A DNA stretch of 64,000 nucleotides, taken from assembly GCF_002113885.1 (NCBI RefSeq), contig NW_018408739.1, forward strand, positions 109,515-173,514, in the 5' to 3' direction. Both the position numbers and the translations under genes were made by a program. Of this stretch, positions 1-64,000 are shown piece after piece. Within the stretch, counting starts at the first letter, position 1; every line of letters starts with the position of its first letter. The DNA is from Mizuhopecten yessoensis (taxonomy: Eukaryota). The notes under the pieces were generated by a model. That model had not been told where the DNA came from, ran no database searches, and saw nothing but the letters and a program-made list of their open reading frames with translations.

Positions 1-654
1 ACAGTAGTTCATCAGAAAATATACTAAATCATAAATAGGATTATATACCATAAACACGTGTTTCTAAAACCTGAACGATACGAAATCAAGTTGCTCTCAA
101 TATTGACATAACGAAACTTCCATCACTTCTTAATATATATCTCTGACCGAGAACAACATACTAAGTGTTCGTATTTCACTTCAGGGCGTACACTTACAGA
201 ACAGAGTATAATAATAATTATATATCTCTAAACGGGTACAAAATATCAAGTGTTCTTATTACACTACAAGGCGTATACTAAGAGAACAGAGCCTTGGATT
301 TGCAATTATAACAAAATCACAAAATCACACAATAAACTAATTCAGTGATTCATACATTTTCATTTTTAAGATGGGATTTATGTACATGTGTATGCTTATA
401 TATAATTTTATATATAATCTGGGATTCACAATGTTTATACCAAAAACATATATTGTATCGATTTGATCTGATTGTGAACGTAATAAACGATATATGAAAA
501 AATACCATGTTCCTTTCTTAAATTACTGTAAGAACGTATGTGCACCTCCTTTACTGCTACAAACAAAATCTTTCCAGTAACTCATGTCACAGGTGTGATT
601 TCCTTCCTTTTGTTCTCTATGTATAGGTTGCGGACTTGTTGGAAGTTTTATTAA

Positions 655-737
655 CCCTTTCACCCCTAGTTAACTTTAGTAGACTCTACCATGCATTGAT
701 CTGGATGAGTCCATTATGGTCTACAGTGGTGAAAGGG
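655..737 (+). mobile_element. 83-bp piggyBac-like MITE, TTAA-flanked
   Basis: TTAA|CCCTTTCACC...GGTGAAAGGG|TTAA. A near-identical inverted copy lies at 19485-19567. Confidence 0.8.
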
Positions 738-972
738 TTAACTTAGTTTGATAAAAATGTTTCATTATATTTTATATGGCACAAATAGATAAAAGGAGTG
801 ACTGTTAGCCAACAGCAAGGCAACATCAATATTTCAAGGGGAAACCCTTTAATTTCATTGCAAAAATTTAAACTTTATAAATACAAACAATTATGCCATG
901 CCATTACAATTCGTCTCAAGGTTATAAAGTACAGATGTACTCTCGTTTATCCAACGAAATAATTTGAAGTAA

Positions 973-1335
973 AACAAGAGGCACAATGGGCCTGCATCGC
1001 TCACCTGGTATTAATCTCACACTTGTAATCTTAATAGTGGACTAAATTTAAGCTACAGGCAGAATACCAGTGTTTGATTCATAAGAACCTTCTAAAAGAT
1101 TTAAACATATGACGCCTGTGACCTCGAATGTAAAACAAGGACATTAGGTTGAAAGTTGGTCATCCCAGCATGCTACAGGCCCAATTTCAGTACCCTTGAC
1201 CTTTTGGTTATTGAGAAGAAGTTGTTTGAAGATTTTACGACATTTGACCCCTGTGACCTTGGAAGTGGGTCAAGGTCATTCATTTAAACAAACTTGGTAC
1301 CTCTGCATCCCAGCATGCTACAGGCCCAATACCAG
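973..1335 (+). mobile_element. Helentron/HINE-type non-autonomous element fragment
   Basis: 5' AACAAGAGGCACAATGGGCCTGCATCGCTCACCTGG, with the same terminus inverted at 27668-27703. Internal repeats contain TGACCTTG...GGTCAAGGTCA and catcccagcatgctacaggcccaat. Confidence 0.6.
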
Positions 1336-1404
1336 ATGAGCTAAAATCATGTTGTGTTATTTTCTTATATTGATCAATGATGGCGAAAAGAACTTAAGCC
1401 TTGA

Positions 1405-2125
1405 ATACTAGAAAACAGGTAAGGGAGTACCTAAAACCTGTATACTAGACAACAGGGAAGGGAAAACCCAAAACCTTGTCAAGTATACTAGACAACAGGA
1501 AAGAGAGTACCTAAAACCTTGTCCAGTATACTGGACAACAGGGAAGGGAGTACCCAAAACATTGCCCTGTATACTAGACAACAGGGAAGGGAGTACCCAA
1601 AACCTTGTCCAGTATACTAGCCAACAGGGAAGAGAGTATCCAAAACCTTGTCCAGTATACTAGACAACAGGGAAGGGAGTACCTAAAACCTTGCCCTGTA
1701 TACTAGACAACAGGGAAGGGAAAACCCAAAACCTTGTCCAGTATACTGGACAACAGGGAAGGGAGTACCCAAAACCTTGTCCAGTACACTAGACAACAGG
1801 GAAGAGAGAACCCAAAACCTTGTCCAGTATACTAGCCAACAGGGAAGAGAGTACCCAAAACCTTGTCCAGTATACTAGACAATAGGGAAGGGAGTACCCA
1901 AAACCTTGTCCAGTATACTAGACAACAGGGAAGGGAGTACCCGAAACATTGCCCTGTATACTAGACAACAGGGAAGGGAGTACCCAAAACCTTGTACAGT
2001 ATACTAGACAACAGGGAAGAGAGTACCCAAAACCTTGTCCAGTATACTAGACAACAGGGAAGGGAGTACCCAAAACCTTGTCCAGTATACTAGACAACAG
2101 GGAAGGGAGTACCGAAAATGTTGTC
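1405..2125 (+). repeat. 43-bp minisatellite, ~17 copies
   Basis: Unit ccaaaaccttgtccagtatactagacaacagggaagggagtac, contiguous with no spacers. Confidence 0.95.
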
Positions 2126-2872
2126 TAGAACATAATTATTACTTGAAATACGAAGAAAAATTACAGAAAATGAAAAGGTAATCAAGAACATATTTTGTAA
2201 ACTTCACTATAAGTGTAGGTAGTACCCAAATCCAATAAACAGACAACAGTGAATGTTATACCTAAAATCCTAAAAATCTTACCAGACAATGAGGAAGGTA
2301 CGTGTACATCGTACCAAAAATCTTATCCAGTATACAACATTATTGCGTAAAGAGTTAAAATCATAGATTCATTACATTAAAGATAAATAATGTATGTGCA
2401 ACACTACCTACATGTTTTCTATATATACATATATTTCTACACTAAATATATATTTCATTATATATATATATATATACAAAATAAATGTTTGTTTATTCAA
2501 CCCATTGGTTTTATACACTGAGCAATTAAGTAAATGTCAAAGTTCCCTCTTTGAGAGGGATTGTCCGTCTATTAGCTCTAAATGAAAATATATACTATTC
2601 AATTCCTCTGAAGGCAAATTATCATTAAAACAAAACAAAAACTAATAAAACAAGATGTAACTGGACCATGGAACAAAAGTAATGCAGGAAAATGATTTTT
2701 GTGCTTTTATCTCTCTATGGGAGTTTGGCTTGAGGGACAAATCCCTCTGATGACGGTCAAGAAGCTGACATGTACATGCATAACATTTCATTCCATTAAA
2801 ATAGCAAGTAAGCACACACTATGCATGGATAAATCAGGCTTCAACTTCATGACTCTTAATTAGAGTTTGATA

Positions 2873-3230
2873 GGAGGCACGGTAGTCTAATGGTAGGGAG
2901 CAGGGCTTGTGACTGAAGGGTTGCGGGTTCGAGTCACGTCATAGCACTGTGTTGTATCTGTAACAGCTAAGGTACATCTGTATATGAGGGGGGAAATATT
3001 GCCTTACTGGCAAGCTAGCTTTCCAGTGATGTGGTATAACCCAGGGACCCAGAAGTTGGATGGGTGACCGCCCGCACATAACATATCTTTGAACAAGATA
3101 CTTTACTCAGCCTGTTCCAGTCTACTCAGCTGTAAATGAGTATGTGGTAGGGCAGTGCTCAAATTGTTGAATGCAGCTAGCTGTGATCTAAGGCCCTATA
3201 ACCACGGATTAAACTTTGTGAACTGCTTTC
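2873..3230 (+). mobile_element. tRNA-derived CORE-like SINE, interrupted by a 125-bp insert
   Basis: A-box ggtagtctaatggtagg and B-box gggttcgagtcac. Body ctttgaacaagatactttactc...ctcagctgtaaatgagt matches the copies at 7132, 37653 and 56622. Confidence 0.8.
2959..3083 (+). mobile_element. Solo-LTR-like insert (TGT...ACA, TSD TATC) containing a 5S rRNA C-box
   Basis: Absent from the other SINE copies. TATC is duplicated at 2955-2958 and 3084-3087. TTGGATGGGTGACCGCC at 3056-3072 matches the 5S rRNA internal-control C-box. Confidence 0.65.
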
Positions 3231-4007
3231 TGTCGTTGGCCAATGAATAGCAATAGTATCCTTGGCTTTGAACTTTGGGCCCTGAAATACAAACTCTTCC
3301 AAGGTATTCTCACATTTAATCTTGTATAAACGCTGCCAAAATTCTGTTCAAACTGAAGTTGGTCGTTAGGGTCATGACATTGAATAGTGATGGGACTGGC
3401 CTGTGACAGGATGGGTCAGGACCGGATTGGGCTGCGAGAGGATTAAACAGGAAAGGACGGGATGGGACGGACATGGGTAACACTATATGCCCCACCCACA
3501 TGAGGGTCATAATTGCACAAGTAATTTATGAAATTGTGAAAAATGGTCATAACCGGTTGAGGTACATTGTACTACCTCTTTCTAATGAAGAAAACAAGGA
3601 CTGTAAAGTATAGGGAGAAGGGAAACAACTCTGCTTCATGAGAAATTGAAGCCTGATTCATCATTTCCATATAAATATAAATCTTTTATCAATAATTAAT
3701 CTTTTTTCACATTTTATGTACATCATGCGATTGTAAAAAAAAATCTGCATTTGAAATATGTAACAATGTGTAATTATCAAATTTAGGGTAATTAAGACAA
3801 TCATTCTATAATATTACCAATAATCTTAAATTGTGTATATTGTAAATAACAACAAACATAAGCTCTGCAAAGTAATAAAAACAAAACCTTCAAGACATCA
3901 CTTCATTTTTTATCACCTGTTGATATATACCGAAATTCTCGGAGAGAGTGATTGTTTTTCAGAAGCTCATACTTGATTTCACACAAGGTGGTCAGTAGGT
4001 GGTCAGT

Positions 4008-4210
4008 AGGTGCAGTGTATAGCGCACTTGCCTTTCACCAAGTCAACCAGGGTTTGATTCCCCGATCGGACGTGAAAAGGTAAGGGGTCACCTGCCCGAC
4101 CGCCTGGGTTTTCTCCAGGTATTCCGGTTTCCTCCCACATTAAGACCCCCATACGCTAACATCCGGGCCAACAGAAGTGATTTATATAAGTTGAAATAAA
4201 TAAAGTTTAT
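4008..4210 (+). mobile_element. V-SINE (tRNA head plus V domain)
   Basis: tRNA-like head (ggtgcagtgtatagcgcac...gggtttgattcccc), V-domain tgggttttctccaggtattccggtttcctcccaca, and an A-rich tail. Confidence 0.75.
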
Positions 4211-4303
4211 AAATATATTTCACACAGTATTAAATCTCTGTATACCTAAGCCATCACAGTAGTACAAATTCCATTCTTTTTTCTAATTATTTAGGAATCA
4301 ATA

Positions 4304-4489
4304 TTCCGTCTTTTCGTATTGCAGAGTTATCTGCTCTTGTGAGGAGGTATTGATTGTTACGTCATCTGTTTGTGAGAGTAACGTCATCAGTTTTTGAGAA
4401 AACGACGTAATTTTCTCACACAAACCAATAACGTAACAATCAATACCTGCTCACGAGAGAAGATAACTCTGCAATACGCAAAGACGGAA
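4304..4489. mobile_element. ~186-bp palindromic MITE with TA TSD (Tc1/mariner-type), copy 1 of 7
   Basis: TA|TTCCGTCTTT(G/T)CGTATTGCAGAGTTATCT...AGATAACTCTGCAATACGCAAAGACGGAA|TA, with ~60-bp TIRs. Confidence 0.85.
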
Positions 4490-4504
4490 TATAAAGTTTA
4501 GAGT

Positions 4505-4856
4505 GATTAATAGAATCTTCCTCTACCTTGAGGTTGTGACAGAGATATTTCCTACCCCAAGGGTTGGAGATTTCTCTGTTACAACCTCAAAGTACAGGAA
4601 GGGGATGATTATTTTTCTCCCATCCTATTATTTCAGTCACAACTCCACAGACAGTAGTCTGCCATGTTTGTAAAGAAATACACATGTGGGGTATGAATAA
4701 CGTCATTCACTTTTGATGACGTCACAATTACCGGTGACACATTTTAATGACGTCACATTTGAACATGTGCTAATCGGCACGAGGCTATCTCAAGATGACA
4801 AGCTGATCTTTCCCGCCTAAAACAGGAGACACACCTCAGGGTGGGAGAAATAATTA
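4505..4856. mobile_element. Non-autonomous DNA element with terminal hairpin and subterminal inverted repeat (Crypton-like architecture)
   Basis: Hairpin cttcctctaccttgaggttgtgacagaga / tctctgttacaacctcaaagtacaggaag. Inverted pair ttatttttctcccatcct / agggtgggagaaataa. Superfamily assignment is tentative. Confidence 0.45.
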
Positions 4857-5137
4857 TCAAATAGAGTGATATATTTTTCAAGTGCCAGGCTTAAAAAAAC
4901 CCACAGTTGTATCATTTACAAGTTTTATAATATGGTAAAAAGGATTATTCCATCACATCCGAAACTAACAACCACATACATGTAAAAGATCCTACACAAT
5001 ATATAAACCGTCATCTCAAAACTAGCAACCACATACATGTAAAAGATCCTACACAATATATAAACCGTCATCTCAATACTAAAGAAATTTGTGTTATTCC
5101 ACTCAAACACAAAGATAACCTACATAAAAATAGTTAA

Positions 5138-5581
5138 CAGTTAAAGTATGAGTATGAGGGATATAGCAAGTTTATGATCCCGCGAGGCCAGGACTATTTC
5201 CCGAGGCAAAGCCGAGGGAAATAGTCCTGGACGAGGGGGATCATAAACTTGCTATATATCCCGAAATACACATACTTCAACTGTTTTATTATACCGATAC
5301 AAACACTCCCTTACAATATTCTAAATATTATTAGACAACAAATTTTCAACAGTTGGGACACTTTATTAACAAAACTAAAATTTTCTGATTGTGCTGATTG
5401 GTCAATATTCGGTCAGGCCCCGCCCACGACGTCACTCAATTTCCCGCATTTTCCCAGGGAAATAGTTTCAAAACTATCGCACCCCTCCAGACGAACGATT
5501 TCCCTGGCATGCAGTAAGAGGGGAAATAGCTTGTTTATGTGGTTACTTTTGTATAGTGTAAAATAAGTAGAGGTATAATAA
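5138..5581. mobile_element. Non-autonomous DNA element with ~145-nt hairpin (centre ccgaggcaaagccgagg) and subterminal inverted repeat
   Basis: Long stem at 5138-5283. ttattatacc (~5287) pairs with ggtataataa (~5572). Confidence 0.5.
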
Positions 5582-6165
5582 TTCTATATTAAGTTAACTG
5601 AACCTGCTTATAGTTTTATGAAACATGACATGTAACAGCCCCACTCCAACCATTTTTATTTACCATACATTTCCATGTACATTGAATCTGTGTAATCTAT
5701 AATCTAGAATAGACATGGTATATCTATTCAAAGTGAAGATAACCTGACAACATCCACATGGAAGTGATCTGTGAACTATGAGGGCACACCTTGTGTGTTG
5801 ACACATTGTTAACATTGCAAAGAAAATTGGCGATCACCTTCATGTAGATGTTGTCCAGCCATCTTTGCTTTGAGTTACTTTTTGTGCTGGACTCTGAATT
5901 TCCTTAGGAATCCATCCACAAAAGGCTACTGAACATCATTCACCCCTGAAATATCATAATGAACTATTCCAACCTTTGAATTGGAACAGTTCAAATGTGT
6001 CTTCAGGGGTAAATGAATTCAATGAAAATTATCTTCATTCCAGACAGAATACTGAAACTGGTTCTGAATGTTCATGATCTAGACAAGATCTACTTATAAA
6101 TACATACACCTTTATACATATTTTGTGTCTGTTTCCTTTGACTTTTTACATCTTAGGTCATTCTT

Positions 6166-9100
6166 TCAAACATCGCCATTGACAATTGTACAATTCGGCA
6201 ATTCAGCTTGCAAGAGTTGTTTTTCCGTGTCATCATTGAAATCAAACACCAACACACTCAACCTTTTACAAGCCTTGAGTGACGACAGACCAGAGATGGT
6301 GAGTCTGCTGTTCGATTTGAGATCTAGATATTCCAGCTTTTGTAGCCCGGATGACAAAGTCTCCACGGCAGAATCGTTGAGCAGACTACAGTTCGACATA
6401 TTCAGGTGACGGAGATTTTTGAGATGACGTGATATGTGATGAACGGCAAGTTCAGTGCACTGTGTATAACTCAGTTCAAGCCGTTCTAGCAGGGGTAGGG
6501 ACGTTGCGACATGTTTGATTCCCTTTTCATTCAATCTGTAAAGTCCATTTAATTTTAATGTTTTCATTCTCGTCCAATTTCCAATGTCATGCATGTCAAA
6601 ACTGTCCACCCTGCAGCAACAAGACAGGTCCAAGTCCACAATATTTTTCAGATTGTTTTCGTTTCCCTTTAGCCAGCGTGGTTGCCATGAGCAACCATGT
6701 AGCACCAGTCGAGTGAGGGAGCCTGGTAGGTTGCCAGCAGAGATGTTGTCAGTTTTACACATATGAAGGTGAAGGTCACAAATGTTTGGACATCTCTCTC
6801 CGAGATCCCGTAACATCGCGTCTGACAAAGACGGTTTCTTTTGCTTGCGTCCCCCTTAAATATAAAAAGGTTTTCTATTCAATCCCTATTCATCTGCTAA
6901 ATAACTGAACTTCTCGTTAGTGTAGCGGACGTACAACTCTCAAACAAACAAGCAAGGGTAATATTCAATCTCTATATAGATATAGTTATGAATTTTAATA
7001 TTTATTGAACATTCATTGAATTTTTTTTTTATTAAGCATTACATGATGCTATTATGTATCAAGCATAATGTCTACTGACAGAACTCTAAACAGGATCGCA
7101 AACACAGCAAATCAGGTATGTTATGCAATATGAGGTACGGTAGTCTAGTGGTAGGATGCCGGGCTCGTGACCGAAGGGTTGCGGGTTCGAATCACGTCAC
7201 AGCGCTGTGTTGAATCTTTGAACAAGATACTTTACTCTGCTTGTTCCAGTCTACTCAGCTGTAAATGAGTACGTGGTTGGTAAGTGCTCGAATTGTTGAA
7301 TGCTAGCTGCGAGTGTCAAAATGGCAGCACCTGCTGTATGCTTCCCAAGGAGTTGAAAAAGATATTGGCTGGTTGCAAAGGCCCTATAACCACGGATAAT
7401 AATTTGTGAACCGCTTTGAGACGACCTACAAACTAGTTTGTGATAAAGCGGTATATAAGAACCTCAAATTATTACATATTTTTCCCAATTGTTTATTTGT
7501 AAGCCACAGGCCTCATTCCCAAATCAATAAGAAAAAAGCCCTGCATACAATATTATAACATACATATGTAGCCTAAAATATCATTGTCTTGGCTTTATAT
7601 CAATTATCTCCATTGTGTTGTAAAATCATAATCTAGAAATCTGTGACATATAAAATAAAATAAAGTATAAAGCTAAACTATACTTGTTTCTCTACCCTTC
7701 TTACATAGTCATATATTATAATATTAACAAGCATACTGAGTATTTCTAAAGCAATACATGTCCCCTACCGGCCCCTGCTAGCTATACACTGTAATGATTT
7801 ATAAAAATGGTGCCCTTTGGTGTTAATTTGGGAAAATGAAAATTATACAATCAGCTTGTACCTGAATTTAATGTAATTTTTCTATTCTACATTACCATCA
7901 CTCATATTGTAAAAAATAAATCAGAATAAATGAATTTTCATGTATACTGCATATAACACACACATTTGACACTTTAAGTTCAGTAATGAACCGATTATAT
8001 CGATTATGGAATTAGTTACCAAAATCGGAATCGATCGATGTTCAATTGTTATATCGATCATCAGTCCATAACTGGTTTCAACTAGTCCAGGATTTTGTAT
8101 TAATAGCAACGGTGGCCCACCTCAACTCTACAACCCTGAAACTCAAACGTGTCCGAGATATTATGGTCTTTTGTAATTGTGTGAAGTTTGATCAAAATCC
8201 CTGAAGGAGTGAAGCCGCTAGAGCACTGACAACAATTTTCTAAAAATAGTAACAGTGACCTTGACCAAACAACCCTGAAACTCAAACTTCTCCAAGATAT
8301 TATGGTCCTTTGTAATTGTTTGAAGTTTGAACAAAAACCCTTCAAGGAATGAAGCCGCTAGAGTGCTGACAAGGATTTTCTAAAAATATTAAGGGTGACC
8401 TTCACCTTGACCTAACAACCCTGAAACTCAAACGTGTCTGATATATTATGGTCTTTTGTAATTGTGTGAGGTTTGATCAAAATCCCTTCAAGGAATGAAG
8501 CTGCTAGAGCACTGACAAGGATTTTCTAAAAATAGTAACAGTGACCTTGACCAAACAACCCTGAAACTCAAACTTCTCCAAGATATTATGGTCCTTTGTA
8601 ATTTTGTGAAGTTTGATCAAAAACCCTCCAGGAATGAAGCTGCTAGAACACTGACAAGGATTTTCTAAAAATAGTAACAGTGACCTTGACCAAACAACCC
8701 TGAAACTCAAACTTCTCCAAGATATTATGGTCCTTTGTAATTGTGTGAAGTTTGATCAAAAACCCTTCAAGGAATGAAGCCGCTAGAGCACTGACAAGGA
8801 TTTTCTAAAAATAGTAACGGTGACCTTCACCTTGACCTAACAACCCTGAAACTCAAACTTGTCCGAGATATTATGGTCCTTTGTAATTGTGTGAAGTTTG
8901 ATCAAAAACCCTTCAAGGAATGAAGCCGCTAGAGCACTGACAAGGACTTTCTAAAAATAGTAACGGTGACCTTCACCTTGACCTAACAACCCTGAAACTC
9001 AAACTTGTCCGAGATATTATGGTCCTTTGTAATTTTGTGAAGTTTGATCAAAAACCCTCCAGGAATGCAGCCCCTAGAGTGCTGACAAACATTGGTGTCC

Positions 9101-11067
9101 ACAGACGGACGGAGAGGAATCCTATAGTCCCCTTGATTTCACTGGTAGGGGACTAATCAGATTATATGACGATGATGGTTGGCCGGTTTTGATTTTAGTA
9201 AGCAAAAATGAAAATGTATATTTCACAAACATAAACCGTACAGTGGGTCTATAATTTCAAGACAGCGCATGCTAATGTAGGTTATATTTTTTTAACAGAT
9301 TATGTTAAGTACCTGAATCCACAAAACCGCGTACTTTCATTGTGAGAAGACACTCTGAGAAGTGAGCGCGGATCACCTTCCACATCTTTTGTAGGTTAAG
9401 GCGGTAGGGGAGGAGGTCTACATGTCTCCACAGTGTATTGTCCCTTACCACACGACGCCATGACCTGCAGACACTGAAACAACACAGCTCTGTTGAGAAT
9501 TGGTTGACATTGAAAAAATACGGAGAAAATATGGGGAAAATGCAGAAAAACAGACTGAAAATATTTGATATGGAGAAATTGGACTAAGCCAAATTTACAA
9601 ATTCAGAATACGATTGTGGACTTATGGAAAAATACGAAAAAAATGATGATTAATAAACACAGCAACTTCGGGCCATCTAGAACCCTGGTATATGGTTGGT
9701 CACTTTTCACATTCAAATTCTGAAAGCATTCAGGTCATTTGGGTTAAGGATGCATGAACGAACAATTGTATTTGAGAAGCAAATACCAGCATATATTCAG
9801 GTATTTATGATTGATAGCTTCTTGCTATGAATGTTTATAAGTCATGAGATGCACTCTATTCCAACAATGATCCGATTTTAAGGTTTGTATTGTTTTCAAA
9901 GTTAGCTTATATATGCTGGAAAAATACATGGAAATGTCTTACTGATTAGCAATATTGTTAACAAGACATTAAAAATAGTCACACATTATAAAGTTGCCAA
10001 CCTTTATGGAAATTATTGAAAAGCGACAATTGTCAATTCTAAACAGTCCCAAAATTGTCAGTTTATGGCGGCTGAGGCTTGGGCACTAAAATATAATTAG
10101 TAGTTGAAGCAGTTGACTTTTTGTTATGGTTTAACCATAATTACTTTAATTAGGGATAATTTGTAGATAAAGCTGTAAATCTCATCCAATGATTCAAATA
10201 CTGAATGTAAACAGTGCATGATTGTTGGTGTTCACGTATTTTGAATTCTCATTTACCCTTAATTCCTTCTTTATCTGCATTATCTAGTGTCAGCATTCAT
10301 TTTCCATATTTTTTCTGTATTTCTTCGTATTTCGTTTCTCCGTATTTTGTTCATTCTTTTTCCATATATTCTCCGCATTTTTCCATTTTTTTTTCAAAAT
10401 ACGGAATAAATGCGGAAATTAGTGTCCAAATACTCCCATCCGTATTTTTCCGTATTTTTTTTATGGAGAAAATATTGAAATCTGAGGTACTGGATACCAA
10501 TTTAGGCAGATACACTGTTTAATATCGAAAAAAATGCAAACAATATATATATGTTAATACAGAAATAATAAACATCCCCAGTTTTTTTTTGGTGTCAGGT
10601 CTAGATAATAACATATAAACTGGGTGAGGTGAATGATAGGCAATTTATGTCCTTTATCCGTTGAAATGTTAATGAAAACATCCGAGGTGTTCCGATTTTG
10701 ACCACTCCACATACTGTTTTTGTGAAGTGTGAGGGGTGTCATGGGGATCGTTCCATTGGGAACAATTTTCGGACATAATGATCAATAGTGTGACTTGTGT
10801 ACTTTTTAGGCCTACGGTCGCAAGCTCATAACACAGAAGGTGCATGCTTGGAGAATGATCTAGGATTTCACTTCAAACCGGTATCCTACATATTTAAGGA
10901 TATAACACAGTCTTTTACTGTTTGAATTGCTGTCTATGTAAATTGTGCAATGGGTTATCAATTTACCTTCCAGTCCGACACAAATCCTTGACAGAGAGAT
11001 AGGACAAGATTTCTAGCAGAATATTTTCTGGTAAATGGTTGATGTTTACATCAATAACATCCGTCAT
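6166..11067 (-). CDS. FBXL12: F-box/LRR-repeat protein 12-like (SCF substrate receptor), 3 exons, 316 aa
   Basis: Exons on the minus strand: 11067-10967, 9473-9313, 6854-6166 (951 nt; GT-AG introns, phases 2 and 1). The N-terminus MTDVIDVNINHLPENILLEILSYLSVKDLCRTGSVCRSWRRVVRDNTLWRHVDL is an F-box. LWRHVDL..Y....KMW..IR resembles FBXL12. Exon 3 is the 220-aa LRR ORF. Orthology is by recollection, not a search. Confidence 0.85.
7132..7474 (+). mobile_element. Full-length tRNA-derived CORE-like SINE
   Basis: A and B boxes (tagtctagtggtagg, gggttcgaatcac), a CORE-like centre, and a 3' tail gcggtatataagaacctcaaattatta. Confidence 0.85.
7726..9157 (+). mobile_element. HINE/Helentron-type element carrying ~7 tandem 139-147-bp satellite-like repeats
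   Basis: 5' AACAAG...tgtcccctaccgg. Tandem array at ~8120-9090. 3' (GACG)n microsatellite, then atagtcccc...ggtaggggactaat terminal palindrome. Confidence 0.75.
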
Positions 11068-11305
11068 CTTGAGAAATCAACGTAGAATAAACGCTTGAAC
11101 TTGATTACATTATATGACTTTTTAGGAAGGAATTTTATTTCCAACGGGTCCCATTCCTCTTAAAAAGAACGTATTGATATAGTTTCATTATAAAATTAGA
11201 AAAATAACATAATAGGCATACTCTGCGGCATTTCCAATTTGTAGTATCTATACCGCAGACCTAACTACTTGATTTCAGAGTTATCGCCCTTGCGTAAACA
11301 AAGAG
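11068..11305. promoter_or_regulatory. Putative bidirectional promoter shared by FBXL12-like and LACTB
   Basis: The two start codons are divergent and only 238 bp apart (minus-strand ATG at 11067, plus-strand ATG at 11306). Confidence 0.7.
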
Positions 11306-14300
11306 ATGTTTCCTGCTGGATTTCCTCGTAGAATTGTTCACATAAAGAGACACTTAACGGTGTTTTCAAGGCAAAAACTGGTGACACCAAGTAAAACGAG
11401 ATTTACTAAGGACAGATGCATCAATACGTTAACGGGAATTAATGGAGGAAAACGGAACTGTTCTACTTTCATTTTCCAAATACAACACACAGGTCAAAGT
11501 CCAACTTTGAATTCAATATGTACATGTAGACAAAATCTTGAAAGGTTTACCATAAATAGTTCTGCTCGCGTATCAGGAAGATGTTATCATCACAACAAAG
11601 ATGTACGAAATACTAACGTCGAGTTGCCGAGCTTGAAGTGTGCTTTTGGCCTAGTGCTAGGTAGCTTAGTTTGTTTAGGTTTGGGGGTTTATAAGTTGAA
11701 AACGGAAGCGTACAGTTGTGACTATGAGGAGCAACCTAGTCCACAGGCAACACTTACAGGAGAAGGAAGGAGGTCCATAAATCTCAATGAGGCTATTGAC
11801 AGATCTAGAGATTTGGCCAGAAGGATCAAGGTATATATACTTTTGATAAGTGGCCGGGTCACCATCAAACCTGTGTCCCTCTTTTACAGTGTTTCGTCTT
11901 TTTGGCCTGTAAAGGCGAGAATCAACAACACAATATATAATCATAGCTGCATTCTAATAAAGTACAAGTATATTAAGAACAGACTCACAGGGGGAACACT
12001 GACTGAATCATCTGTTTGACCTAGCTATTACTGACCTAAACGGGAGAGGAGAGGGGGGCTAGATCTTCACCCTGACAGTGGCTTATTTGGCATGTGCATG
12101 TGCGTGTAAAGACTCTCTATCAATATGCAAAATGTCCCATAAATGACTAGTAACATATATGTATATGTAATCTACAATTTCACTCAGTCACATTGTTGTA
12201 CAGTTGAACAATACACATCACTCACTTCATTTTCTAATGTACTGTATAAACCTCCTCCAGCAATTAAATTGAATTAAGCTAAATTATATTGTTGATCGTG
12301 ATTAGCTTTGTTGACTGATATAGAGTCGTAAATAATGAGAAAAGTGTTATAATCTCAATATGACTTATGTAAAAATATGTACATGTAACTGACTGACAGG
12401 CATAAAATTAGTTATGAGACCTTCTGGGTCAGTTTGATTAACTCACCTATTACATGGCTTTGTTTATCACGTAACATACTTTATACTATGAACAACTTGT
12501 GTCATAGCTAGGATACAGAAAGACTGTAATCAGATATGGCCTTAAGCTTTGCACTAGAGAGATAAGTTTACCTTTGGTTCAGCTCTGTAGTAGGGAGTTG
12601 GTTAAGTGGAAGATTTGGATGTTGCTCACAGTGCATGTAAATTAGTAAAATATAGAACAGTGGGACAGCTCGGAGGCAGTCATATCTGTTTTTATAAAAA
12701 TGATGTTATCTTTATGTTAAAAAAGGCAGAATTTCCTCAGGTGAAAATGACCTGAAAAAACCCCGATCTGATATAGAACTCAATGCAAGCTGAACTACGT
12801 ACAAGTCAGGTCAAATTCACAGGAAGTTATTTTTTCTGGTCAATTTCGGGTTATTGTCAGGTAAATTTTTCATCTGAAATTGACTTATGTTTTATATTTC
12901 ATTTTAATGTCAGAATAAGCTGGCAATGAATTGAACTTGATTTGAATTGACTTGAAGAAATTTTGTCTATGTAAAATTAAGTGTAAGATAATTAGGAAAG
13001 CGATTATTTTTGTTATGATTTACTTTGATTTTTTAGGATGAATCAGGAAGTCCTGGTCTGGCAATCTCTGTCAGTGTAGATGGACAAGAGGTCTGGAGTG
13101 AAGGTAACACAATACACAACAAATTATAACAGCAAAATTGTTTATGTGGGTAAGCATTCCCTGGTACATTATAATATTCTGTCCTGTTACAGTCGGGCCA
13201 CTGACCAACCATTGTTTCAAGCATAGGGTATACAGTTGGCAAGGGGAAACCCGAACCTCAGGGTTGTAAATAGTTGTGTCTTCGGGGTGGGGGTGGGTGG
13301 CAAGTTGAAGATTTGGAAAAAGGACGGAGGAATGTAGCAGAATAGGACTGGATCGATTGTCAGTGACCAGGTTGCAGAGGGTCCTGGGTTCAAACCCAAA
13401 TCTGAACGTGCATTTTTCAATCTCTTGTTGCACTTAAAAAAAATCACTTTTTTATATTTTTGGAACAAATGTCCAATAAGGTAGTACAAAAGATAATGAA
13501 GAATCAACCGACTACATTTTACTACTGGCTTATCTCCCCCTTGGTTGAAAACTTAGGATCAGACATCCAAGTGATCAAAATTATTAGAGTTATTTTTTTT
13601 CTAATTAATTCAATATTCTAGAGATATTTGGGCCAGTCTAGGTAATAATGTTAGAGGCGACAAGCATGGATACCTGTTTGTAGTCTGCAGTCTGTGAATA
13701 TAAAAAGTCAAACTTCGATGTTGCGAACTTTGAAGGACCATCGAGAAAAATTGAAGCATCAAGACTTTGACTAATGAGTACATTTTGTATTAAACTTGGA
13801 ACATCTTTAAACTCTACAATAGACGGAATTTATATATATAAGATTAATGTAATTAGAAAAAAAGGTTTGATATATTTGTGCACTAGCTGTAATTGCATGT
13901 TTAGGTGTTAACCTTACACTTCGATTTATTAGTTGTAATTTTCCACGTGTTCTAACGATTACATAGGATACAGAGGTTAATTGTCTAAATGTTAAAGTCT
14001 GGTGTTACATAGGATACAGAGGTTAATTGTCTAAATGTTAAAGTCTGGTGTTACATAGTTCTGGTTGTGTTATTAACTCATTCACCCCTGAAATTTCATG
14101 ATGAACTATTACAACCTTTGATTTGGAAGAGTTCAAACGTGTCTTCCGGGGTAAATGTGTTAAAGAGCTGTATTAAATGTCTGATACGAATTGTTGGCTT
14201 TATGCCTTGCTACAGATCTGTGGTCTTCGTTTCAGGTCTTGGCTATGCTGACGTGGAGAACCGTGTTCCTTGCTCTGCTGACTCTGTCCTCAGAATCGCC

Positions 14301-17300
14301 AGTATCAGTAAATCCATCACTATGGTAGCCGTTGCTAAGCAGCTTGAGGCTGGCACACTAGATCTTGACAAACCCGTCCAACACTACGTACCGAATTTTC
14401 CAGAGAAAACAGTTAACGGCAAGAAGGTGATTACTATTGACTATATAATTATGTCATTCCTACTTCTAAATATCTGTTCCATCACAACAAATCAGTTCAG
14501 TTTCCTCACTGGTTTTGATATCCAAAGATCAAAGGTCAAGGTCAAAGTCACATAACTGACATAAAATAACTACTGCCATAAAGTACCAAGCACTGGTAAG
14601 GAAGCAGTGTATGAAGTTTAGTTTGCCCATCCCAGCCCATGGCATTCAAGTTATTGGGTGGAGACTAATTTTCTATTTACAGTAACATTTTTTTATGTTT
14701 AGTACTATGAGGTGTTTGCTTAAAGAAATCCTGGACTAGTTACATTGATATAGGACTAGCAAATAATGTATCCAACTAGTCCTGTGGACTACCAAGCAAA
14801 ACTAAACCGTGTGTAACCCTGAGTCTCACAATAGTGTGAGTTCTTATGTGCTAATCAAACTCATATTTCATACATGGCTTTCTTACCAATGATGCATGCT
14901 TAGGGTTGCTTTTAAGGTCCGAAGTTTAAAGGTTAATGTTACTATAAATAGAAAAGTTGTTTTTTCCCAATAACTTTAGTCCAGGTTGGCTGGTCAGCAC
15001 ACAGACTACATGGATTCCCTCTTTACCTAACATTCTTGTTGATTCTTGTACACAATATCTGGAACCATTATGGGCTGATCAAACTCAAACTTCCTACACT
15101 GCTTCTTTACCAAGAGAGATTGCTCGGTATGCTTATAAGATTGAAAGGTATTTAGGCTGCTGGTACTGAATATTCAAGAAATAACCAGTTTTCTTTGGGG
15201 GGTGGTACTCTCTCACCACTGGTCATAATCTGTGATGTCACCATGGATATTAATACTGGTCATCATTGAATGTTCTTTGATGTCACCATTGGTGATGTTC
15301 TGTGATGTCATCATTGGTGATGTTCTTTGATGTCATCATTGATAATGTTCTTTGATGTCACCATTGATAATGTTTAATGATGGAACCATTGATAATGTGA
15401 TGTGATGTGATGTGAATCTATAACTATTGGATTTAATGTAATTAGAAAAATACGCTTGATGTATTTGTACACTGTATTTTTTTTCAGATGAAAACGTTTA
15501 AATGTTCTTGTGCAGGCATTTGTTTTACTTCCATTTATTAGTTGTAATTTTCAACATGTTCTAACGATTGGGTCTTGATTGTAGTTCGGAACAGCATGTA
15601 ATTTGACTTTTAAAAGTTTGATTCATAAATAGAATATCAGTAGCGATATACATTTTTTTTTTAAAAATCCAGACTTTGTCGCAAGTTTGACACATCAAGA
15701 AATTCAAATCTTGTGATGTTACCATTGGTGATTTTCTGTGATGTCACCATTGATAAAGTTCTGTGATGTCACCATTGATAAAGATCTGTGATGTCACCAT
15801 TGGTAAAGTTCTGTGATGTCCCCATTGGTAAAGTTCTGTGATGTCACCATTGGCAATGTTCTGTGATGTCACCATTGATAACGTTCTGTGATGTTACCAT
15901 TGGTGATGTTCTGTGATGTCACCATTGGTTATGTTCCTTGATGTCACCATTGGTAATGTTCTGCGATGTCACCATTGGTTATGTTCTTTGATGTCACCAT
16001 TGATTATGTTCTGTGATGTCACCATTGGTGATGTTCTGTGTTGTCACCATTGGTAATGTTCTGTTAGGTCACCATTGATACTGTTATGTCACCATTGGTA
16101 ATGTTCTTTGATGTCACCATTGATTATGTTCTGTGATGTCACCATTGATAACGTTCTGTGATGTTACCATTGGTGATGTTCTGTGATGTCCCCATTGGTA
16201 ATGTTCTTTGATGTCACCATTGATTATGTTCTGTTATGTCACCATTGGTAATGTTCTTTGATGTCACCATTGATAATGTTTCTTGATGTCACCATTGGTA
16301 ATGTTCTTTGATGTCACCATTGATAATGTTTCTTGATGTCACCATTGATAATGTTCTTTGATGACACCATTGATAATGTTCTGTGATGTCATCATTGCTA
16401 ATGTTCTGTGATGTCACCATTGGTTATGTTCTGTTATGTCACCATTGATAATGTTCTTTGATGTCACCATTGGTAATGTTCTTTGATGTCACCATTGATA
16501 ATGTTTCTTGATGTCACCATTGATAATGTTCTTTGATGTCACCATTGATAATGTTCTGTGATGTCATCATTGATAATGTTCTGTGATGTCACCATTGGTG
16601 ATGTTCTGTGATGTCACCATTGGTAATGTTCTGTTATGTCACCATTGATACTGTTATGTCACCATTGGTAATGTTCTTTGATGTCACCATTGATAATGTT
16701 CTGTGATGTCACCATTGGTAATGTTCTCTGATGTCACCATTGATTATGTTCTGTGATGTCACCATTGGTGATGTTCTGTGATGTCACCATTGGTAATGTT
16801 CTCTGACGTCACCATTGATTATGTTCTGTGATGTCACCATTGGTTATGTTCTTTATTGATAATGTTCTGTGATATTCTTGATGTCACCATTGGTAATGTT
16901 CTGTGATGTCACCATTGGTTATGTTCCTTGATGTCACCATTGGTAATGTTCTGCGATGTCACCATTGGTTATGTTCTTTGATGTCACCATTGATTATGTT
17001 CTGTTATGTCACCATTGATAATGTTCTTTGATGTCACCATTGATTATGTTCTGTTATGTCACCATTGGTAATGTTCTGTGATGTCACCATTGGTAATGTT
17101 CTGTGATATCACCATTAATAATGTTCTTTGATGTCACCATTGGTAATGTTCTGTGATGTCACCATTGATAATGTTCTGTGATATCACCATTGATAATGTT
17201 CTGTGATGTCACCATTGGTAATGTTCTGTGATATCACCATTGATAATGTTCTTTGATGTTACCATTGGTGATGTTCTGTGATGTCACCATTGGTAATGTT

Positions 17301-20300
17301 CTGTGATGTCACCATTGATAATGTTCTTTGATGTTACCATTGATAATGTTCTGTGATGTCACCATTGATAATGTTCTGTGATGTCACCATTGATAAAGTT
17401 CTGTGATGTTACCATTGGTGATGTTCTGTGATGTCACCATTGATTATGTTCTGTGATGTCACCATTGATAATTTTCTGTGATGTCACCATTGATAATGTT
17501 CTGTGATATCACCATTGATAATGTTCTGTGATGTCACCATTGATTATGTTTTGTGATGTCACCATTGATTATGTTCTGTGATGTCACCATTGGTAATGTT
17601 CTGTGATGTGCCCATTGATAATGTTCTGTGATGTCACCATTGGTGATGTTCTGTGATGTTACCATTGATAATGTTTTGTGATGTCACCATTGATAATGTT
17701 CTGTGATGTCACCATTGGTGATGTTCTGTGATGTTACCATTGATAATGTTTTGTGATGTCACCATTGATAATGTTCTGTGATGTCACCATTGGTAATGTT
17801 CTGTGATGTCACCATTGATAATTTTCTGTGATGTCACCATTGATAATGTTCTGTGATATCACCATTGGTAATGTTCTCTGATGTCACCATTGATTATGTT
17901 CTGTGATGTCACCATTGGTAATGTTCTGTGATGTCACCATTGATAATGTTCTGTGATGTCACCATTGATAATGTTCTGTGATGTCACCATTGATTATGTT
18001 CTTTGATGTCACCATTGATAATGTTCTTTGATGTCACCATTGATAAAGTTCTGTGATAACATTTTCCTGTGGTGTAACCCTTAACATTTTATGTGATAAC
18101 ATTTTTTTGTAATATAGTCATCTGTTTCGTAATCTTTAACACTTTTTATTTGATAACAATGTTTTTGTGATGTTACACTGTTTTCTGTGATAGTAACCTT
18201 GAACAGTTTTCCTTATAAAACCATCGACACTTTTCTGTCTGATAACCATTGACACTTCGAGTATTTACATATGTGTCCCTGCAGGTAGGGCGTAAGAATT
18301 GTACCTGCTGCTCCAATTGCATGATCGTAAGAGGAGACGAAATTTGGGACCTTATCTTTTCTCTTCTTTCTAAACAACTTTCTTCTTCCTAATGTCTCCC
18401 TTGTTTAATTGAGCGTTCGCCCCTGTGAGGAAGGCTTTGGGTTCTGTCCCCTGGCCGAGGCATATACCAGAGTCTGTAAAAATGGTAGTTTCTACTCCTG
18501 CTTAACGCTCAGTAATTTAGGAGTGGGATGACTGGTTCGCCTGTTGTCAGCATAATGTGACCGGGTTGGTGTCTTCGGCAGTATGTTTCAGTAAGTGAGG
18601 TAGCACTATAAAGTCAGCATCAGTTCCGCGCTATCACAAGGAGACAAACACGAACATATCGCATCCTCCCAAAACACACATGCATACACTACACGCATAC
18701 ACTACACGCATGCATCTTGTACACAGGGGAGGCCGTCCTTAAATGACCATAGCTATTGATAGGACGTTAATCAATACTAAACCAAACCAAACCAAACCAA
18801 ACCAAACCAAACCAAACCAATTTAAATATGTTTCATTCCATGTTTTATGTCATATAACCATGTATAAACCATGTTAATGTGATGCAGCCAAAGTAACAAA
18901 TTGTCTCATTTCAGAGGTGAAGTGACTTCCTGAATTCTAGCTCTGGTAATTCAGCACCAAAGTTTATAATTCTTTAGGTGATTAATACTTGGTTGTCAGC
19001 TGGTCGTTTATCAGGAATCTACTTAGTATCAGTAAAGCTTACTAAATGCATTTACTAAACCAATAACATGTACATGGCAGATCTAGAGGAGTTCCTGGGC
19101 TTCAGCAAATCTCTATGCCTTGGTTTGTTTATATTTTTCCAAACCATGTATTTTTCCCATTCCCATAAACGTATAAGTGGCATATCTAGGGGAGTATTCT
19201 GTGCCTTAGTAAGATTTTCCGGGTTAAAGCAAATCTCACCGTTAACTCACCGTTGTCGACGTCATATACCATTAGTCTTTGACTACTTATTACTGACGCT
19301 TCTACTAATTCTACTGGTACAAAGACTTGGTTTTTTTCAAGCCCATGTATTTTCCCCTTTCCCATAAACGTATAAGTGGCATACAATTTGCATCTAGGGG
19401 AGTATTCTGTGCCTAAGTAAGTTTTTCTGGGATTTTTTTCTGTACAATGTAAGTGACACAACTCGAGGAGCTAACAGGGCTTAACCCTTTCACCACTGTA
19501 GACCATAATGGACTCATCCAGATCAATGCATGGTAGAGTCTACTAAAGTTACATAGGGGTGAAACGGTTAAGCAAGTCTCCTAGCCTTGGTTTCAAAACC
19601 AAGTATTTTCCTATTTTAACAAACACACACTGAGAACAGACCCTGGCAAATTCGGTTATTATTAGCTCTTTTTCATTTCTATAGATAATCTCAAAATGAA
19701 AGTGATTTTAGGTTCATATTCCTTTGTGTTTCAAACAATATAAAATTGGTTCGTTTTTAAGCACATTTATCCCTGTGTCGTTTCCTACTTAAATTTGTAA
19801 GGTTTGGCCATAATCTCAACAGTGCTAAAACTTATTTTGACTTAAAGAAACACAATATCTATTTTGACAGGTAACCATAACAACCAGACATCTGGTGTCT
19901 CACCTTGGAGGGATCCGTCACTACCACACAAAAGCCAGTATACCCAAAGTGGAGGCGAACACACAGGTAATTTCGGCTATCATTTGTAGAATCCTTTGTG
20001 TGTATGTATATCTAAGCCAAAATGTAGACACATTTTTTTCACTTGTCCAAAATTTCTTATGAGTTTTTGTGATGGCTCTGCGTGCAGACTTTGTCTGACA
20101 TCCCTCCCTCGATCCCACGTCCGTTTCCATAAGTGGAATAGAAGATATATATATATGTTTCCTGTTGACTGCCATATATCTTTCACAGGTAGGACAAAAT
20201 GTTGATATTTGTTACCAGGGCGAAGCACGAATGAAATCATAGTAAATTATGTCATTTGAATGAAACATATTTAGTGTTCGTTTGGAAAACCATTAATTTT

Positions 20301-23300
20301 TTCTATTTCTAACATTTTTAACTCATTCAAACCTGGCATTTCATAATGAACAATTCCAAACTTTGAATTGGAAGAGTTCAAATGCAACTTCAGGGTGAAT
20401 GTGTAAAACTTCCTCAACAAAGTGCTAGATCTAGTAGCGTTATCTTTAGTGCACAATTTTAACAATGACATGCTTAACAACAGACTAACGCCATATCGTC
20501 ATATTCAGCGCAATTCTACCACGTATTATCTGGTAGAATTTGCTTACCAAATTGTTGTCAATTTTGTAGTTATGTTTTTAACTTAATTTCTGTAATGAAA
20601 ATGTACAAATGACTACTTATTGAATATTGTACTGTTGCTTCATCAACAGCTGAACAGAACATCTGCGGCTTTGAATGCAGTGAATGGAAAATACCATTCC
20701 GATTGGTCAATATAACAAATTCAGTTAATAACCGTATATCTTCATTAGTTTTAAATACATTGATAACAAAACATTATTTTCCGTGTATAGTACTTGAATA
20801 GTATAGCCGCTGTTCAGCACCACTCCCCTAACACACCAGAGATAAATCATAGTAAGCCACAAAAACTCTGGAAAACCTTATGATGTCCCGACGAGTTTAA
20901 AAATAAAGAATTACCTTACTTCTGATTTAAATATATAACACTCTCCTGATTTTGATATTCCAATTTTGTATGCGTGGCAGAAAAGAAAAGAAAACAACAT
21001 TAAAATGTTTTACACCGTAGCCTACGCTGTCTGTCTCGGGCTAGAATGATCCACCACTCAATGCAAACCATGGACTTATATATATAAATCTAATCTAATT
21101 CCGTGATTCAAACTGGTTACCAGGTGTACGTCGACCCTGCCCTTCATCAATCTCGTGCACCTTACCTTTCACTGACCTATCTGTGTATTGTTCATACTAC
21201 CTTTCACCCATACGAACCATTATGAATATTCATGTACTCTCCGCCTTTCGCATCTATTTGAACCCTATTCCGTCTTTGCGTATTGCAGAGTTATCTTCTC
21301 TTGGGAGCAGGTATTGATTGTTACGTCATTGGTTTGTGTGAGAAAATTACGTCGTTTTCTCAAAATTTAATGACGTTACTCTCACAAACAAGTGATGTAA
21401 CAATCAATACCTGCTCCCAAGAGAAGATAACTCTGCAATACGCAAAGACGGAATAAGGAAATGAAACACATACCATTTTTAACTGTTATACTACATAACG
21501 CAGTAAACTTTAATTAATTAATATGTGTGTTTACCGTATGTCGGTAAAAATGTCCTCAATTTTAAAGGAAAATGTTAAGTAAATCAATATGAAGTATTGC
21601 TCAAGTTAACTTATCACACGATCCACTGACTTGAAATGACTCAATCTAACGGGTAAGAGTATATACGAGAAAATAGTTACGTAGGACCAATGTGATGACG
21701 ATTCTACAATGATGGGCACCACCATGATCCTTTATGGATTTGTAGCTTAATTAAGTAGTTATGAATCAATGAGTATTAATTAATGGGTTGAATCCAGACT
21801 ACAAAGACAAGCAAACCTGGCCAGAAAACTGCTGCTGAAGAGACATCTGAATTATCATTGGCCGAGTACCTTATATCTACCAACTACAAAAGTGTCACCG
21901 AAAGTCTGAACTTGTTCAAGGATGACCCTTTAGTACACGAACCAGGTATATATGAGACATAAAAGTTCAGTAACGACTTGTGATACATAGTATTAAGACG
22001 TACATGTCACCTGTTACCTTTTTCAAGGGACTGTCTCTCTGAACCCGAATGTTTACCATCTGGTCCATCTGAAGCATAAATGACCAAGTTTGGTCCTCTT
22101 GTCGTAAAATTTCGACCAAATATATTTCTGTTTTAATGCAATAATATCTCAGAGAACAATACCAACTTTGTATATCATGAATTGCAAATGAAATTTCAAA
22201 TATCCTTACATAAGACTTCACAAAAGGTGTGAAAATCCATCAAGCCTTATAACTCTTATTACGTTAAACTACCCCTAGAGGCCCTGGTCAGTGGTCATTG
22301 GTTGTGTTTACATGATACTTTAGCTAATACATGTCACTGGTCACGATATGAACTTTTTGAAAATGATATAAATTAGTAATCTAATTGAATTCACCAATCA
22401 TGGAACTTAAGAAATGCAGCAAAAACATTCGCTTGCATTTGTTCTTCTCTATGAGTTAGCCCAGAGGGACAAATTCCTCTGAGGTTGACATGTATGACAA
22501 AGAAAATACGAATTTTATCATTAACAAAAATAAAGGAGGGATAGAAGAAGTGCATAAAGAGGACGAGGAGGGAAAGATGGAGAAAGAGTGATAAATATGA
22601 AAAATGTGGAAGAGACTTACGATGGGAAATATAAATATAAAACATAAAGAAGGTTATAGGATTTCTGATACAGTGTGCTGTGCATTGGCAAAAGTGGAAA
22701 TTTTGGTGGTGTGAGTAAAAAAAAAAGCATGGAAATATCCAAACCAGAATATTAATTTATACAATGAAGATAACATATAGGTTATAAATAGAATATATAT
22801 AAATATTTCAGAACAATTGCCAGGGTGAACATGTTCACACTGCAACCAGTCTAATGAGATTCAACATGAACGTTTCTACATGGCCAATTTCCAATTTTAC
22901 AGTGTAAAGTTAAAATAACAAATTTTACTTTATACACAAAAAGTGTACGTATTAAACGTGTGTCAACGTTTCAAGACCGACCGGTCCGTTTTCAAGCTAT
23001 GACCAGTGAGCGATTTGTATTGTTTACCTGTACAACAATGTGACGAAATTGTATGTTTCGTCTATCGACATAGAGTATATAGTATACACTGTATCGAATA
23101 GGTTTCAGTGTATAAAGTAAAACTTTGATATTACATATATCCAAACTGATGAATCCTATTGGAAGTAAAAAGTGACAGTCAATCCTTGCACTTTCGATGA
23201 CATTGAAGGGCCTTGATTTCCTGTATGTTTTGCTTTAGGCTCCAAATATCTGTATACAACATACGGCTTCACCTTGTTGAGTGCTGTATTGGAGGCTGTG

Positions 23301-24314
23301 GCTAAAACACCATTTGAGAAAATGATGCAGAAATATATTATTGAGATGGGTATGGATGATACCTTCCTTGACGAGAACACTCCTATCATCTACAACAGAG
23401 GAAGGTAGGTACAATGTATAAGGTATTCAGTCTTTGCGTATTGCAGAGTTATCTTCTCTTGTGAGCAGTTATTGATTGTCACGTCATTGGTTTGTGCGAG
23501 AAAATTACGTCGTTTTCTCAAAAGTTGATGACGTTAGTCTCACAAACAAGTGACGTAACAATCAATACCTGCTCCCAAGAGAAGATAACTCTTCAATACG
23601 CAAAGACGGAATAGGTTTATATAATGTATATAAACTATGCGTCGTCTACTTACTGCTTTGTACTATTCAATCTTGTATAGATGACTACTTATTTGCTGTT
23701 TCAGACATTACATGAAGAACAAGAGAGGACGCCTCATCAATACCCCCTATGTGGACCTCTCGTACAAGTGGGCCGGGGGTGGTTTCCTCTCTACCACACG
23801 TGATCTCATTAAATTTGGTCACGTGATGCTGTACAGTTATCAGCAAGGGTCAGATACCAAAAATAATCAAAACAGAGGTCAAAGTTCAAAGGCGAACTCA
23901 AACAGCAAAAGTCAGAAATCCAAGGCTATTAACACTTCTAATCAGGAAGACAAGAAGAGCAAAGCGACTGGATTTCTCAAAGGAGAATCTGTACAGTTGC
24001 TTTGGGAACCTGTTGTTAATACCAAAAGCTCTGCTTTTGATAAATTTGGATATTATGGGATGGGATGGGATGTAGTACCAGAGGGTGAAAACTTCCGGTG
24101 TTGTCATCAAAGTGATCATATTGTTTCACACACAGGTGGGGCGGTGGGAGGGAGCAGTGTCTTAGTCATAAAACCAAAAAAGTGTGATATAGACAGTGAC
24201 TCCCATGGGGAGCCCCAAGGTGTTGTTGTTGCTATGATTGTCAACATGACAGCAGTCTCTTTATACAAAACCGCTGTCAAGGTTGCTAAATTATTTGAAG
24301 AAGCATCATCTTAA
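11306..24314 (+). CDS. LACTB: Serine beta-lactamase-like protein LACTB, mitochondrial, 7 exons, 600 aa
   Basis: Exons 11306-11830, 13037-13103, 14236-14426, 19871-19966, 21798-21945, 23239-23404, 23705-24314 (1803 nt, phases consistent). Motifs: RIASISKSIT (SxxK), SHLGGIRHY, FKDDPL, YLYTTYG (YxT), PYVDLSYKWAGGGFLST, SHTGGAVGGSS (HTG). The N-terminus is Arg/Lys-rich and presequence-like, followed by a hydrophobic segment. Confidence 0.93.
13181..13432 (+). mobile_element. Decayed tRNA-promoter TRIM (Helenus-like): LTR end, internal region, PPT, 3' LTR
   Basis: cctgttaca LTR end. PPT aaaaaggacggaggaa. LTR tgtagcag...ggatcgatt...gggttcaaaccc...cttgttgca at 13333-13432, homologous to 43698-43823. 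Confidence 0.55.
14076..14159 (+). mobile_element. ~85-bp TTAA-flanked MITE (related family; other copies ~5935-6020 and ~20322-20403)
   Basis: TTAA|CTCATTCACCCCTGAA...CCGGGGTAAATGTG|TTAA. The internal gaactatt.caacctttga.ttggaa.agttcaaa is shared by three copies. Confidence 0.65.
15712..18057 (+). repeat. 25-bp minisatellite, ~90+ copies (plus ~7 copies at 15232-15400), in LACTB intron 3
   Basis: Unit gatgtcaccattgataatgttctgt. Confidence 0.95.
18275..18819 (+). mobile_element. Meta-like SINE with structured 5' extension and (AAACC)n tail
   Basis: 12-bp TSD atttac/aatatgt (18263-18274 and 18820-18831, one mismatch). Meta-like body aaaaatggtag...gactggtt...ataatgtgaccg...gtttcagt...tagcactataaa. 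3' end ccttaaatgaccatagct..tgataggacgttaa. Confidence 0.7.
19485..19567 (-). mobile_element. 83-bp piggyBac-like MITE, second copy
   Basis: Reverse complement of 655-737, flanked by TTAA on both sides. Confidence 0.8.
21268..21453. mobile_element. 186-bp palindromic MITE, copy 2
   Basis: Same TIRs and TA TSD, in LACTB intron 4. Confidence 0.85.
23426..23611. mobile_element. 186-bp palindromic MITE, copy 3
   Basis: Same TIRs and TA TSD; makes up most of LACTB intron 6. Confidence 0.85.
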
Positions 24315-24777
24315 CTCTAAAGTTTCTTTATGCTACCAGAATGCCACATGAACATGTAACTGGTCTTTTCTTTTCTAAAAGAGCTCTTCCCACTTAAGAC
24401 TCGGATGCTTTTATAATGATAAATAGGTTTAATTTGTTTGATTTGTTACAGATTTGAATGAATGAATTATAGAAAGAATGCAACTCGCTGGTTCTATCAA
24501 AGCTTTGTTTATGTTATTGATATAGGTAAGAAGTACCATAATTATATCCGGCATTTTTGCTGCTCTCAATGTCCCTTTTTGTTTACTCAAGATGACTATT
24601 TTTATACAGGTTTAAACTTTGAGATCTAGAAATATGTAACAATTTAACTTTCGAGAGATATTGTCCTGGATGTTAACTGCCGAATATATATTCCAGTGTA
24701 CAGTAAAGGTAGAAATATTGACGATAAGTAGTATCCACAATTGAATTTGTCACAATTTATGTATCGACATATTTGTA

Positions 24778-25653
24778 TCACCTGTACCAGTACATATACC
24801 GGTATACCTGTACCAGTACATATACTGGTACACCTGTACCAGTACACCTGCACCAGTACATATACCGGCATACCTGTACCAGTACATAGACGGGTATACC
24901 TGTACCAGTTCACCTGTACCAGCACATCTGTACCAGTTCACCTGTACCAGCACATCTGTACCAGTTCACCTGTACCAGTACATCTGTACGAGTTCACCTG
25001 TACCAGTACATGTACCGCTATACCTGTACCAGTACGTATACCGGCATACCTGTACCAGTACATATACCGGTATACCTGTACCAGTACACATGTACCAGTA
25101 CACCTGTACCAGTACACCTGTACCAGTACATCTGTACCAGTTCACCTGTACCAGTACATATACCGGTATACCTGTACCAGTACACATATACCAGTACACC
25201 TGTACCAGTACACCTGTACCAGTACATCTGTACCAGTTCACCTGTACCAGTACATATACCGGTATACCTGTACCAGTACACATATACCAGTACACCTGTA
25301 CCAGTACACCTGTACCAGTACATCTGTACCAGTTCACCTGTACCAGTACATATACCGGTATACCTGTACCAGTACACATGTACCAGTACACATGTACCAG
25401 TATACCTGTACCAGTACACCTGTACCAGTACATGTACCGGTATACCTGTACCAGTACACCTGTACCAGTATACCTGTACCAGTACACATGTACCAGTATA
25501 CCTGTACCAGTACACCTGTACCAGTACATGTACCGGTTTACCTGTACCAGTACACCTGTACCAGTATACCTGTACCAGTACATGTACCGGTATACCTGTA
25601 CCAGTATACCTGTACCAGTACATATACCGGTATACCTGTACCAGTACACCTGT
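24778..25653 (+). repeat. 14-bp minisatellite (cacctgtaccagta) with 96-bp higher-order units, downstream of LACTB
   Basis: About 60 units. Higher-order starts recur at 25081, 25177, 25273 and 25369. Confidence 0.95.
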
Positions 25654-25934
25654 CATTTAAGATATAATTTAAAACAATCACAACTGCCAAAATACCGACC
25701 TACATACGTGCTTGCAAGATATTTTCTTTGTTTTGTTAAATTTCTTATTCAGATTGTTATCATTGTTTATTGATGAACTTTGCCCATCAATTATTGTTTT
25801 TGATTAACCTAGTCATGTTTCCAGCATTATAAAAACCTAATATAACATATACATGCATTATAAACTTTTAATTTACAAGTGTTGATTGTTTTACATGTTC
25901 CCTTGTATGAAGTATCTCAGATATTGCAGCTTAA

Positions 25935-26397
25935 GGTTCAACAAGCCCCCTAGAAGATGAATTGTCGTCTCAATTTCAACCTGTGCTTTTCAGTTTAAAT
26001 GTTGATTACATATCTAGCTCATTCATAACAAGACAGAATGTTATCAAATGGCACGTCATTTAAAGTTCATTTCCTCTCAACAGCTTATAAAAGAGAGTTT
26101 AAGCTCCGCATGGCCTAGGTATATAAATAAACTTTAAATTATACGTCATTTCTTAGCACTCAGTCGCAAAAGAGATTGACATGCTATAACCCGGTGAACT
26201 GTTTTTATGAAGACGCCAGCCTTAATGCCATCTTTCGACTATTTAACCTAGCTATGTTTTTTATAGCCAATGTACAAGTTCAATATATTCAAATAACATA
26301 TATAAGTTCCGATTTTTAATAAGGGTCCTTGAATATGACTTAGCAAGGGGTTGAAATTTAGTGTTACTACAGCATCTATTAGGGGGCTTGTTGAACC
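25935..26397. mobile_element. Kolobok-like MITE at a TTAA site
   Basis: TIRs GGTTCAACAAGCCCCCTAGAAGATG / CATCTATTAGGGGGCTTGTTGAACC, preceded by TTAA. Confidence 0.7.
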
Positions 26398-27178
26398 TTG
26401 TTATAATCTTCAAACAACTTCTTCTAAAGATCTACAGTGACTAGAGTGTAGAATTACAGTGTAGCTTGCTAGCTTGAAGCTCATATGGATACATTTTCTT
26501 ATTCAGATCATCGTTTATTGATGAACATTGTGTATTTTTTGGTATATTTTGTTTTTGCTCTACCTAGTCGTGTTTCCGGCATTTTAGAAACATAATATAA
26601 CATATAAATGCATTATTACATTATAATTTATAACTGTTGATTGTTTAACAAGTTATCTTGTATGAAGTAGCTTAAGTCGAAAATCTGTAATCTTTAAATA
26701 ACTTCTTCTAAAGAGCTACAGTGACTAGAATGTTGAATTACAGTGTAGGTTTCTAGCTTGAAAGTCAGATGGATATCTAAATGTTTCTGTGGTCAAACGT
26801 TTGTTTTTTTCAATTTTCAAACAATGTTCATCGCGATCGAAATCATATTTATATATACATAAATATTTATTCAGATTTTTATCTGAAAATCATCATTTGA
26901 AACATAATCAAACAAATAATATAGAATGACCTATGTTTGTTTTAGTAAATATCGAATGTTGTTTTATAAAACAAAAACAAAAAACAATAAACACATATCA
27001 AGCAGCAATTTGTGTTGAGTTCCATTGATGTATTAACGTATCTGCTCTCTACGGCTTGGTAAGCTCTGCCCACGGATAAACTAGCGTATACTCGGTGAAG
27101 CTTTCCTTTTGATCCATTTACTTTTCATATGAAATGAGCAATATTCCCTCGATATATAATTGCTGTGTTCAGATCCCT

Positions 27179-27420
27179 GGACCTAGTTGTTCAAAAGGTT
27201 ATGATTAGCTTATTCAGTGAATAGCGCAAAGTTTAATTTGTGTGTAACTTTAAAACAAAACTATTGAATAAGATACAATTTTCCAGATATCATATATTTG
27301 GTAGAATGAATTCACTTGCAAAATTGTGAGATTTTACCTTGAATATGAACGAAATTATCAAAGGTTGAGAATGTCGTTAAACAGTGATTAAACTAACCAC
27401 CTTTTGAACAACTGGGCTCT
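27179..27420. mobile_element. PIF/Harbinger-like MITE
   Basis: TIRs ggacctagttgttcaaaagg / ccttttgaacaactgggctc. A related element lies at ~62179-62405. Confidence 0.6.
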
Positions 27421-29620
27421 GACGTGAGTCGCTTGCAGCAATGAACAAATTTGACCATTGGTCCCAGGATGTTACTTTGCAAGTTGCATCCTGAGATGAA
27501 AGGCTATAAGATTATGACTTTGTTCGACTTTCAATCACAGTGGTGAAATGTTTAAAAAAAAAAAAAACAGGTTCTTTTGAATTAAATTTAATCATACATA
27601 CTGATATTTTATTTTGCCTGTAGCTTTATTTTAGATCAGGTTTGAGTTTACAAGTGTGAGATTTATACCAGGTGAGCGATGCAGGCCCATTGGGCCTCTT
27701 GTTTTATTTCTCAATTTGCAATTGAAGGTAAATAACAAATATTTCCTCTACATAAGAATCACGTTCGTTCGAAACGAAGAGTATACAAGCATGTTTAAAT
27801 AAATAATACCCGATAATAAAGATATCGCTCTAAATTGTTAATGAAAATCGAAACCCTGGTTTTACCTGAAGTTGATTGTGTCATACATTATGCGTACTTA
27901 ATCATCACATTGTTTAATTATTAATCTCGCACATAGACAAGATAGTGTACCTAGTGAAAGGAGTTCGTCCTTTGATAATAAACGACTGCATAAGCAAACA
28001 CATTACCTTATATTATCCACACATATATAACCACTCAAATGGAAGGACGAAGTCTAAAACAAGTCTAAATTTGTGTTATTCAGTTAATCGTAAATACAAA
28101 TCTTGAGGGAAATAAACTGGCACTATATGTTGGAATATTTTCAATGCATCCTCACAAGATTTATAAGTTTAATAAACTCACTTGTATTATATATAATTAT
28201 TAAATTAGTGAAATTATGTATGTAACAGACAGACTTTTTCACATAAACAGCCAGTAATTTTAAATGTCATATCATAACCCGCGTATATTTATTGAGAATC
28301 TAACATCAGAAATTGACATCACAACGCGAATACAATGTAAATAAAACTCGCCCACATTTTTTTTTTCTCTATTCAGAATAATAATTTACCAACTTCATTT
28401 GTCTGCTAATAACGTTACTTTCATTTAAGCAGACTTGTTTTCCTTTTAATAAAATATTACATTTTAATCAATCCGAAAATAACTGCAATTCCGGGACAAA
28501 GAAAATTCTGAAATGCAATTCGTTAAGTCGATTTAAATTTAATCTGCAGTAAAACGTGTATATTACTGACCAAAACATGATTACATGAAGGAAATAAAAA
28601 AAACATGAAGAAAAACATTCAATATTTTATTATGTTATTCATTTACACACTATTGTAAATATACAACCGATTATTAGCTTCCTACTTTACACATGTGACG
28701 ACCCGTATTTACATTGTCACTCGGCTAACTCTAAGTGTGTATTCGATCATTTGACTATTTAGCTGTGACCAAGACAGAAATATACAAAGCATTGTTAGTT
28801 TAACAAATCATCAATGCAATTATACAATCTTGGATATTTTCAACATACATCCAAAATGCAGGGATTTAAAACATAAAGAGACTTTAGTTTAAACCATAGT
28901 AAATTCCTGTCAATTGACATGTACACTTACACAAAACATTTCATTCTGATGATGGGAAACAAATACTTTTTTACTTTTACATAGTCCTTCTCATCGTTCG
29001 TAACAAGCTTTGCTGATAATACATGTATAACTTTGCAGTGATAGCCTGCATATGTACTTAGGACACTGTTTAGAAAGAGAGATAGAACATGATATTAGGG
29101 ATACATGAAGTAAGTGATTAATGTTTACCCAGTTAGGTGGGTAGTGAGGTTTTAATGTAGTTAAATTATAATTGCTTTTAAAAATCTTCTTGTTGATTTG
29201 ATAAAAAAAAATGAGTAGCTATAAAGGTTCATACGTTAAAGATACATGACCAAACAGTAGTAATTCAACACTTAATTGGTAAGATACTTTTCCTCCTTCC
29301 CTACATTTTTTAAAAAGCTAGTCCGAGTACGATTAACTAGATTCATAAAGTAGAACGAATTAATTGCTTAAATTGGCCTGATCTGACTGTGTTTTTACAC
29401 AAAAGTCCATGTTTTTCTCTGACCAGTGCCAGTACAACCACTTTGTGTCATATGTTCATATTGATTGATTAGTTTTTACGTTTATGAGTTTTTCACGTAA
29501 TTTATATGAATTCAATTATTAAAATAAACCTCAAAAGTCAGCTTTCGTTAAAGAGTGACCAGTACATTTATGGCCGATTAAGAATTCTCTAAATATAAGT
29601 TCTGTTTTGACCAAACGCTG

Positions 29621-29946
29621 TCATCCTCGATAACCAGGGGTAACGCTCAAATTCGCTCTCAGCACCCCTGGAATAGGTCATGGCAAAATCGAAGGTAGCT
29701 GTTTGATTGGTGTCAGTCACTAGGCTGATCACTGTCCTCTGAAGATTACAGAGGAGCGACGCCCGACTTCAAAGACAATTTTTACAGTTACGCGACTCAG
29801 ATATTCTATTAATATATATCAAAAGATCGAACTAGTCTTCTTGTCTCATCAACGAGGTGGTACACACTGAGCCTTCAATTTAGCTATGACATATTTCAGG
29901 GGTACAGAGAGCGTAAGTGAGCGTAACCCCTGGTTACCGAGGATGA
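29621..29946. mobile_element. MITE with ~30-bp TIRs
   Basis: tcatcctcgataaccaggggtaacgctca / tgagcgtaacccctggttaccgaggatga. Confidence 0.7.
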
Positions 29947-31884
29947 TTAACCCGAGGTGTCAGATGAAGTAATGCATGGTATTGCGTTGATTACGACTTA
30001 CAAATATCCTTTAAAAACATTCATCATTACTCCGTAAAAGGTCTAATTTGCTTCACGGAGAAATAAAAAACCCATTGCGGGCAAAATGATGTCGAGGACG
30101 CAAATTGAAGATATATTATCGCCGCAAAAATGGCAACTGTATCAATTCGTGGAATTGACCCGTGGACAATAACCGAAGGTACCAGGCAAATAGGAGTTTG
30201 GCTACTAGCTATATAGGGTGGTAGAAAAACATTGTATTTATACAGTATGAACCACACGACTTTGCATTATATTGCCTAAAGGTACTAATCCCGTCTGTCA
30301 ATACAATTCAACCATAATATAAACAAGGTTGCTACATGTAACTCCGTCCACTAGTAAAATGACCCCGTTACAGGGAACATGCGATTTTGTCACAATCGTT
30401 CATAATATCACGCCGGGCGCAGTCTAGATCGACAGGAAAAATATTCTTCTATAATTTAATGTATCATACCATATATCATGAAGTATACTTTTCAGTAGGC
30501 TTCATGAAACATCGAATGGTCGAGTTTCAGATTTTCGGACACTGCTGTCCCCGGGATAACACGCTGAATCGTTAATATCCCTAGAGGGTAGTGCCAAACA
30601 CACAACATGAACGCTGTTAAATGTCAATAAGTGTTTCTACGATAGGAAACGAACTTACTTGTACGATAGTTCACGCCCTAATATATCGGACGCCTTGTGT
30701 ATATTAAGGGTGTAATGACAGACGAGGCTAGTACCTGGGCATGACCTGTAAACTGTATCATTATAACAGCATGCACCAAGTATTATTAATCAATATGTTT
30801 ATCCTGTAGTATTGAAGGGAAGTCTTTATGAAATGAGTGCTTGTCTGCGCCTCGTTGTCTTTGTACTTCAAATTTGATCAACCTCAAGGGTGTGGCGAAG
30901 ATTGCAACGCGTACAACAGCCATGCTTTTTCAGTGTATAACTATCGAAAAAAATCAAAATAGCAACGATGAGATGTTTCTTGGTAACTAAAGTAAAGTGT
31001 TTAACAAATAAACTTGAATGTTTATAGACGGATAGAGTTTGCATACGTCATAGTACAAACACCTATTTACATAATCAGCATCACATGGACCACCTAGTTT
31101 TAAGTACAAGACGCACCCAACCCGGTCAGGTGTAAATATGTTATACAGATGTATATAGATTCCACCCTCTCCGAATAAGGTTTCTCTAAGGGAAAGTTAA
31201 GACATTTTCTTAATTAAATTTCATTTATGTGAATGTCGATGAAGTAAGACGGATCTTGTTGCATGAATCCTGATGTCCTTTGGAAATCAATTAAGTTGTC
31301 CGGGACCAATTAAGTCGCACAGAAATGTTAATTTCATCCAGAAACAGTAGAATATTTCGCAAACAATAAGTTGTCCTAAAACAATAAGTTGTCCTAAAAT
31401 AATAAGTTGTCCGAAAACGACACAATTGTCCAAAAACGATTCAATGAAATATCGGTGAAGCACAATAACTTATCACCAACTTGATCTATTTTACAACAAT
31501 TAGGAAACAAGTTTTTAAAACTTTTACTAATCACTCTTGTTGGTCCGGGTGTTAAATAGTCCATATACATAGATAATTAACAAGTACAGGAGTCCATCAT
31601 TACTAACTTTAACTTGTCTGTGAGATAGGGGGAAAGAAAAGAGACAAATTTAAATCCAAAGAATGTCTACATCACAAAAGAATACCACACTCCCTCATTT
31701 AAAACATTCAAGAAACATGAAAAAGGGAGAAAATACAAGGATTTGGCAGTCGTTGAAACGCGTATCTAAACGGTGCAGTTAATAATTGAACTTACATTTT
31801 TTATTTTAAATTAACTAAGGGTTAGTTGATTTTTTCTGTATAAATATGTTATCTTATTTTTTATTTTTTACTTTTATCTTACAA

Positions 31885-32052
31885 AAAATACGACACAAGT
31901 TATCTCAGCTTATATTAATCACTCCTGTTGGCCTGGACGGAGCGCGCAGGGGGTCTGGATGTAGGTGGAAGCAGGAGAAACTGTTCACGTCCGAAAGACG
32001 ATCGCCGGTCGTCTTGGTGTAAGGTGAGTGCGCTATCCACTACGCCCACCAA
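31885..32052 (-). mobile_element. V-SINE, internally deleted copy just upstream of the VWDE-like promoter
   Basis: The reverse complement matches the 4008-4210 element (gtggatagcgcactcacc, tcggacgtgaa, ggccaacaggagtgatt). Confidence 0.6.
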
Positions 32053-32204
32053 TCCTCCAATAAGCTGGCATCCAATCAACGATGAAGTAAGAAATCAGTA
32101 ATATGATTACGTAATTTTTGTTTGTAGAAAAATACAAACGAAAGCGAAGCATGCATATATTTACTTAATGCCTAAGTGTTAAGAACGTCATTTAAAAATA
32201 TTCC

Positions 32205-32212
32205 TATATAAA
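32205..32212 (+). promoter_or_regulatory. TATA box of the VWDE-like mucin gene
   Basis: TATATAAA about 30 bp upstream of an Inr-like TCAGAGTT (~32236) and 60 bp upstream of the signal-peptide ATG. Confidence 0.55.
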
Positions 32213-32264
32213 CGTATCGGGCCTGCTATTCAATCTCAGAGTTCGTTTGGATGTGCCATTGACG

Positions 32265-35200
32265 ATGTTAAGGATACTTGTGCTGTTAGTTGTCTGGTGT
32301 AGATCAACAACAGGTAAGATTTGCACTACGACATTACGTGGTTAATAACCATTTGTCTGTTCAAAATAACGCATCGTATTCCTACAAACCATGCGTGTCT
32401 TGTTGGGTCATTGATAAAACCTCTTACACTACTTGATTATAGATGGAAACGTTTCGAAATGTTTAGATTATAATTACAAAACCATCAAAAAATATAATCT
32501 TGTATGACTCATTGCTCTCTCACATTTCATCACGTTGTCTCTCGATTATTTTGACTTTACTTCTGTTATTCGATTCGATTTTTTCCTTATCGTTTATCTT
32601 GTCTTTCTTTCGTACGGTCATACATGTACATGAACGTGTATGTATAACCTTTTGTCGTTCGTTTCTTCTAAGCTTTTAACTATCATGTCTAACGTTTTTT
32701 CATTCATTTCTGCTAAAGCTGTATCAATTATTTCTTAACGCCTCGTAATTCTTTTTGTCATACGTTCTGTCATCATATTTGTTAAGAGTCTTTCGTTCTG
32801 TCGCCCGGGTTTTCTTATTTTTCTAACATTTCGATTGGCATTCTTGCATTCGTTTTATCCTGCTTTCTGTAATTTTGATCAATCCTTTGTACTATTTTGT
32901 TTCGTATTTCTCTAAATTGTCCCTTTAAAAATTGTAATGAAAAGTAAAAAAAATAATGGTTTTCTTGTTGAACTCTAGCTATATATTTCACACATTTAAA
33001 CACACCTGTAATAACAGTCAGAAAACTAGCGTTATGGGTTAGTGTGTTTTCACAGAATACTCGAAAGGACTGACACTTTAACCCAGAAGATTTGTTTTTT
33101 TGAAATAGTCCATATACATAGATTATTAAAAAGTACAGGAGTCCATCATTACTAACCTGAATTTGTATGTTAAATAGGTTTTTTTTTCAAACGTGCATTA
33201 TCAAGTGGAATTTTCGTAAAAACTGCGGCTGGCATACATTATATTTATCGTACATCGTGTACCGATCTTCTCTCTCAGAAGATTACGTTGTTACTATATT
33301 GTTGACTCTTAAACATGCAGTTAAAAACACATCTGCGTGCCCTGGGAAAATAATTGAGTGAAAATAGTGCAACATGTGACGATATTGAGCGTGATCAGGG
33401 TATTCTGAACTTTAAAATTAATGCTATTATAATTCGAAAAAATAATTTCAAGTTTGCAGGATCTGCTTCTGATTAGGAGTTTTGTGGCAAGATTATAAAA
33501 ACAACTTACTTCACTTAATTGTCCCTTTTAAACGTTGTTACGTGCCTCAATAAGTCAGCTATCTCACAAAATGGAGCATATCTACGTTATTTAGTAAAAC
33601 GTGAAAAGTTGAATTAATATGTACATATCAACAGTACATGTATCTATACATCTATGTAAACATGAGGATTGAATATAAGTATTTGTCATTGATACCCATC
33701 AAACTTATAAATAAAGTCTGTTGAATCTTATCACGATTAGACATTAGAAACGAGTATCATATCAACCTTTGTTCCTGTGAGGACGAAACATATTTACTTT
33801 TGTATTGACTTTATTTTTATTGTAAAGTAAATCTTGATTTGCATATTTATATTGACATTGGATCTTACAAAATGCAAAGTTTGACAAACCCTTTCGTCAC
33901 GTCAGTGGATAATATAAAAAGTTAATGGGAACTTTTGAAGTGCACTTTTGTATAAATACTTCTGTCTAATGAAAAGTGCACACAGACAAACACTGCCTAA
34001 CCAATGGTTCTACAAACCAAGCAAACAGCGAACTGCACTTGTCTGACCTTTGTAGACACTCTATCTCTAAATGTACTTCTAGTTGTAGGACAAGCTATTC
34101 CGTCTTTGCGTATTGCAGAGTTATCTTCTCTTGGGAGCAGGTATTGATTGTTACGTTATTGGTTGGTGTGAAAAAATTACGTCGTTTTCTCAAACATGGT
34201 TAATGACGTTACTCTCACAAACAAGTGACATAGCAATCGATACCTGCTCCCAAGTGAAGATAACTCTGCAATATGCAAAGACGGAATAGGTCCATGTGAT
34301 TCTAAAAAACAAGCTTTTCTGCACGACACACGAATATTTACTGCATACGTATTATGTTAACTCTAACTGTATATTTAATGTTCAGGACAAACTATAGACC
34401 CATGATGTACTAAAAACTATGCTATTTTGCATGAGCCCTTGAGGTCAACAACATACGTAGCAGGTTAACTCTAAATGTACTGTTAATTTTCAGGACAAAC
34501 TATTCCGTCTTTGCGTATTGCAGAGTTATCTTCTCTTGTGAGCAGGTATTGAATGTTACGTCATTGGTTTGTGTGTAAAAATCACGTCGTTTTCTTAAAA
34601 ATTGATGACGTTACTCTCACAAACAAATGACGTAACAATCAATACCTGCTCACAAGAGCAGATAGCTCTGCAATACAAAAAGGCGGAATATATGAGTCCA
34701 TGTGATCCTCAAAACTATGCTTTTCTGCATGACACCTGGAGGTCAACAGCATACGTAACAGGCTAACTCTAAATGTACTTTAAATTTGTTACGACAAAAT
34801 ATGATGTTTTGCATGAACCCTGGAGGTTACCTACATACTTCATATGTTAACCCGCAGTCTTTTAAGTTTCAGGAAAAAATATAGATCCGTGTGAACCTCA
34901 AAATTATGATGTTTTGGATGACCCCTGGAGGTCAACTGCATACGTCACATATGGCGTATACAAGAATGACGTCCTTATAAGAGAAGGCTGGTACAGGTCT
35001 ATGTCTGGAGCCGGGGGCACCATTCCATCATCAGCACCAAAGTCTTATCAAAGGTGTGGCACGCGGAACCCCGTCTGGATGTTTGACAGTGAGTTTACAG
35101 TTGATAGCACAGCCTTATTTATTTAAACAACCTTTATAGAATACCCACCTCCCCAGGTAATGGACCCTTCATATTTATCAATTATGGACTTGTTGAGGTG

Positions 35201-38200
35201 AACATGTGGTTTTATGAACCTAAAAAGGATTTATTAACCGAGACGAAACACAAGTTGTTATCAATATATATTAACTTTCTACAGTAGAAGCTCATTTATA
35301 TGGAAAATCACTTATGTTTCGAGACAAATTTTAAGATTTGTTTAGAACATTTAGAGGAATATCACACTGTATAAACACTCAACTCTAAGTAAGTGTTTTT
35401 TTAATAGCTGCATTACTAAAATGTCTATTTTGAAATTAATTAAGAAAAGCTTATTCATGTTGATACTGGTGTTAATGTTTATGTATTAAGAGAAACGAAT
35501 TCAATTTACTTGTAAACAAACCCATCCTAAATCTAAGAATAATAATATGTCATTTGGACTAGTCTCAGAATCGTTTGGCTGTTACTTCACCTTTCAGCTT
35601 TACCTTCGGATGGAGTAACGAAGTTTGTTAACGTATGCGGCAGGAGTTTCTTTTTCGACTGTTCTGCTGTATGGCAGATTGAAGTAAAGAACTGCGGGGC
35701 CTTCTATGTGTACTATCTACAGCGACCACCTGGGGATTTTGGATATTGCTTTGGTGAGTGGTTCAGTTAATATTCTGGATTCTCAATCAGTATTATAGTT
35801 TATCCAGCTACATGTAAGTAACAATAATAATATCCCTATGTGATTAAATGACCTTTATATGAATTAAGCTAACAAGAAACCATGAATAAAATCATCGTAA
35901 TCACGTTTAATCTTACCATGAATATATTATACATTTTGTCTCATCTAGAATTCATTATGATTACAAATGTACACATTATATCCTACCTTGAATATTATAC
36001 TCTATGTCTTATTTTGAATCAATCATGTTTACACATTATAATAAGCTTACCATGACTATAATATACTTTCTGTCTTATCTTGAATTTATCATGTTTACAC
36101 ACTATATCTTACCATGATTACAGTATGTATACACATTTATCTTATCTTAGATGTATTATTTATAAACGTTATATCTTACTTGGAATACACTTTGTACACA
36201 AATTAAACACAACAAGGAAATTGTATCTATGCATTTAACAATTGTCTGCAAACGAAATACTAAATGTAACTAATCACGCTCCTGTGTTAAATGTTTCCAT
36301 ACACCCATTGATGATAAGGATATGGACCTGCCTCGTCTGTGTATTGATTTCTGAAGCTTCATAAGTATCCTTCCAAATAACGTTTTGTCGCTGATTCCTC
36401 CAGTTGCTCAACCAAGGCATTGTCAAAACATACTATCATTCTTAGTACCATTAAATCTAGGTAAACAATTTCTTCAATAACATTTTTTTTACTTTCTGCC
36501 TCTTTACACCACAGTAACTCATACATCATACTATCATACTAATTTGCATTTCTAGATTTAATTAATTCTGTGATTTTGTAGGCACCGAGATGCAATGCCC
36601 GGATGGAGAAACTTCGGCCACAGGATTTACACCCGGGTGTAAATGTAAGTACAGCATGCCTTACACTGATGACTATATCAACTGATGTTTCGATTTTGTA
36701 TGGTAGTATATGTAACTGTCATTTATGAAATGTATTCCCGTATTTGATGGAAAACTATGTAGAGTTATTGAGTTTGCATTATTACATAATTGTTAAATCG
36801 CACTAAAGTAAAACAGCCAGTATTTATGATATGGAACATAAGGGCCTGTATTCACATGGTGGTGAAACAAGATGTTGTGTTATCGTACTAGACAGTATTT
36901 ATGATATGCAACACAAGGTCCTGTATTTCACACCGTGGTAATACAAGATGTTGTGTTATCCCGATAGACACAAATTCTTTTTGGCTGAAAATCATTGGTT
37001 CTTGCCCACCGATCAAAAAACTGATAGAAGAATGGATTGCTAGCATTTTAGTACTTTGTGATGTTAGTATCCGGTCTCGTGGGCGTTTTGTCTGCTGTTG
37101 ATGTTATGTTTACATTTTCAGTAGATATAAGGAATGTTGATGGAGGTAGTCGGGAATCAGACTTTTCAGAATAAATAGTGTGAATATAAACTACAATGTA
37201 GGCATGTAGTAAAAAGGCAGCTCAATCCAATACATATGTGTTTACAATCTAACGCCTCAAATGGTACTCAGTAACGAATGGATATATCATTCGCTTAAAT
37301 AATAATAATAATAATTCGAGGTTCTTATATACCGCTTTATCACAACTTAGTTCGTAGGTCGTCTCAAAGCGGTTCACAAATTATTATCCATGGTTATAGG
37401 GCCTTTGCAACCAGCCAATATTGTTCTCAACCTCCTTTGGGAGCATACAGCCGGTGCTTCTATTTCGGCGTTCACAGCTAGCATTCTACAATTCTAGCAC
37501 TGCGTAACCACGCACTCATTTATGGCTGAGTAGGCTGGAACAAGCGGAGTAAAGTATCTTGCTCAAAGGTGCAACACAGTGCCGTGCCGTGACTCGAACC
37601 CGCCACCCTTTGGTCACGAGCCCGTCGTCCTACCACTAGACCACCGTGCCTCCGTAACATCCTCGTAACATTTCTCCATACGCACGATGCACCCGACCAA
37701 TCTGAGACATCAGCTCACATCTAATACTCCCTACGAATTTGCCATTGTTTATTAGATAGATAATTCGTAATTTGGCATTCGACAGAAATACCTTCTACAA
37801 TAGAAAACGTGAACTGCAATAGAACATTCTCTTGAGGCATGATAAAAAAGAATCATTACAGACTAAGTTAAATGCTAAAGACTTAAAGACAAGAGACAAC
37901 AAAGAAAAAAATAGAAAGTAAGAGTAGAAAGGTATACCTATTTTTTGTTCTACAATGAAGGTCCTGATGAATTTGTAAAGTATTTTTTTTTTTTCGATTT
38001 TTCTTTTTAAATGTGTTTATGTTTACATAATTCTGCTCATATTTTAATCCTTCATCACATGAAATCCTAATTATAGATGTTGTCTATTTCAGATGCCTTA
38101 GATACGACTTTTACTGTATCTGTCAATACTGGGTTAGATGAAAGGATTGGTAAACCTCCAGGCATACCCGAAGTAATACCACAAGATTTCAAAATCCACG

Positions 38201-41200
38201 AAATCAAATTTGAGTGCGGTGTGCATTTTCCCAATGGCGAGAACCCCGCTCTCTTTGTGTACGACGTGGACTGGTACATCAATGACAACCTTCTGTCGTC
38301 ATGTTCTCATAGCAACGCTGAATACAACGATTTTACCATGGCAACCCGTTTAAAGGAAGAATGTTGGCGGGATTCATACACACTTGGATTCCTGGTAAAT
38401 ATAATATTCAAATGCAAAAAAAAATAAAAAATGGAAAATTTGTTTGGTTCCCTTCATTAAAAAAATTAAAAAAAAAAAAAAAATAGTAGTTCTGTCTTGC
38501 TTTTGATGTTATATAGGTTAGAGACTATCTGCGCATATTTTTTACAGCAAAGGGAGTTATGCAAAAAATAATTTGTTCATTTTATATTTTATTGTTTTCA
38601 AGTACAAACAGTCTGCTATAAATGTACAACCTGGAGCATATCAACTGAGCCGCCATGATGTTTATATCATCAATACGGTAGCATTACTAGTATTATTTTG
38701 AAATAGTCTTAAAATGGCTAACAAACAGCATGTATAATTGTGTTTGTATGAGAATAGAGGAGTAACAGCAATGACACAGGAGCATAGGTTGAAGGACCTT
38801 ATATTTACCATCGTATGGCATTGTAGGTATATAACCCTGCCAAATTCAGATGACATTCATATACATTATGAGGCGATTATTGATGTCATCACTGTTATGA
38901 CGTCATAATTGCTACGTTTGATACGATTGACTTTCCCTAGACAGATGGTGCTCTATTTATTAAACTATGTGATAAATACTATTAGGCGTAATTTATTAAA
39001 TTGTCTTCAGTTTTCCGTCATATGCAATAGAAATGCCAACTGAACAAAGCTAATTTCAACAAAGAGCGTTAGCGCTTCGTGTTAGATTTGCCATTGTCCT
39101 GTTGGCATTCATATTACCTATGAATGACAACTGAAAGCAGTGAAATGCGTAAGTATACAAACATGCGATGGTATGACTATATGGTATATAACTATAATAT
39201 ATGATTTTTTGTGGTTAATAAATAGATTTTAAGTTGATTGATTAACCACATTTACCAAACACAATAAGTACCGTAGGTGTTTTGAAACAATTCACATATA
39301 GACATTTTTGATTTATCACAGGTACGTTGTGCAATTCGACTTCGAACACAATCTGCAGGACTCCTGGGCCAGAAGACCTATAGTGGCTTTTTCAAAGCTG
39401 GATTTGAGGTAATATCATCAATCTACTGTTTATAAATATCAGAAGCACCTGTTGTGGTCTATATGTTTAGGCATAGGTATATGTTCTTCAGGCCCACAGA
39501 AGAAGAATATCTCATGAAAATTTGTGATGTAAACTGAACAAAAGAAATACTAACCTTAGTGTACTGAGCATTTATATTTTAGCTTCATAATTGTAGTTCA
39601 TGCTTTAATCTCACAAGAGGTTTTCAGTGGAAATTCTGTAAGACAAATATTATGTAAGTATTCAAGATCGAACTGACTTTTACCTTACAGACTGACAAGA
39701 GAGAATACTCGGTAGCGGAAGGTGAGTCGGTCGATGTCATAGTGAGGCTCACCGTTCCGCTCGGATGTTTCTACCCAGAGGATGCCCCTGAAGAACAGTG
39801 AGTTACCGTTTTTTAATTTGTGTTTTACGTTCTGTTAACAGCTAAGGTCATTTATGGACGTGCCAAGTTTTGGCGGTGGAGGAAAGTATTACAAATTATT
39901 ACATATGCTACGCATCAGTCATTTTTATGACCCGATATAATTAAAATATTTTAATTGTTTTTTTATAAATATTACGTACTATATATAATGCACTTCACAT
40001 ATAAACTGTGTTATTTCATGACAATTTGGATTCCGTGGTTTAATGGATAGAAGAATATAACATTCAATTTTATCATCAGTTTACGCTGGAGACATCACAG
40101 AATGTCAAACAAGCTAATATAACACTGTTCCAAATTGCTCACCTTATGCAAACAACAGAAAACATATACCACGTGTAGTTATATTTATTTTCATTTCAGA
40201 ATAAAAACACACATGGAGCAAAACTGTATCATAACAATAAGACTTCAAGAAATACCTATTGAAAATGTTCAGTGCGCAAGTGACCCCATTGCCTTGAAAG
40301 ACACTAACTGTGGTCTGACCTTCAACCACACTCACTGGGACACACCACAAACGTTAACAGTATACGGTGCTTCGGACAACCTGGTCAATGTTGGCAGTAG
40401 GTCAATGGTCATTAAGATGGCGGCAAAGGAGTTAGTTCTGTATCACAATGCTTGGAATTCAGCTTCCATACCTAGCGTCCTGGTAGGTATGACTTGTATG
40501 TGATATACATGCAATGTCTTAATAACAAACGTGTCACTGATTGCAATAAGAAATTTACGAAATAATATTGACATTTGTGTAAAATCCCCCAAAAATTTGA
40601 ACCTACCGAATGTAATTTGCGTTGCTAGTACTATGAATGAAATGCCAAGCATTGCTTCAGTCAGGTCATTAATTTTCGTTGTGACATTTGAAATCTCTCT
40701 TCATATAATCCTACCTTCGCCTTTGAATCAATCACTGAAATGACCACGATTGTTGCAAATTATTCCAATAAGTTCGTTTTATTCAGGATACATACAAAAC
40801 CAAAAACAAATATTGAATTTGTAATTAGATTTATTATATTTCATTTTTATTAAATAACAGGGGCGATTTCTAGAAGGTATCTTTCCTAAACTTCTGTCAT
40901 TTGTATCACATTTCACATAAAAAGATAAAAACCAATTGAGACGCAGACAAAGTATAAAAACTATTTTAAGACACATGTATAAAGACTCGCCAAATGTTAA
41001 CCCTTACACCGCCTACCAACGGAATGGATTCAAACTACAAATACATACTGTTTATCGAACGTTCCAGACCTCGAGGCCACCATATATCTATGCATTTACC
41101 GAACGGAATAGCTTATGATGTAATTATAAGCATAGCTTTACTTATGAATCGCATGCCTTCATATTTGTTTGTGTACTTACTTGTAAGTTGTTGTTCGCCA

Positions 41201-44200
41201 TTTATTTTCTAGGTCACTGTTGAAGACTTGGATAAAACCGTTCTATCCGGTGAATGTTACAGTAGGAACGACCCACATATGAGAACATTTGACGGAAGGT
41301 ACATTTTATTAGAGCGTACGGTAAAATGTCAATTTCGGTTTTAGTTGTAATTCGCTTGAATGGATGAAAACGAATGCAATATGATGGTTTAAGCAGAAGT
41401 TATAAAGGGCTTCACCATAAAGTCAAGATATTTGTATTTCGTTAAAACTTTTGGACAATCTAATTTCCAAACTTTTTTATTCGCTTTTTAATTTCTTTTG
41501 CTGATTTATCAAAGCAAACAAAATATATTGAATACATTGATTTCTTTGTTAATTCCACAACGTTTTATGTAACATCATGTCTTTAAACGTTCATATAATC
41601 AAAAAGACATTTCATTTGTTAAGATAAATGATATTAACATCTCCTATGGCTGCGGTTTCGAGTATAATCTATAAAAGCTTTTATTTTTTGCAGGTCCTGG
41701 GAAAACCAAAGAATTGGAGAATTCGTGTTGTATAAACACAATGAAAAACCATATTGGGTGAGACTAATTAAAAAATAATAAAATTTGCTTTTTTGTATTC
41801 TAGCACTATAAGAACATATACATGCTTTTTGTTGATTTTACACGTAGACACTTACATTACATCGTTAGAGACAATATAATATGCTATTTAATCAATTATT
41901 GTTAATTAAGTAATGCTGTTAATTCAGAGAGTTTTGATTTCGTTGGTTACACGATCCCTTCGTATACGTAAAATACATTTGTAGATATACTGTATACCGG
42001 ACAAATATTCGTCCTTTGCCAATAAAGATATTTCAACATCGGGAAAAGCGGATCAACGGAACATTTCTAGCTTAGCAATATCCGTTTCTTTATAAATATG
42101 AGTTTTATAAAAACAGTTGTTGGGATATAGCGTTATATTTTAAGTAAACGACTGCACTCTTCCCTTGCCGGTCCTATTTCTAAAAACCAACGGATGTTGT
42201 TTGTTCCATGTACACTACATGAAATAAATATTATAGTGTATGCTGTATAAAACAAATGCTGTCTGTGTATTTTGATTCCTCCGTCTTTTCGTATTGCAGA
42301 GTTATCTGCTCCTGTTAGCAGGTATGGATTGTTACGTCATTTGTTTGTGAGAGTAACATCATCAATTTTTGAGATAACCACGTAATTTTCTCACACAAAC
42401 CAATGACGTAACAATCAGTACCTGCTCACAAGAGAAGATAATTTTGCAATACGCAAAGATGGATACGTATGATAAGTCATCATTGGTCAACGATGCGGTC
42501 ATTGAAATTCTGCCTTCGGTTTACGCTAGTCGAGGGGCTTATTGTTTTCAAATATAAGCTATATCCTATTATATTTCTTTATATATAATGTAGTTGGGTT
42601 TTTTTGTGTTTTTTTCTGTGTCTCTATAAAGGAGCGGATTGCTCCAGAAATTTGACAACATCCTATTATCTAAAATGTTAGAAATGCTTCCTTGCCCCAT
42701 AAAATCATTCTAATTCTAAGTTATTTGTATACTATAAACATACATTTCCAGTGTTATGTGAGAAGTTACCATTGATGTTACTGCTTTCACCCGTACACAA
42801 GATCAGTCAGATATTATTCCTTAGCATTCGTTTTCAGGTTCACGCAGTCTACCAGCCTTGCAGCGCTCACGTTCCGAACGGAGTCACGTGCAACTGTGGA
42901 GTAGCAATTCGAAACAACGACGCACTTTTTGTAGCCAACTTTTGTAGAGAGAAAATTGGATGGAGTGTTAGCGGGGTAACAAACTCCAACAGATACATAG
43001 AGAAGTCGTTCTGTGACGACACATCTATGACAATTCAAGAAAACGGAAACACTTATACGGTAATTAAATAGTTTAAGTATCAGAGGTGAGTATAGTGGTG
43101 GTGGCAGAGGAACTGGTAATAGTAGTGTTAACGGCACAACTGTTGATGATGCTGGAGGCGGTTGCAGAGGCAGCAGCAGCTCTACAAATGAGGTTTATGG
43201 AATTTTTGTCATATTCCGATTGATAGTCATGATGACAATGCCTAAATAAACCTTACTCTTTTATATCTCTTTTCGTTTTGTTACGTGCAGTCCGAAATTA
43301 GTTATAAAGTATATTGTCTTATTTTATTCTTTTTCAATGTGGAAATAGTAATCAATTGTGTATGACAATAATGCTTCAGATTACAGAAAATCATCGTGAA
43401 CCAATCTTAAATAGGATAGAATGAGGATAGATAAAATATAGCCGAAGCCGTCCTTTTCATTAGTGTAACAATGTAATAATATATAGCGGAACTTGGCAGG
43501 GTCGATCGCCGGCCACACGGTAGTTCATTTGGTTAGAGCGCCCGGCAAAAGTTCAGAGAATCCCTGGGTCGAATCCCGGTGTGGCAGTGTATTTCGCCTT
43601 TTCTGTTACATTTGGTACCCAGCGAGATATACACACGGAAGTTGGTATAGGGTCTCGTGTGTCTTTGGGACGACGGCTTCGTTGAAGAATGGAGGAATGT
43701 TACGGAAATGTACTGGGTCGATCGCCTGTAACTGGTTAACTCTGTTGGTTAGAGCGTCCGTCTAAAGTTTCGAGAGTTCCGGGTTCGAACCCCGGTCTTG
43801 CCGTGCAATTCTCTCCTGTTACCTAAATATATCAATGTATATACGACAAACGTTCATCTCATTCATGTGTTGAGATGTAATTTCGATTGTTACAGGTTAC
43901 ACTACCCACTGGAACTAAGATAACATTTAATTACTACTATCGCTATGGAATAGGCTCCATCATAGTCAAGCCATCTCTTGCTGACTGGAAAAGCTCATCC
44001 GGACTGTGTGGTTATATGGACGGGACCTATGACAAAGAGTTCAAACTGCAGAGCGGGAAGGAGACGGCGGATATAAGGGAATTCGCACTGGACTGGAAGT
44101 TAGTGAAGTATTTTGTTACGAAAGAGCGTTATTCAAATAGTTAGATTTAAACGATTATTCACAAAACTGTACACAGCTTACTATTATGGTGAAAAATTGA

Positions 44201-47200
44201 TGGCAACAAATCAGTTTCGTTTATGGATTACGTTATTATAACATATCTTGCTTGCGTTTGATGCAAACAGTATTATTAACATCATTATGTAAAAACTGGT
44301 CGTGTACTGATAAAATTGTTGTTTGAATAGATGAAGTTTGTCAGTGAATGTTCTTTGTTATAGACATATATCAGAAATAAAATCATTCTGAATACAACTT
44401 ATATCGTTCATATATATATATATATGAGCATAGTCTGCAAAGTAAACATGTTTTCTGCTTATATCATTTATTCCAATAAATACATACATTTGTGGGGGGC
44501 CGGGGGGACCGGGGNTAAAATTACACAGAAATTCACACACACAGTTAACGTGAAATTGTCAATTTCGAAGGAACCAGACATATTTGGTAGTTTTATTTAG
44601 TACAATTTTAAACAAACACACACATATTATATAGATATCGAAATTCTATTTATGTTAAATATTTCTGCAGTAGACAGTAGGTGGTAGTACAGCATACATA
44701 TGCATCAAATCCAATAGCCGTATTTGGTTTGGAAGTATGTATAACACTGTACGTCTAACGGCTACAGTTTCGAAGTCTTGTATATATAGCATATTTAAAA
44801 CATGACAATTGTTAATCTACAATTTCCAACATTATCCTTACAAAACTCAAAAACAAAACTCAAAATCGAGCGATGATAAGTTCCAACACTTCAAAAATGT
44901 GTTTATTTCTTATCATGAATTCAGGTTCAACGTTATATATGTAATTTATTATTACATTATTAATATGTATTAATTAATATATGTTTTTTGTAGGATAAAG
45001 ACTGTCGATCAGTCCCTTTTTAGGGAGAACATTGACCTAACAGACGCCGGATTGACTTTGCCCCGGTTCTGTAAGTGTAGTGAGGACTCGGCTTTCACCA
45101 AAAATGTGACATGTAGTGTCAACACGGAGTCAAATCCATGCGTCACCCAAAGTACGGACGGATTTTTCCAAACTTGCGACTCAACCAGACAAAAAAGATC
45201 GAGTTCCCTTGAGCGGTACAGGAGAGCATCACCGGCCATCGATGTCATCCCTAAATTTCCAATTATTTTTGGGAGCGACATTGATGACGAACCTCAGGTA
45301 TTTAGTGATATAAATATAATTGATTGTTTTCAGTGTCAAACTTAAGACCGTTTCATGCCCAAGGGCGTAGGATAAGGATTTTCAAAGCTTAGAAACCATT
45401 GCGATTGGACTGGCTAACATTTTAAAAGTATCAGCTTTTCCCTAAGTTTTTTTGTTGAATACGGATCTTTCAGCGAGATTAAGCATTCCTCATATTTGCA
45501 AACATTAGCACTAAAAAAGTAATCTCAACAATACACATTTATTTAATTTTTCTGAAATATTAACATGGATTGGCTTGAAATTAAATTTTCATGCAAAATA
45601 TCATTTTTCTTTGAAGTCTCTCTCCTGGAGAAATGGGTGGAACGTAATAATAGCAAGAGTTGCCTGTATCGCCTACCTTACCGCTAGTAAGTTCTTACAG
45701 AAGTGTGCGGAAGTATTGCCATTCACTGCTAGCGGGAATGACGCCGGTGTGACGTCATGCATGGAGGACATACGGGTATGTAAGACATGGAATCCGTGGT
45801 TAAGATAGCCGTATGGGGAAATAGGAAAGACAGGCAAAATCACAGCATGTTCTACCCTCTTAGATTCTTCCATTGCCATAAAACATAACGGTTTTAGTTA
45901 AAAAGCAGGACACACTAAAATCGTTGTCATTGTATATTAATTGAGCTGGAATAAGCTTAAGTTTCTCTGATGCTTTTCATGATTTATCAATCTCTAATTT
46001 CGCAGTCCAGAAAATAGCTTACCACCCATATCTTTCAGTATGAGATGTATCTAATCGACCTTGACATGTATCTGCATTATTAAAACAAGTCATCTCTCAG
46101 GCACATTAAAAATTTCAAATAAATTACAAATTTAGCTGATTACTGAATAAAGACTCATGCATGCTTATAAAACACTCAAATGTTTTATCATTGTGTTATT
46201 TAATTTTCAATATTCGCTATTTATGATAATTCGTGAGTTCTTCGTATTACCGTGACATTATGACCATGAGAGAATAAATGTCTTTCACAAATAAGCAATT
46301 ACAATTATAAACCTTAATGTATATGGCATATTTGGTTGTTAAGCTGATTGGAGATACCAGATACATGGAAACAACTGTGGCATCCCTAGCAACAAGCTGT
46401 CGTCTCATAGCTGTGAAACTTGAAAATCTCACAAAGACAGACTCATCAGACGGAACGCCGGGCAAATCCATACTTGATGAGATGCTAGAACTCGACTGCC
46501 CAAACAATTGTTCGGGACATGGGGATTGTTTTAATGGTAATGACATTCAAAGTTAAAACCATATCTACAAACTATTAAAATGGTTCAATTCGATTTCAGA
46601 TTTCTGTAATAACAAGTTTGTGCCTGGTGAATTGTGCGAGAAAATTACGTCGTTTTCTCAAAAATTGATGACGTTACTCGCACAAACAAGTGACGAAACA
46701 ATCAATACCTGCTCCCAAGAGAAGATAACTCTGCAATACGCAAAGACGGAATACTGTAGACAAGGAAATGTCTGACGCAATTAACGTTCGCCTTTTTTGC
46801 ACTCCCAAATAAGGGCGTATTTATTATGACAACGAATCTTTGAACACATGGAATTTATGATTACACGTAATATTAGCACTGGGCGTACATGAATGTTATC
46901 GGCAAAGAGCGAAAATTGGACTGGGCGAAAGTTTCCCGGTAAACAGAGATGATACAGCTTTTAGGCCATGCACTACTAGGTTTTATTTTCACAACTTGAC
47001 AATCCCTAAAAGTGTTGATCAGGATCATTTATTTAACACTCTGAATAATAGCTGGATGGACTAGCTGTCACTCTGTAGCAAAGTTCACAGTCTCAAACTC
47101 AGTTTAGCTAGACCTTCGAAGTCTGGAGTAACCAAGATCAATAGAACTATTCGATTAAACTCATAATCAATCGGTGCCACAAGCGGTGTGGGAGTTACCT

Positions 47201-50200
47201 ACTCTTACGGGACACCTATTTTGGTGTTTCGGGATCCAATGCATTGTATTTCATGATGATTCATTTTTCAGCGGTTCATGTGATTGTTCGTTATGCGATC
47301 ATGAGATCATATTTCATCCTGCATGTTTTCGAAGTTTTATGAATTTAAACATTGTACATCTGGAAAAATCTCGCCCAATCAAATATTCGCCCTTTTCCGA
47401 TTAAGTAAATGTTCGCCGAATGTTGATTTCGCCCTTCACGTGTGCTTAGTATACATTGTATTTTGTGTACTAATATGCGCTTTCATGATAACGTCGCCCT
47501 CATTGGCGAGGGTGACAAAAAGCGAAAGTTAAACTGCGGCGAACATTTCACGGTGTACGAACATTTCACGGTATTCACTATTTTACTCTCCGTCTAAGTT
47601 AATAATAACCCACTCTAGAGAGATTTTAATAAATATTCTTCCATAGAATAGATGAACAATGTCGGTGTTTTAGTATCCCTCTGATGTATGGTACTCTTTG
47701 TTTTAAATGTGTTCCTATAGGCTCCTGTGTCTGTACTGGAGGGTTCGAAGGTCATGACTGTTCCTTAGAACGGACCATGCCCCCTGTTGTGTCGGCAGAG
47801 ACAAATCCCGGACTTTGTGCCACCGACAAGTATCCTTGCAGCACATTTTACATCTCTGGAGAGAACTTTGCCAGGACGAACGTCACATGTAAAGCTGTCC
47901 ATTTCTCTGTAAGTCGGTTCGTGTTTATCGTTCTGCAGTATTACCAATGACAACGACATCTATTCAGAGATAAATGTTTTAAACCTTGTCATATTACCAA
48001 CACTCGTGGAGGTATTGGTCCACCATGTAAATCATTCTTATGTTCATATTCTGTCCTAGTTTTATCGATTTTGAGTTCGAACTAAGGGTTTGTTGATACA
48101 CGAGATAATTCATTGTATGCGGGAAAGATAATGACATATTATTTGCATTTTGCTATACTAACATCTTTCCTTCTAGAACACGTGGTCTAATTATCTTTGT
48201 ACTTTTTAAAAGTCTCGGTTTAATTTTGTATATTCTGTCCTAAGATAATCGTTCTTCAGTTTGGGTTACTGAATTGCTGGCACTTCGGTATTGCCCATTT
48301 TACCTAGAAGATTGCCTTATATTTATCTTAACAAATAAACACATTCATATCAGATCACTGCGGCTGCCGGCTATACGTTGGATTCCAAGAACGAGACTTT
48401 TCCCGCCGATTCGCTCGCTGGAGGTATTGGTTGTTCGTGTACTGTGCCAGAGTCACTGAGAAGAAAACGATCTGTTGACCCCGACGTTGTCCTTGCTGAC
48501 GGGTTTTTTCTCAGTGTTTCCAACGATGGGGTGACATTTAGTGACGATGTTGTCGTCATAAGGTACAACTCGACATGCTACACGTGCAACACGACTGCCA
48601 TCACGTGCGCAGAGCAGGTACGTTACCTGACAATTCTTAAACATTATGATTTCCGTTGCTTCTCCGATAATCTTATTGACTTTATGGAGAGTACCTTACA
48701 ATAAACTTGCATTCATTCCATATCATTTCATGAATTTATTTGTAGTGAGTTTCATGAAGGCAAATGAAATTGAAGTAACTTCCAACTAGATATTTTTTTT
48801 ACATGATTAAGAAAGCTATTTAACAAAACTTGTGTCATAAAAACAACGAAAGTCAACGTAATACAAGCGTCAGTAAATTAAACGGACAGAACCATTTCTG
48901 TTATGTTAGCCATGCTGAGAGTATGCTAAGACAAACCTTTTTCCTACGGGAATGGTGTTATATACAATGTTTATAGACGAAACAGATTATACATATAATT
49001 ATGGTTGCTACTTATTTTTTTAATTTGCTGAAGACTATAATTTGCATTTCCACATTAAAATATTATGGTAAAAGTATTGACGAATGTAATTAAAACATAT
49101 TACGTTATTGATATGAATTACGGTATATGTTACAATCAATATACTTAAGTATCTATCTGAGGTTCTAATTGTTACAGAGCACCTGCCAGACTACGGTCAG
49201 CTCAAGTTCAACAACGGTTACTTCCACAACACATCGTCAAATGACGTCACCCACAACTATTCAAACATCGACAATTACTACCGCTATACCTAATACTATT
49301 TCAACTAATACTGACGACGCTTCAACTACAACATCTAAACCGACCACAACCAAACAGACAATTTCAACTAACTCCCAGTCCCTTACTACTACATCAACTC
49401 CAACCTCTACATCAGTTAAAACCACTTCACTCACTTCAACAGACTTACCAAATACGAACACTTTACCAACTACATCTCAGACTACGACCGATAGACCCAT
49501 TACAACTACAACTCCAGTTACACCAAATACATCAACTACAACTACTCCACCAACTAAAACTACTCCACCAACTACAACCACTCCACCAACTACAGCCACT
49601 CCACCAACTACAGCCACTCCACAATCTACAGCCACTCCACCAACAACAGCCACCCCACCAACTACAGACACTCCACCAACTACAGCCACTCCACAAACTA
49701 CATCCATTCCACAAACTACAGCCACTCCACAATCTACAGCCATTCCACCAACTACAGCCACTCAACAAACTACAGTCACTACACAATCTACAGCCACTCC
49801 ACAAACTACAGCCACTCCAACAACTACAGCCACTCCACAAACTACAGCCACTCCACCAACTATAGCCACTCATCCAACTACAGCCAATCCACAAACTCCA
49901 GCCACTCCTCCAATTACAGCCACTCCACCAACTACAGCCAGTCCATCAACTACAGCCATTCCACAAACTACATCCATTCCACAAACTACAGCCACTCCAC
50001 AATCTACAGCCACTCCACCAACTACAGCCACTCCAACAACTACAGCCACTCCACAAACTACAGCCACTCCTCCAACTACAGCCACTCCGCCAACTACAAC
50101 CACTCCACCAACTACAGCCACTCCACAAACTACAGTCACTACACAATCTACAGCCATTCCACAAACTACAGCCACTCCACAATCTACAGCCATTCCACCA

Positions 50201-53200
50201 ACTACAGCCACTCAACAAACTACAGTCACTACACAATCTACAGCCACTCCACAAACTACAGCCACTCCAACAACTACAGCCACTCCACAAACTACAGCCA
50301 CTCCTCCAACTACAGCCACTCCGCCAACTACAACCACTCCACCAACTACAGCCACTCCCCCAACTACAGCCACTCCACCAACTACAGCCACTCCACAAAC
50401 TACATCCATTCCACAAACTACAGCCACTCCACAATCTACAGCCACTCCACAAACTACAGCCACTCCACCAACTACAGCCACTCATCCAACTACAGCCAAT
50501 CCACAAACTACAGCCACTCCTCCAATTACAGCCACTCCACCAACTACAGCCACTCCATCAACTACAGCCATTCCACAAACTACATCCATTCCACAAACTA
50601 CAGCCACTCCACAATCTACAGCCACTCCACCAACTACAGCCACTCAACAAACTACAGTCACTACACAATCTACAGCCACTCCTTCCCCCAACTACACTCC
50701 ACAATCTACAGCCATTCCACCAACTACAGCCACTCAACAAACTACAGTCACTACACAATCTACAGCCACTCCACAAACTACAGCCACTCCACAATCTACA
50801 GCCATTCCCCCAACTACAGCCACCCCACAAACTACAGCCACTCACCCAACTCCAGCCACTCCACCAACCACAGCAACCCCACCAACTACAGCCCCTCCCC
50901 CAACTCCAGCCCCCCCACAATCTACAGCCACCCCACAATCTACAGCCACCCCACAAACTCCAGCCACCCCACAACCTCCAGCCACCCCTCCAACTACAGC
51001 CACGTCACCAATTACAGCCACGCCACCAACTACAGCCACTTTTTTTTTTTTTTTTTCCAATTACAGCCACTCCAACAACCACAGCAACTCCACCAACTAC
51101 GGCCACTCCACCAACAACAGCCACACCACCAACTACAGACACTCCACCAACTACAGTCACTCAACAAACTACAGTCACTCCACCCACTACAGCCACTCCA
51201 CCATCTACAGCCACTCCACAATCTACAGCCACCCCACCAACTACAGCCCCCCCACAAACTACAGCCTCTCCACAAACTACAGCCACTCCACCAACTACAG
51301 CCACTCCACCAACTACAGCCACTCCACCAATTACAGCCACTCCACCAACTACAGTCACTCCACCAACTACAGCCACTCCACCAACTACAGCCACTATACA
51401 AACTACAGCCACTCCGCCAACTACAGCCACTGCACAAACTACAGCCACTCCACGTACTACAGCCTCTCCGCCAACAACAGTCATTCCGCCAACTCTAACC
51501 ACTCCACTAATTACAACCACTAAACCACCTATAACCACTCCACCAATTTCAACCATTTCATCAAGTAAAACCACTCCACCAACTAAAATAACCACACCAT
51601 CTCCAACCACTTTATCAACTACCACCACTCCACAAACTACAACCACTCTATTAGCTGATACCACTTCATCAAGTGAAACTACTCCATCAACTAAAATTAT
51701 CTCATCCCCTAAAACCACTACAACAACTAAAATAACTTCGACAAGTAAAACTACTACCCCAACTACAACCACTTCACAAAGTAAAGCTACTACCCCAACT
51801 ACAACCACTCCACAAAGTAAAACTACTACACCAACTGCAGCCCCTTCACCAAGTAAAGCTACTTCCCGAACTACAAAAACTTTAACAACTACAACCACCA
51901 CTAGAGGAGCAACCACTAAACCAAACATTAAACCAACTACCTCTACTATACCTAAGAAAACCTCATCGACCAAATCAACAACAAGAGTTAGAAATGTAGT
52001 GACATCGACGTTGATACCAGATTCGACAACATCAACAAACGCAGAAGGTAAGCTTCTTACACTCATGCTTACATCTCGTCATTGTTTTTACAGAAAAAAT
52101 GGCGTATTAACGATTCCTGAACTACTTCAAAAAACAATTATAAATTGGAATTCTAACTTGCATGTAAATCTCTTCCATGAATATTTTTTTTTCATTTTCA
52201 AAAAGAAAACCCATACTTTGGGGAACTTTTACGACAACGAAAAGCATATCAAAGATAAAAAAAAAAAACAAACACACACAATAATTTGTGAGTAGGAATG
52301 CGACAGAACTGTATTCCAACCCCTTAATATTCGGTTACTATATGATCGCTGTAAAGTTCAATTACGAAACTACCAGATCAGCGGTAGTTTTCTGGCAGTT
52401 TATTACAGAGGATTGTCGGTCTTTTTTAAACATATACAGTCTTAAGGTATATCGTTTTCTGTCAATGATTGTCATTTGATCTGTGCGCCATTGGGGTACA
52501 TCGTTTACTGCCAATGATTGTCATTAATTTAATTTGTGCGCCATTGAGGTACATCGTTTGCTGCCGATGATTGTCATTATTTTAATTTGTGCGCCATTGA
52601 GGTACATCGTTTACTGCCAATGATTGTCATTAATTTAATTTGTGCGCCATTGAGGTACATCGTTTACTGCCAATGATTATCATTAATTTAATTTGTGCGC
52701 CATTGAGGTACATCGTTTACTGCCGATGATTGTCATAAATTTAATTTGTGCGCCATTAAGGTACATCGTTTACTGCCAATGATTATTATTTAATTTGTGC
52801 GCCATTGAGGTACATCGTTTGCTGCCGATGATTGTCATTAATTTAATTTGTGCGCCATTGAGGTACATCGTTTACCTCCGATGATTGTAATACATTTGAT
52901 TTGTGCGGCATTGGGGTACATTGTTTACTGCCGGTGATTGTAATACATTTGATTTGTGCGGCATTGGGGTACATCATTTACTGCCGGTGATTGTCATTTA
53001 TTTGATTTGTGCGGCATTTGGGTACATCGTTTACTGCCGATGATTGTCATAAATTTGATTTGTGCGGCGTTGGGGTACATCGTTTACTATCGGTGATTGA
53101 ACATGTATTACTGATGTCTAATTTCTCTGTTTTCTATTCCAGTTGACTGGTCTAAGATTGCCCTAATCGCGGTCATAGGGACAGGAGCGCTGGCTGTTAT

Positions 53201-54290
53201 TGTGGTACTTGTGCTTGGGACGATGCTCATTAGGGCAAAGTCTAAAAGGTATTGTATACTTTGTAAACGGGTCTAGTATACTGTACATAGAAATATTGTG
53301 TATACAATATTAAATGTTACACTGCATATTGTAGTTAAAATTTTACACTGTAAATAAAAAATTATATATACTGTACATAAATGTAACATTGCATACTAAA
53401 GTTATAATGTTTTTTTTTACACTTTAAATAAAAGTTTAACATATACTGTATTTAAACGCTACATTGGATACTGAAGTAAAATGTACATATAATTTGTATC
53501 TCGTGTAAAAGTTATTTCCTGACCTTACATTTCTATACTTATTGTCCTCGACGACAATACCGCCTACAAAGTGTGTGTCTCTTGTTATCGTTGAAATTTA
53601 TTCGCAAAGTACATGAATTCATCTCTGAAACTTATGCATAAATATATGTTACACGCAATAATACATAGTAATAATGTTTAGTAATATTCTGGGCCTGATG
53701 GAGTACTTTTGTTCCATTTCAAAAAAAAATTAAAAAAAAATGGCAAGGATGTTACATTGTCAAAGGGATTGGGCAACTTTTGTTTGCATCCTATAATCAT
53801 TTCATAGACGTTTTTCGTGATGAATCGTTTTAAGTATTATACAAATTCATTCGTACCAAACGTATAAACACACCGATATTCGTTTTGTTCTGGTTTGGGT
53901 TATTCTTTCTGTTTTCTTTCTCTCAATTTGTATCAGATTTTAATATATTTCTTTATTCCTAGGTCTAAAGATAAAAGCAGAAATCACTCAGGCGACATGA
54001 CGAGACAGCCAAATATCGTTCCTGGAAACCGTCCCAACCATACAGATAATTTCAGCCACCAAAGTCCATTTCACGAATTATCGGGGCAAATTAACGGTAC
54101 AAACAATGCTCAACAGGGAAATATCCAAAGTTCCCAGAAAAGTCCCTTCCAGGGATACGGACAGGAGTACGATGGGTTCAGCTACAAGTCCCCGGATGTT
54201 TCCAATGTTTATCCGAGTCTCCAGAGAGATAGTGTCCATCCACAACCGTCCGCACCTCCTGTCAAAGACATGCATTTACGATACTACTGA
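32265..54290 (+). CDS. VWDE-like (von Willebrand factor D and EGF domain) type-I transmembrane mucin with N-terminal UMOD/GP2/OIT3-like D8C-type domain, 20 exons, ~2080 aa; apparent frameshift at 51041-51056
   Basis: Exons 32265-32313 (signal peptide MLRILVLLVVWCRSTTG), 34873-35088, 35598-35753 (DPC..Y..L.DPWRS, GWYR, CGT..P.W, I.VKNC..FYVY.L), 36582-36644, 38093-38394, 39322-39408, 39691-39797, 40200-40482, 41213-41298 (C.S.NDPHMRTFDG), 41694-41757, 42838-43059 (TCNCGVAI), 43896-44098 (SSGLCG..DG), 44994-45297, 45617-45775, 46344-46536, 47721-47908 (CPNNCSGHGDC..G.C.C..GF.G.DCS, EGF-like), 48354-48617, 49178-52047 (PTS mucin), 53143-53248 (TM IALIAVIGTGALAVIVVLVLGTMLI), 53963-54290. All introns are GT-AG with matching phases, except a +1 shift inside exon 18. 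Confidence 0.85.
34098..34286. mobile_element. Palindromic MITE, copy 4
   Basis: Same TIRs and TA TSD. Confidence 0.85.
34503..34688. mobile_element. Palindromic MITE, copy 5
   Basis: Same TIRs and TA TSD. Confidence 0.85.
37298..37653 (-). mobile_element. Full-length tRNA-derived CORE-like SINE with (TTA)n tail
   Basis: Reverse complement of the 7132-7474 family. Confidence 0.85.
42280..42463. mobile_element. Palindromic MITE, copy 6 (degenerate ends)
   Basis: tccgtcttttcgtattgcagagttatct...tgcaatacgcaaagatgga. Confidence 0.8.
43482..43823 (+). mobile_element. TRIM (mini LTR retrotransposon) with tRNA-like Pol III promoter in both LTRs (Helenus-like)
   Basis: LTR1 43482-43610 ends ctgttaca. 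PBS tttggtacccagcg. PPT gaagaatggaggaa. LTR2 43698-43823 starts tgttacgg. Both LTRs carry an A-box (tggttagagcg) and a B-box (gggtcgaatcccg / gggttcgaaccccg). Confidence 0.75.
46632..46751. mobile_element. Palindromic MITE, copy 7 (left-truncated)
   Basis: Only the right two-thirds remain, ending ...GCAAAGACGGAA|TA. Confidence 0.75.
49530..51520 (+). repeat. Coding 18-bp tandem repeat (PPTTAT/PQTTAT hexapeptide, mucin PTS domain)
   Basis: Unit ccaccaactacagccact and variants, roughly 110 copies, with recurring higher-order blocks. Confidence 0.95.
52440..53098 (+). repeat. 53-bp minisatellite, ~12 copies, in the intron before the TM exon
   Basis: Unit atttgtgcgccattgaggtacatcgtttactgccaatgattgtcattaattta. 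Confidence 0.92.
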
Positions 54291-55111
54291 TGTGATGTGC
54301 TGAGAAGATCATCCGGAACCTTCCCTCACGTCTATGAGTGCTGGTTTTATATTCATAGGACATATTTTTATGGTCAAGCCTTTGTTGACACATGTTAACA
54401 TAAGTTCATGCCAGCTGAGGAGATATCGTAAGCTTTTGATAAATTAAGCTATAAGCTTTGGCTACACAAACTGCAGAGTTTCTTTGTTTTGTTTTCTGTT
54501 CTGGTTATTTTGTGCGAAAAGAATGTTCCTTTTTTCCGAAAAGTAACAAGTGTATTGCTGTGTAACAATAAACAGGGTATTGTCTGCTTTGTGCGACGTC
54601 ACTTCGGGTGTTTGCAAGGGATAAGCTTGAGATCCAATATTTGTTTTTATAAAGACTGTTATTTTTGACGATGGTAATTACTTATATTAATTACTTGAAT
54701 ACATACATGGAGGGTACATGGTTATCTCTATTCTGCTATCGACCAAGTCAATGACTAGGGTCCCTAGTCATTGCATTGCATGGTTATGGAAGTTAATAAT
54801 TATCTTAAGAAGTTACGTTATTAACGTTACAAATTAATGATCTATTTGATTTATAAATGAAAATCATATAACAAAATCTTATTACCGTAGGTGAAGAGGA
54901 ACACATAGAACGGAAACCTGTATCATCGCAAACTTTCTTTGCCATATATTTTTAAAATGTTGTTTTTATTGTACTGAAATTTAGTTTCAAAAGTTTAAAT
55001 ACACTAATTCATCGTTTTGAGATTATACAGTGCAAGTTTGTGATGTTCTGTTTGTTTACATGCAATTTGTAATCGCAATAGTCGATATTTGATATACCTG
55101 GCCTGTAATGC

Positions 55112-55117
55112 AATAAA
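55112..55117 (+). promoter_or_regulatory. Probable polyadenylation signal of the VWDE-like gene
   Basis: AATAAA followed by T/GT-rich sequence, ~820 bp after the stop codon. An alternative AATAAA lies at 54567. Confidence 0.4.
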
Positions 55118-56621
55118 GTGTATGTATTATATCTTTTTTGTTCAAATATGTACATTGCATGTTTATTTGTGTTTATCTAACAGGATTGTTTTAGTACTTC
55201 ACCTTTACAAAGGCTTTGCATGTGTTGTTGTTTAAAAACGTGTTTATCATAGCAAATGCCATATTGGAAATTTGTGTTTGATTCCGAGAGCTTGTTTCCT
55301 GCATGAAAGACTAGCAGGTAGTTAAGTTGTATATCTATTTACTAGAAACCAAACTAGGAACTTCTTTTTCTAGAGAAAAAAAAAGATCATTATAACAAAT
55401 TGACGATTCATAACACTGGGGCATTTTACTACAAATATAGAGCAAAAAAGAATTTAGGAACGATTTAAACAGAGACCCATGGAAAAGAACAAGACAAAGA
55501 CAGCTATATACCTTGATACTGTGCGAAGTGATATGGTTCAGACCACACCTGTCACAAAATAAACTTTAAATCTGGAATGGTGACACCCGCCTGAAAAAAA
55601 CCTGTATCCGCCCCTGATCATAAACAATGTTCTCAATGGAGTAAACACATGTCTTACTTACATGTTACTTACATGTTCTTAGGAAATAAAAAGATATGTT
55701 TCTAAACAGTTTTACTTAGTAAGCTATGTTATTTATTCAAATTATAGATTATTTCAATCAAATAATGACTATTTCATTGATACATCTGGGAAATGTCTTG
55801 GCTAACTTACACAAGGAACTGGACTTATGTTTGTATTCACACAGAGCTCCAAATATATGCTTGCAATATTAACTCCGTCTTTTATTTGTCCTAATTGTTA
55901 AAAAATACTTACATACTTAAACGATTGTTAAAGAGGACCGTTAAGGATTGATTTAAATTACAGTATCAGTCAGGCAGGTATACTGTTCTTTCTGTACTCT
56001 TTTAAATTGGTTACGGTGCTGCTTTTTTTTTACAGTTCGGCCTCCAACGGTAACGGGAAAAGGGAGTAACGCTTGATTGTGTAGGTTGATATCCCTAAGA
56101 AGGGTTTTTACTCATTCAACAAAACAGCATTTGTTTCCTTAACGATGTCGTATTAAAGGCTGTCCAGAATTTCTATATGTTTCTGAATGTGCAAGATGTT
56201 AAATAACGAGTATTTTATATAACATATTTATTGAATCGACATAATGGTCGTATTGCGCAGTAAAATGTTTACATTTGTTTACTCTGCTGGTGAAGTATCA
56301 TGCAGTCTCCGATATTTGCTCTAAGTTTGTAGCTGGACACTTGTAAAACTGCCATGGTTTACAAGAAAAAGTTATCACCCTAGTAACCGAAAAAAATAAA
56401 ATGTAAAAGTGTTTTATTGGTACACGTATTTCTTTTGTTGTATTTCTATATACTTTAGACCTCATAACACTTTAGAATTTGAATTTCATTTCTTGGACCT
56501 GTAGTTACACTGATGAGGTTTAAAATGGACGGAATTGTCATATGGTGCTGTAACGTAGTTACTTTGTTTGACCTTCTGCATTGAAAAACGTAATCTATAA
56601 ATAGAAGCTTATTGTATAAAT

Positions 56622-58230
56622 GGAGGCATGGTAGTCTAGTGGTAGGACACCTGGTTCATGATCGAATGGTTGCAGGTTCGAGTCACAGCACGGCACTGTG
56701 TTTGTCTTTGAGAAAGAGACTTTACTCTGCTTGTTCCAGTCAACTCAGCAATGCCATATTGAATATATTGTTAAAAGTGCATCTGCTAAATTGAATTTAC
56801 TCAGGAAATGAAAGTATACTGTCGATCGCCAAACATTATAACGTATGCATTTTACCTTTATAAGACCGATATTAGAGTATGGAGATATTGTTTGGGACAA
56901 TTTGACCAACCTACAATCACAAAAGATAGAAAATATACAACTTGAAGCTGCACGCATCATTACGGAAGGCACCAAGCTCACTAGTCATGCAAACCTTTAA
57001 ATGAAACAGGATGGTAAACACTTTCTAGTAGGCGGAAACACCACAAAATGATACAATTCCACAAAATAGTACACAACATTACCCCACAATATCTTAGAAA
57101 CATTCTCACAGAACGACATTCGCACATCCACCAACATAACACTAGAGACGCAAATAAATTTAGACCTGTACGTTGTAGAACAAACTTATTTCAAAAATCT
57201 TTCCTATCTGCTTCTGTCAATCCTTGGAATGACGCATCCGTAAAAAGAATCATATAACTTCTGCGGTATTAGAATAGGCCAAATATACCATGCTAGGCTC
57301 AGAATGAAATGAATTTCACTAAACGGCCATCTTTTTCATAAAAATCTAATAGGAAGTCCACTCTGTTCCTGCCGTGAGGCAAACGAAACAAACGATCATT
57401 ATCTATTATCTTGTCGGAACTATGAACACATTAGACAAATATGTTTCAGGCCAATACAAAATTATACCTCAGTAGAAACCTTCCTGTTTGATGACAACAA
57501 TCTTTCACCTGCCCGAAATAGATATTTATTTAACTGTGAACAAATTTTTATTATTAAATCAAAACGTTTTTTACCTATTTAATTCATAAACCCAATTATT
57601 CACTCATATAAACCTCGGTATTGTGTGAGCGTGTTTGAGTGGGTGTGTGGTAGTGCGTGCGTGTGGAGATTTTCTTATGTTAGTTGTGCCATATGCTATT
57701 GTTTTTTTTTTGTAGCATCTTTGTAGTAGTACACAGCATATATTTTCCACTGTTATATATCCGTTATGACATCAGTGACATTTACATAGGTTAACGTTTT
57801 GTACATTGACAAATGCTATTCTTGCTTCTCTTCCTATTTCTACTCCTCTTTCTTCTACTTCAAGTCTCTGTTATCCATTATTATTTCTGCTAAGGAAACA
57901 GATTGATATAAGTTTAATAACTCGGTTCTGGATCCTATTTCATGTATGTAATTATTAAGTGGTCAGTATATTTTAATTGCAAATTTACGAAAAAAATATG
58001 GTTTATACTAACTCAGCTGTGAATGAGTACGTGGTTGGACAGCGCTCGAATTGTTGAATGCTAGCTGAGCGCCGAAATGGAAGCATCGGCTGTATGCTCC
58101 CCAGGGAGTTAAGAAATGTATTGGCTGGTTGCAAAGGCCTATAACCAAGGATACTAATTTGTGAACCGCTGAGAGACGACCTTCAACCTAGGTTGTGACG
58201 AAGCGGTTTATAATAACCTCGAATTATTAT
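56622..58230 (+). mobile_element. CORE-like SINE split by a LINE insertion (5' part 56622-56749, 3' part 58010-58230)
   Basis: The two halves rejoin to the same consensus as 7132-7474. Confidence 0.85.
56750..58009 (+). mobile_element. 5'-truncated, decayed CR1/L2-clade LINE (end of ORF2 plus 3' UTR), 8-bp TSD
   Basis: Broken translation FIRPILEYGDIVWDN...IENIQLEAARIITEG...ETGW.TLSSRRKHHKMIQFHKIVH...CRTNLFQKSF...CSC.....HYLLSC, typical of post-RT LINE ORF2. TSD AACTCAGC at 56742-56749 and 58010-58017. Confidence 0.85.
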
Positions 58231-58871
58231 AGTAAAAATTATATATTTGCAACCTCACGTTCCGTTAACGGTATGGCAGATCGTGACCGATTTAGTGTGT
58301 CTGACCTTATCACAGGTAGGCACTTGAACTTCAAAGGGCCCGCCCACATCACACCTGCCATTCTTATCTTTAAATCATATACAATAGAAAAAGACGCAAA
58401 AGTTATCCTGAAGTGAATTTACTGACTGGGAAAAAGTATAAGCTTCGGACTAAACGCCATTTGAATCTGAAAAAAATGGATACATAACTTTCAATAGAAA
58501 AGAAAGCCGATAATTGTGTTTTGTTTCTTGATTTCATCAAGACGTTTTCGTGAATTTATAGTTTTTTCTGATATTCAAAAATAAAGTCTAAACTTGTTGT
58601 AAAACCTGTTATGGTTGCAGGAGCTTCACTTACAACTGATCGTTTAACAAGAACTGCAGCACACGATATGGTCACTTGTCATATGTTTGAGACGACATAT
58701 TCAGTTTTGGAACAATTGTAAAGTCAGATTGCAGCTGATAAGAAAATCAAAGATACTCAAACAATTTGACCTTGACGCTACTTACATCTGCCACTTCGAG
58801 TAAAGGATCTGGAGAGATAAGGACGAGATTCACACCAATGTGAAGCCGTAAACACGGACATTACCTGAATA

Positions 58872-61800
58872 ATGTCGGTATTCCTGCTGGCGTTGGTGGC
58901 CCTGGCTACGGGTGTAAACGGTGAGTTTCACTTGTTAATTAATAATTCCATTCCTAAATACTGAATAAGAATTTCGGTTTCAAACTTTACTATACGATAT
59001 TTACTTCTTATCAGACACCATGACATATGACATAACATTAAGCCGGGCTTTCAAGATAAAAATAGCAACACGTAATATTGATGTCATTTATTATAATCTA
59101 TATAAAATATATAAAAATGTTGTTTAGAAATATTTTATTGCACATCGAGCCTTACTATTTTTTACTAACAAATGTGGTTTATGTACATATTCAACACCAA
59201 AAAAACGGTAATTTAATTATTATCATTAAAAAACATATACAGGTAGTAATAACAAAGTTAAGGATATTTGTGTTATAGTATTATAAACTGTCATGACTGT
59301 GGCTACTATCACTTACAATTAAACTCCTCAAAGTCTTATAACACATGATATACTAATCATCTGTCATTTTTGTGTAATATGCTTCGAATATTTTCTAAAC
59401 ATTTTCTTCATCAATCAAAATGACTGATGAAGGTGATAGGCACAAGTCATCGAAACGTTACACATCAAATTGTGACTGGTTGTGCTATACGATACCTATA
59501 TCTAAACACTGGCCTGTCTAAAACACGTATTACGTAGTTATAAGCTCATTTTGAAAATACAATGGGAAGCCAATTTTATAATTATTTAAGGAGCAATGTG
59601 GATCCCGACTTTCAGAAAACCATAGGAGATATTTATACAGAAATTAAATGAGATATCTTAACAATAAATGAGATTATATAGCGGTTCATTTAATTTCTAT
59701 CAAAGATTTTTTTATAGTAAATAAGGGATATTAAATATTATATAAGATATCCCATACTATATAGAATGTGTTATATAGTTTTATGAAATTCGGGATCGAC
59801 ATTGCTTCTTGAATGAATGTTAAGTTGGCTTGCCATAAAATACACAAGTTCAAAAATCTGAGTTAACTTAACGTTAAGCTGATCAGACTTTAAACTACTG
59901 AAGTGTTGAATATTTAAGCGATTTCTTTTATCACAAAATGTCTCCGATCAATTCTAAAATGGTAATTTAGGTCGCCAAAAGTCAAAATTATTCAGTTAAC
60001 AAATATGTTTTTACTACAAGCAGGTAAAGCAGTTATATCGAATGCTGTGGACGATGGACTTTCACAGAATTTCATTGCAGCTGCAGCAAGAATGGATTCC
60101 AACCTGAATGGTTGTACCGCCCTTTCTACACATTGTCGATCAGAGTGCGTACATGTAGACCCCCAGGGCTGTCCAGTGTGCTCTTGTCCTGACTCAGCTG
60201 GTAAGTATTTTGAAGGCAGAAATCAATTGATAGTGTGTGGTAATCTCAAAAAATTGTCAAGAATGAGAATCGCTCCGGTTTTGTTAAAGAAACGATGAAA
60301 GTTGACAAAATGATAGAATATCAGATAATGGTTAATTCGAGACATTGGCTAAAGAAGGCATAATCAAAGACAACAGCCTTCGAGCAAGGCAGATAGTCAG
60401 ACAGGTGATAATCTACATTACCAAACATGCTAACAGTATGTCTGATATTGGGGAAAGGTGGAATGGGAAGAGGGGCAGAATAAGCTATAAGCTAATGTTT
60501 GAATGTTAGTCAGCACACGAGGGAAGAGGGGGGGTATGGGGATATCTTTTTAAAAAAAGGTAGTTAGTGGCAGATCTTTAGAGACGAGAAGGATGGAAAC
60601 GTTAAAACTCAAACAACATTAAAACTGAATCTTTTGAATTTTTCAGTTTAATTTTTTAATAACACAATATTCTAAATATTATGTGTAATTTGAATCAAAA
60701 CAGATTTGATAAATAAAATATTTTAACTTTATATCTTCCAAATTTTGTTACAAAAAACAGTGTTTAACAATATTTGACGCATTCAGTATCGAGTTTTGTT
60801 AAATTTGTTTTTTTACGGGTGTTTTGACATCAATAACTTCAAAATTCAGTTGTATTGCATCAAGCATCATCTAGGTATGGTTTTGTATAAAAAAAATGTG
60901 AAATAAGCAGCATCATTTATTAAAACACATAACGTCTACTACTTCTAATATACATGAAATCGGAGGTTAAAATGTACTTTTGTATTTTACCTTAGCATCT
61001 ACAAGTCTGACACATTCAAGCACCGGAAAAGGAAGTAGCAGAATTACTTCCGGTAACAACAATGGCTGCAAACCGTTCCCTAAATCCTGTCACGCCGAAT
61101 GCACAAAAATTGATGACATAGGGTGTATCATATGCGACTGTTCAGGTATGAAACAGATTGCTTTCGTTAACAGATTAGTACATTATCGGAGTGAAATAAT
61201 AGAAATACAGGAAATAAGAAGTTCAAGACTCTCAGTAAATGATGCCATTTAAATAGGTCTAATAACGAAGAAGAGTTCCAGTTTAGAGATAGTTCCCTTT
61301 TTTCGAATTGAGAACTACCCTTTTAGATAAGACGAAGGGACAAGACAGTTTTAATGCCTGAAAGTTACTACATTTACCAAGATATCCATCTGTCCTTTTT
61401 CATGCTATCCATTTGTAGTTCCTTGATAACATCATTAATGAAGTGTAGGATTAGATATTTTCAGAACCAGAGATCTGCTATAGCTTAGCAAATAAATCGG
61501 TTTCATTTTTTTTAATTTTTTTTATTGAATCTTTGTATGGATTTTCTGTCAGAATCACCACCAGATACTATACCCGTTCATATTCATTTAAACAAATGTG
61601 CTTCAAAATTTAATTTGATGGTGAATATTGGTCTAACATAAACCTTAACTACTAATATGTTTGCAATATTCTCATGTGCAAACATGTTTCATTATACATT
61701 GATGTATATCAAAATGATTGCCATTATGTGATTTACATCAATTGATGGTTTTCTGGGTGTTAACGTTGTATTTTATTAGTCATATAAACAAATGACAAGG

Positions 61801-63511
61801 GAAAAGTTTTTGAATAATCCGGCAACACAATATTTTTTTCCTTTCTCCGTAGGTGTCCAGAGTAGCAGCCAATCAATATCCGCCGGAAGCGGAAGCAGTA
61901 GTGGTTCTTCCGGTAACAATAACGGTTGTTCAGCGTTTCCCAGATCGTGTCAAAGCGAGTGTATGAAGATCGATGACAGGGGGTGTATCGTGTGTGAGTG
62001 TTCAGGTAAGACAAGAAAAAACACAATCTTACAATTTAAGCATAAAGCTTTCAACAAACCTTCGTTTTGATAAAACCGCTGTCTAAATTCGATCACATCA
62101 ACATGCTTACCTCGTAAAATCTATTAACAAAAAGAGATATCAAAATCGAGTATATATTATCTCAAACGAATAAATTTAGGCGCCGGTTGCTCAAAAGTTT
62201 GCTAAGTATAACCATTGATTAGTGGAAAATTCAAACAGTTGCCACTAAAGAACAGGGTTTGTGAAACTAAAATATAACACATGTTTCTGATCTATCTTTA
62301 CACATTAATAGCAGTGGAATGAAATAAGATATTCTTGATTTCGTTGAATTCAAATTTTAAGATTTTACTGATCACTGGTTAACTCTAACCAACACTGAGC
62401 AACCACAAAGTATCTATGTTTTTTCACAATTAAAGAGTCGTTTACTGGAAGACATGAATAATATAACTGTTGGATGTTTACGGAAGGCATGTTAACAAAT
62501 ACAACGAGTTCCGGTCAGACCGGAAGTAACTCCGGAGTCGGATTTGCAGTAGGCGTTGTCTGCCCACAATTTAACAAGAACTGTGATCCAGCCTGTATCG
62601 GGGTGGATAGTGTTGGATGTATCGTTTGCTCCTGTTCAGGTAACTATACCTCCCTGTTATACAGGGTTTTATGTATTTATGGTTGATATTAGCTAAACAG
62701 TCCTTCTGTAAAGCATATACGTGTTATGATACCGTTGATATGTACGTGTATATTAAATTAAGGAGATACTCGGATATGTCAGTTAAATAATAGTATACTT
62801 AATGCATTCATTTCGATTGGTCCTTGGTATAATTCGTGACACTTACATCAACATATTATTATTTCTATTATTGATATTTCTATAAAAAACAATTTGTTCT
62901 TGTTTTGACAACAATGATGCACAAGACTTCCGACTACTTACACAGGTAGACCACGTACCTTACCCTCAAAATAAGTTTTTTTTGGCTTTTCCCATATGCA
63001 TCCTGACATGCAAATGTATGCAAAGTGTGGTGCAAGTTATGCGCATGTTTCTTTATGTCATAAACGGTGTGATTTTATCTGCATATGTATTTTTGCATTT
63101 AGTATTAAAGCGTGTGTTGGAATGAGGGCCCCGTTTTGTTTGTTTTGTTTTCTCTCCTTCTCCTTCATCTTTTACTATTATTTTTGTATTTATATTTGAG
63201 ATATACAATAGTCCGCGCCTCTGTAGAAAGACCTTATCGCAGGAAACAGGGAACCTGAACGACTCAATGTGCTGATTTGTTGTTGTAAATATACATTATT
63301 TCCTCTGATTTGTCTTTTCTCATTTTACTTAATTGACGACCAATTTAATCATACAACAATCATGTGTTGTGGGTGCTGTATTTGTACTCGGTTTTTCAAG
63401 GTCCTTCTCCAAATAATGTCTGTCCGGCAATACCACAAAATTGTCCATCATCCTGTTTGACCATCAATGCCGAGACCGGATGTGTATTGTGTTCATGCGC
63501 GGGCGAAACAG
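58872..63511 (+). CDS. Secreted cysteine-rich protein with antistasin-like 6-Cys repeats (5' part; continues beyond window)
   Basis: Exons 58872-58920 (signal peptide MSVFLLALVALATGVN), 60021 or 60024-60200, 60996-61145, 61853-62005, 62487-62639, 63401-63511. All internal exons are phase 1-1. Each encodes a linker (often Ser/Gly-rich) plus C-x6-C-x3-C-x7/8-C-x2-C-x-C, with a D/N-x2/3-GC motif. No stop codon was found in the window. Confidence 0.8.
59590..59808. mobile_element. Kolobok-like MITE
   Basis: TTAA|GGAGCAATGTGGATCCCGACTTTCAGAAAACCATA ... TATAGTTTTATGAAATTCGGGATCGACATTGCTTC. Confidence 0.65.
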
Positions 63512-64000
63512 GTTTGTATGTCAAAAACTCTCTTATTCTTGGAGTATTTTAGTTTCGTTAAACGATCACATTTAATAACAAACAGCATAGGCAATATTGT
63601 TTCTCCTTTTTTACACCATTGGAATATGTGTTTTATGTTATTTGAACCATACACCTGTTTGGATTTATTTCGTAAGAAACCTTCCCCGAATTCGGTGATT
63701 TCAAGTTTCGCAGCAAACGTTATTTTGAGCAAACATCTATGACATTTTATCAGTTTTAGAAATCGGACATAAAATGATTGACTGTGGATAAAACCTATTG
63801 CGTTGAAGATAGATAACTGTATAACTGCACAAAAACTTTCCCTTGCGATTGTACTATCAACCGATCGTTAATATTCTGTTTTTTTCTGAGCAAATATCAT
63901 GCAATTCTACTTACCACCTAACTTATGACGAATAAGCTTAATTTATTAACATTTTTACACATGCTGTTTAGATTATATGCAAAAAGATAAATTTAATGAT

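Follow-up and report, generated by a model that had tools for sequence, protein, structure and literature searches.

A decayed solo LTR in a scallop SINE-like repeat and the 5S-bearing TRIM family from which it very probably derives

The interrupted repeat and its insert

The DNA analysed here, referred to as the window, is a 64,000-nt stretch from the scallop Mizuhopecten yessoensis. An interspersed, SINE-like repeat in the window is split by a 125-bp insert, and the features of this locus are listed in Table 1. When the window was searched with the host sequence, further copies of the host repeat were found at 7110-7430 (+), 37350-37670 (-) and 56605-56900 (+), and no match to it was seen at 43482-43823. 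An additional host-repeat copy lies at 58011-58066; host-repeat copies are 80 to 88% identical. ARAGORN called no tRNA in the window.

Table 1. Features of the insert and its surroundings (positions in the window).
Position	Strand	Feature	Basis
2873-2958	+	Host interspersed repeat, 5' part; tRNA-like head, SINE-like	Host-repeat search and alignment
2955-2958	+	Left copy of the target site duplication (TSD), TATC	Window letters; a single 4-base stretch in three empty host copies
2959-3083	+	Solo LTR assigned to the 5S-bearing TRIM family, 125 bp; starts with TGTAACAGC, final letters CATAACA	
2972-2979	+	Eight extra bases, GTACATCT, private to the window copy; placement ambiguous by a few bases	Alignment to the nearest complete LTRs (L030, L003)
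3011-3013	+	TTT in place of the only T4 run of the element (T4 in 51/55 family LTRs); one T lost	
3049-3050	+	Junction of a 31-bp deletion private to the window copy; the lost part includes 5S box A and IE elsewhere	
3050-3072	+	Surviving 5S-derived segment, about 5S positions 72-95; box C-like TGGATGGGTGACC at 3057-3069	
3084-3087	+	Right TSD copy, TATC	Window letters; empty-site alignment
3084-3240 (end approximate)	+	Host repeat, 3' part; runs on directly across the empty site in other copies	

The target site was reconstructed by aligning the filled site with three empty host copies. All three (3/3) show TGTT(G), four bases ending in C and CTTTGA, and in the same alignment the filled site reads TGTTG-TATC-(125 bp)-TATC-TTTGA. 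The extra DNA therefore amounts to exactly 125 bp plus one 4-bp duplication. A preliminary description of this DNA had proposed a 125-bp insert with TGT...ACA ends and a TATC/TATC TSD that is missing from three other host copies, and both the window letters and the empty-site alignment confirm it. The alternative reading of a 5-bp TSD (TATCT) was rejected because the family to which the insert is assigned (below) begins with TGTAAC and because only four bases are duplicated relative to the empty sites.

Contigs from four public sequencing runs (four studies) span both junctions of the insert with zero to one difference, so the filled state is common in the species. The sequencing runs with the insert comprise 19 holders, all of them contigs, for which RNA or DNA is not stated. 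Apparent 129-bp skips across the insert were considered as a possible empty allele and this was rejected: the two sides of the skips are at most 39 nt long and lie inside the repeat, and the skips thus derive from paralogous repeat copies.

A family of miniature LTR elements

The assembly from which the window was taken (987.6 Mb in 82,659 contigs) was searched for relatives of the insert, and all family comparisons were made on natural copies, copy by copy. At least 303 first-look candidate matches to the 125-bp unit were found. A 30-mer of the LTR gave 283 matches with up to three mismatches, and a 23-mer covering the LTR end and PBS gave 213 under the same threshold; the reversed control of each gave 0. 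The counts suggest a copy number of a few hundred. In most copies the match to insert positions 1-92 is followed by about 31 additional bases, after which positions 92-125 match.

A full copy opens with an LTR, about 147 bp long, that starts with TGTAACAG and closes with GTTACA or a near variant; TT, the PBS, an internal region of about 138 bp, the PPT GGAGGGGGGAATAG and a second LTR follow. One locus (L029) is a complete miniature LTR element of this kind, with LTR, TT, PBS TGGTGGCAGCGGTGGGAT, about 115 bases, GGAGGGGGGAATAG and the second LTR. Among 60 fetched loci we found 26 LTR-internal-LTR units, together with solo LTRs, one LTR-LTR pair and tandem LTR-internal-LTR-internal-LTR arrays. 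The whole element measures about 430 to 440 bp and has no coding capacity. [quoted passage not shown] A pattern search located the ATCCCACCGCTGCCA 3' end at 25 exact places in the genome, and at each of the six that were fetched (6/6) ARAGORN called a tRNA-Leu(AAG) or tRNA-Leu(TAG). Nearly all of the 26 pairs have the PPT GGAGGGGGGAATAG or a near variant directly next to the 3' LTR. The family thus shows the attributes of a TRIM, namely paired LTRs in the 100-250 bp range, a short non-coding internal domain, a total below 1 kb, PBS, PPT, TG...CA ends and a TSD of fixed length. The TG...CA boundaries of the insert recur in many other copies, and the paired-LTR copies with canonical PBS and PPT that a solo-LTR reading calls for do exist.

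TSD length was examined at 22 further elements, solo or full, in which both ends could be placed by means of TGTAACAG and GTTACA. An exact 4-bp TSD is present at 11 of the 22, and six more agree in three of the four bases; no match was obtained when the 3' flank was slid by 1 to 7 bases as a control. The fifth base agrees in five (left side) and four (right side) of the 11 exact cases. This is the chance level for AT-rich DNA, which argues against a 5-bp TSD. With the window copy and L012 (CTTG) included, the exact 4-bp cases number 13. The consistent 4-bp length predicted for the family is borne out by the 11/22 exact cases against 0 in the slid controls.

LTR pairs (n = 26) are 74 to 92% identical with a median of 86%, and those of four further elements of diverged subfamilies are 80 to 86% identical. 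No young copy with near-identical LTRs was present among the sampled elements, and for that reason the sampled family looks long inactive. As sampled, the family looks old and free of recent insertions. All parts of the LTR are about equally conserved apart from dips at CpG sites, and the boxes described below do not stand out; this is the expectation for neutral decay after a burst.

Several loci depart from the standard layout. Seven of them (L006, L022, L028, L050, L051, L060 and L061) form a subfamily with a PBS that diverges after about 12 to 13 nt (TGGTGGCAGCGTAGTGACTCTGTGAT). Loci L074-L079 belong to subfamilies that keep the exact PBS junction and have LTRs just 67 to 85% like the LTR of L029. 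Arrays of the type LTR-internal-LTR-internal-LTR, with three LTRs each, are found at L038:1296-2059 (G000 C76668) and L016:1084-1586 (G000 C3955), and in the L016 array the internal parts are shortened. At L023:1588-3072 (G000 C5018) a 50-bp tandem repeat of at least 28 units is 90 to 98% like internal-region positions ~50-100 and adjoins a family LTR. It is by this resemblance and position a minisatellite grown from the internal domain of the TRIM.

The window contains no part of the family internal region over its whole length, and the insert is therefore a solo LTR. We are confident that window positions 2959-3083 represent a decayed solo LTR of a non-autonomous 5S-bearing TRIM inserted in a SINE-like repeat. 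That the insert is a solo LTR of such a family had been suggested in the preliminary description, and the paired copies, PBS, PPT, 4-bp TSDs and the 5S stretch (next section) sustain it. A TRIM of about 430 to 440 bp would have entered the SINE-like repeat and duplicated TATC, and would then have been reduced to a single LTR by LTR-LTR recombination.

A reading of the insert as a 5S pseudogene fragment or a SINE3 (5S-derived SINE), with no LTR, was also weighed. It would account for the 5S box C-like stretch in the insert, and further 5S-like fragments do occur in the genome. The family, on the other hand, carries only about 5S positions 50-95. Its copies have fixed TGTAAC...GTTACA ends, the direct repeats flank a tRNA-Leu PBS and a PPT, and the elements are bordered by 4-bp TSDs without an A-rich or LINE-like tail. 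A SINE3 or 5S pseudogene is rejected on the paired LTRs, PBS, PPT and 4-bp TSDs, and we regard its probability as negligible.

All cis-acting parts for LTR-type reverse transcription and integration are present in the family: PBS, PPT, TG/CA inverted ends and TSD. A TRIM without genes must have used the enzymes of an autonomous LTR element, and the family would thus have been mobilised in trans by the reverse transcriptase and integrase of such a partner. The putative partner would make 4-bp TSDs and be primed by tRNA-Leu, and by analogy it is probably Ty3/Gypsy-like. The animal Helenus elements, which have a 4-bp TSD, were linked to Gypsy elements by Kojima (PMC10886601). A search for the autonomous partner did not find it: the six additional loci that have the exact LTR-end/PBS junction turned out to be TRIM copies, all from subfamilies that have diverged further.

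The 5S-derived stretch and the state of the window copy

Reference 5S sequences were taken from the same genome: the complete gene L031 and the truncated 5S-like copies L032 and L034. Local alignment of 55 near-complete LTRs placed about 5S positions 50-95 (box A, IE and box C) on about LTR positions 92-137, in a collinear and mostly ungapped fashion. The 5S alignment scores above every reversed-5S or reverse-complement-LTR control in 44 to 51 of the 55 LTRs. In 42 of 50 LTRs a 12-mer like box A and a 13-mer like box C are separated by exactly 18 nt; an 18-nt spacing between box A and box C has been stated for Cassandra and 5S genes (PMC7215508). Aligning the family LTR to 5S rRNA (A box, IE, C box), as the preliminary description had suggested, thus yields a collinear stretch. 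No 5S likeness was detected upstream of box A, where LTR positions 30-91 were compared with 5S positions 1-49 (z near 0). Since the likeness is limited to about 5S 50-95, the LTR carries the internal control region only. Judged by sequence, the 3' third of each LTR is derived from the 5S internal control region and keeps the 5S spacing. The Rfam 5S model gave no match in the window, nor in the insert region, eight family loci or one full copy at E values up to 10. The 5S likeness is a 46-nt stretch of sequence and not a folded 5S.

The complete set of box A, IE and box C, which characterizes 5S-type TRIMp3 elements, is found in the family and is lacking in the window copy. Compared with the 55 complete LTRs, the window copy has a median identity of 88% over aligned bases and measures 125 bp against about 147 bp. 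In 40 of the 55 pairwise alignments the longest gap measures exactly 31 bp, and paralogous contigs have 32 extra letters at the 3049-3050 junction. What survives is the box C side. AGAAGTTGGATGGGTGACCGCC (window 3051-3072) aligns around box C of a 5S gene of the same genome, and within the window TTGGATGGGTGACCGCC aligns with positions 78-95 of that gene. The C-box likeness first noted in the insert therefore holds when it is aligned to a 5S gene of its own genome. A box A-like motif was looked for in the window copy and none was found; box C alone remains. TAACCCAGGG (3037-3046) had been read as an A box at shortened spacing. It is part of the ordinary conserved LTR that precedes the 5S-derived stretch, and thus no A box. 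Nor can the insert be called "5S-promoter-bearing" as it had been, because the 31-bp deletion took box A and IE. With box A and IE lost, the window copy is very probably transcriptionally dead. After its reduction to a solo LTR, the copy would have decayed by the 31-bp deletion, the 8 extra bases and about 12% substitutions. The window locus is an ordinary decayed solo LTR.

The element has a single T4 run, at LTR positions ~53-56 (51/55 LTRs); the internal region of 34 copies has no such run (0/34). Box A follows the run after about 36 nt, and a 5S-type start, expected near LTR position 42, would precede it by about 10 nt. By analogy with Cassandra and Ajax we lean towards Pol III as the polymerase that read the family. 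For Cassandra, Pol III transcription has been validated, and for Ajax it has been proposed (PMC10886601). The 5S part would have recruited TFIIIA, TFIIIC and Pol III, allowing transcription without a Pol II promoter. If so, Pol III would have to pass the T4 run of the 5' LTR and stop at that of the 3' LTR, giving a very short R region of about 12 to 15 nt.

The same TRIM structure could also carry the 5S stretch as a mere passenger, a 5S-derived SINE or 5S fragment that once landed in the LTR, with the element transcribed by Pol II from the LTR. The uniform conservation of the LTR, in which the boxes are not favoured, is consistent with such a passenger, as are the conserved T4 run inside the predicted Pol III transcript and the failure of the Rfam 5S model to match the LTRs. 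On the other side, what the LTR has retained coincides exactly with the internal control region and shows no gaps, and 42 of 50 LTRs preserve the 18-nt spacing of box A and box C. Ajax has likewise been described as carrying the promoter part alone (PMC10886601), the 34 internal regions are free of T4, and an element of about 435 bp falls in the size range considered for Pol III in PMC10886601. We consider the passenger explanation doubtful and continue to prefer a Pol III promoter.

The genome search for a complete 5S gene returned one, L031 (G000 C66098, a 629-bp contig; 110.8 bits), plus truncated copies. The true 5S array may be missing from the assembly or collapsed in it. The box C of L031 (GGATCGGAGACGGCC) is unlike that of the other 5S-like copies and of the TRIM LTRs. 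L032:1100-2100 and L033 (G000 C5589 and C2985) are repeats that are 97% identical over at least 1 kb, each with a 96-nt truncated 5S-like gene (5S 1-67, followed by unrelated sequence) that scores above the Rfam cut-off. A metagenome scan with a 20-mer from the box C/LTR tail found a single contig, L073 (Ga0056132_1106471). At L073:990-1060 (-) it has the 5S-like stretch GGTTAGTACTTGGATGGGTGACCGCCCGCA followed by unrelated sequence, without TRIM structure. This stretch may be a 5S-derived SINE of another organism.

Relation to known families

In the literature consulted, 5S-bearing TRIMs have been reported only from plants and two nemerteans, and the TRIMs reported from bivalves are Helenus and biv-TRIM only (PMC10886601, PMC6934838). 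A literature search turned up no 5S-bearing TRIM described from molluscs. The proposal that the insert belongs to a possibly undescribed bivalve 5S TRIM family with 4-bp TSDs is supported, as that literature gives only plants and two nemerteans. The significance rests with the family; the copy in the window is a decayed, probably fixed solo LTR without box A. The family LTRs are a source of 5S-like matches, of tandem LTR-internal arrays and of satellites in mollusc assemblies.

Plant Cassandra shares with the scallop family a 5S-derived promoter in each LTR (putative in the scallop), boxes A and C 18 nt apart and the non-autonomous state. Tandem LTR-internal arrays are also common to both (for Cassandra, PMC7215508). 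Cassandra differs in having a near-complete 5S domain with terminators, the PBS TGGTATCAGAGC, a length of 565 to 860 bp and a distribution limited to plants (PMC7215508), whereas the scallop family has only about 5S 50-95 and a tRNA-Leu primer. The Cassandra box consensus, which is a plant consensus, fits 4 of 55 LTRs. Membership in Cassandra was rejected on three grounds: there is no Rfam 5S match, there is no likeness to 5S 1-49, and the PBS is that for tRNA-Leu.

Bivalve Helenus elements occur in Pteriomorphia including Pectinidae, and like the scallop family they are TRIMs with a 4-bp TSD and a small-RNA gene promoter (putative in the scallop) in the LTR (PMC10886601). Their promoter is tRNA-derived (type 2) in contrast to the putative 5S promoter (type 1), and their primers are Lys, His, Ile, Pro, Glu and Ser, not Leu (PMC10886601). 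The biv-TRIM elements (Satovic et al. 2019) are also bivalve TRIMs with some tandem arrangements (PMC6934838), but they have no canonical PBS and no reported 5S part (PMC6934838). The internal region of L029 was read and does not contain their conserved inner motif TGATCCCAAAGGAC. Membership in biv-TRIM was rejected, as the scallop family has a canonical PBS and the L029 internal region lacks TGATCCCAAAGGAC. SINE3 elements resemble the family in being short, non-autonomous retroelements with a 5S internal promoter (putative in the scallop), and they have been proposed as the source of the 5S part in TRIMp3 elements. They differ in that they lack LTRs, PBS and PPT and are mobilised by LINEs.

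The closest published kin is Ajax, where likeness outside the 5S part was judged by eye from printed sequences. Ajax (Ajax-1_NGe and Ajax-1_LiLo) is a TRIMp3 with a 5-bp TSD that is described from two nemerteans only and said to have arisen there (PMC10886601). In both Ajax and the scallop family just the 5S promoter part (box A, IE and box C) is present; it sits in the 3' part of the LTR and there is no 5S-like fold. Both have an LTR of about 150 bp, an internal region of 110 to 140 bp, a total length of about 420 to 440 bp, a tRNA-Leu PBS, a G-rich PPT ending in AAT(A/G)(G/A) and hundreds to about a thousand LTR copies. The scallop family differs from Ajax in its bivalve mollusc host (nemertean in Ajax), in its TSD of 4 bp instead of 5 bp, and in its PBS match of 18 nt including CCA, where a 6-nt match was highlighted for Ajax (PMC10886601, Fig. 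S3). Set against the features of Ajax, the tRNA-Leu primer is present and the 5-bp TSD is not.

How the two families are related can be read in two ways. The scallop family may be a separate capture of a 5S promoter in another lineage, convergent with nemertean Ajax, and we hold this to be about evenly balanced. The TSD of 4 bp against 5 bp in Ajax (PMC10886601, Table S2) points this way, since unequal TSD lengths imply that the integrase partners differ. The two hosts are from separate phyla, and a repeated origin of such TRIMs through SINE insertion into LTRs has been argued by Kojima (PMC10886601). Against convergence stand a number of likenesses, all of them judged by eye only. The LTR of about 147 bp compares with 154 and 163 bp in Ajax and the internal region of about 138 bp with 113 and 108 bp. 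The 5S part is placed alike and has the same end point just after GACCGNC, the PPT GGAGGGGGGAATAG resembles GAAGGGGGGAATGA of Ajax, a tRNA-Leu primer is used in both, and patches of likeness occur upstream (ATGAGGG..., CCAGTG).

Rather unlikely in our judgement is a single lineage for the scallop family and Ajax, which would either predate the split of molluscs and nemerteans or have moved between them. The tRNA-Leu primer and PPT would then have been kept while the partner was switched from a maker of 5-bp TSDs to one of 4-bp TSDs. If true, a single lineage would overturn the published origin of Ajax within nemerteans, and the element would rank as the most ancient Pol III-type LTR element known from animals, or as one that moves horizontally. 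The family offers a test of repeated capture against an old shared lineage, and also of partner switching between 4-bp and 5-bp integrases. It was concluded that the scallop family is a 5S-type TRIMp3 in a new phylum with a TSD length unlike that of Ajax, and that the 5S TRIMp3 design seen in plants and two ribbon worms is extended by this bivalve family to a third major group.

What the first reader, a model, noticed from the sequence alone, without database searches (positions are those of the whole stretch)
54207..54260. Transmembrane VWD mucin with tandem ESCRT late-domain-like motifs (YPSL and PSAPP) in its cytoplasmic tail
Seen in sequence: the tail ends ...SNVYPSLQRDSVHPQPSAPPVKDMHLRYY*. 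Established: YPx(n)L binds the ALIX V domain and P(S/T)AP binds the TSG101 UEV domain; such motifs drive budding in retroviral Gag, syntenin and ARRDC1. Inference: this giant D8C-VWD-EGF-mucin surface protein may recruit ESCRT directly, so that it is shed on extracellular vesicles into mucus or sorted to MVBs. That would be a potential vesicle-borne decoy or adhesion system. Short motifs can arise by chance in disordered tails.
Basis: partly seen in the sequence, partly recalled or inferred. Interest (0 to 1): 0.7.

Follow-up and report, generated by a model that had tools for sequence, protein, structure and literature searches.

The report
Scallop surface mucin's tail sorting motifs
A large scallop cell-surface mucin ends in a spliced cytoplasmic tail whose tyrosine motif and last three residues are shared with its sister genes in four scallop species and likely act as ordinary trafficking signals, while the second, virus-budding-type motif (PSAP) was seen only in this gene, so release on vesicles is possible but untested.

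Summary
Bases 54207-54260 encode VYPSL…PSAPP in the last exon of a 20-exon, ~2,080-residue type I membrane protein (D8C-like, VWD, EGF, Ig-like, Thr/Pro stalk) of Mizuhopecten yessoensis. The transmembrane-to-tail splice is seen in contigs of two studies.

The two motifs differ in support. Y-P-x-[L/F/I]-x-R and a terminal R-[F/L/I/Y]-Y are kept in 8 of 9 sister-paralogue tails from four scallop species, in an exon with the same intron phases. PSAP is in 0 of 9 and lies in an 8-residue insertion. The sister variants (G/A before Y; F or I at +3) fit a YxxΦ adaptor signal better than an ALIX site, though this gene's VYPSL is ALIX-compatible. No orthologous tail could be retrieved, so PSAP conservation is untested.

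The pair is rare in shuffles (2×10⁻⁴), but about one such tail per genome is expected by chance. Direct ESCRT sorting of membrane proteins is already known (E-cadherin, PAR1).

Verdict: most likely inherited endocytic and export signals; a gained ESCRT late-domain pair has about 20% probability. The scan noted a similar motif cluster in an unrelated TMEM145 tail (e1-7682220), not in this gene.

The parts
32265..32313 (+). Exon 1: start codon and predicted signal peptide
   Evidence: Sequence and phase-consistent model; absent from RefSeq fragment P0012
34873..36644 (+). Exons 2-4: D8C/D10C-like Cys-rich head
   Evidence: Model; weak GP2 match E 0.051; D8C_UMOD below cut-off in paralogue P0008
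38093..40482 (+). Exons 5-8: unnamed region between D8C and VWD
   Evidence: Model; matches P0012
41213..44098 (+). Exons 9-12: VWD domain (NDPH in place of GDPH)
   Evidence: PF00094 35.8 bits, above cut-off, in P0012
44994..46536 (+). Exons 13-15: Cys-rich linker with two R-x-[KR]-R sites (residues 678, 687), helical region, first EGF-like unit
   Evidence: helices in the model of orthologue fragment P0004
47721..48617 (+). Exons 16-17: EGF-like unit, then IPT/TIG-like beta-sandwich with an RRKR site (residue 930) in a loop
   Evidence: PF25024 below cut-off; P0004 model mean pLDDT 86.7; weak Foldseek matches to TIG/Rel domains, E >= 0.003
49178..52047 (+). Exon 18: Thr/Pro mucin stalk, about 950 codons, 43% Thr; one net frameshift at poly-T 51040-51056 (likely assembly error)
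   Evidence: its 3' end is joined to the TM exon in contigs
53143..53248 (+). Exon 19: transmembrane helix and basic stop-transfer stretch
   Evidence: same intron phases (1 and 2) as the paralogue TM exons checked
53963..54290 (+). Exon 20, coding part: low-complexity cytoplasmic tail (S/Q/P/N/G-rich)
54168..54179 (+). YDGF: a second YxxΦ match, not shared with paralogues
54207..54227 (+). V-YPSL-Q-R: conserved Y-P-x-Φ-x-R element; fits both YxxΦ and YPxL
   Evidence: Aligned with sister tails in all three MAFFT modes
54246..54260 (+). PSAPP: P(S/T)AP match inside an 8-residue insertion relative to sister tails
54273..54290 (+). HLRYY-stop: conserved terminal R-Φ-Y; candidate ER-export (ΦC) or PDZ-type signal
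   Evidence: 4 of 74 family tails end R[FLIY]Y against 0.04 expected, all in the sister clade
54291..55612 (+). 3' untranslated region covered by contigs
   Evidence: poly(A)-type hexamers at 54567, 55112, 55558

Best explanation
This is a scallop VWD/EGF membrane mucin whose spliced tail carries two elements shared with its sister genes, which likely act as ordinary trafficking signals: YPSL likely as a YxxΦ signal for clathrin-adaptor uptake and endosomal turnover, and the terminal RYY likely as an ER-export signal, while PSAP, seen only in this gene, is of untested function. Shown: the exon, the splice, the motifs, their conservation in paralogues and the absence of PSAP there. Inferred route: the terminal hydrophobic pair binds COPII Sec24 for ER exit; furin-type convertases cut the three conserved R-x-[KR]-R sites in the Golgi; the O-glycosylated stalk holds the D8C-VWD head off the surface; AP mu subunits read Y-x-x-L and internalise the protein. 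If PSAP binds TSG101, the default outcome would be sorting into multivesicular bodies and degradation, with vesicle release as a minor branch.
For: Tree (quick search, SH-aLRT): the window gene groups with P0003 (Pecten maximus) and P0004 (Argopecten irradians) at 99, inside a 12-row scallop clade at 100. In the sister branch, 8 of 9 tails seen (P0005, P0157, P0006, P0007, P0014 and the last exons of L007, L009, L011) have Y-P-x-[LFI]-x-R and terminal R-[FLI]-Y. The ninth, P0002, ends early. None has P[ST]AP. The TM-exon and last-exon intron phases match where checked. C-terminally anchored alignment scores 15.0: 7 of 3000 shuffles reach it and none of 57 other family tails does (best 5.8). 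Position +3 varies among L, F and I, the set tolerated by AP-2 mu2 (PMC2133128, passages). A C-terminal hydrophobic pair binds Sec24 (PMC5464768, passages). Convertase-type sites are present in 14 of 14 relatives listed.
Against: Tail homology is weak without the anchor: 292 of 3000 shuffles reach the free-end score, and a profile of sister tails scores the window tail at 1.6 bits, with 258 of 5000 shuffles as high. The invariant proline at +1 is not required for YxxΦ but defines YPxL, which favours ALIX or another reader. YxxΦ matches are common by chance (62% of shuffles), and the review warns that such matches in long tails do not predict function. The sister tails are related and not independent. 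The ΦC signal is described for 10-15-residue tails and favours terminal valine; this tail has 114 residues and ends in tyrosine. No binding or localisation data exist.
Confidence: 0.55

Rival explanations
1. Dual late domain: this gene lineage turned an older [G/A]YPxΦ signal into VYPSL and gained PSAPP, so the tail binds ALIX and TSG101 directly and the mucin is loaded on exosomes or microvesicles.
For: The pair is rare in shuffles (2.3e-4; 7.5e-5 within 25 aa). Both differences from the sister tails move towards late-domain consensus. VYP precedes the ALIX-binding motifs of PAR1 and P2Y1. A PTAP in the E-cadherin tail drives TSG101-dependent vesicle loading. [LP]PxY motifs are in 6 of 74 family tails against 1.07 expected, hinting that family members repeatedly use endosomal sorting motifs. 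ALIX V and TSG101 UEV domains are in the genome.
Against: PSAP is in 0 of 9 sister tails and 1 of 74 family tails (an annelid protein, P0155). It was seen in one species only. 866 Swiss-Prot proteins hold P(S/T)AP and 624 of them are not listed as vesicle cargo. A likely extracellular scallop protein holds 25 P[ST]AP and 26 LYPx[LI] strings in one frame. Closely spaced viral LYPNL and PTAP (4 residues apart; 8 here) bound ALIX and TSG101 mutually exclusively and ALIX weakly. No expression or vesicle data.
Confidence: 0.2
2. The clade-wide Y-P-x-Φ-x-R is an ALIX (or other Bro1/V-domain) site for ubiquitin-independent lysosomal turnover, as in PAR1; PSAP is incidental and no vesicle release is involved.
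For: Y and P are invariant in all 9 motif-bearing tails (window plus 8 sister). Y, P and L are the essential residues of the EIAV motif (PMC8402826). PAR1 precedent.
Against: The M. yessoensis paralogue tails have F at +3 (4 of 4 rows: P0006, L007, L009, L011). All sister tails have G or A before Y, where the canonical types have L (LYPDL, LYPLTSL).
Confidence: 0.13
3. The shared elements are a tyrosine phosphorylation site and a C-terminal scaffold ligand (SH2- or PDZ-type) that couple the mucin to signalling or apical anchoring, not to traffic.
For: The terminal residues are the best-conserved feature. Sister tails are Tyr/Arg-rich. Vertebrate membrane mucins use tail tyrosines and PDZ ligands (recalled, no call).
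Against: Arg at position -2 does not fit the common PDZ classes (recalled). No partner was tested.
Confidence: 0.12

Closest known systems
Molluscan 'von Willebrand factor D and EGF domain-containing protein-like' (VWDE-like) family; RefSeq XP_021372479.1 (P0012) is a fragment of this gene; orthologues XP_033729966.1 (P0003) and XP_069106577.1 (P0004)
   Same: D8C-like, VWD, helical region, EGF and Ig-like order; conserved cysteines and R-x-[KR]-R sites; 71-75% identity to the orthologue fragments
   Different: The database model stops at exon 15 (725 aa), skips exon 14 and lacks signal peptide, stalk, helix and tail. The 114-aa tail is about twice as long as most sister tails and alone carries PSAP
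E-cadherin PTAP late domain (PMC9511404; passages read)
   Same: Type I adhesion-type membrane protein with P(S/T)AP in the cytoplasmic tail
   Different: There the motif is conserved in 32 vertebrates and tested by mutation; here it is seen in one gene of one species and is untested
PAR1 and P2Y1 YPX3L-ALIX sorting (PMC3341166; passages read)
   Same: V-Y-P context in a membrane protein
   Different: Those motifs have n=3 in an intracellular loop and lead to lysosomal degradation; here n=1 in a disordered tail
YxxΦ signals read by AP mu subunits, e.g. lamp-1, CD63, transferrin receptor (PMC2133128; passages read)
   Same: Tyrosine plus L/I/F at +3, as in all 9 motif-bearing tails
   Different: Invariant proline at +1 and arginine at +5; 88 residues from the membrane here; binding untested
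ΦC ER-export motif of ERGIC-53 and p24 proteins (PMC5464768; passages read)
   Same: C-terminal pair of hydrophobic residues (YY here; FY, LY, IY in paralogues)
   Different: Described tails are 10-15 residues and prefer terminal valine; a terminal tyrosine was not addressed in the passages read
Retroviral Gag PTAP plus LYPXnL, syntenin LYPSL, ARRDC1 (syntenin's sequence and ARRDC1 details recalled)
   Same: Motif letters and close spacing
   Different: Those are cytosolic or peripheral adaptors, several with repeated motifs and L before Y; this is a single-pass glycoprotein with one copy of each

Membership tests
VWDE-like molluscan membrane proteins | VWD domain | tested here: met
   PF00094 35.8 bits, cut-off 22.9, in P0012
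VWDE-like molluscan membrane proteins | EGF-like units after the VWD region | tested here: met
   Cysteines invariant in 50 of 50 aligned rows; PF25024 match below cut-off
VWDE-like molluscan membrane proteins | N-terminal D8C/D10C domain | tested here: inconclusive
   No Pfam hit on window exons or P0012; below cut-off in P0008; GP2 E 0.051
Membrane-bound mucin | Signal peptide, long Thr/Ser/Pro stalk, single TM helix and tail in one reading frame | tested here: inconclusive
   All parts present and stalk-TM-tail spliced, but one frameshift at a poly-T run is not crossed by any read
Membrane-bound mucin | Dense O-glycosylation | not testable with these tools
   Inferred from 43% Thr
TSG101 late domain | P(S/T)AP in a cytosolic disordered segment | tested here: met
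   54246-54257 in the tail exon
TSG101 late domain | Conserved against background divergence | tested here: inconclusive
   Absent in 9 of 9 paralogue tails; orthologous tails not retrievable
TSG101 late domain | Binds UEV; mutation cuts vesicle loading | not testable with these tools
   Needs experiment
ALIX late domain (LYPXnL) | Y-P-x(n)-L core | tested here: met
   YPSL
ALIX late domain (LYPXnL) | Hydrophobic residue before Y | tested here: inconclusive
   V here (L in types 1 and 2; V in PAR1); G or A in all 8 motif-bearing sister tails
ALIX late domain (LYPXnL) | L/I kept at the last position in homologues | tested here: not met
   F in 4 of 8 motif-bearing sister rows, all M. yessoensis; paralogues only
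ALIX late domain (LYPXnL) | Binds the V-domain pocket | not testable with these tools
   Scallop ALIX is available only exon by exon; no complex was folded
YxxΦ adaptor signal | Y plus bulky hydrophobic residue at +3, kept in homologues | tested here: met
   L, F or I in 9 of 9 motif-bearing tails; tolerated set from PMC2133128
YxxΦ adaptor signal | Binds AP mu subunit and drives internalisation | not testable with these tools
   Needs experiment
ΦC ER-export signal | C-terminal hydrophobic pair at the very end | tested here: met
   YY, FY, LY or IY in 9 of 9 full-length clade tails
ΦC ER-export signal | Short tail of 10-15 residues | tested here: not met
   114 residues here; sister tails 53-87

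The most novel reading that the evidence does not exclude
A scallop membrane mucin of about 2,080 residues evolved a retrovirus-style dual late domain from an older tyrosine sorting signal (G/A to V before YPxL, plus an inserted PSAPP), and recruits ALIX and TSG101 itself to bud onto extracellular vesicles that carry a VWD adhesion head on a long glycan stalk into mucus. Its sister paralogues, lacking PSAP, would be natural negative controls.
Probability: 0.2. Interest if true: 0.65.

Novelty: new member of a known kind. Interest (0 to 1): 0.36.

Why it matters
Molluscan VWDE-like proteins are numerous (528 representatives at E ≤ 1e-10 across the library). My searches found no paper on their tails or traffic. 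The work gives a complete gene model where RefSeq has a 725-residue fragment. It also shows a short tail signature, Y-P-x-Φ-x-R … R-Φ-Y-stop, kept across four scallop species, which can be tested directly. If the late-domain reading is right, it would be an invertebrate case of a mucin that loads itself on vesicles, with a visible evolutionary path. The principle itself, a membrane protein with a late domain, is already established for E-cadherin and PAR1, which limits the surprise.

Tried and rejected
Orthologous tails:
- Tail searches found nothing at 190-2000 aa or 59-189 aa. The full protein exceeds 2000 aa, so this is weak evidence.
- The metagenome scan gave 2 loci with 14-residue matches, judged spurious.
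- The Atlas gave no usable hit for this tail and only generic TM-protein leads under 0.9 for a sister tail.
- Scan look-ups by sequence and by nearby place were empty.
- The orthologue models P0003 and P0004 end before the membrane helix.

Expression:
- No RNA holder is on record.
- Raw-read runs X23 and X24 laid 0 reads, which is no test.
- The second lay was swamped by intronic repeats. It showed only pieces of exons 17 and 18 in one run, so splicing of exons 1-17 rests on phase consistency and P0012.

Genome-wide motif-pair pattern: 332 matches against 211 for the reversed control. Of the 100 listed, 20 were in frame (about 33 expected). Repeats dominate, so it is not usable as an enrichment test.

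Paralogues: no TM or tail exon was found within 20 kb after two of the C5506 modules (L002-L005), and P0008, P0009 and P0010 have none annotated. These are not counted among the 9 tails.

Other:
- The careful tree did not finish; the quick tree was used.
- No complex was folded, because scallop ALIX, TSG101 and AP mu domains were available only as separate exons.
- A mollusc vesicle paper held no relevant passage (PMC7760292), and the scallop vesicle search returned unrelated papers. Supplements were not examined; proteome tables there could bear on the claim.
- VIP36's KRFY ending and the lysosomal GYxxΦ rule are recalled and were not confirmed in the passages read.
- Shedding at the third convertase site was considered. 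It lies in a loop inside a beta-sandwich, so the halves may stay together; it is not claimed as release.

Full report
1. Observation. The exon begins at 53963. Contigs from two runs of two studies (RNA by the tool's guess) skip the 714-base intron between the transmembrane exon and this exon with GT..AG ends. They continue upstream into the end of the mucin exon and downstream through about 1.3 kb of untranslated sequence. The one variant in the coding tail is synonymous. Two raw-read runs laid no reads, which is no test. The tail exon has a single match in the genome.

2. The gene. Twenty exons from 32265 to 54290 join in phase. Exons 1-17 give 982 residues without a stop. Exon 18 is a Thr/Pro stalk of about 950 codons with one net frameshift at a 17-T run, which I read as a likely assembly error, unproven. 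The total is about 2,080 residues. RefSeq XP_021372479.1 (P0012, Mizuhopecten yessoensis) is a 725-residue fragment of this gene: it lacks exon 1, skips exon 14 and runs into the intron after exon 15. VWD passes the Pfam cut-off; EGF and D8C matches are below cut-off. A model of the orthologous fragment P0004 (mean pLDDT 86.7) shows helices, EGF-like strands and a beta-sandwich. The sandwich has weak matches to TIG/Rel domains (no match at E ≤ 0.001). Three R-x-[KR]-R sites lie at residues 678, 687 and 930, and such sites occur in 14 of 14 relatives listed. The third sits in a loop inside the sandwich.

3. Is the pair more than chance? In 200,000 shuffles of the 114-residue tail, YPx[LI] appears in 3.1%, P[ST]AP in 0.42%, the pair in 0.023%, and any two of the three late-domain classes in 0.3%. 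An animal genome has some thousands of membrane-protein tails (general knowledge), so about one chance pair, or about ten chance doubles, are expected. Shuffling also ignores proline clustering. As a caution from the same genome, a 2,161-codon frame on contig C1331 holds 25 P[ST]AP and 26 LYPx[LI] strings. It lies among Cys-rich exons with an ShK match above cut-off and VWC-like matches below it, so it is likely extracellular and out of reach of ESCRT. A genome-wide pattern count was dominated by repeats and showed no in-frame excess: 20 of the 100 listed.

4. Conservation. Orthologous tails could not be obtained, and the orthologue models P0003 and P0004 stop before the membrane helix. Paralogues were available. 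A quick tree of 45 rows (only hits covering over 400 core residues at over 180 bits, plus P0004 and P0005; P0012 left out as the window's own) places the window gene with P0003 and P0004 (99). That group is sister to a nine-row cluster from Mizuhopecten, Pecten, Argopecten and Ylistrum; together they have support 100. Nine tails of the sister cluster were seen, six proteins and three genomic last exons, some probably the same gene. Eight carry [G/A]-Y-P-x-[L/F/I]-G-R and end in R-[F/L/I]-Y. P0002 ends early and has neither. None has P[ST]AP. Three MAFFT modes align YPSL and the terminus and place PSAPP in an 8-residue insertion. The TM and last exons have the same intron phases (1, then 2) as in the window gene: both TM-exon ends in L007 and L011, the start only in L009. 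With the C-terminus anchored, 7 of 3000 shuffles reach the real score and none of 57 other family tails does. With free ends, 292 of 3000 do, and a profile of sister tails is not significant (258 of 5000). The homology therefore rests on two short anchored elements plus exon structure. In the wider family, 76 of 155 proteins had a detectable helix and tail, and 74 tails of 10 or more residues were counted: YPx[LI] in 3 (0.79 expected, all sister clade), P[ST]AP in 1 (0.12; an annelid protein), [LP]PxY in 6 (1.07), terminal R[FLIY]Y in 4 (0.04, all sister clade). The late-domain pair is not a family trait.

5. Mechanism. The conserved tyrosine element can be read two ways. For AP mu2, leucine is preferred at +3 and I, F and M are tolerated (PMC2133128, passages); this matches the L/F/I variation. 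Canonical ALIX types are LYPDL and LYPLTSL (PMC5995805, passages), which the G/A and F variants do not match. On the other side, proline at +1 is invariant here and is essential in the EIAV motif (PMC8402826, passages), and VYP precedes the ALIX-binding motifs of PAR1 and P2Y1 (PMC3341166, passages). This gene's VYPSL is thus compatible with both readers. A reference title seen indicates that EIAV budding uses both AP-2 and ALIX (title only). The terminal hydrophobic pair resembles the ΦC export motif that binds Sec24, although that motif is described for much shorter tails (PMC5464768, passages). I therefore rank first: ER export by the terminal pair, convertase processing, surface display, then tyrosine-dependent uptake and endosomal turnover (0.55; all steps inferred). 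A gained dual late domain with vesicle release comes second (0.2), ALIX-only lysosomal sorting third (0.13), and signalling or scaffold use last (0.12). ALIX V and TSG101 UEV domains are encoded in the genome, as expected for an animal. For a viral peptide with LYPNL and PTAP four residues apart, the two partners bound mutually exclusively (PMC10132805, passages); the gap here is eight residues.

6. Known systems and novelty. A P(S/T)AP motif in the E-cadherin tail recruits TSG101 and loads the protein on vesicles. The same paper counts 866 Swiss-Prot proteins with the motif, 242 of them listed as vesicle cargo (PMC9511404, passages). The principle is therefore known, and the motif alone predicts little. 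Searches for this family in bivalves returned two transcriptome or proteome listings, a broad list with no VWDE mention and nothing for the species. Searches were seen as listings only, apart from the papers named above and PMC7760292 (passages, nothing relevant). The scan noted a similar motif cluster in an unrelated TMEM145 tail; I did not test it. What is new here is modest: a full gene model, a scallop-wide tail signature, and a candidate recent gain of PSAP that has natural negative controls in the sister genes.

7. Verdict. Observation confirmed; interpretation partly supported; new member of a known kind; interest 0.36.

Noticed in passing
G000:C1331:141600-149600 (L027:1646-9543), flanks L031-L034: A giant gene of Cys-rich modules (ShK above cut-off, VWC-like below) contains a Pro/Gly/Thr/Tyr repeat region; one 2,161-codon frame holds 25 P[ST]AP and 26 LYPx[LI] strings. 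It is likely a secreted structural protein; no signal peptide was checked.
   Followed up: partly
L007:2670-3260 (G000:C5506 about 1320470-1321060): The end of a paralogue's last exon, a 117-base unit coding the YPSF…RLY-stop segment, is repeated five times head to tail; only the first copy would be translated. Real duplication or assembly artefact.
   Followed up: partly
G000:C5506:1183876-1461857: A cluster of six VWD modules of the sister clade; some appear chained as two VWD-EGF-Ig modules separated by a Thr-rich stalk, as in Pecten P0002.
   Followed up: partly
P0014 (Ylistrum balloti) tail: The tyrosine unit is duplicated within the tail; the first copy has degenerated to YPSD and the second reads YPRI.
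   Followed up: partly
window 11273-24311 (+): Exons of a serine beta-lactamase-like gene (PF00144 above cut-off in two frames), likely the ordinary animal LACTB (name recalled).
   Followed up: no
window 6166-6855 (-): A leucine-rich-repeat exon.
   Followed up: no
window 59966-63549 (+): Repeated short Cys-rich exons separated by Ser/Gly linkers, antistasin-like by eye; no Pfam hit at E 0.05 for the three tested.
   Followed up: no
window 34090-34690, 37298-37650, 42280-42434, 46638-46757: Intronic interspersed repeats with very many matching contigs in RNA-like runs.
   Followed up: no
window 52480-53100 and 24730-25770: Non-coding tandem arrays: units of about 57 bases in the intron before the TM exon, and a short-unit array after the LACTB-like gene.
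   Followed up: no
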